Positions 1 to 32,186 of a stretch of DNA of 32,186 bases are shown here, one piece after another (positions within the stretch are counted from its first letter, which is position 1; each line of letters starts with the position of its first letter). This stretch comes from Pseudomonadota bacterium (GTDB taxonomy: Bacteria > Pseudomonadota > Gammaproteobacteria > Pseudomonadales > Oceanobacteraceae). The translations under genes were made by a program, and so were the position numbers. The notes under the pieces were generated by a model. The model saw only the letters and a program-made list of their open reading frames with translations. It had not been told where the DNA came from and made no database searches. The stretch covers positions 1 to 32,186 of the forward strand of contig JAYYHP010000001.1 of assembly GCA_036148335.1 (NCBI GenBank). Direction: 5' to 3'.

Positions 1-2
1 CT

Positions 3-851
3 GCCCGTTACCTGATCGGTGACGACGAGCACGGTTGGGGCAAAGGCACTGTATTCAACATCGAAGGCGGCTGCTACGCAAAAACCATCGATCTGTCTCA
101 GAAGAACGAACCTATCATCTGGGACGCGATCAAGTTCGGTGCCATCGTTGAGAACGTCACCATCGACGAGAACACTCGTACTGCCGACTACAGCAACACT
201 GAGCTGACTGAAAACGGCCGTTGTGCGTACCCGCTGACTCACGTTGAGAAGCGTGTAGAAGAGAACATGGCAGGCGAGCCAAAAGCGGTTATCTTCCTGA
301 CTTGTGACATGACCGGCGTACTGCCTCCAGTATCTGTCCTGAGCAAAGAGCAAGCGGCTTACCACTTCCTGTCTGGCTACACCGCTCTGGTCGGTTCTAC
401 TGAAATGGGCGGTTCTAAAGGCCTTAAGTCGACCTTCTCTACTTGCTTCGGCGCGCCTTTCTTCCCACGTCCAGCAGGCGTTTACGCTGAACTGCTGATG
501 AAGCGTGTGACTGACTTCGGTTCTCAGGTATACCTGGTGAACACAGGTTGGACTGGCGGTCCTAACGGTGGTGGCGGTGAGCGTTTCAGCATCCCGACGA
601 CCCGCGCTGTGATTGCTGCGATTCAGTCTGGCGCACTGCGTGACGCTGACACTGAAGAACTGCCAATCTTCGGCCTGCAGGTTCCTAAGTCTCTGGAAGG
701 TGTTGACGCGACTCTGCTGAACCCAACCAAAGCTTGGTCAAACGTTTCCGATTGGGAAGGTGCGGCTAAGAACCTGGCTGCTCAGTTCGTTGAAAACTTC
801 AAGAAGTACGACGTCTCTGACGCCATCGTAAATGCAGGTCCTCAGCTGTAA
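3..851 (+). CDS. pckA: Phosphoenolpyruvate carboxykinase (ATP), 5'-truncated by the window edge
   Basis: Frame 3 is open from base 3 and reads [27 protein letters not shown] (the PEPCK-ATP signature). It continues into the 267..851 ORF ([43 protein letters not shown]). Confidence 0.97.
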
Positions 852-876
852 GCTGATCCCGCTTTACGAATATAAG

Positions 877-901
877 AAAGGGCGCTACGGCGCCCTTTTT
901 T
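877..901 (+). terminator. Rho-independent terminator after pckA, probably bidirectional
   Basis: AAAGGGCGC-TACG-GCGCCCTTT hairpin followed by a T tract and preceded by an A-rich tract; it lies between convergent pckA and the histidine kinase. Confidence 0.9.
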
Positions 902-929
902 GTTCCTGCTGATTAAAGGTATGCCGGTA

Positions 930-2420
930 TCAACCAGCGTGCGCCAACTCGAACTCAAACCGCGTTCCCTGATTCACCCGGCTAACCACCTGAATATCCG
1001 TCTCGTGAATCGCCAGAATACGCTTCACGATCGCCAGCCCGAGTCCTGTACCAATCTGGCTTGAGTGCTCTGTCTCTTTAGATTGATAGAAACGATCAAA
1101 GATATGCGGCAGTTCATGGCTGTCGATGCCCACTCCGGTATCGGCAACCGCGATACGGCTACCATGCTCTAGCACTTCAACACTCAGCTCCACGCTTCCA
1201 CCACGAGGCGTATGCCGGATCGCATTGGCGACCAGATTATCAAGCACGCGCTGCATTAAACGAATATCCGCGCGCACCCAGGCATCGCCTTCTGGCGGCA
1301 TGGTCACTGCCAATGTCACACCGCGCCGCTCTGCCAGCTGCATCAGATCCTGACGGCAATCCTGTAACAACTCACAAATAGAAAAAGACTCTGTCTCGAG
1401 CGCCTGTCCGTCCGTTTCCAACGACGCCAGTTCAAATAAATCGTTCACAAGCCGCCCCAACCGGACGCTCTGTTTATGCGCTGATTGCAGAAGTTGATGC
1501 TGGTCTCCCGGGCTCAGCGCATCCGATTTGAGCACCGCCAACTCCAGTGCGCCTTGCAAAGCCGCAAGAGGGGTTCGTAAATCATGGGAGACGTTGGCGA
1601 TCAGTTCACGGCGTGTTCGGTCGAGCTGTTCAATAGACTCAAGCTGAGTGGCGATGGTGTCTTGCAGGTTGGCAAAACAGTACTGCAACTGGGTCACTTC
1701 ATTGTGAGAATCCGCGCTCACCGGCGACAGACTCCGATCACCCACCTGATACTCGGTCATTGCCTGGCGCAATTGCCGCAGTGGACGGGTCACGGTGAGA
1801 GTCAGCCATCCGCCCACCAGTACGGTACTGAGTACGGCGATCATCGCCAGCGACGTAAAAAGGTTCTGGTAATAGGTATTCTCGGCCGCTGCTTTCATCT
1901 GGTGGTACACCTCACCACCGACAACAACGTAGACATAGCCGTGAAGCACCCCATCAATCATGACGGGAGCCACTGAGAAGGCAGTCAGTTCATCCGGGCG
2001 ACGAGGATCATCCCCCATAATTGGAAAGCCATCACCGGCCAGAAAGCGCGCAATGCTGGCCGTATTCACTTCGCTCAGTACCACCGACTCAGTAGGCAGC
2101 CGATGTGCAAGTACCGCACCCTCAGGATCGAGTACATAAATTTCCAGAGCAGGGTTAATGATCATGGCGCGCGCGGCGAGCTCACTGAGGCGCTCTTCAT
2201 TGACGCCCTGCTCATCAATCACGGGGGCCTGCTCCGCGATGTACATGGCGGTCGAGCGGTTAATCCCTTGCAGCGCTGCCAGCTCACCCTGTTGTGCCGT
2301 GACCTGAGCCAGCCAAATCAGGCTGCCGCCCAGCCCGACGACTAATACAAGAAAAATCAGAGCCATCCGCGCTGACAGTGATGTCAGTCGAACGGTGCTC
2401 ACGGAATACTCAGCCGCCAT
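930..2420 (-). CDS. HAMP-domain sensor histidine kinase (2 TM, periplasmic sensor, HisKA, HATPase)
   Basis: Two hydrophobic segments, HAMP (TRPLRQL...EVTQL), H-box NVSHDLRTPL, N-box DNLVANAIRHT, G1 DTGVGI, F-box IFDRFY, G2 GTGLGLAI. Overlaps the regulator stop by 11 bp. Confidence 0.95.
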   Translation of the reverse strand: MAAEYSVSTVRLTSLSARMALIFLVLVVGLGGSLIWLAQVTAQQGELAALQGINRSTAMYIAEQAPVIDEQGVNEERLSELAARAMIINPALEIYVLDPEGAVLAHRLPTESVVLSEVNTASIARFLAGDGFPIMGDDPRRPDELTAFSVAPVMIDGVLHGYVYVVVGGEVYHQMKAAAENTYYQNLFTSLAMIAVLSTVLVGGWLTLTVTRPLRQLRQAMTEYQVGDRSLSPVSADSHNEVTQLQYCFANLQDTIATQLESIEQLDRTRRELIANVSHDLRTPLAALQGALELAVLKSDALSPGDQHQLLQSAHKQSVRLGRLVNDLFELASLETDGQALETESFSICELLQDCRQDLMQLAERRGVTLAVTMPPEGDAWVRADIRLMQRVLDNLVANAIRHTPRGGSVELSVEVLEHGSRIAVADTGVGIDSHELPHIFDRFYQSKETEHSSQIGTGLGLAIVKRILAIHETDIQVVSRVNQGTRFEFELAHAG

Positions 2421-3201
2421 TAAATTTATATCCTACGCCCCACACTGTGACGATGATGGACGGGCTTGAAGGGTGATCCTCCAGCTTGGCCCGCAAACGA
2501 TTAATATGAGAGTTCACGGTATGTTCGTAACCACTATGGCCGTATCCCCATACCCGCTCGAGTAATTCCGCCCGGGTAAATACCGTGCCCGGATGGGCCA
2601 TAAACAGCGCCAACAGATCGAACTCGGTCGACGTGAGTGTTAATGCTTGCCCGCCACGCCAGCATTCATGTGTTCTCAGATCCAGCTGCATATTGGCAAC
2701 AGACAAACGGCTCACCTCAGGGGCAGGTGCCGCAGACTTTGCTGCACGACGCAGCAACGCCTTGATGCGCGCGCCTAATTCCAGCATTGAAAAGGGCTTT
2801 ACCATGTAGTCATCGGCACCCATTTCCAGCCCCAACACGCGGTCCAGTTCACCAGAGCGACTGGTCAACATAAGCACCGGGGTATCGTTACTGTGGGCAC
2901 GTAAATCCCGACAGATTTCAAGGCCATCTTTATTGGGTAAGCGCACGTCCAGAACAATTAATGACCACGTTTCTTCATTGGCTCGCTGAAATCCTCTCAG
3001 ACCGTCAGCCTCAAGCACCAAGTCATAATCGGCATTTAAATGCCCGAAAATAACCTCAGCAATCGCAGAGTCGTCTTCGATCACCAGAATACGAGCGCGC
3101 GGTACAGCGCTGGTTAATGCGGAATCCGTTTTAGATCCTGGCGCTCGCACAGAGAGTGGGCTCAGGGGTGGCGTGTGCGGCGAATTCAGTGCGTGGCTCA
3201 T
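2410..3201 (-). CDS. OmpR/PhoB-family response regulator
   Basis: Receiver (ILVIEDD, IVLDVRLP, MLTS, GADDYMVKPF) plus winged helix (LTSTEFDLL, TVNSHINRLRAKLE, IVTVWGVGYKF). AGGAG RBS upstream of the ATG at 3201. Confidence 0.95.
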   Translation of the reverse strand: MSHALNSPHTPPLSPLSVRAPGSKTDSALTSAVPRARILVIEDDSAIAEVIFGHLNADYDLVLEADGLRGFQRANEETWSLIVLDVRLPNKDGLEICRDLRAHSNDTPVLMLTSRSGELDRVLGLEMGADDYMVKPFSMLELGARIKALLRRAAKSAAPAPEVSRLSVANMQLDLRTHECWRGGQALTLTSTEFDLLALFMAHPGTVFTRAELLERVWGYGHSGYEHTVNSHINRLRAKLEDHPSSPSIIVTVWGVGYKFNGG

Positions 3202-3317
3202 CGTATTCTCCTACAAATAGTCTCCGAAGCGACTCCCGCTCCGGTGACTTATTTGTCGCACTATCGCTGCGTTTTATTACGCACTCCTGTTCGATTAATC
3301 CGTATCGCCGATCAACA

Positions 3318-4013
3318 TCACTCAGTACGGGTAATGACGATGCCTGCAACCGGATTATCGAAGCGGTGCTCTTCACCCAGTACGGAGTCCGCTCGGCCAC
3401 CCAAGACACCAATCACACCCGGGTGCACCAGAATCCGATCACTGTCATCGCGCTCGGCACTGAACCCTTCGCCACCCGCGGCGGGCCCAGGAATGGTCGC
3501 GGCAAATTCATTGTTGGATTCGGTGCCAGCATCGTATGCCGCCATGGATTGATGAACTGAGCCTCCCAGCTCGATGGCATCCAGAGCCACACCTCGAACG
3601 GCCGTTAGAGCATCATTGGTGTTCACCAACATGGTGACCGCCGACAGGCTCGCCTGATCCAGATCAGACTCCGGTACTGAGATTTCAAACGTCGCTGTCA
3701 TACCCGGCATCACAATGCCCGTGCCAGAGATGCTCTTCATCACCTGTGCGTTGCCCTCTAGCTCAGCCAGCAACGCACTGTTGTCGCCGCTCTCTGCAAT
3801 CTGCTCCAACGCAACACTGGCGGGCTCGGCGAGCTCGAACAGAGACCAGTCGGGTGAGGCAACCGCAAGTGTCATCGGCGAGAGCGGCTGGGCCGCCGTC
3901 AAGTTGGTAACCGCTACCTCGAAGGTCGCCATTTCTGGATCACTGTCTTTGCCACCACAAGCCGTAAGAACCGCAGCGGCGCACAGAATTAAAGATGTCT
4001 GTTGAATGGTCAT
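3318..4013 (-). CDS. Spondin_N-domain lipoprotein
   Basis: Lipobox LTA|C. Motifs VTNLT..QPLSP, LEQIAESGD, MLVNTNDA and YDAGTESNNE are typical of bacterial spondin-domain proteins. AGGAG RBS upstream. Confidence 0.8.
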   Translation of the reverse strand: MTIQQTSLILCAAAVLTACGGKDSDPEMATFEVAVTNLTAAQPLSPMTLAVASPDWSLFELAEPASVALEQIAESGDNSALLAELEGNAQVMKSISGTGIVMPGMTATFEISVPESDLDQASLSAVTMLVNTNDALTAVRGVALDAIELGGSVHQSMAAYDAGTESNNEFAATIPGPAAGGEGFSAERDDSDRILVHPGVIGVLGGRADSVLGEEHRFDNPVAGIVITRTE

Positions 4014-4023
4014 CGGGCTCTCC

Positions 4024-4728
4024 TTATTTCACCGTTACTACAACCTTCGCCACTGGGTTGAGCCAGCGATGAGAGAGGTCGATGTCACTTTGTCCGCCCT
4101 CGGTGTCGGCGTCTCCAGTCACACCGCGGTGAATGTGCACATAGCCTTCAACACTGGCGTCGATGCCCGTCCCGTTTGTCCCGATCGTGGCAGCCACTGG
4201 TGGCGGTGCAGGAAAGCCCGCTTCGCCGGGAGCACCGCTGCCCAGCACTTCATCGTTAGCTTCGGTGCCGGCGTCGTACGCGTTCAGTGCCACCGGATAA
4301 ACGCCGGGTTCTGATGGGATTTTCCATTGGTTGAGCGCGACAAAACCATCGTTCGTCGGCAGCATCATGGCAACGATGGAGAGGTATGTGTTATCGCTGG
4401 CGTTGTCGGTATTCAGGGTGACTTCCGTCGTCGCCCCCGGTGACAGTAAGCCGCCAGCAGGGTTTTCCGCATTAACCGCACCCGCACCAGACAGTGCTGT
4501 GGCCAGACCAGAAATATCGCCGCCTTCGGCCATGGCCTGAAGCTCGGCACTGGCGGTGGCACCGGCCATAAACATGGATTGCCCATCGCTGTGAGCCGAC
4601 ACCAGAAGCGGAGTAAAAAAGACACCGGCGGTGACGTTGGTAATCGCAACATCAAATTCAGCGGCGTGCGACATACTGGCGGTGCCAGCAATAGCAAGAG
4701 CCAAGGCGGAGGTAGTCAATCGAATCAT
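4024..4728 (-). CDS. Spondin_N-domain exported protein, paralog of the downstream lipoprotein
   Basis: Start moved to ATG 4728 (CAGGA RBS; signal peptide MIRLTTSALALAIAGTASMSHA|A). Motifs ITNVT..FFTP, LQAMAEGGD, MLPTNDGF, YDAGTEANDE. Confidence 0.8.
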   Translation of the reverse strand: MIRLTTSALALAIAGTASMSHAAEFDVAITNVTAGVFFTPLLVSAHSDGQSMFMAGATASAELQAMAEGGDISGLATALSGAGAVNAENPAGGLLSPGATTEVTLNTDNASDNTYLSIVAMMLPTNDGFVALNQWKIPSEPGVYPVALNAYDAGTEANDEVLGSGAPGEAGFPAPPPVAATIGTNGTGIDASVEGYVHIHRGVTGDADTEGGQSDIDLSHRWLNPVAKVVVTVK

Positions 4729-4820
4729 GAGCGTGTCCTGTCGGTTAGTATGAACAAATGAAAGGTCGGAGAATGCTCCTGACCGATCACTACTCTGCGC
4801 CACAGCCCTTCGTGAAAGCC

Positions 4821-4845
4821 TCACAAAATCATCACAAAGATGTCA
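4821..4845. promoter_or_regulatory. Candidate OmpR/PhoB-type binding site (direct repeats with 11-bp period)
   Basis: TCACAAA at 4821 and 4832, with a third TCA at 4843, about 95 bp upstream of the spondin operon. Confidence 0.5.
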
Positions 4846-4973
4846 TCTTTCAATCACTGCCAGACAGCACCGCCTGTCATCGCAGTTTTTGTTGCCCCAG
4901 TGAACGACCATCGTGTTCAGCCCAACAAGGCACAGGTATACTCACGCCATCGTGAATAAAGTACCTGTGAGCC

Positions 4974-7307
4974 ATGTCCCTGCCTTCGATTACCCAACGC
5001 CTCGCTACCGAACTGAATATCCGCCCACAACAGGTTGACGCCACCATCGCCCTGCTCGATGAAGGCGCGACTGTGCCCTTTATTGCCCGTTACCGGAAAG
5101 AAGTAACGGGCGCTCTGGATGACAGCCAGTTGCGTACTCTCGAAGAGCGTTTGGGTTATTTACGCGACATGGAAGATCGCCGGGCGTCGGTTCTCAACAG
5201 CATTGAAGAACAGGGCAAGCTCACCCCAGAACTTAAGCAGGCGCTGCTGACGGCTGAAACCAAAACCCGCATTGAAGATCTGTACCTGCCCTACAAGAAA
5301 AAGCGTCGCACCAAGGGTCAGATGGCCATTGAAGCAGGTCTGGAGCCATTGGCCGATGCCCTGTTCAACGACCCAACTCTTACACCAGAGCAGGAAGCCG
5401 AAAAATTCTTTAACAGCGAGCACAGCATTGGCGATACCAAGGCTGCACTCGACGGGGCTAAATACATTCTAATGGAGCGCTTTGCCGAGAACGCCGACTT
5501 GCTCGCGGCGTTGCGCCGCTTCCTGAAGCAAGAAGCCACACTCTCTGTTCGCGTGGTGCCGGGTAAAGAAAAAGAAGGCGAAAAGTTCGCCGACTACTTT
5601 GAGCACGACGAGCCGCTTAAATCGGTACCGGGGCATCGTGCGCTTGCTATTCTGCGTGGTCGCAACGAGGGCGTATTGTCTTTCTCACTGGTCACCGGCG
5701 ATCCGGACGACAAGCTTGCGGCCAGCCCCTGCGAAGCCATCATTGCCGAGCACTCGGGCATTGAGAACGAAGGCCGTGCCGCCGACCGTTGGTTGGCCGA
5801 GGTCGTCAAATGGACGTGGCGCATCAAGCTGCTGACCAGCCTCGAGACCGAGCTGATTGGCCAGCTGCGTGAACAGGCCGAGGAAAGCGCGATAAAAGTC
5901 TTTGCTGATAACCTGAAAGACCTGTTGTTAGCCGCACCGGCGGGGCCAAAAGCCACCATCGGACTGGATCCGGGCCTGCGTACCGGGGTGAAAGTCGCGG
6001 TCGTCGATAAAACCGGCAAAGTCCTCGATCACTGCGCTATCTTCCCAACGCCGCCGCAAAATCGCATCGCCGAATCCGAAGCCGTGCTGCTGGCGCTGAT
6101 TCAAAAGCACAATGCCGAGCTGATCGCGATTGGTAACGGTACTGCTTCGCGCGAAACCGATAAGTTTGTTGGCGATCTGCTGAAAAAACACAAAGACCTG
6201 AACGTGCAGAAAATCATGGTCAACGAGGCCGGTGCCTCGGTGTACTCAGCTTCCGAGCTGGCGGCCAAAGAATTTCCGGATCTGGACGTGACCATTCGTG
6301 GCGCCGTATCCATTGCTCGTCGCTTGCAGGACCCGTTGGCCGAACTGGTGAAAATCGAACCCAAGTCCATCGGTGTTGGCCAGTATCAGCATGATGTTAA
6401 CCAGAGCCAATTAGCGCGCACACTGGATGCTGTCGTAGAGGACTGTGTGAACTCGGTGGGTGTCGACCTGAACACGGCCTCCGCGCCGCTGCTGACTCGG
6501 GTCTCTGGCCTCAACGCCACATTAGCCAATAACATCGTTGCCTTCCGCGACGTGAACGGTGCCTTCACGTCGCGCAAAGACCTGGCCAAGGTGCCGCGTT
6601 TAGGGGACAAAACCTTCGAGCAGGCAGCGGGCTTCCTACGCATCATGAACGGTACCAACCCGCTTGATGCCTCAGGCGTTCACCCTGAGTCCTATCCGGT
6701 GGTGGAGCGTATTGCCCATGAATTCTCACGCGATGTCAGCAGCCTGATTGGCGACGGCAGCTTTCTGAAATCTGTCAATGCAGGCCAGTTCACAGATGAG
6801 CATACCGGCGAACTCACCTTAAAAGATATCCTGAGTGAGCTTGAAAAGCCGGGCCGTGATCCTCGCCCTGAATTCCGCTTTGCGGAATACAAAGACGGCG
6901 TCGAAGACATCAAAGACCTGAAGCCAGGTATGATTCTCGAAGGCGCCATCACCAACGTGGCAGCGTTTGGTGCCTTTGTGGATATCGGCGTCCATCAGGA
7001 TGGCTTAGTGCATATTTCGGCGCTGGCCGACCACTTTGTGAAAGATCCACGTGATGTCGTCAAAGCTGGCGACATCGTGAAAGTGAAAGTCATGGAAGTG
7101 GATGTGTCGCGAAAGCGCATTGGCTTATCCATGCGTTTAAGCGATGATACGCCGCCGTCAAATGACACTGGTGCCAGAAGGCACTCGTCCAGACAAGGCA
7201 AGACATCAGAGCGAACGGCCAAGCGTCCAGCTGACGCATCCAGTGCATCAACTGGCGCCATGGCGGGTGCCTTCGCTCAAGCCTTTGCGAAGGCAAAAAA
7301 GAAATAG
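4974..7307 (+). CDS. tex: Tex/YhgF RNA-binding transcriptional accessory protein
   Basis: [34 protein letters not shown], YqgF-like [21 protein letters not shown], and a C-terminal S1 domain ([22 protein letters not shown]). Confidence 0.97.
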
Positions 7308-7335
7308 TTCATAAACCAAGTAGTAAGAGACTGTT

Positions 7336-9522
7336 GTGCACAAACAAGGACGTATAAGTTCCGCTATCAGCGCGTTCATTCTTCTCGGCCTGTCAGGACT
7401 GGTCTGTACCGCCAGTGCGATGGAGGACCCGATGTGGTCTGCGTCCGGCGATGATCTTATACCCTTTGTGCTCACCCCAGCCCGCTTAAAGCAACCCACG
7501 GCAGAGGTTCCGGCCAGCGTTACCGTCATTGACCGGGACCTGATTGAAGCCGTGGGAGCACAGGAGGTCAGCGAACTGCTTCGATACGTACCAGGCATGC
7601 TGGTCGCACCAGAACCGCTGAGCAATACCGACAACGTGGTTTATCACGGCGGTACGGCGCTCGTCCCGACTGACATGGAAGTACTGATTGACGGTCGAGC
7701 GATATATCGGGCAGGCCTGTCTTCCGTTACCTGGAGCAATCTGCCGGTTGCGGTTGAAGAAATTCAACGTATTGAAGTGGTACGGGGCCCGAACTCGACA
7801 GCCTATGGAACCAACGCCTATAAAGCCGTTATCAACATTATTACCATGCACCCGGAAGATACCGCAGGCGATCAGAAAGTTAACCTGACTCTGGGCAATA
7901 ACGGGTATCAGCATGTCCATCTACAAAGCGGCTTTGAGGCACTTGGTGGATTCTGGCGAGTGACTGGCGTCGATCGCGGCACCGATCATCTGGACGACGG
8001 ACTGGACCCAGAGCGATTTGGCTGCAGCAACGGTGACGACTGCGCAGACCGCCGTGATTCACGCTTCGCCAATGTACGCGGATTTTATACCCTACCAGAC
8101 GGCGACTCTCTTGATGTCGCTCTGGTAGCATCCAAATCGCAGCGTAACGTCCCCGACTTTGACCTCGATAGCAATAAGGTACGCGAAGCTCACCATGAAA
8201 TTGGGTTCCGGTACACGTCGCTTCTGAATGAAGCACACGAGCTTAAATTATCGCTATACGGAACCGAGTACCAACGCGAACAGACACAACGCCTATATGA
8301 GGGCGTGGCCGGTGCCTTCGACCCCCAACTGGGCGCCCTGTATCGGCTCAATAGTGATGCCGCCATGCAAGTGGTGAGTGGGCAACAACCGACAGCACTG
8401 GATACCAGCGACCCCGAACAAGTGGCCTTGTTCACGACGCTGGCTCAACGCTACGCCGACCCTGCTGACTTCCTGATACCAGTCAATGCCATCAGCCGTG
8501 CCAGTACCACTGAAAAGCGTGTGGACATCGAACTGCAGGATACCTACTCACCGACGAGCACATTGACGGTGCTGAGCGGTATTGGCTTCCGCTATGACAA
8601 CGTCTACTCCTACGATTATTACAAAGGTGAAATCGACCAGACCACATCCCGTATTTTCGCCAATGTGAACTGGCATGCTACGGATGACTGGGTACTCCAC
8701 TCAGGTGCAATGGCAGAGATCTCAGAGTCATTTTCGCCTGCGAAATCCTTTCGTGCTGCGGCGAATTATCTGATCAGTCCGGTGCAGTCGTTCCGCCTTG
8801 TTTACAGCCAAGCGGCGAAAACGCCTGACTTGATTAAAGAGTATGCGCAGTGGTCGTATGGCGTCGATTACATTGAAACGGAATCGCCCTACGCCACCGG
8901 TGACTTCTACGCCAGTTTCATTGCCGACGGCGGCCTCGATGCGGAAATGATCTACTCATACGAACTTGGCTACTACGGGCAATCACAGCTCAACGGCAAG
9001 GCTGAATGGGACATTCGCCTGTTTCGCGAAAAGCTGGACGGAGCACATTATCTGTACCCATCAATCTGGGCTGATCGCGTGAATTCGGACAACTGTATCC
9101 GCTACACCGGTGTGGAATGGCAGGCCGTATACCAGCTCAGTGCTTCGTGCGGTTTGCGCACAAATGGCGCCTATATTCAGGTCGATATTCACGCAGAAGA
9201 AGGCCTGAGTGACGGTGAGCTACTGGGTATGTATGCACCGTTTTCACAAACACTAAGCTGGAATCAACGCTGGACGTCAGGGCTCAACTCAACATTGAGC
9301 CTGATGTTGGTTGAGGACCTTGGCGAAGCCGGCGGCCACGACAATACCGTCGATTTCCGTCGCCTCAATGCTACCGTCTATGGTGTACGCAAAGCTGAAA
9401 CACTCGATGTAAACTGGCGTTTATCGCTACAGCGCGATTTCACATCTGACCCTTACCTGCCAGGCGGGGCCAGTTACGCGCAAGCGACCCGAGTACAGGC
9501 GACAGTGGGCACCCGGTTCTGA
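7336..9522 (+). CDS. TonB-dependent outer-membrane receptor, substrate unknown
   Basis: Signal peptide, plug motifs (PASVTVIDRDLI, ELLRYVPG, VLIDGR, IQRIEVVRGPNSTAYG..AVINIIT), amphipathic beta strands and a C-terminal Phe. Confidence 0.9.
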   Translation: MHKQGRISSAISAFILLGLSGLVCTASAMEDPMWSASGDDLIPFVLTPARLKQPTAEVPASVTVIDRDLIEAVGAQEVSELLRYVPGMLVAPEPLSNTDNVVYHGGTALVPTDMEVLIDGRAIYRAGLSSVTWSNLPVAVEEIQRIEVVRGPNSTAYGTNAYKAVINIITMHPEDTAGDQKVNLTLGNNGYQHVHLQSGFEALGGFWRVTGVDRGTDHLDDGLDPERFGCSNGDDCADRRDSRFANVRGFYTLPDGDSLDVALVASKSQRNVPDFDLDSNKVREAHHEIGFRYTSLLNEAHELKLSLYGTEYQREQTQRLYEGVAGAFDPQLGALYRLNSDAAMQVVSGQQPTALDTSDPEQVALFTTLAQRYADPADFLIPVNAISRASTTEKRVDIELQDTYSPTSTLTVLSGIGFRYDNVYSYDYYKGEIDQTTSRIFANVNWHATDDWVLHSGAMAEISESFSPAKSFRAAANYLISPVQSFRLVYSQAAKTPDLIKEYAQWSYGVDYIETESPYATGDFYASFIADGGLDAEMIYSYELGYYGQSQLNGKAEWDIRLFREKLDGAHYLYPSIWADRVNSDNCIRYTGVEWQAVYQLSASCGLRTNGAYIQVDIHAEEGLSDGELLGMYAPFSQTLSWNQRWTSGLNSTLSLMLVEDLGEAGGHDNTVDFRRLNATVYGVRKAETLDVNWRLSLQRDFTSDPYLPGGASYAQATRVQATVGTRF

Positions 9523-9562
9523 TAACGGACTGTTCAGACTTCTGCACCAGTGAGTTTTGTTG

Positions 9563-9591
9563 TTAGACTTCATCCGGATTCGCCCTATAAT
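9563..9591 (+). promoter_or_regulatory. Putative sigma70 promoter of gshA
   Basis: TAGACT (9564-9569) and a perfect TATAAT (9586-9591) with 16-bp spacing, about 30 bp before the start. Confidence 0.55.
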
Positions 9592-9617
9592 CCGCTCAAC
9601 TCTCCCTGCATCCAGAG

Positions 9618-11183
9618 GTGCCCTTGGCTTCATACGACTCACTGCTGTCTCTGTTATCCGAATCTCAGTATCGTCCTTTGTTGACTCGCTTACAGCGCGG
9701 CATTGAGAAAGAAGGATTACGATGCAGTAATGACGGCTTGATCGCCCAGACGCCACACCCAAAGGGAATGGGCTCTGCACTGACGCATCCTGCAATTACC
9801 ACAGACTACTCAGAAGCTCTGCTCGAATTCATTACACCGGTGTTCACCAGTGCTCATGAAGCGGCCGCCTACCTCGAAACCGCGCATCGTTTTGCCTACC
9901 AGCAAATGGAAGGCGAGCTGATCTGGCCTGCGTCCATGCCGTGTATTCTGAAAGGTGAGTTAAGCATTCCAATTGCCGATTACGGTACCTCTAATCTTGG
10001 TCAGCTCAAGCATGCTTACCGTCACGGACTGTGGCACCGCTACGGTCGTGTGATGCAGGCAATCTCAGGTATTCACTACAACTTTTCCTTGCCAGATCAG
10101 CTGCTGGCTCTGCTGGCCGAGCAAGACGGCGAAAAAGCCGATAAAGACGCCATATCGCGTCGTTATTTGAGCATGATCCGTAACTTCCGACGCCATGGTT
10201 GGCTACTGATGTACCTGTTTGGCGCCTCACCTGCGGTGTGCAGCACCTTCCTGGAAGGGCGCGAACACAAGCTGGACAGGCTGCATAAACATACGCTTTA
10301 TGCTCCTTACGCAACCTCTCTGCGGATGAGTGATCTGGGCTATCAGAATAACGCCCAGTCGAGCCTTAAAATCTGTCATAACAGCCTGGACACTTACATC
10401 GACACCTTGAGCAGCGCTCTGACCATCCCTGTCCCCGAATACGAAGCTATCGGTATGCAGGAAGCCTCGGGACAATACAAGCAACTGAACACCAATCTGC
10501 TTCAGATTGAAAACGAGTACTACAGCAATATCAGACCGAAGCGTGTTGGTGAGTCAGGTGAAAAACCGCTGGAGTCACTAGCCCGGGCTGGCATTCAATA
10601 CATCGAAGTTCGCAGTACAGACGTCAACCCGTTCCTGCCGCTGGGTCTCGACATACCTCAAATGCACTTTATGGATATATTCCTGACCTGGTGTGCTCTT
10701 CAGGACAGCGCTGAAATCGACAATGCGGCGTATCAGCGCATTCAGAATAATTTCAGTAAGGTGGTGTACGACGGCCGTAAACCCGGACTTGAACTGGAGA
10801 GTTCTACAGGCAGCAAAAAGCTCACTGACTGGGCCAATGAGCTACTCGACAGTATGCAGCCACTGGCTGAGCTGATGGACGAAGCACACCACCACAGTTT
10901 CCACCGAGATACTCTGGCGCAACAGCGATTAAAAGTCGCCGACAGCAGCCTGACACCATCAGCGCGCGTACTGCGTATTCTGGAAGATGAGAACATTGAA
11001 TTCGCCGAACTGACGCTTCGTCAGGCGAAGGCGCACAGAAAGACCCTCAGCGAGCCCCTTTCTGGAGCCATTCAGGATACGTGGAAAACGATGGCACAGG
11101 ACAGCCTCAATGCTCAGGAAGAGTTGGAACAGAGCGACACGCTGCCCTTCGGTGAGTATCTGACAGCGTACATGACCCGGTAA
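9618..11183 (+). CDS. gshA: Glutamate--cysteine ligase
   Basis: RGIEKEGLR, GSALTHPAITTDYSEALLEFITP, MQAISGIHYNFS, ATSLRMSDLGY, LQIENEYY, YIEVRSTDVNPF. The true start may be the TTG at 9624 (GAGG RBS). Confidence 0.97.
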   Translation: MPLASYDSLLSLLSESQYRPLLTRLQRGIEKEGLRCSNDGLIAQTPHPKGMGSALTHPAITTDYSEALLEFITPVFTSAHEAAAYLETAHRFAYQQMEGELIWPASMPCILKGELSIPIADYGTSNLGQLKHAYRHGLWHRYGRVMQAISGIHYNFSLPDQLLALLAEQDGEKADKDAISRRYLSMIRNFRRHGWLLMYLFGASPAVCSTFLEGREHKLDRLHKHTLYAPYATSLRMSDLGYQNNAQSSLKICHNSLDTYIDTLSSALTIPVPEYEAIGMQEASGQYKQLNTNLLQIENEYYSNIRPKRVGESGEKPLESLARAGIQYIEVRSTDVNPFLPLGLDIPQMHFMDIFLTWCALQDSAEIDNAAYQRIQNNFSKVVYDGRKPGLELESSTGSKKLTDWANELLDSMQPLAELMDEAHHHSFHRDTLAQQRLKVADSSLTPSARVLRILEDENIEFAELTLRQAKAHRKTLSEPLSGAIQDTWKTMAQDSLNAQEELEQSDTLPFGEYLTAYMTR

Positions 11184-11194
11184 TAAACCGGGTC
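11174..11194. terminator. Hairpin over the gshA stop, between convergent gshA and fliL-like gene
   Basis: Perfect 7-bp inverted repeat GACCCGG-TAATAAA-CCGGGTC; no clear U tract. Confidence 0.4.
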
Positions 11195-11207
11195 CGCTTC
11201 GTCAGAG

Positions 11208-11615
11208 TCAGTTCTGAACGACGAAGTTATTGAAGTACAGGTCGTCTACTGCTGGGACGCCCTCCAGCTCGCTCATCACAGCTTTCACTTCCTTAAGCGC
11301 AATCTGACGCAGTTCTTCGCGTCCTTCCGATGAGTTCATGATATTGGCTTCCTGAGCACTGAACAGCATTACCAGACTGTTTCTCAGATACGGCTTATGG
11401 TGCGACACCATGCCAGCGGCCTCGGTAGAGCTGACCTTCAGAGCGACGTCCGTCCTGAGATACTTTATACGCCCGGTACTTCCATAGTTCACAACAAACG
11501 CGGGCTCAAAGTAGATGTACTGGATCTGTGGGCCCACTGGCGCTCCGGCACCGTCTTCCGCAAACGTAGTCAGTGGCAAAGCCATTAACAGGCAAAATAA
11601 TGTACGGGCAAGCAT
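11208..11615 (-). CDS. fliL: Stand-alone FliL-family flagellar basal-body-associated protein
   Basis: ATG 11615 with AGGAGG RBS. Motifs PAFVVNY, KYLRTDVAL, HKPYLRNSLVMLFS, EGREELRQ, DLYFNNFVVQ. Not in a flagellar operon. Confidence 0.85.
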   Translation of the reverse strand: MLARTLFCLLMALPLTTFAEDGAGAPVGPQIQYIYFEPAFVVNYGSTGRIKYLRTDVALKVSSTEAAGMVSHHKPYLRNSLVMLFSAQEANIMNSSEGREELRQIALKEVKAVMSELEGVPAVDDLYFNNFVVQN

Positions 11616-11724
11616 GGCAAACCTCCTTGAATTGTAGATTTTTATCAAGCTTAGCAGCCGTAACAGATTCCGCCGGGGACGCGTGGTAGACTCGAGGCTC
11701 TTTCAGCAAAATAAAACCAGTGAT

Positions 11725-12258
11725 ATGACTCTTCAACGCCTGTTTCCCAGCTCTGTCGTTGCCGGTGGCTACCTGGCCGGGTTTATTATCTGTGCGCTGT
11801 TACTGGGCGCGGCCTACTACTTCGAATATCAACTTTTTCTCGACCCTTGCCCACTTTGCATTGTTCAGCGAATCGCAACGCTGGCAGTCGGAATTGGCTG
11901 TTTACTCGCTTTCCTCAGCCGCAATACGCGCTTGCCACAACTGGCGTCACTGATGTTCACCTTTGCGTCATCTGTATTTGGTATATGGGTTTCACATCGT
12001 CATGTGTGGTTGCAGGGGCTGCCAGCGGACGAGGTGCCTGAATGCGGCCCCAGTGTTGAATACATGGCGGAGGTACTGCCCTTCACAGAGCTGGTTACCT
12101 TTATGCTCCAGGCCAGCGGCAGTTGTGCAGACGTATCCTGGTCATTCATGAGCATGAGCATGCCTGAATGGATGCGCGTGGTATTCGTCGGGTTTGCGGT
12201 CGTAAGTGCTATTGGCCTGGTTCGCGCCATACAGATGCCAAAGCCCCATGATGCATAA
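11725..12258 (+). CDS. dsbB: Disulfide bond formation protein B
   Basis: Four TM segments, PCPLCIVQR active-site motif and a second Cys pair (PECGP...GSCADVSW). The start at 11725 is inferred. Confidence 0.95.
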   Translation: MTLQRLFPSSVVAGGYLAGFIICALLLGAAYYFEYQLFLDPCPLCIVQRIATLAVGIGCLLAFLSRNTRLPQLASLMFTFASSVFGIWVSHRHVWLQGLPADEVPECGPSVEYMAEVLPFTELVTFMLQASGSCADVSWSFMSMSMPEWMRVVFVGFAVVSAIGLVRAIQMPKPHDA

Positions 12259-12272
12259 GTTGCCACTAATGC

Positions 12273-12327
12273 AAGAAAAAAAACTCAAAAAAGTTGCTTG
12301 AAAACGCCGTTTCAGCGCGCCTATATT
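12273..12327 (+). promoter_or_regulatory. Putative sigma70 promoter of rsd with A-tract UP element
   Basis: A tracts at 12273-12292, then TTGAAA (12298-12303), 18 bp, TATATT (12322-12327). Confidence 0.5.
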
Positions 12328-12375
12328 GGTGACACTGAGGCATGGGTTTCACCCGTTTTACAGAGGAATTTTGAC

Positions 12376-12849
12376 ATGCTGGAACAATGCAAAAATGCAC
12401 AGGAACGCTGGGGTGGTGTACATCAACTCATCGATAAATGGCTGAATGAACGTCAGAGTCTGATTGTTCTGTTCTGCAATCTGAGCGCAAGCAAGCCACT
12501 CTCAGACGAAGAGCCGCTGGCTCCGAACCTGCAGCGCTTCTGCGAAGTGATGATGGATTACTGCTCGGCAGGCCACTTCGAAATCTACGAACAGTTAATG
12601 AATGAAGCCCGCGAGTTCGACGATGGCTCCATCGACCTTGCTAACGAGCACATGCCTCGTCTGGAAATCCTCACGGGTGAGTGCGTCGACTTCAATGACA
12701 CGTACGACAAGCACTGCTCTCTTGAGCAACTGGCCAAATTGCCGTCTGATCTTTCAGCCATTGGCGAAGTGCTCGAAGAGCGCTTCCAGATCGAAGACAA
12801 CCTGATCGAGAAAATGCACAACGTGCATCGCGAAGCCGTTGCCAGCTGA
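12376..12849 (+). CDS. rsd: Regulator of sigma D (Rsd/AlgQ anti-sigma70 factor)
   Basis: ATG 12376 with GAGGA RBS. MLEQCKNAQERWGGVHQLIDKWLNERQ, DYCSAGHFEIYEQL, GEVLEERFQIED. Follows dsbB as algQ does in Pseudomonas. Confidence 0.95.
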   Translation: MLEQCKNAQERWGGVHQLIDKWLNERQSLIVLFCNLSASKPLSDEEPLAPNLQRFCEVMMDYCSAGHFEIYEQLMNEAREFDDGSIDLANEHMPRLEILTGECVDFNDTYDKHCSLEQLAKLPSDLSAIGEVLEERFQIEDNLIEKMHNVHREAVAS

Positions 12850-12918
12850 TTTCTGAACTACACTGACAACAGGGCGCGCGGTGTGCGCGTCCACTGATCG
12901 TACATGGAACAGGTTGTC

Positions 12919-13875
12919 ATGATTCTCCGCACCATTGTCGTTTTATCTTCCCTCTTCCTGGTAGTCGCCTGTGACAAAGCGGCGGAACCAGATCGTTATT
13001 CTGAAGTTGCCACCCAAGGCGTTTACAGCATCCGTATTAACCATGCGGGACATGCCGCATTTATCGGTAGCCTGCATCACGGCGGAAGCTACTGGACGCT
13101 TGATCCGGCGGAACGACACTTCGACTGGAACCACACGCCGGACGGCTACAGTAACCTGACCAGCGCGGCCTTCTCACCCGAAGATGCCTACGTCGCCAGC
13201 GCCGATAACCGCACCATCGTGCTGTGGGAGGTGGCGACAGGAGCCGCAGTATGGTTCTGGAATGCACCGGGCGATATCGAGGACATCGCTCTGACAAGCA
13301 ACGGTCAACTCGCTCTTCTGGCGATGCAGGATTACACCGCCACACTATTTGATATCCGTAACGGCGGCATACGCCAGCGCTTGCCCCACGACGGTATCGT
13401 CTACGACGTCAGCCTCAGTCTGGATGGATTAATCGGCGCATCGGCCAGTGACGATTTAACCGCGGTGATCTGGAATCTCAATGACGGCAGCCCAATCGCG
13501 ACGTTACAGCACAATAACCAGGTCAAAACTGCCGAGCTATCTGGCAGCGGACGTCTCGTATTTACCTCAGCTCTGCGTGAGCCAGGTCGTCTCTGGGATG
13601 CTGCAAGCGGTGAGCTGTTGTTTGAATTTCCGGGTGGCAGGGGGCATTTCACCTCTGCACGATTTAACGATACAGAGAGACAGCTTCTGACTGGTAACAC
13701 GTCAGGCCAGATTCAATTGTGGGACACACAGACCGGGGCCGAACTCGGACGCTGGCGAGCCACTCCGGGGGACCATTGGGTGGGTAACAACGTGACCGTC
13801 GAAGACGTCGGTTTCTCAGATACAGGTATTGTCGCGGCCGCAGCAAATGGCCGCGTCTATCATATTACTTTTTAG
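12919..13875 (+). CDS. WD40-repeat beta-propeller lipoprotein
   Basis: Lipobox VVA|C. Repeated WD-like units (TIVLWEV, ATLFDI, SASDDLTAVIWNL, GRLWDA, LTGNTSGQIQLWDT). Start is 12904 or 12919. Confidence 0.85.
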   Translation: MILRTIVVLSSLFLVVACDKAAEPDRYSEVATQGVYSIRINHAGHAAFIGSLHHGGSYWTLDPAERHFDWNHTPDGYSNLTSAAFSPEDAYVASADNRTIVLWEVATGAAVWFWNAPGDIEDIALTSNGQLALLAMQDYTATLFDIRNGGIRQRLPHDGIVYDVSLSLDGLIGASASDDLTAVIWNLNDGSPIATLQHNNQVKTAELSGSGRLVFTSALREPGRLWDAASGELLFEFPGGRGHFTSARFNDTERQLLTGNTSGQIQLWDTQTGAELGRWRATPGDHWVGNNVTVEDVGFSDTGIVAAAANGRVYHITF

Positions 13876-13909
13876 CGAAAGGTTTGATCCGGAGCAGTAA
13901 ATCCAAGCC

Positions 13910-14338
13910 TCAGGGCTCGTTCTCGGATGAATATCGCGATTCCAGCATCGACTTCACCTGCTTAGCCTGATCAATTAATTCCAGCGCCTGAGATGGCATG
14001 ACAACGGGCGAATCTGGAATTGCAGGTTCAGGGCTGATCAACTGTGCATCCGTTGACTTCTCTTCCTGAGTGGCTACCGGAGCCAGAATATTCGCCGCCG
14101 TATCGATATTCACCGGAATAGCTTCAACACCCTCTGGGGCCTCATTACCAAAGTGCCACTGGCCATTGGCATCCTGCCATTTATAAAACGTCTGGCGAGT
14201 CTGAGTCGAAGAGGTAGGCGGCGTGTACTGGCTGAGCGAGACGCCGGAATCCCCAGACTGAATGCGCTTCATGACATAGGGGGTAGCAAAGGCCACGCCC
14301 AGCACACTCATCATAAAAATAATGGCCGTCAGTTTCAT
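13910..14338 (-). CDS. DUF4124-like small exported or membrane-anchored protein
   Basis: N-terminal hydrophobic segment, FYKWQDANGQWHFGNEAP motif, AAGGAG RBS. Confidence 0.75.
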   Translation of the reverse strand: MKLTAIIFMMSVLGVAFATPYVMKRIQSGDSGVSLSQYTPPTSSTQTRQTFYKWQDANGQWHFGNEAPEGVEAIPVNIDTAANILAPVATQEEKSTDAQLISPEPAIPDSPVVMPSQALELIDQAKQVKSMLESRYSSENEP

Positions 14339-14423
14339 ATCAACTCCTTTTGTACACAGGCGTCAGCAAAATGCCCATTTATGCAGTATGCTTAATCATA
14401 ACACTCATCGCCAAAGGGAAACG

Positions 14424-15161
14424 ATGCCCTCTATGACCGCCGGGGTAATCAGTCAGAAGCCACGCATTGTCAGCCAAGCCCGAGCTGTACGTGTACTGGT
14501 GGCCAACGCAAAAGGCGGTTGCGGAAAAACTACCCTGGCGACCAACCTCGCCTGTCAGTTTGCCCGCGAAGGGAAAACAACCACTCTTATTGATCATGAC
14601 CCGCAGGCGTCGGCTACCGACTGGTTAAAACTCCGTAATGCCCGACTGCCGATCATCAACGGTATTGAAGCCGAGCGTGAGAGGCACCGCGCTGGCTCGA
14701 CCCTCAGTTGGCGTATGCGCATTCCGCTGGCGACAGAGCGCGTGGTCATCGATACACCAGCAGGGTTACATGGGAACGCCCTCTCTGACCTCGTTGCTCA
14801 GGCAGACATCATTCTGATACCCGTAATTCCTTCTGCAATTGATATGCGCGCCGCCACAGAATTTATCCACGCATTGCGTAAGACTCAGGCATATCGTCAG
14901 CGTGCATGCACGATTGCCGTGGTCGCCAATCGGGTGAAACGCAACACGCTGAGTTTTAATTCGCTGAAGACGTATCTGGATGAACTCGGTATTCCATTCG
15001 TCACTGCGCTGCGCGACACACAATTCTATGTAAAAGCTGGAGAGCACGGCTTTGGTGTCGTCGACTTTGACCGACAACACCCCAAAGAGCAGGAAGAATG
15101 GCAGCCGCTCATGCACTGGCTTGGCTGTACCATTGACGATATCCGGCAAGCCCAGTCTTAA
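14424..15161 (+). CDS. Orphan ParA/MinD-family ATPase
   Basis: Deviant Walker A NAKGGCGKTT, IDHDPQAS, VIDTPAG, ADIILIPVIPSAID. ATG 14424 with AAGGGA RBS. No adjacent parB. Confidence 0.9.
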   Translation: MPSMTAGVISQKPRIVSQARAVRVLVANAKGGCGKTTLATNLACQFAREGKTTTLIDHDPQASATDWLKLRNARLPIINGIEAERERHRAGSTLSWRMRIPLATERVVIDTPAGLHGNALSDLVAQADIILIPVIPSAIDMRAATEFIHALRKTQAYRQRACTIAVVANRVKRNTLSFNSLKTYLDELGIPFVTALRDTQFYVKAGEHGFGVVDFDRQHPKEQEEWQPLMHWLGCTIDDIRQAQS

Positions 15162-15178
15162 GTGCTAGGTGCTAGGTG
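15162..15178. repeat. Short tandem heptamer (GTGCTAG)x2.4
   Basis: GTGCTAG GTGCTAG GTG fills the whole gap between two convergent stop codons. Confidence 0.6.
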
Positions 15179-15898
15179 TCAGATTTCCGCTTCCAGCCCG
15201 AACAAATTCCTGACTTCGGTACGAACCGCCGCTTTCGCTCCCATACGCAGAACCTGACCGTGCGCACCGACTAAGGCATCAAAATCGAGTTCAATCAGGC
15301 GTTCAAAATCATGCTGCATGGACCCACCCTTCGGTGTGACCCGCTTAAGCCAGGGGGCGCCAATATTCATGCCCCGATGAAAACCTAAGAACCGAAAAGC
15401 CAACTTGGATACCGGAGAAAAATGCGTCCACTCTTTGTGGTACTGCAGACTGTCTGTCGTGATCAGCAAACGACTGCGATGGAGCAATAGCGCGGACTCA
15501 GGATAGCGAGCATTGTGAAACACAAAAAACTCACTGTGTTTTACCGGGCCGGGTGACGCCTCATCCACCAGCACATCGATACCGGGCTCGGGATAGTTAC
15601 TCTGGCCAGCCTGCGCCCAGAAAAGGCACTGGTAGCGGTCGACGTAAAACTGATCATCCGCTCCATGGAAATCGCCCAACCGCACTACCCGGGCGACATC
15701 TCACAGTGCATCAAGGTCCACCAGCCCAGCATCAGACAGTCGTATCGGGTTGACCAATGTGAGTTCCCGACCTTCTCTGAGAATCAACATATTGCGATTC
15801 AGGCGCATGCCGGGGCCAACACGAACACTGCCGTGAACCCAAAAAACGTCGGGGAATAATTCCTGAATATCCTGATGTGGGAATGCGGGTGAATACAT
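15179..15898 (-). pseudogene. DUF4336-like (metallo-beta-lactamase-like fold) gene interrupted by one in-frame TGA at 15703-15701
   Basis: ORFs 15701..15973 and 15179..15685 share a frame. Joined they read MYSPAFPH...NMLILREGRELTLVNPIRL...LDAL*DVARVVRLGDFHGADD...DFDALVGAHG (239 codons). AGGAGG RBS before ATG 15898. Confidence 0.75.
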
Positions 15899-15944
15899 GT
15901 TTCCTCCTGAAACTTCGATTACCTGCACGTACGACTTTGCAGCG

Positions 15945-16373
15945 TTACGGTTGAGCGAGTTGAAGCAACTCACGACATTCCTTTTCCGAACTACAGATTA
16001 GCATAAGACCCTGTAGACCACAGTTCTCCGATGCGGCCGGGCTATCCTTCAATACTGTCCACAATAACCCCAGACCGTAACGCTCTGCTTCCAGTTCGGC
16101 CTTCTTAAGCAACTCGTATAAATCTCCATGCTCACCACGCTGACAAGCACGTCGGCGGTCACGTAAAGGCAGAATCATAGATTCCCGCCATGCCACGTAA
16201 TCCGGTGCATTGAGGGCCTCCTCGGAGATTCTTAGCGCGGTTTCATTCGCCCATAAAACAGCCAGTATCTGCAGAATATCGGCGTCAAACTCGTCCTGCA
16301 GTCGTAGTAAAAGCGACTCGACACCCGGCCGGGAATACACCTGAAGTGCATACCGCCAGAGCGCGTTATTCAT
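15945..16373 (-). CDS. TIGR02444/DUF2390-family protein
   Basis: LWRYALQVYSRPGVESLLLRLQD, WRESMILPLR.RR, LKKAELEAER. This family is usually adjacent to yheS. Confidence 0.85.
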   Translation of the reverse strand: MNNALWRYALQVYSRPGVESLLLRLQDEFDADILQILAVLWANETALRISEEALNAPDYVAWRESMILPLRDRRRACQRGEHGDLYELLKKAELEAERYGLGLLWTVLKDSPAASENCGLQGLMLICSSEKECRELLQLAQP

Positions 16374-16438
16374 TGGTTCGTCACCTGCTTCTGTGGCAAA
16401 CTGCGCCGCCATTAGTCTTACCTTTCTTGATGGGTCTT

Positions 16439-18340
16439 ATGATTGAGTTTACTCAGGTTGCGCTGCAACGCGGTACTAACTTTTTGCTGGAAAACGCCAG
16501 CCTGCGTATTCACGACGGTCAGAAACTGGCCTTAATCGGCCCCAATGGCGCAGGCAAGTCGAGCCTCTTTGCCCTATTGAACGGTGAACTGACTGTCGAC
16601 GCCGGAGACCTCAGCATTCCCGCGAAATGGCGTATCGCGCACATGCAGCAGGAAGTGAGTGCCACCGAACGCACAGCGCTCGATTATGCCATTGATGGCG
16701 ACCGTAAATACCGAGAAATCGAACACGGTATCGCTACTGCCAGCGACGATCAGGTTCTGACACGCTGGATGGACGCAATGGACGAACATCAAGGCTATCA
16801 GGTACCGGTGAAAGCAGAGCAGTTACTGCAAGGCTTGGGATTCTCACAAGCCGATATGCAGCGGCCAGTCAGGGACTTCTCAGGTGGTTGGCGTATTCGC
16901 TTAAATCTGGCACAGACTCTGATGACCCCGTCCGATCTGATGCTGCTGGATGAGCCGACGAACCACCTTGATCTCGAAGCGACCCTGTGGCTTGAAGGCT
17001 GGCTCAAAAAGTATCCGGGAACGCTGCTGTTTATTTCGCATGACCGCGATTTTATCGATTCTGTCGCAGACCATATTGTCCAGCTCCATCAGAAGCAGTT
17101 AATTCAATATCCGGGTAACTACAGCGCCTACGAACGCATACGGGCAGAGAAGCTGGCGCAACAGCAATCTGTGTATGAGAAACAACAGGAGCGCGTTGCT
17201 GAGATCGAGAAATTCGTTGCTCGCTTTCGGGCCAAAGCCAGTAAAGCCAAACAGGCTCAAAGCCGCTTAAAAGAACTGCAGCGCATGGAACTGATTGCAC
17301 CCGCGCATGTGGATTCGCCGTTCCGGTTCGAGTTTCCCTGCTACGAGAAAATGTCGTCGCCTTTACTCGCTATCGACCGGGCAGATCTCGGCTACACCGA
17401 CAAAGTTATTCTGCCGGGTACGAATATTTCCATCGTACCGGGACATCGCATTGGTCTACTTGGGCCGAACGGAGCGGGTAAATCAACGTTATTAAAAACG
17501 CTCTGCGAGGATATTCCACTGATCAGTGGAGAGCGTAGTAGCGGAGAACATTGTCGCATCGGTTATTTTGCTCAGCATCAACTCGAATCTCTTGATGTAA
17601 AAGCGTCTGGTAGCCTGATCCTTCAACGCTTAAAGCCTCAGGCCAGCGAGCAGGAAATTCGAAACTTTTTGGGCGGATTTGGCTTTCATGGTGATAAAGC
17701 GCTTGAAGTCATTGAGCCGTTTTCAGGCGGAGAAAAAGCACGACTGGCACTGGCCTGTGTTGCCTGGATGAAGCCCAACTTATTGATTCTCGATGAGCCG
17801 ACCAACCACCTCGATATTGAAATGCGTGAGGCGCTGGCGCTGGCGCTGCAGAATTTTGAAGGTGCGATTTTAATCGTCAGCCACGACCGTCACCTGTTGA
17901 AATCCACGGTGGATGAATACTGGCTCGTGGATCACGGCAAAGTACAAAGCTTCGATGGTGATCTGGATGATTATCACGATTACATGAATCATCGGACGGA
18001 CGTACCCAATCCAACATCCTCACAGGATGTGAATGCTGTTAATACCCCTGAAGCTAAACCTTCAATCGACCGTAAAGAACAAAAAAGACTCGAAGCAGAG
18101 CGCCGCCAACGATTGGCACCGATACGGAAAAAACAACAAGCTGCCGAAAAGCAGATGGAAAAGCTTCAGGCTGAATTAGCAGACATCGAAGATAAGATGG
18201 GTGACTCGGACCTTTACGATGCCAGCCGAAAAGACGAATTAAGCACATTGATTCAACGACAGGGCGCGTTAAAAAGTGAGCTCGAAGATGTTGAAATGGA
18301 GTGGATGGATTTAACCGAGCAATTAGAAGCAGCCGATTAA
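16439..18340 (+). CDS. yheS: ABC-F family ATPase (YheS-like translation factor)
   Basis: Two ABC cassettes (GPNGAGKS twice; FSGGWRIRLNLA, FSGGEKARLALA; LDEPTNHLD twice), linker RFRAKASKAKQAQSR, C-terminal coiled coil, no TM segments. Confidence 0.9.
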   Translation: MIEFTQVALQRGTNFLLENASLRIHDGQKLALIGPNGAGKSSLFALLNGELTVDAGDLSIPAKWRIAHMQQEVSATERTALDYAIDGDRKYREIEHGIATASDDQVLTRWMDAMDEHQGYQVPVKAEQLLQGLGFSQADMQRPVRDFSGGWRIRLNLAQTLMTPSDLMLLDEPTNHLDLEATLWLEGWLKKYPGTLLFISHDRDFIDSVADHIVQLHQKQLIQYPGNYSAYERIRAEKLAQQQSVYEKQQERVAEIEKFVARFRAKASKAKQAQSRLKELQRMELIAPAHVDSPFRFEFPCYEKMSSPLLAIDRADLGYTDKVILPGTNISIVPGHRIGLLGPNGAGKSTLLKTLCEDIPLISGERSSGEHCRIGYFAQHQLESLDVKASGSLILQRLKPQASEQEIRNFLGGFGFHGDKALEVIEPFSGGEKARLALACVAWMKPNLLILDEPTNHLDIEMREALALALQNFEGAILIVSHDRHLLKSTVDEYWLVDHGKVQSFDGDLDDYHDYMNHRTDVPNPTSSQDVNAVNTPEAKPSIDRKEQKRLEAERRQRLAPIRKKQQAAEKQMEKLQAELADIEDKMGDSDLYDASRKDELSTLIQRQGALKSELEDVEMEWMDLTEQLEAAD

Positions 18341-18357
18341 AGGCACACCATAACCAC

Positions 18358-20148
18358 TCAGACTGCTATCAGCACCTGACGCATGGCATTGCGCAGAAAT
18401 CCGGGCTTAACCGGTTTATGCAGTACCACAATGCCGCCCTCAGAAAATGCTTTAATCTGCTCAGGGGCAGTGTCGCCAGTAATCATTAGTACCGGTAGAT
18501 CGGCACTGACCTCCTCCCTTACCCGCACGCTCAATTCCTGCCCATCCATATCACCAGGCAAGCGATAGTCGGTAAGCAAAAGATCTGGCCATTCAGGCTC
18601 AGACACGACCGAGTCAAAGCCTGCGGCGGCCTCAGCAAACGCTCTGACGTCACACCCCCATCCTTCGAGCAACTGCACCGTACTCTCGCGGACCATAGCG
18701 TCGTCTTCAACCAACAAGACGTTAATGCCCGCAAATACTCCCGCAGCGGTAGACGCTTGCCCCTCAATGGCGGTAACGACTGGTTCCTGTAATTCTGCCC
18801 GCGCCAGAGACAAGGTAAATTCAGATCCTTGCCCAGTTGCAGACTCAACGCTCAGTTCATGCCCCAACAGCGTCGTCAGGCGTCGGCACACAGATAACCC
18901 CAGTCCTAGCCCTTTCTGGCGATCACGTTCCGGATTGTTCAGCTGTACAAATTCCTGAAAAACTTTCTCATGCTGATCTGCCGGTATTCCCATCCCGGTG
19001 TCTCGTATTCTTATATGAACCGTATCGTTACCAGTGCCGTCAGAGGTAATATCCGTATTAATTTCTACCCTACCGTTATCGGTATATTTGATCGCATTGC
19101 TGATCAGATTCCGCAGAATATTTCCCAATAAAACAGGATCACTACGCACAGCACAGTTGTGCGGCGATGTCTCCAGTGTCAGGCCTTTTTCTTCAGCCAC
19201 GGGGCGGGCCTCAATAACCAGACTGTTAATTAACGCGTCCAGTGGGAAGTCGCGGATATCGGCGTGAACGTCTCCCGCATCAAGACGAGAAATATCAAGT
19301 AGCTTTCCTAACAGATCATCTATTGAGGTCACTGCAGAACGAATATGACTGACTAACTGCTGACCACGTTCTGTCTCAGTTTCCTGGCGCATACTTTCAG
19401 ACAACAAAGAAAGTGAATGAACCGGCTGTCGCAGGTCATGACTGGCAGAAGCCAGAAACTGTGTTTTTGCGCGGCTGGCAGCGTCGGTAATTTCATACTG
19501 TTCCCGCAGGCTTTCCGCGAGGCGCATATTCTTCAGAGTCAGCGCCATCATATCCCGATAGGTAATACTCCCGGAGCGAGCAACTGAAAATGCAACGCCA
19601 ATATATGCAAGAAAGGCTAACCCGATACCGCGATACTGTGGGTCAGGCTGACTCAGGCACATGATGATAAGCGGTAAGGTGCTGACAACCAGATATACAG
19701 CATGGCTTAAAAGCCAGACAGAATTAGTACTGACCGACGATACGGTCACCCCAACGATCAGAACAAATAGCAGCATCTGCTCTGTCATAACGCCAACGTT
19801 AAAAAACAACACGCCAGCGCTCCCCCAGAGGGCTGCCAATACCGTCACCCCCGACATATACATACCGCGCCAGAATGTCAGCGAATGGCTTTCATAGCGG
19901 TTGCGATAAGCCCACAGCAAACCCAGCCCAAAGATCTCAAGGCCGACACAGAGGCTGTACCAGATATAACCATAAACCTCACCGGCAGGTGGGCTCTGAT
20001 TAAAAATCAGGACAGTGGTAAGAATCAGGGTGCCAAACGCGATGGTACTGATACGGTCATAGAGGTCATCCGTTGCCCGGCGGCGACGAAAGGCATCGAT
20101 GTCCTCATCGCTTAGCTCTATTTCAACGGCTTCCGTTGTCATTGCCAA
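18358..20148 (-). CDS. Hybrid sensor histidine kinase/receiver with ~6-TM intramembrane sensor
   Basis: About six closely spaced hydrophobic helices, H-box ASASHDLRQP, RNLISNAIKYT, DTGMGI, GLGLGLS, and a C-terminal receiver (LVEDD, LTDYRLP, ITGD, HKP). Start is TTG 20148 or ATG 20142, abutting the regulator stop. Confidence 0.93.
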   Translation of the reverse strand: MAMTTEAVEIELSDEDIDAFRRRRATDDLYDRISTIAFGTLILTTVLIFNQSPPAGEVYGYIWYSLCVGLEIFGLGLLWAYRNRYESHSLTFWRGMYMSGVTVLAALWGSAGVLFFNVGVMTEQMLLFVLIVGVTVSSVSTNSVWLLSHAVYLVVSTLPLIIMCLSQPDPQYRGIGLAFLAYIGVAFSVARSGSITYRDMMALTLKNMRLAESLREQYEITDAASRAKTQFLASASHDLRQPVHSLSLLSESMRQETETERGQQLVSHIRSAVTSIDDLLGKLLDISRLDAGDVHADIRDFPLDALINSLVIEARPVAEEKGLTLETSPHNCAVRSDPVLLGNILRNLISNAIKYTDNGRVEINTDITSDGTGNDTVHIRIRDTGMGIPADQHEKVFQEFVQLNNPERDRQKGLGLGLSVCRRLTTLLGHELSVESATGQGSEFTLSLARAELQEPVVTAIEGQASTAAGVFAGINVLLVEDDAMVRESTVQLLEGWGCDVRAFAEAAAGFDSVVSEPEWPDLLLTDYRLPGDMDGQELSVRVREEVSADLPVLMITGDTAPEQIKAFSEGGIVVLHKPVKPGFLRNAMRQVLIAV

Positions 20149-20775
20149 TTATTCAACCAACAGACCAAGACGTCTGACTTCATTCAGACAAGCAGTGCGG
20201 TTCGTCACCCGAAAGAGTCGGAAAACATCACGCAGATGACCTTTAATTGTGTTCTCCGATATATCGAGCTCACTGGCGATCACCTTGTTCGACATACCCT
20301 GAGCGAGCAGATGAAGAATTTCCTGCTGACGCGGTGTAAGGCGTATCTCAGGCATTTCCTGTTTCTGACTCTCGATCAGTTCCAGCCAGCCTTCAGGCAA
20401 ATACGTCCCGCCATCAAGCACTTCCTGAATTGCTTTAATTAACACTTCTGGTGGTGAGGACTTGGGCAGATAACCCACCGCTCCGTGTTCCAATGCTTTG
20501 CCAGCATCGGCTAATGAGTCAGAGGCAGAAATCATCATCACAGGTGACAAAATGCACATTTGCTGCAGGCGCCGGATCAATGTCAGACCACTGATACCCG
20601 GCAGATTGAGGTCCATTAAAATCAGATCGGGTTGCTCATCCATTGCTCTCAGCACTTTTTCCGCTTCTTCAGCGGTACGAACCTCCGTCGTCTCACAAGG
20701 CGCCAAAGACTGCTCCAGAAGCCGTGCCAAGCCTCCGGCAAAGAGTAAATGATCATCGATAATTAAGTAGTGCAT
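20149..20775 (-). CDS. NarL/FixJ (LuxR-HTH) response regulator
   Basis: IIDDH, ILMDLNLPG, GAVGYLPKS and HTH LTPRQQEILHLLAQGMSNKVIASELDISENTIKGHL. AGGAG RBS. Confidence 0.95.
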   Translation of the reverse strand: MHYLIIDDHLLFAGGLARLLEQSLAPCETTEVRTAEEAEKVLRAMDEQPDLILMDLNLPGISGLTLIRRLQQMCILSPVMMISASDSLADAGKALEHGAVGYLPKSSPPEVLIKAIQEVLDGGTYLPEGWLELIESQKQEMPEIRLTPRQQEILHLLAQGMSNKVIASELDISENTIKGHLRDVFRLFRVTNRTACLNEVRRLGLLVE

Positions 20776-20940
20776 CCTTTCTCCTGTGACATCCTACGGA
20801 GTGCTTTCCTGCATTGACAGGACTGTCAGCTAGCGACACCCCACACTAAAGTGTTGGCCCTAATGTACCCTATAAACTCTCCCAAATTCAGCGGAAAATT
20901 CAGCATTCTGGTTTTTACCAAAATTTCAGGGATGCAGCTG
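20776..20940. promoter_or_regulatory. Divergent promoter region with palindromes and direct repeats
   Basis: TGACAG-GA-CTGTCA (20815-20828), ACACT-AA-AGTGT (20843-20854), AAATTCAGC twice (20884, 20896) and a -10-like TATAAACT (20871-20878). Confidence 0.45.
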
Positions 20941-23900
20941 ATGGACAGGACACCCACCCATTTCTATCTCGCCATGCTTACCAGCGCCATGCTCTTGGCC
21001 GGTTGCGACTCAGGTGGCGGCAAAAACAATGACACGGACGTTCCCGTTTCACCGGACCCTGCTCCGGGCGCGACCATGGTCACGGTGTCCGGTGTGGTAG
21101 AAAAAGGTCCCTTCCAACAAATGCAGGTGAGCGCCTGGGGTATGGACGGCAGCGGCCAGCGCACCCCCTTACCCGCAGAGGTCAACGGCAATGGTTACAG
21201 CGTCTCTGCCCCTGAAGGCAATATCGTTTATCTCGAAGCCGCCGGTAGCTTTACCAACGAACTGAACGGCGAATCACAGCAACTCAACCAGCCATTACGG
21301 GCGATTACTCCCGCCGATGGCCAACCCCAGAATATCAACCTGTTTACCGATCTGGCAGCACAGTGGAGCCTCGGGCAATCGGAGAGCCCGGATGCCGGGA
21401 TGGTCAAACAAGGTGAGCAGGAAACCATGCGATTGCTTGGCCTTTCACCGGATACCGATCCGGGTCAGCTGGGTTTTGGCAATATCAAAGAAGGCGCTGG
21501 GTTGAATGACCCTTCCGTTCAACTGCTGCTGTTTTCCGCCTTTGTGCTGTCAAAACAGGGCGAGTTTCCCAACGGCGGTCTGGGTCAGGCTTTTGATAAT
21601 TTCAAAGAAACATTTGGCCCTGTTAAAAGCAATCCCGAAGGTACGCCGCCTGTCGATTTCTTCGGTGGTATGGACCCGCAGTGGCTACTCGATGCGATTA
21701 TCGCTGCCGGTGTACTGGGCGATCTGCCTCCGCTGGAACTAGGCGAAGTGCCGGTACTGGTGTGTAATCCGCTGTGTCACTGGTTTGACCCTGAAACGCC
21801 CAGCATCAGTCTGAGTGGCACCACAGTGTATGAATCAGATGGCTCGGCGACACTTGAACTGAGCCGCACCGGCACTGATCTGGGTGATATCGACGTCACT
21901 CTGGAAATTAGCTCCAGCGACGCCCTTCCGGGCGAGGATTACCTTACACCAACCACGACTCTGACGTTCGCCGGAGCCGATCGTACGCTTGAGATCCCAC
22001 TGGAGCTGATCATTGATACTCAGGCCGAAGGTGACGAAACCGTCTCGGTCAGTATTACAGAAGCGACCGATGCCAGTGGAAATGACGTCACGCTGGGCCA
22101 AAGCAGCGCCACGATCACCATTAAAGACGGCGCACCTGCTCTTACAGCCAGCGCAGTTGCGCCGACCTCATTATGTCTGCTGGGCAGCGGACAGGGTGAC
22201 GAGCTACCAGCGGACAGTGCCTTCGAAGCGCCTCTGGCGGATCACTGCCAGTCAACGGCAGACGTACAGATATTACTTGCTGAGGAATTACCCCTGCTGC
22301 GTTTGGGCGTCGGTTTGAAAGACGCCTGCAGCTCTGGCTGCAGCGACCAGTTGCTGAACCTGGCACTAACAGCAACGGCCGATGACGGCAGCGTTGAATC
22401 AGTCAGCCTTGGCCAGTTCCGATTCCCGGCCACCAGCATCACCTCATTCGGCGAAATAGCAGAACTGCCTGTCGTTGCCCTGAACGACAGCGATGCCATT
22501 GAATTACTCGTTAATGCCGCCGCCAATGACGAGGAGATTGAAATCAAGGTCACTTCGACCAGCGACTCTACGCTTGAAGTCAGCGCCGCGAGTCCAGTAA
22601 TTCTGCCTTTGCCTGCCGACGTTAATTTTGGCGATCGCACCTTGAGCTTTGATGCACCAGAAACCGATTCTGCACTGAGCTGTCCAGCGGGCAGCATCGC
22701 CATCCGCGACAGCTACGACTACGCCCTCAGCAGCGCGGCGCCGGATGCCACCCTTGATGTCATCGGCAGCGCCTGTATCGATATTGCGACGCTGTCGGGA
22801 AGCGCATCGGCCATCGTCACCGACGCGGATATTGATTTAGGCACCTGGGTCTCTGAACTCCCCGAGTGGCATTTTATGCAGCTGGATATTCTTAATGGAT
22901 CGCCCGCCGGAGACCAGCTCGCCAGTAGTGCTTCGCCACTCTTTATCTGGGACTTCAACGCACTCCAGCCCAGCATAACAGTCACTACTTATTTAGGTGC
23001 TGAGCATCTGCCTTTCCTATATGCGATCAGCGACGCCCGCCTGACCGAGCAAGGGCTTGAGCTGCTATACAGTGATACCCGATTGCGTTCACAGGCCGGT
23101 TTCGCCAGTAACGATCCACGAGCCAACGCCGGTTTCTCCAATCTCAGTCCCTATATCGACGGGCAGTCAGGCACATTACTGCTGACGGTCGATGGCATCA
23201 CCACCAGCACGACCTTCAATGCCCGCGGTGCTGTGTCTGCGTATCCGTTGGGCGTAATAGAATGGGGCGGTTTTACCGCCGATGTGACGAACGGCCAACT
23301 GGCACCCACAGATACCTACGTTGAGTACGCTCTGGCTGGTCAGACCAAAGGCTGCAAAGATCTGAGCTGTACGGCAAATGGCAGCAACAGCTACGCCATG
23401 AGTGCGGCCAGCGCGACGATTTCTGCTCAGGGCATCCTAGCGACCGGCGGCACACTGACTAATGATGCAACCTTGAGCTGGGGTGGCAACTCCGCAGGCA
23501 GCGCCTGGTCGTCTGCGGATGCGACACTTTCTGGCTACAACGTTACCCTCAACCTGCCGGGTAACGCGCCAGCGGGTATGGATATCGCCGCCGAAGCCTT
23601 ACAGGCACACCGCACCGAAACCACGATTGCCGCACCGGGCAGCGACGATTTTATCCGTGGTAACCACTATCCACCGGGCCTGACATTTGGCCCAGAAGAG
23701 TACGCCAACGCGGTGGATGGCCAGCCTGTCGCAGGCAGCGGTGCTCTACTCGCAGGGACCGACCTGACCCTGACCACCGCCTCTGGCACTGTCTCATTCG
23801 ACAGCAGCGTGGCGACCAAATGGGTGGTGCGCAATGATGGCGTTACCGGGGTCTATAACGCCGAACCGAGTACCTTACCGGTAGACGCAACACTACAAGG

Positions 23901-26900
23901 CTACGACTTTACCTTCGACCGCTTCGCTATCCGTACCCGTATGAACGAAGTGGATGAATACAACTGGGTCGACGGTGGTCTGGTACTTAGAGGGGATGCC
24001 GGCGGCGATGGACCAGATGAAGGTTGGGAGATCAATTTCACCAACCAGATCATTGCCTGTAATGGCGAGCTCGGCCGCTCAGTTCTGGCGCAGGAACAAT
24101 GTGGAGGCGATGTCTGCCGACTGGCCAGCTGGCGCGCCGACAGCACCTTAATCGACATGAGCTTCAGCTCACCGGCCAGTTGCGCCAGTGAAACTCAGCT
24201 TATTCAGCTAGGGTTGGAAAGCCAGTTCCTCGCCCTCGATAGCCCACTGATGCTGAGCACGGCATGGAATCCTGACGGCACTCTGGCCACCTCTGAAGCG
24301 CGCTCACAGGACCAATACCTGCTAGATAAGCGCGATGAAACTGAAGGTTTCCCGGTTCAGATCACCGAAGCCAACCTGATTGCTCCTATGGACCTGACCG
24401 AACCAGAGGCCATGCGTTACGGCACGGTAAGTATTAAAGGCCGGGTAGCACTGCCCTTCTGGAATGCACTGGAAGCAGAAGGGCGACTAGCGAATACGCT
24501 GAGCCTGGCCCAGCCGTCTGCGGAGCCTACGGTGTTGGTACCTGAAGGCATTATGAGCACCCTACCAGTAGCGAAAACCGAGGCGCTGAACATCAACCTG
24601 CTCAGCTACCTGAGCGAGACAGACAGCCATGACTTCACCGGCCGCTATGAATGGGGCAACACCGGCTTCGGTTTTGGACTGCCGGTGTATTACGCCGATA
24701 CCAACAACATAGAGCAGGCGACCTTTTTAGGCCGTACCTGGGAGAAAGACCTTTACGTCATGGACGTGAATGCGGGGATTAACTTTATTGAGCCCGTACG
24801 CACCAGTCTGAGCTTCGGTGCCAGTGCCGACTTTGAAAAACTGCGTGAAGTCCGCTTCCAGATCGAACTTGGCAAAGGTGAGGGACTCTCCAAAGTCGAT
24901 GACCTGCTGATCACTGCACGTATTATCGACGAGCCAATGATTGAGCCCACTTTCGGCATAGTGAACACCCAGGTCGAGCGGGTAAATCAGTTTGTCGGCC
25001 GCGGCGTCGATGAACTGCTCGAAAAAGCGCTGCTGGAAGCTCTCGAACAGACAGGCGCAGCAGTGGGTGCTGCCCTGCCAACTCAGGAAGACCCATTCGA
25101 TACCTTAGCCGGAGGGCTTGCCCGTCTGCGCAGCGTTCCCGGTGAAATTACCAACCTACTGGATGAACGTCTGTTTGACCCGGCCAAAGACGCCGTTGAA
25201 CAAGTTGAAACTCAGTTAAGAGCGCCACTGCGAAGTACGATTGAAGATATCTACGACCTCACGCCAACAGATCCGGTACCGCAAAGCGTCTATGACCAAC
25301 TGGATAACGCACAAGCGCAGCTGGGTACCGCGATCAGTAAAATCGAACAGCCCTTTACCCAGTTCGATCAACTGCGTTCCGAAGTCGACGGCAAGGTTAC
25401 CGAAGCACAGGACATCATTACCAAAGTTGAGAACGCGCGCAGTGAAATTGCTCTGATACTGACCGATGTCACCGACGTGGTGACTGCTCAGTGTGAAAAC
25501 ACCGGTACTCTTGGTGCCGAGGTGAACGGCTATCTTGAATCCAGCCTCTCCAGTGTCGGCGATCTGCGCACGCTGGCCGGCCTGCTGCAGGGCTCCGACC
25601 TTCTTATAGTGGTGGCGGACCTCGCCGCCGATGATCCACAGGTACGCGAAAACCTGCTCAGTGCTCAACAAAAAATTCAGAGCGCGGCGGAAGAAATCAC
25701 CTCCCGCCTAGACAGCGCCGAAGAAGCCCTGCGCAACAATCTGTGCAGCAGTGACATTAACCTGTTATTGGCCGAGGCGAATAACGTGCTAACTCAGATC
25801 GGCACGGCAACCGCCACGATAAACGCCAGCATTGCGCAGGTCTCAAACGCCCTGAACCGGGCTGAAGTTGCGGTCGATACTCTGGAAACCACTCTGCTGA
25901 AACCACTGAAAGAGTTTAAACAAACACTTGATGAAGCAGAGCAGCAACTGCGTATTGCCAGCTCCGGTTCCGATGGTGCTGCTCTGGTCGCGCTGATGGA
26001 CAGCATAATGAACAACGCCACCAACGGTGAGTTGACCTGTATCGTACAGCACGATGACAACCTCAGTTGTGACGATATATTCGTCAAAGTCACCGCACCA
26101 GTCACCGCCGAGATCGACACCTTCCGCGACGCAGCGATCAGCGAAATCGACACCGCCGCCGCGCAATACATGCCCGATGTCGCTTATCTCAACGCAGACC
26201 AACTGCGTGGCTTACTGGTCGCTCACATCATGAACAGCCAGCCTGTTCGCGATGTGCGTGAAGCGGTCAACACGCAACTGGTTGAAGTGATGCGCCAGTT
26301 ACAGAACGCACTGCTGACCCTGACAGACAAAGCCAACGAAGCAGTACAGATAGCTCTGCAAAAAGTCGAGAATGAAGCCAACGAAGCACTGGACACCGCT
26401 CTGGCGCCGGTGAAAAACATTCCACTGACCAGTGCCTCGCTCGATGGTTTCGCCACGGTGGCCGGCAATGATCTGGAACGCCTGCATATCGGTGCGGAGT
26501 GGACCATGCTGCCGTCCACCGAAGGCGATCCCGGTAACACGTTCGGGGCCGCACTGGATGTCGTTAGCTGGGCCGCAAACAACAAATCCGCCAGTTGTGG
26601 TGGCGGCGACAACGACAGCAATCTTGATGTGACGATTTCGGTTCTTAACGTTCCGGCAAACATTGGCGAATCAGAACTCAATCTCGCCAAAGTTTATCTC
26701 GGCTTCACGCTTGATGGACCATCTCCGATTGGGGTTGCCGGCGGCCTGCGAGCCGAAGGTGAAATCAAATTTACCGAGTTCCAGATCTATGATCCGGCCT
26801 TTGCAGCAGGGCTTGGGAAACACGAGATCTACCTGGGTGCTGCCGCAGGTGCAGTCTTCAGTGCCATTCAGGCGGAAGTCGCCTTCCTCGCGGGTAAAAC

Positions 26901-27372
26901 CTGTAGTCAGGAGATCCTGATGGATCTCGACCCTAAGGTCGCGCAGTTTATTCCGCTGCCAGACACCGGCTTTACCGGTGCCTATGTACGCGGTGCCGCA
27001 TCTATTCCGATTTATTCCAATGGCTGCCCGCTGACGATTGGTGCTGCGGCCGACATCGGAGCCTGGGTACTCGCTGGCCCGCCTGTCACCTTAGGCGGCC
27101 TCGTTGGCGGTGGTGCCTACGGTAAGGTCGGTTGTGTCGGGGCTCTGCGAGGCCAGATACGTGCCCTGGGCCAGGTAAACACCGACGGCGATATGGTCTT
27201 TGTGGGTGAAGGGTTCGGCGTCGCCGGGCTCGGGCTATGTGAGCCGGCGACCTGGACGTCCGTCGAGCGCTCGCGCAAAGACAAACTGTGTGGCACCGGG
27301 GACGCCATCCTGCGTGCGGGTTACATGAATGGCTGGTCAATTATGGAGATGAAGGTCAGTGCGATACATTAA
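20941..27372 (+). CDS. Giant (~2143 aa) lipoprotein with Calx-beta domain, function unknown
   Basis: Uninterrupted 6.4-kb ORF. ATG 20941 gives the signal MDRTPTHFYLAMLTSAMLLAG|C (lipobox). Calx-beta-like segment at ~21802-22128 (VYESDGSATLELSRTG...GEDY...LTFAG...DTQAEGDETVSVSI...ATITIKD). Confidence 0.9.
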   Translation: MDRTPTHFYLAMLTSAMLLAGCDSGGGKNNDTDVPVSPDPAPGATMVTVSGVVEKGPFQQMQVSAWGMDGSGQRTPLPAEVNGNGYSVSAPEGNIVYLEAAGSFTNELNGESQQLNQPLRAITPADGQPQNINLFTDLAAQWSLGQSESPDAGMVKQGEQETMRLLGLSPDTDPGQLGFGNIKEGAGLNDPSVQLLLFSAFVLSKQGEFPNGGLGQAFDNFKETFGPVKSNPEGTPPVDFFGGMDPQWLLDAIIAAGVLGDLPPLELGEVPVLVCNPLCHWFDPETPSISLSGTTVYESDGSATLELSRTGTDLGDIDVTLEISSSDALPGEDYLTPTTTLTFAGADRTLEIPLELIIDTQAEGDETVSVSITEATDASGNDVTLGQSSATITIKDGAPALTASAVAPTSLCLLGSGQGDELPADSAFEAPLADHCQSTADVQILLAEELPLLRLGVGLKDACSSGCSDQLLNLALTATADDGSVESVSLGQFRFPATSITSFGEIAELPVVALNDSDAIELLVNAAANDEEIEIKVTSTSDSTLEVSAASPVILPLPADVNFGDRTLSFDAPETDSALSCPAGSIAIRDSYDYALSSAAPDATLDVIGSACIDIATLSGSASAIVTDADIDLGTWVSELPEWHFMQLDILNGSPAGDQLASSASPLFIWDFNALQPSITVTTYLGAEHLPFLYAISDARLTEQGLELLYSDTRLRSQAGFASNDPRANAGFSNLSPYIDGQSGTLLLTVDGITTSTTFNARGAVSAYPLGVIEWGGFTADVTNGQLAPTDTYVEYALAGQTKGCKDLSCTANGSNSYAMSAASATISAQGILATGGTLTNDATLSWGGNSAGSAWSSADATLSGYNVTLNLPGNAPAGMDIAAEALQAHRTETTIAAPGSDDFIRGNHYPPGLTFGPEEYANAVDGQPVAGSGALLAGTDLTLTTASGTVSFDSSVATKWVVRNDGVTGVYNAEPSTLPVDATLQGYDFTFDRFAIRTRMNEVDEYNWVDGGLVLRGDAGGDGPDEGWEINFTNQIIACNGELGRSVLAQEQCGGDVCRLASWRADSTLIDMSFSSPASCASETQLIQLGLESQFLALDSPLMLSTAWNPDGTLATSEARSQDQYLLDKRDETEGFPVQITEANLIAPMDLTEPEAMRYGTVSIKGRVALPFWNALEAEGRLANTLSLAQPSAEPTVLVPEGIMSTLPVAKTEALNINLLSYLSETDSHDFTGRYEWGNTGFGFGLPVYYADTNNIEQATFLGRTWEKDLYVMDVNAGINFIEPVRTSLSFGASADFEKLREVRFQIELGKGEGLSKVDDLLITARIIDEPMIEPTFGIVNTQVERVNQFVGRGVDELLEKALLEALEQTGAAVGAALPTQEDPFDTLAGGLARLRSVPGEITNLLDERLFDPAKDAVEQVETQLRAPLRSTIEDIYDLTPTDPVPQSVYDQLDNAQAQLGTAISKIEQPFTQFDQLRSEVDGKVTEAQDIITKVENARSEIALILTDVTDVVTAQCENTGTLGAEVNGYLESSLSSVGDLRTLAGLLQGSDLLIVVADLAADDPQVRENLLSAQQKIQSAAEEITSRLDSAEEALRNNLCSSDINLLLAEANNVLTQIGTATATINASIAQVSNALNRAEVAVDTLETTLLKPLKEFKQTLDEAEQQLRIASSGSDGAALVALMDSIMNNATNGELTCIVQHDDNLSCDDIFVKVTAPVTAEIDTFRDAAISEIDTAAAQYMPDVAYLNADQLRGLLVAHIMNSQPVRDVREAVNTQLVEVMRQLQNALLTLTDKANEAVQIALQKVENEANEALDTALAPVKNIPLTSASLDGFATVAGNDLERLHIGAEWTMLPSTEGDPGNTFGAALDVVSWAANNKSASCGGGDNDSNLDVTISVLNVPANIGESELNLAKVYLGFTLDGPSPIGVAGGLRAEGEIKFTEFQIYDPAFAAGLGKHEIYLGAAAGAVFSAIQAEVAFLAGKTCSQEILMDLDPKVAQFIPLPDTGFTGAYVRGAASIPIYSNGCPLTIGAAADIGAWVLAGPPVTLGGLVGGGAYGKVGCVGALRGQIRALGQVNTDGDMVFVGEGFGVAGLGLCEPATWTSVERSRKDKLCGTGDAILRAGYMNGWSIMEMKVSAIH

Positions 27373-27373
27373 T

Positions 27374-30300
27374 ATGCTCAAGCTTCGGAAAGCATGCAGC
27401 GCGCTCACTATTACCGCGCTGACGATCTTCACCAGCCCGGCCGTCATGGCTGAAGCTCAATTCTACCTGCTGGCAAAACCGGGGCCGGTTGCTTCCATCA
27501 CGGGGACCACCCGCTCGCCGCAGACCGTGTATCTGCGCTGGGATCTGGTCGAGGGCGAATTACCAGCGGATATCAGCCTGTTCCGTCTCTACCGCGATGG
27601 TGCTGAGATCGGTGAGTTCCCGGTATCTGGCACCATGACAGAAGCTGAAATTACCCAACTTTATCAAGGGCCACATCAACAGCGCCGTCTGTTGGAACGC
27701 GTCGCGGCACTTAAGGAAGAAGCTGCGCGCGATGACGATGTCAGCGATTTCCCGGTCAGCCAGTTTGCCGGCCGAATTTATGATCGCCTGAACTCAGACA
27801 GTGACACCTTCTGGACCTCCTTCACTGCGACTCAGGACTTCAACGTCGCCGCCGCACGCTACCGAGCGACTTACGATTATCCGGGCACTGGCACTTTTGC
27901 TTATGAACTGAAAGCCGTCAGTACCACGGGGACAGAGCGCCGCGTCGGTTACGCCGAAGTCGACACCTCGCAACCCGCCACTGTGCTCGAAAATCAGGGC
28001 TTTGCCCAAGTTATGCAGAGTGCCTGTGATGAACCCGACTTCCGTGATCACTACACGGTTGCACTGAACTGGGATGGCCCTCAGACCGGCAGTCAGGCGG
28101 ACGAGCTGGCACACCGCCTTTTCGTTGCGGGTTACGACCTGTACCGCAGTAGTAGCAACCTTGATGTTTCAGTGACTTCAGCACCTGTTCGCAATCTTGC
28201 GAATGAAGCGGCTGCCGCCAGCGCAGACTCTCAGGGCAATGCTCAGTTTGCTGGCCTTGAGCGCGTCAACGACGTGCTGGTGCTGTCTCAGCCAGACAAT
28301 ACCGACACCGCCGAGTGGCTTGAAACCCGTGAAGACCTGCTCAAAGCGGGGCTGCAACCCGGTGACAAACGTGCCTACTATCTTGTAGCGCGTGACTTCA
28401 GTGGTCAGTTAGGCCCGACCATGGCGACCATAGTGACGGTGCCCGATATGGCACGGCCACCTGCGCCATGGGATATCCGCACGTATCTGGATGAAGCCAC
28501 GCAGGAAGCCGAACTCAGCTTTCCGGCGATCAACGTCACTTCATACCTTGAACGCGCGAGCGACAGCCGTGAGATCTGTCTGACCGATGCCGTTGACGAC
28601 GGTGTGATCGAGTTTGTACCAGAAGGTGAGAACTGCACAACCTTCCCGACGACGCGCGTCCATACCGAGATTGACGAATACCTGCTGTATCGCTTTGAAA
28701 GCTTCGATGCCGCCAGCAAGTTCAAAGACAGCGACGGCGATGGCTACCCGGATATGACCGAGCGCCTGTCTGGCACTCAGTGCTCTCCAGCCACCAGCGA
28801 CGGTCCGTTTTTGGCCGCGCGCATTGCTCCTGAAGCTGATGAACTCGGCCGCGTCCGCATTACCGACGCCGAACCCGCCGACAACAAAGGCGATATTTAC
28901 TGGTATCGCATCGCAGCCAAAAGCAAAGGTGGCAACTACAGCCTGCTGACGGAACCTGTGCGGATAAACTTCCCAGACCGCGATTTACCGGCCGCGCCGG
29001 AAGTGGGTATGACCCGACCTGAACGTCAGATCTGTGACTGTGCGATCAGTTACAGTGGTACAGACACGCCATGGCAGATGTCGGTCTCGTCAGCACTCGA
29101 TTCATCGAGCATCCGCGCCAGTTGTCAGGGCGTTGATCTGGGCTTAACAGAGAAGCAGATACTCAGCCCAACGGACAGCGGCGATGCCTGTGCCATTTAC
29201 AACTACGCCTGCAACGACAGCTTCCCAACCTTTACGTTGAATACCGGCAGTGGCCAGCGTCAATGTGAAGTGACCCCAACCGGTGGTAATAACTTCTGCT
29301 ATTCCGGCACCATGAGCATTGAGCCTGTGTACTGCGATGAGCCCGTTCCATTCAACGGCGGCATCAGTCGCACCCCGGTGACGATTGCAATCCAACCACC
29401 TGCTGGCAGCTGCGCCACTCTGTATCAACGCATTGGCGGACTCTCGACACGAGTAGGCACAAGCTGTAGCGAAACTGATCCGGTACTGGAATACACACAC
29501 GATCAGGGCGAGTTCTGTGGCTATGCCGTCGCTCAGGACGGCAACAACAATATCTCGCCAGTCACCACGATCCCGTGTCTGGTCATTGCCGATGATATGG
29601 CGCCCGCCCCAGTCACGCCGCGACTGACCGATCTATTACTGGGCAGCAGCGAAGCAACCCTGCACTGGTACTCACCCAATCAGCCACAAACAGTCAATGA
29701 AGTAGAGCTGGAACGCACCGCACCGGCCGGTCTGGCTCCGATGCGCACTTCTGTCGGCGCTCAGAATGGTGGCGATTTGCAGGCAATATTCACTCTGCCC
29801 CCACAAGCTTCGAGCACCGAGGAATGGTGTGCCCGCGTGCGCTCGTATGGCCTATCCACCGATATCAGCAAGCCAAGCATGTCGGACTGGAGTGCACCTG
29901 TGTGTGTAACCCGCTCTACCTCTGTGCGTCCCGCCTGGCTTCCCTGGCCAGTCGCGGAAGAAATCCCCCAGGGCGACGACCTGTATCCACAAAACAATCA
30001 GATCGCAGCCAGCCCAATACGCAGTCCGTTAAGCAACGGCCTGCATATTCCACTGACGGATATATTCCTGCCTGCAAGTGGTAAATGTGAACGTTCGCTG
30101 AGCAGAAGCGGATACGCACAGAACTATGATCAGGTCGATGGTGATACCTGGCTCCACCTTGAATGCCCGACGTCCTCGGCAGCACCGCATAAGGCAGATA
30201 TCAATAGTGCACTGAACATGATGGTATTCCGCCAGGCTCGTAATACTGCTGGCCAGACATCAGAGCTGATTCAGGTATCGCCGTTGTTGCAGCTGGCGTT

Positions 30301-30562
30301 CTGGAACCCAGAGCTGCCATACAAAACCGATAGCACAGGCAAAGTATGGCTGAATGACCCGTATATCTGGTTGAGAGCGGATCTTGACAAGGTCGTTAAT
30401 GGCGAAATCCGCACAACCGTTGCATTTGTCGACCGTGCGGGCCTGATTGACGGGATGGAGTACCGCTATCAGATCGTCTGGTTTGATGATCGTCATGCGC
30501 TGCGTGAGTGGCGCATGTCTGACTGGACCGCCTACAGCGCCAGCACAGGAGGTGCCGAATGA
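27374..30562 (+). CDS. Large (~1062 aa) exported Cys-rich protein with FN3/Ig-like modules, function unknown
   Basis: ATG one base after the upstream TAA. Signal peptide ending AVMA|EA. FN3-like motifs (VYLRWD..FRLYRDG, LNWDGP..GYDLYRS, AYYLVARDFSG, YWYRIAAKSKGGNYS, DGMEYRYQIV) and one DSDGDG motif. Confidence 0.88.
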   Translation: MLKLRKACSALTITALTIFTSPAVMAEAQFYLLAKPGPVASITGTTRSPQTVYLRWDLVEGELPADISLFRLYRDGAEIGEFPVSGTMTEAEITQLYQGPHQQRRLLERVAALKEEAARDDDVSDFPVSQFAGRIYDRLNSDSDTFWTSFTATQDFNVAAARYRATYDYPGTGTFAYELKAVSTTGTERRVGYAEVDTSQPATVLENQGFAQVMQSACDEPDFRDHYTVALNWDGPQTGSQADELAHRLFVAGYDLYRSSSNLDVSVTSAPVRNLANEAAAASADSQGNAQFAGLERVNDVLVLSQPDNTDTAEWLETREDLLKAGLQPGDKRAYYLVARDFSGQLGPTMATIVTVPDMARPPAPWDIRTYLDEATQEAELSFPAINVTSYLERASDSREICLTDAVDDGVIEFVPEGENCTTFPTTRVHTEIDEYLLYRFESFDAASKFKDSDGDGYPDMTERLSGTQCSPATSDGPFLAARIAPEADELGRVRITDAEPADNKGDIYWYRIAAKSKGGNYSLLTEPVRINFPDRDLPAAPEVGMTRPERQICDCAISYSGTDTPWQMSVSSALDSSSIRASCQGVDLGLTEKQILSPTDSGDACAIYNYACNDSFPTFTLNTGSGQRQCEVTPTGGNNFCYSGTMSIEPVYCDEPVPFNGGISRTPVTIAIQPPAGSCATLYQRIGGLSTRVGTSCSETDPVLEYTHDQGEFCGYAVAQDGNNNISPVTTIPCLVIADDMAPAPVTPRLTDLLLGSSEATLHWYSPNQPQTVNEVELERTAPAGLAPMRTSVGAQNGGDLQAIFTLPPQASSTEEWCARVRSYGLSTDISKPSMSDWSAPVCVTRSTSVRPAWLPWPVAEEIPQGDDLYPQNNQIAASPIRSPLSNGLHIPLTDIFLPASGKCERSLSRSGYAQNYDQVDGDTWLHLECPTSSAAPHKADINSALNMMVFRQARNTAGQTSELIQVSPLLQLAFWNPELPYKTDSTGKVWLNDPYIWLRADLDKVVNGEIRTTVAFVDRAGLIDGMEYRYQIVWFDDRHALREWRMSDWTAYSASTGGAE

Positions 30563-32186
30563 AGCGTTTACCCATTTCAGTTATTGCCACCGCAATACTT
30601 ACTGGTACCAGCCTGCCCGTCGCGGCATCACTGTTTGATGATGCCTATAACAGCTACTGGGTAATTAACGAAGATACGGGCGAGATTACTGGCTACAGCT
30701 CTGGTAACTGGGAAGAGCGCTATCGCAACGCGCTGTATGTACCGGCTGCGAACGAACAGGTGTTAGTTAACTCGCTTGCCGCCAGTTCAACACCCATGTC
30801 CGCCCCGCTGGCCAGTCCTCAACCACTGATTTCGGTCATCGGCTTGCAGGAAGTTAATGTCGATAGCAGCACCGCTGAGTTAAATATCTCACCGACCAGC
30901 GGCTCTTACGACCAGACCGTCCGGGTGGTGATGGAAGCCGGCAGCACCAGTAGCGCCGATCAACTCCAGTGGCGCGTGAACGGAGGCGCCTGGCAATCGG
31001 TAGATATCGACACAGAAAACCGCAGCGCAACGGCTACCTTTATCGAAAATGGCGCCTATACCCTCAATGTTGAGCTTCTTCAGGGCGGGACGCTGCTCAG
31101 CAGCGCACAAATGCTCTACACCGTCGCCAGTGATCATCCATTGGGCAAACGGCGCGATAGCGACAACGATGGCATTCCGGATATCGTCGAGGCCGAGCTG
31201 GGCCTGAACGCGCTGAGTGAAGATGCCGATGTTGACCGCGATGGTGACGGCTGGAGCGACATCGATACGTATATCCGCTGCGGTGTTGTATCGCAGGCAG
31301 AGATTGACGCCCAGCCCGAAGCAGATCGCTGTACGGCCTTAAACGACGACGACAAAGATGGCTGGAGCAATTTCGACGAAGAGCTGCGCGGCACCCGCAT
31401 TGATGACCCGGAGGCTGCGTTGTCTTCAGCCTACGGCGCAGTAGGTTCACCCGCGTATTATCAGGAACAACAGCGCTATCGACAGTACCCGGCAGCGCGT
31501 CGCCTGTATGAGCGCGAGTATTTTATTCAACAAGCCGATGTTCCGGCTCTGTTACTGGACCTGCAGGCAACCACCTTCAGCGGCGACCCAATCTGGAATG
31601 TTAGCGATCTCATCAGCACCGAAGAGCTGACTAATGCCGGCCTGAGCATCAGCGATGTCGAACCAGAGCTGATTGCAGACACGGTTGCTTTCGTTATGGG
31701 AGGTACTCAGATTCCAGAATTCCGTGCCCCCGCAGCTTCCGGCGTCTTCCTGCGTGGTGAGTCCGTGTCATCTCTGCGTACGTCCATGACCTACCTGCCA
31801 CCGATAGGCGATGTTACGTTTGCAGAGTTTTCCGCAGATCCAGACGCCGCCGGCGACTGGGCCTCAGCCAGCGAGTGGCGCGACAACCTGGTGAAATGGC
31901 TGGGTAAAGAGCTGGTCATCGCGGGCTCACCGGGCCTGCACGAGTCGACCACACTGTCGCTTCTGATGCTGGAACAGGCCCTGCGTGACGAAGCCGACGA
32001 GCGTGAAGAAAGTCGCCTGCTGGAGCTGGGTAACCGCGAGCGTCCTGCGCCCTGGTTAGATGAGTGGCTCAGCGAACACCGTGCGCGCTTCCCCGTTACT
32101 GCGCCTGAATCCTTTTCCGGTACCTGCTTCTTCCGTGGCGATACCTTTTTGGTCAGCGGCTCTACAGAGGGCTGCGACATTTCGGT
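30559..32186 (+). CDS. Exported protein with Ig-like module and DxDxDG Ca-binding-type repeats, 3'-truncated (>542 aa; not in the ORF track)
   Basis: AGGAGG RBS and ATGA overlap with the previous stop. I translated frame 1 by hand and found no stop up to the window end: MKRLPISVIATAILTGTSLPVAA|SLFDD...ISPTSGSYDQTVRV...DSDNDGIPD...DRDGDGWSD...DDDKDGWSNFDE. Confidence 0.88.
   Translation, partial: MKRLPISVIATAILTGTSLPVAASLFDDAYNSYWVINEDTGEITGYSSGNWEERYRNALYVPAANEQVLVNSLAASSTPMSAPLASPQPLISVIGLQEVNVDSSTAELNISPTSGSYDQTVRVVMEAGSTSSADQLQWRVNGGAWQSVDIDTENRSATATFIENGAYTLNVELLQGGTLLSSAQMLYTVASDHPLGKRRDSDNDGIPDIVEAELGLNALSEDADVDRDGDGWSDIDTYIRCGVVSQAEIDAQPEADRCTALNDDDKDGWSNFDEELRGTRIDDPEAALSSAYGAVGSPAYYQEQQRYRQYPAARRLYEREYFIQQADVPALLLDLQATTFSGDPIWNVSDLISTEELTNAGLSISDVEPELIADTVAFVMGGTQIPEFRAPAASGVFLRGESVSSLRTSMTYLPPIGDVTFAEFSADPDAAGDWASASEWRDNLVKWLGKELVIAGSPGLHESTTLSLLMLEQALRDEADEREESRLLELGNRERPAPWLDEWLSEHRARFPVTAPESFSGTCFFRGDTFLVSGSTEGCDIS

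Follow-up and report, generated by a model that had tools for sequence, protein, structure and literature searches.

A rare three-to-four-gene envelope module with fixed gene order across bacterial phyla as a candidate surface attachment or capture assembly

We describe a 17-kb envelope module of three to four genes that keeps a fixed order across several bacterial phyla, and in which two core proteins have neither a family profile nor a solved relative outside one Calx-beta domain. The analysis shows a conserved gene order with coupling and co-inheritance, and proteins that combine fixed cores with variable ends and export-type N-termini; the module has a rare and patchy distribution and is passed on as a whole. 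It is best read as a new assembly for surface capture or adhesion, although we infer this function; we tentatively propose, at somewhat less than an even chance, that proteins A, B and C, joined by D in many Gammaproteobacteria, form one surface attachment or capture machine stabilised by calcium and disulfides.

Results

Operon layout

The window analysed here (32,186 nt, one entire contig) carries three coupled + strand genes. Gene A (20941..27372, + strand; counted from an ATG, with an in-frame GTG further upstream at 20851) encodes a 2143-aa predicted lipoprotein with a variable N-terminal Ig-type part and a conserved core from ~residue 650. A single base (27373) separates it from gene B (27374..30562, + strand), which starts with ATG and encodes a 1062-aa protein with a Sec-type signal and a predicted FN3/Ig-type domain chain. 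Gene C (30559..32186, + strand) overlaps B in an ATGA (30559-30562) and is still open at the contig end after its first 542 aa; its N-terminal region is conserved and its C-terminal adhesive domains are variable. In relatives, the full gene C encodes ~1460 aa and is followed by an ATGA-coupled fourth gene, D, for a 1063-aa lipoprotein, which would fall beyond the contig end here and accompanies the other three genes in many Gammaproteobacteria. The sizes and junctions reported in an earlier note on this DNA are confirmed, and its expectation of 'three or more' genes is borne out by D.

Export signals, acidity and calcium-binding-type motifs, which the note had attributed to all three proteins, were likewise recovered. 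Protein A has a lipobox (LLAG-C22), and B and C each show a hydrophobic stretch near the N-terminus; the pI values of A, B and C are 4.08, 4.49 and 4.12, with net acidity at the 94th, 85th and 96th percentile of 861 long ORFs from the same genome. A contains a Calx-beta domain (residues 293-396; 21817..22128, + strand; PF03160, E 4.9e-10), and DxD/NxDG motifs occur once in B, three times in C and not in A. The description of the first two proteins as Cys-rich holds for B (1.98%, 94th percentile of the same ORFs) but not for A (1.17%, 69th percentile). A pattern search of the operon proteins returned no RTX, HExxH, YD, CxxCH or Walker A pattern, in agreement with the reported lack of recognisable catalytic, RTX and YD motifs.

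An RTX/T1SS (Lap-type) giant adhesin was rejected because N-terminal signals are present, the RTX pattern is absent and no conserved ABC/MFP/TolC neighbours were seen. Rejected too were an Rhs toxin identity, a prophage origin of the operon and recent foreign DNA, the last because the operon GC3 (0.61-0.62) resembles that of host genes. No sigma-70 consensus promoter was found upstream of the operon, and its own genome (63% complete) holds no paralogue.

Conservation and spread

We found 50 loci with B, and counted as informative those with enough flanking DNA to show the neighbouring gene. A lies directly upstream of B in 46/46 informative loci, and C lies downstream in 45/45. The arrangement extends to an A of ~25% identity that was found without using B and also precedes B and C: six of the eight loci located by distant A alone have the A-B-C order, and the remaining two end early. 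The C match in this distant group is restricted to the Ig plus DxDxDG part. Across 25 loci, distances correlate at 0.89 for A-B, 0.68 for A-C and 0.78 for B-C, and the three gene trees are alike. Since linkage is conserved, the trees agree and no match to an already characterised full-length system was found for A, B or C, the earlier view of a linked, undescribed set stands. Related loci are not independent samples, and agreement between trees is also expected from shared ancestry.

Carrier lineages, all Gram-negative where hosts are named, comprise Gammaproteobacteria, Myxococcota, Campylobacterota and Spirochaetota; the module is commoner in Myxococcota (7/151 of the sample), and named carriers include Thalassolituus maritimus, Saccharospirillum, Glaciecola, Alcanivorax and Lentisalinibacter records. 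The host of the window was assigned to Thalassolituus, and gene B was not found in 8/12 other genomes of that genus. Homologues were found neither on plasmids nor on viral contigs. The module has no conserved companion gene for a toxin, immunity or secretion, nor, in 37 loci, a conserved small gene downstream. Contigs from RNA libraries (four libraries, three studies), which may hold DNA, cover A, B and C; none among the contigs listed bridges A/B or B/C.

The adjacent kinase/regulator pair

A divergent two-component pair flanks the operon, as previously noted: a membrane hybrid histidine kinase of 596 aa (18358..20148, - strand; HisKA, HATPase_c and receiver domains in Pfam) and a NarL/LuxR-type response regulator of 208 aa (20149..20775, - strand; REC+LuxR in Pfam, with NCBIfam matches below all cut-offs shown). 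Between the response regulator and gene A lies a 165-bp divergent intergenic region (20776..20940). The operon is missing as a single block in G001 and G009, and the pair stays at the same site without an adjoining operon in G001, G009 and G007. The response-regulator-proximal part of the intergenic region is retained in operon-less genomes, and the insertion/deletion edge falls inside this region. Apart from L012-L014, none of the loci (47) has a kinase/regulator orthologue next to the operon, and the upstream regulators of other lineages are unrelated. Control by the adjacent pair, proposed in the note as part of the system, is therefore not supported as a feature of the module; both genes are neighbours and not a conserved part of it, and in our reading the regulator is recruited locally. 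Within Thalassolituus, the pair may still control the operon locally.

Protein A

An AlphaFold model of residues 960-2143 (pTM 0.48) predicts that the conserved core of A is a long bundle of helices followed, at its end, by an amphipathic sheet of 16 strands. The predicted bundle (residues ~1313-1820; 24877..26400, + strand) consists of long amphipathic helices, most with a hydrophobic periodicity of 3.5-3.8, and A has no strong hydrophobic hairpin (maximum KD 1.62). After a predicted 54-residue helix follows the predicted antiparallel meander sheet (residues 1829-2143; 26425..27369, + strand), the most conserved domain, which has one uncharged, Gly/Ala-rich face, six Cys and the C-terminal end SAIH. 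The uncharged face may pack against A's own helices. Among 118 sequences, redundant rows included, the last residue of A is H in 71 (as in the window), F/Y in 38 and another residue in 9, and distant-group proteins end in WDVDF/Y. By contrast with this fixed core, the N-termini of A homologues vary between Calx-beta, FG-GAP, BNR, MAM, HYR and PPC domains.

The modelled sheet has no clear solved structural match, with porins and ApoB-type proteins appearing to resemble it loosely. VIA matches were mostly porins (Z 11-13.7, rmsd 9-12 A; domain taken from the 960-2143 model), and the ApoB belt scored level with these (Z 13.0, rmsd 14.8). The top Foldseek matches of A were ApoB100, vitellogenin and MTP (E 9e-4 to 1e-2); against viral models, nothing appeared at E 0.001. 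Modelled A resembles ApoB100, vitellogenin/lipovitellin and MTP in having a beta region, helices of amphipathic character and a broad, open sheet that is amphipathic too, but it aligns with them at a TM of at most 0.09 and ~10% identity and has no family match; the likeness to large lipid transfer proteins is at most one of design. In a PDB sequence search, the A profile hit nothing beyond Calx-beta proteins and generic helices of amphipathic or coiled-coil type, e.g. ApoA-IV, and mean-field covariation on the sheet gave only noise (121 rows, effective 72). DUF6603 (PF20248) is an Atlas look-alike of the C-terminal domain at 0.87 (<0.9; 23% of that cluster) and serves as a lead only; A has no Pfam match to this family, and no literature mention of DUF6603 was found.

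Proteins B, C and D

B is predicted to be an FN3/Ig-type chain with helical and Cys/Ca-motif insertions, of near-constant length across the family; in its model (pLDDT 90) the best single domain is FN3 (Z 11.3, rmsd 2.8 over 100 residues). Bacteroidota FN3 clusters are among the Atlas look-alikes, and a profile search aimed at Bacteroidota FN3 proteins returned the same family only. PDB sequence searches with the B and C profiles gave nothing under E 0.02.

The N-terminal region of C carries thrombospondin-type-3-like repeats (TSP3_bac in 16/30 C homologues), and its C-termini vary between PKD, cadherin-like, Calx-beta, FG-GAP and Lcl_C domains. A hydrophobic tail is present in 5/37 complete C proteins and absent from the window's C type; some tails resemble PEP-CTERM (L041, E 0.002), IPTL-CTERM/XrtH (L047, L061) or dockerin (L046), all below curated cut-offs. 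Like MtsC/MtsD and CglD, thrombospondin-type proteins for cohesion and motility in myxobacteria, C is an exported protein with DxDxDG calcium repeats; it matches NF047638, NF047639 and NF033765 over the repeats, but it scores far below cut-off (20.8 vs 400 and 17.1 vs 800 bits), and A and B are unmatched. The D profile has matches to IPT/TIG and, across 60 residues (E 4e-8), to SGBP-B, a lipoprotein that binds glycans at the surface.

Discussion

In the machine that we propose, the helix-plus-sheet module of A would grip a membrane or hydrophobic surface, B, with its predicted FN3 chain, would serve as an adaptor, and the exchangeable ends of A and C would set what the cell binds. Export would proceed by Sec for all proteins and additionally by Lol for A and D. 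The anchor would differ between lineages, being the lipid on A, the lipid on D or a tail at the C-terminus of C. The proteins would then be exposed at the surface, assemble stoichiometrically and let the cell attach to particles, oil or other cells, or capture from them. The earlier note had left a membrane-anchored assembly at the surface or in the periplasm; the swapped adhesive domains and the sorting-like tails of C favour a surface over a purely periplasmic role, while physical assembly stays a proposal. A required role in hydrocarbon growth, one phenotype suggested there, is doubtful because B was not found in most other Thalassolituus genomes.

Adhesins or matrix proteins that share their regulation but form no complex would also account for an export signal on each protein, and operon order is in itself no proof of binding. 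This we consider improbable: B never occurs without adjoining A and C at informative loci, down to ~25% identity, and its near-fixed length and lack of a variable binding domain are as expected for a structural subunit. A stronger competitor, unlikely but with an appreciable chance, would make the C-terminal domain of A an outer-membrane beta-barrel of 16-18 strands, an autotransporter-like anchor or export channel with B, C and D as partners or cargo, and hence a new secretion or display system. The run of sixteen predicted amphipathic strands with which A ends, behind a long helix, the variable, passenger-like N-termini, the prevalence of porins among VIA matches, a terminal His, Phe or Tyr in 109/118 sequences and the Gram-negative hosts would all suit a barrel. 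Yet the model superposes poorly on closed barrels, and its rmsd to every porin would suggest that the sheet is open; both strand ends carry long loops and conserved Cys. Outer-membrane barrels have a C-terminal Phe/Trp/Tyr beta-signal, but A proteins most often end in His, and 9/118 have neither His nor Phe/Tyr at the end. No family profile of autotransporters or porins matches, and A has obligate partners in B and C.

The module could also be an antagonistic or lytic particle, whose variable tips find a target cell and whose A bundle and sheet damage the membrane. The TANFOR polymorphic-toxin loci of Bacteroidetes (PMC7073777) encode giant, Sec-exported, FN3/PKD-rich proteins that are patchy and have variable C-termini, much like the predicted FN3 chain of B and the PKD domains of C, and FN3 and PKD also mark the TANFOR neighbourhoods. 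Unlike those loci, the module lies in other phyla, and neither a toxin nor an immunity gene nor a T9SS signal was found in it. The TANFOR domain (TIGR02542) was not matched when A, B, C, D and the distant A, B and C were scanned with NCBIfam. B or the A sheet may be a remote homologue of TANFOR-locus proteins, which we keep as a lead. Streptomyces umbrella toxin particles (PMC11062931) are likewise secreted multi-protein assemblies with diversified binding domains, but here there is no toxin or ALF-repeat match, the folds are unrelated, subunits are membrane-anchored and hosts are Gram-negative. Gain and loss as a block, polymorphic protein ends and the higher frequency in Myxococcota fit a lytic particle, as does alignment of the A bundle with ClyA/Hbl-type pore-former folds (Z 10-11.8); this match is generic, however, because designed helical bundles score higher (Z 14.6). 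Since the scanned C and D proteins contain no toxin domain, no small ORF is conserved downstream and A lacks a strong hydrophobic hairpin, we rate this reading as poor in probability.

Least probable, and indeed very unlikely, is a periplasmic trans-envelope lipid bridge of the AsmA/TamB/YhdP kind. The long beta-rich region of modelled A runs into a large amphipathic sheet, and the N-terminal lipid anchor of the window protein has Asp after Cys22; Asp after the lipoprotein Cys is an inner-membrane retention signal in E. coli. This Asp at +2 is not conserved in the family, though, the proteins carry extracellular-type domains with sorting-like tails on A and C, and the module is rare and dispensable. 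A has no AsmA-type family match and none among the best 50 structural rows (A 960-2143); AsmA-type and TULIP folds are not among the structural matches listed.

Within the surface attachment or capture reading, A might more specifically be an ApoB-like device whose open sheet would, together with the helix bundle, enclose a cavity for lipid; with B and the swappable tips of A and C, it would dock on oil droplets, particles or prey membranes and extract lipid. This elaboration is unlikely, with a modest chance. If either lipid capture or a new export route is true, the module matters for how marine bacteria settle on oil, particles and cells and feed from them; the reading as a new channel that exports its own cargo across the outer membrane would be of comparable interest. 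Known families leave most of the length of A, B and C unmatched. A literature search outside subscription journals found no published description of the module, and the available part of PMC6304351 does not mention fibronectin, Calx or adhesins. Because the module occurs in named strains and is missing from close relatives as a clean block, it is directly testable. One B homologue (P0132), a single sequence, is fused to a class 3 lipase.

Coupled operon of giant exported proteins

Three consecutive plus-strand genes make up the module in our window: gene A (20941-27372) is followed after a single base by gene B (27374-30562), and gene C overlaps B by ATGA and is still open at the contig end after 542 aa. 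The 1-bp gap and ATGA overlap described in the earlier note are borne out by these coordinates, and A, B and C are all acidic and free of RTX and YD repeats, as it had stated; of the two proteins it called Cys-rich, comparison with 861 long ORFs from the same genome upheld B and not A. A pattern search of the three proteins returned no HExxH, CxxCH or Walker A pattern, Calx-beta in A was the sole Pfam match above cut-off, and NCBIfam gave none. Records of Thalassolituus maritimus match B at 92-94% identity, which places the host in Thalassolituus. The 63%-complete assembly, in which the window is a complete contig, lacks D and the remainder of C. In three comparison genomes (G004, G005 and G010), C measures 1441-1464 aa and overlaps by ATGA a fourth gene, D, encoding a lipoprotein of 1063-1076 aa with IPT/TIG-type domains, in keeping with the suggestion of three or more coupled proteins. 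One 17.6-kb contig of sequencing run X1 also spans C and D; this run may be the source sample and is hence not independent. Another very long ORF of the genome (2268 aa, contig C218) is unrelated to A by tblastn.

A, B and C are all represented, mostly at 90-99% identity, among contigs from four RNA libraries (three studies), and one contig spans the C/D junction; this is weak evidence for expression, because DNA may be present and the contigs show no single transcript.

Conserved gene order in a rare module

A word-indexed search found 119 B homologues, mostly of near-equal length, and B matched 207 clusters (50% identity) at E < 1e-30 and 1158 at E < 1e-3; look-alikes in the Atlas were mostly Verrucomicrobiota clusters. 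A scan of GTDB genomes yielded 50 loci in Gammaproteobacteria, Myxococcota, Campylobacterota and Spirochaetota. The linkage of families across taxa that the earlier note proposed to check is complete here: A lies directly upstream of B in 46/46 loci (leaving out four with at most 4 upstream bases), and C downstream in 45/45 (leaving out five that end too soon). So that loci were not chosen by B, an A of 25% identity (P0308) also served as the query against metagenomes; of eight loci, four of which look like one population, six showed the order A-B-C, one was cut inside B and one held part of A only, the C match being confined to the Ig and DxDxDG part. Pairwise distances among A, B and C correlate at 0.89, 0.68 and 0.78 over 25 loci (six near-duplicates or split genes left out) and the trees share most clades, which common ancestry alone can explain. 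D follows in 18 of the 37 loci with a complete C. Loci without D can have different large exported proteins after C, such as a 1783-aa PKD plus FGE-sulfatase-like protein (L047:16389-21740) and a 989-aa PKD lipoprotein-like protein (L035:17975-20944).

The module is rare. B occurs in 4/12 other genomes of the genus and 0/28 from the family and order; 399 other Gammaproteobacteria gave no full-length match, 120 other Campylobacterota no module, and 7/151 Myxococcota carry it, a count that includes the sample's centre.

Regulatory neighbourhood

A response regulator and hybrid kinase (18358-20775, minus strand) diverge from A at 165 bp. The earlier note inferred that this pair controls the system, which is not supported as a general feature of the module and may at most apply locally in this genus: the kinase orthologue (74-86%) adjoins the same ABC-F site or the regulator in G001, G009 and G007, searches of which found no B, and elsewhere the regulator family varies. 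In G001 and G009 (99% complete), the regulator directly adjoins a thioesterase gene whose place in other genomes is after D, so the 17 kb is absent there as one block. Among the 50 loci, an orthologous pair flanks the operon only in L012-L014. A regulator upstream is common and its family is not fixed; a scan of selected upstream genes included 7TM-DISM kinases, MalT-like ATPase regulators, an ECF sigma factor paired with a Ser/Thr kinase, winged-helix TPR proteins, a GGDEF protein, a solo LuxR and a monooxygenase. GC3 is 0.50-0.52 in the two-component genes and 0.53 in the ABC-F gene, against 0.61-0.62 in the operon and 0.58-0.63 in most flanking genes measured.

Constant cores and variable ends

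In A, conservation climbs from residue 650 to a maximum in the last 350 residues. Of 118 aligned A sequences, some of them redundant, 71 end in His, 38 in Phe or Tyr and 9 in another residue. Most gammaproteobacterial A proteins begin as a lipoprotein with Calx-beta (pattern present in 24/34 long A ORFs, some misses being mis-called starts); other lineages carry FG-GAP, BNR, MAM, HYR or PPC domains. In the model of residues 960-2143 of A (pLDDT 83, pTM 0.48), a beta region and a long bundle of helices precede a 16-strand C-terminal meander; alignment ranges suggest that strands near 1274-1297 join this meander. Most sheet strands have one nearly uncharged face, about half large hydrophobic residues and half Gly/Ala/Ser.

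The model of B, a confident one (pLDDT 90, pTM 0.62), is a string of FN3/Ig-type domains, the first of which carries a helical insertion. A single fusion, the homologue P0132, ends in Lipase_3 (class 3 lipase; GHSLG motif, E 1e-22). C keeps ~500 N-terminal residues with TSP3-like repeats, while its total length (973 to 2187 aa) differs with the PKD, cadherin-like, FG-GAP, Lcl_C or propeller domains that it carries; the tails of some C proteins resemble PEP-CTERM, IPTL or dockerin sequences, all scoring below the cut-offs.

Interpretation

We rate the module as a real, conserved and undescribed envelope system whose function we infer; the literature searched held no description of it. It shares building blocks with TANFOR polymorphic-toxin loci, the myxobacterial thrombospondin-type proteins Mts/CglD and autotransporters, but the defining features of each, for TANFOR as given in the available part of the source (PMC7073777), are absent or ambiguous here. 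We tentatively favour an assembly on the cell surface whose scaffold is constant and whose tips can be exchanged; the invariable cores and gene order, the translational coupling and the swapping of extracellular ends fit this reading. The helix-and-sheet module of A would be the working part, meeting lipid or another hydrophobic surface, with B as putative linker, C as putative binder and anchoring that may differ by lineage.

The model of A matches porins at Z 11-13.7 with rmsd 9-12 A, the ApoB belt at Z 13.0 with rmsd 14.8 and designed bundles at Z 14.6; ApoB100, vitellogenin and MTP lead the Foldseek list at a TM of at most 0.09. From these matches, we tentatively read the meander as an amphipathic sheet that is open and has no near counterpart among solved structures. 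That A is instead an outer-membrane barrel of a new export system seems rather unlikely, and a periplasmic lipid bridge very improbable. We give little credence to a lytic particle, and about as little to A, B and C being separate co-regulated adhesins, a reading against which their constant order in every informative locus counts. Of these, the surface assembly remains our preferred reading.

Neighbouring genes

Two tandem Spondin_N proteins (930-4824, minus strand; E 1e-6) lie upstream of an OmpR-type regulator and HAMP kinase. On the plus strand, 4974-11183 encodes Tex, a TonB-dependent receptor and glutamate-cysteine ligase in succession; genes for FliL, DsbB, Rsd, a WD40 propeller lipoprotein-like ORF, DUF4124, ParA-like and DUF2390 proteins come next. 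The assembly has another copy of the window's ABC-F gene, 88% identical to it, on a different contig (C335:6571-7863), possibly through strain mixture or contamination. Directly past the operon in G005 and G010 stand the genes of two paralogous exported proteins of 1070 aa, which have Big_9, a beta-propeller and two CxxCH motifs (L007:9223-12441 and 15124-18354; contigs C335 and C31 in the window's own genome). The small lipoproteins encoded beside them differ from genome to genome, and the position following the ABC-F gene seems to be a hotspot for genes of exported proteins.
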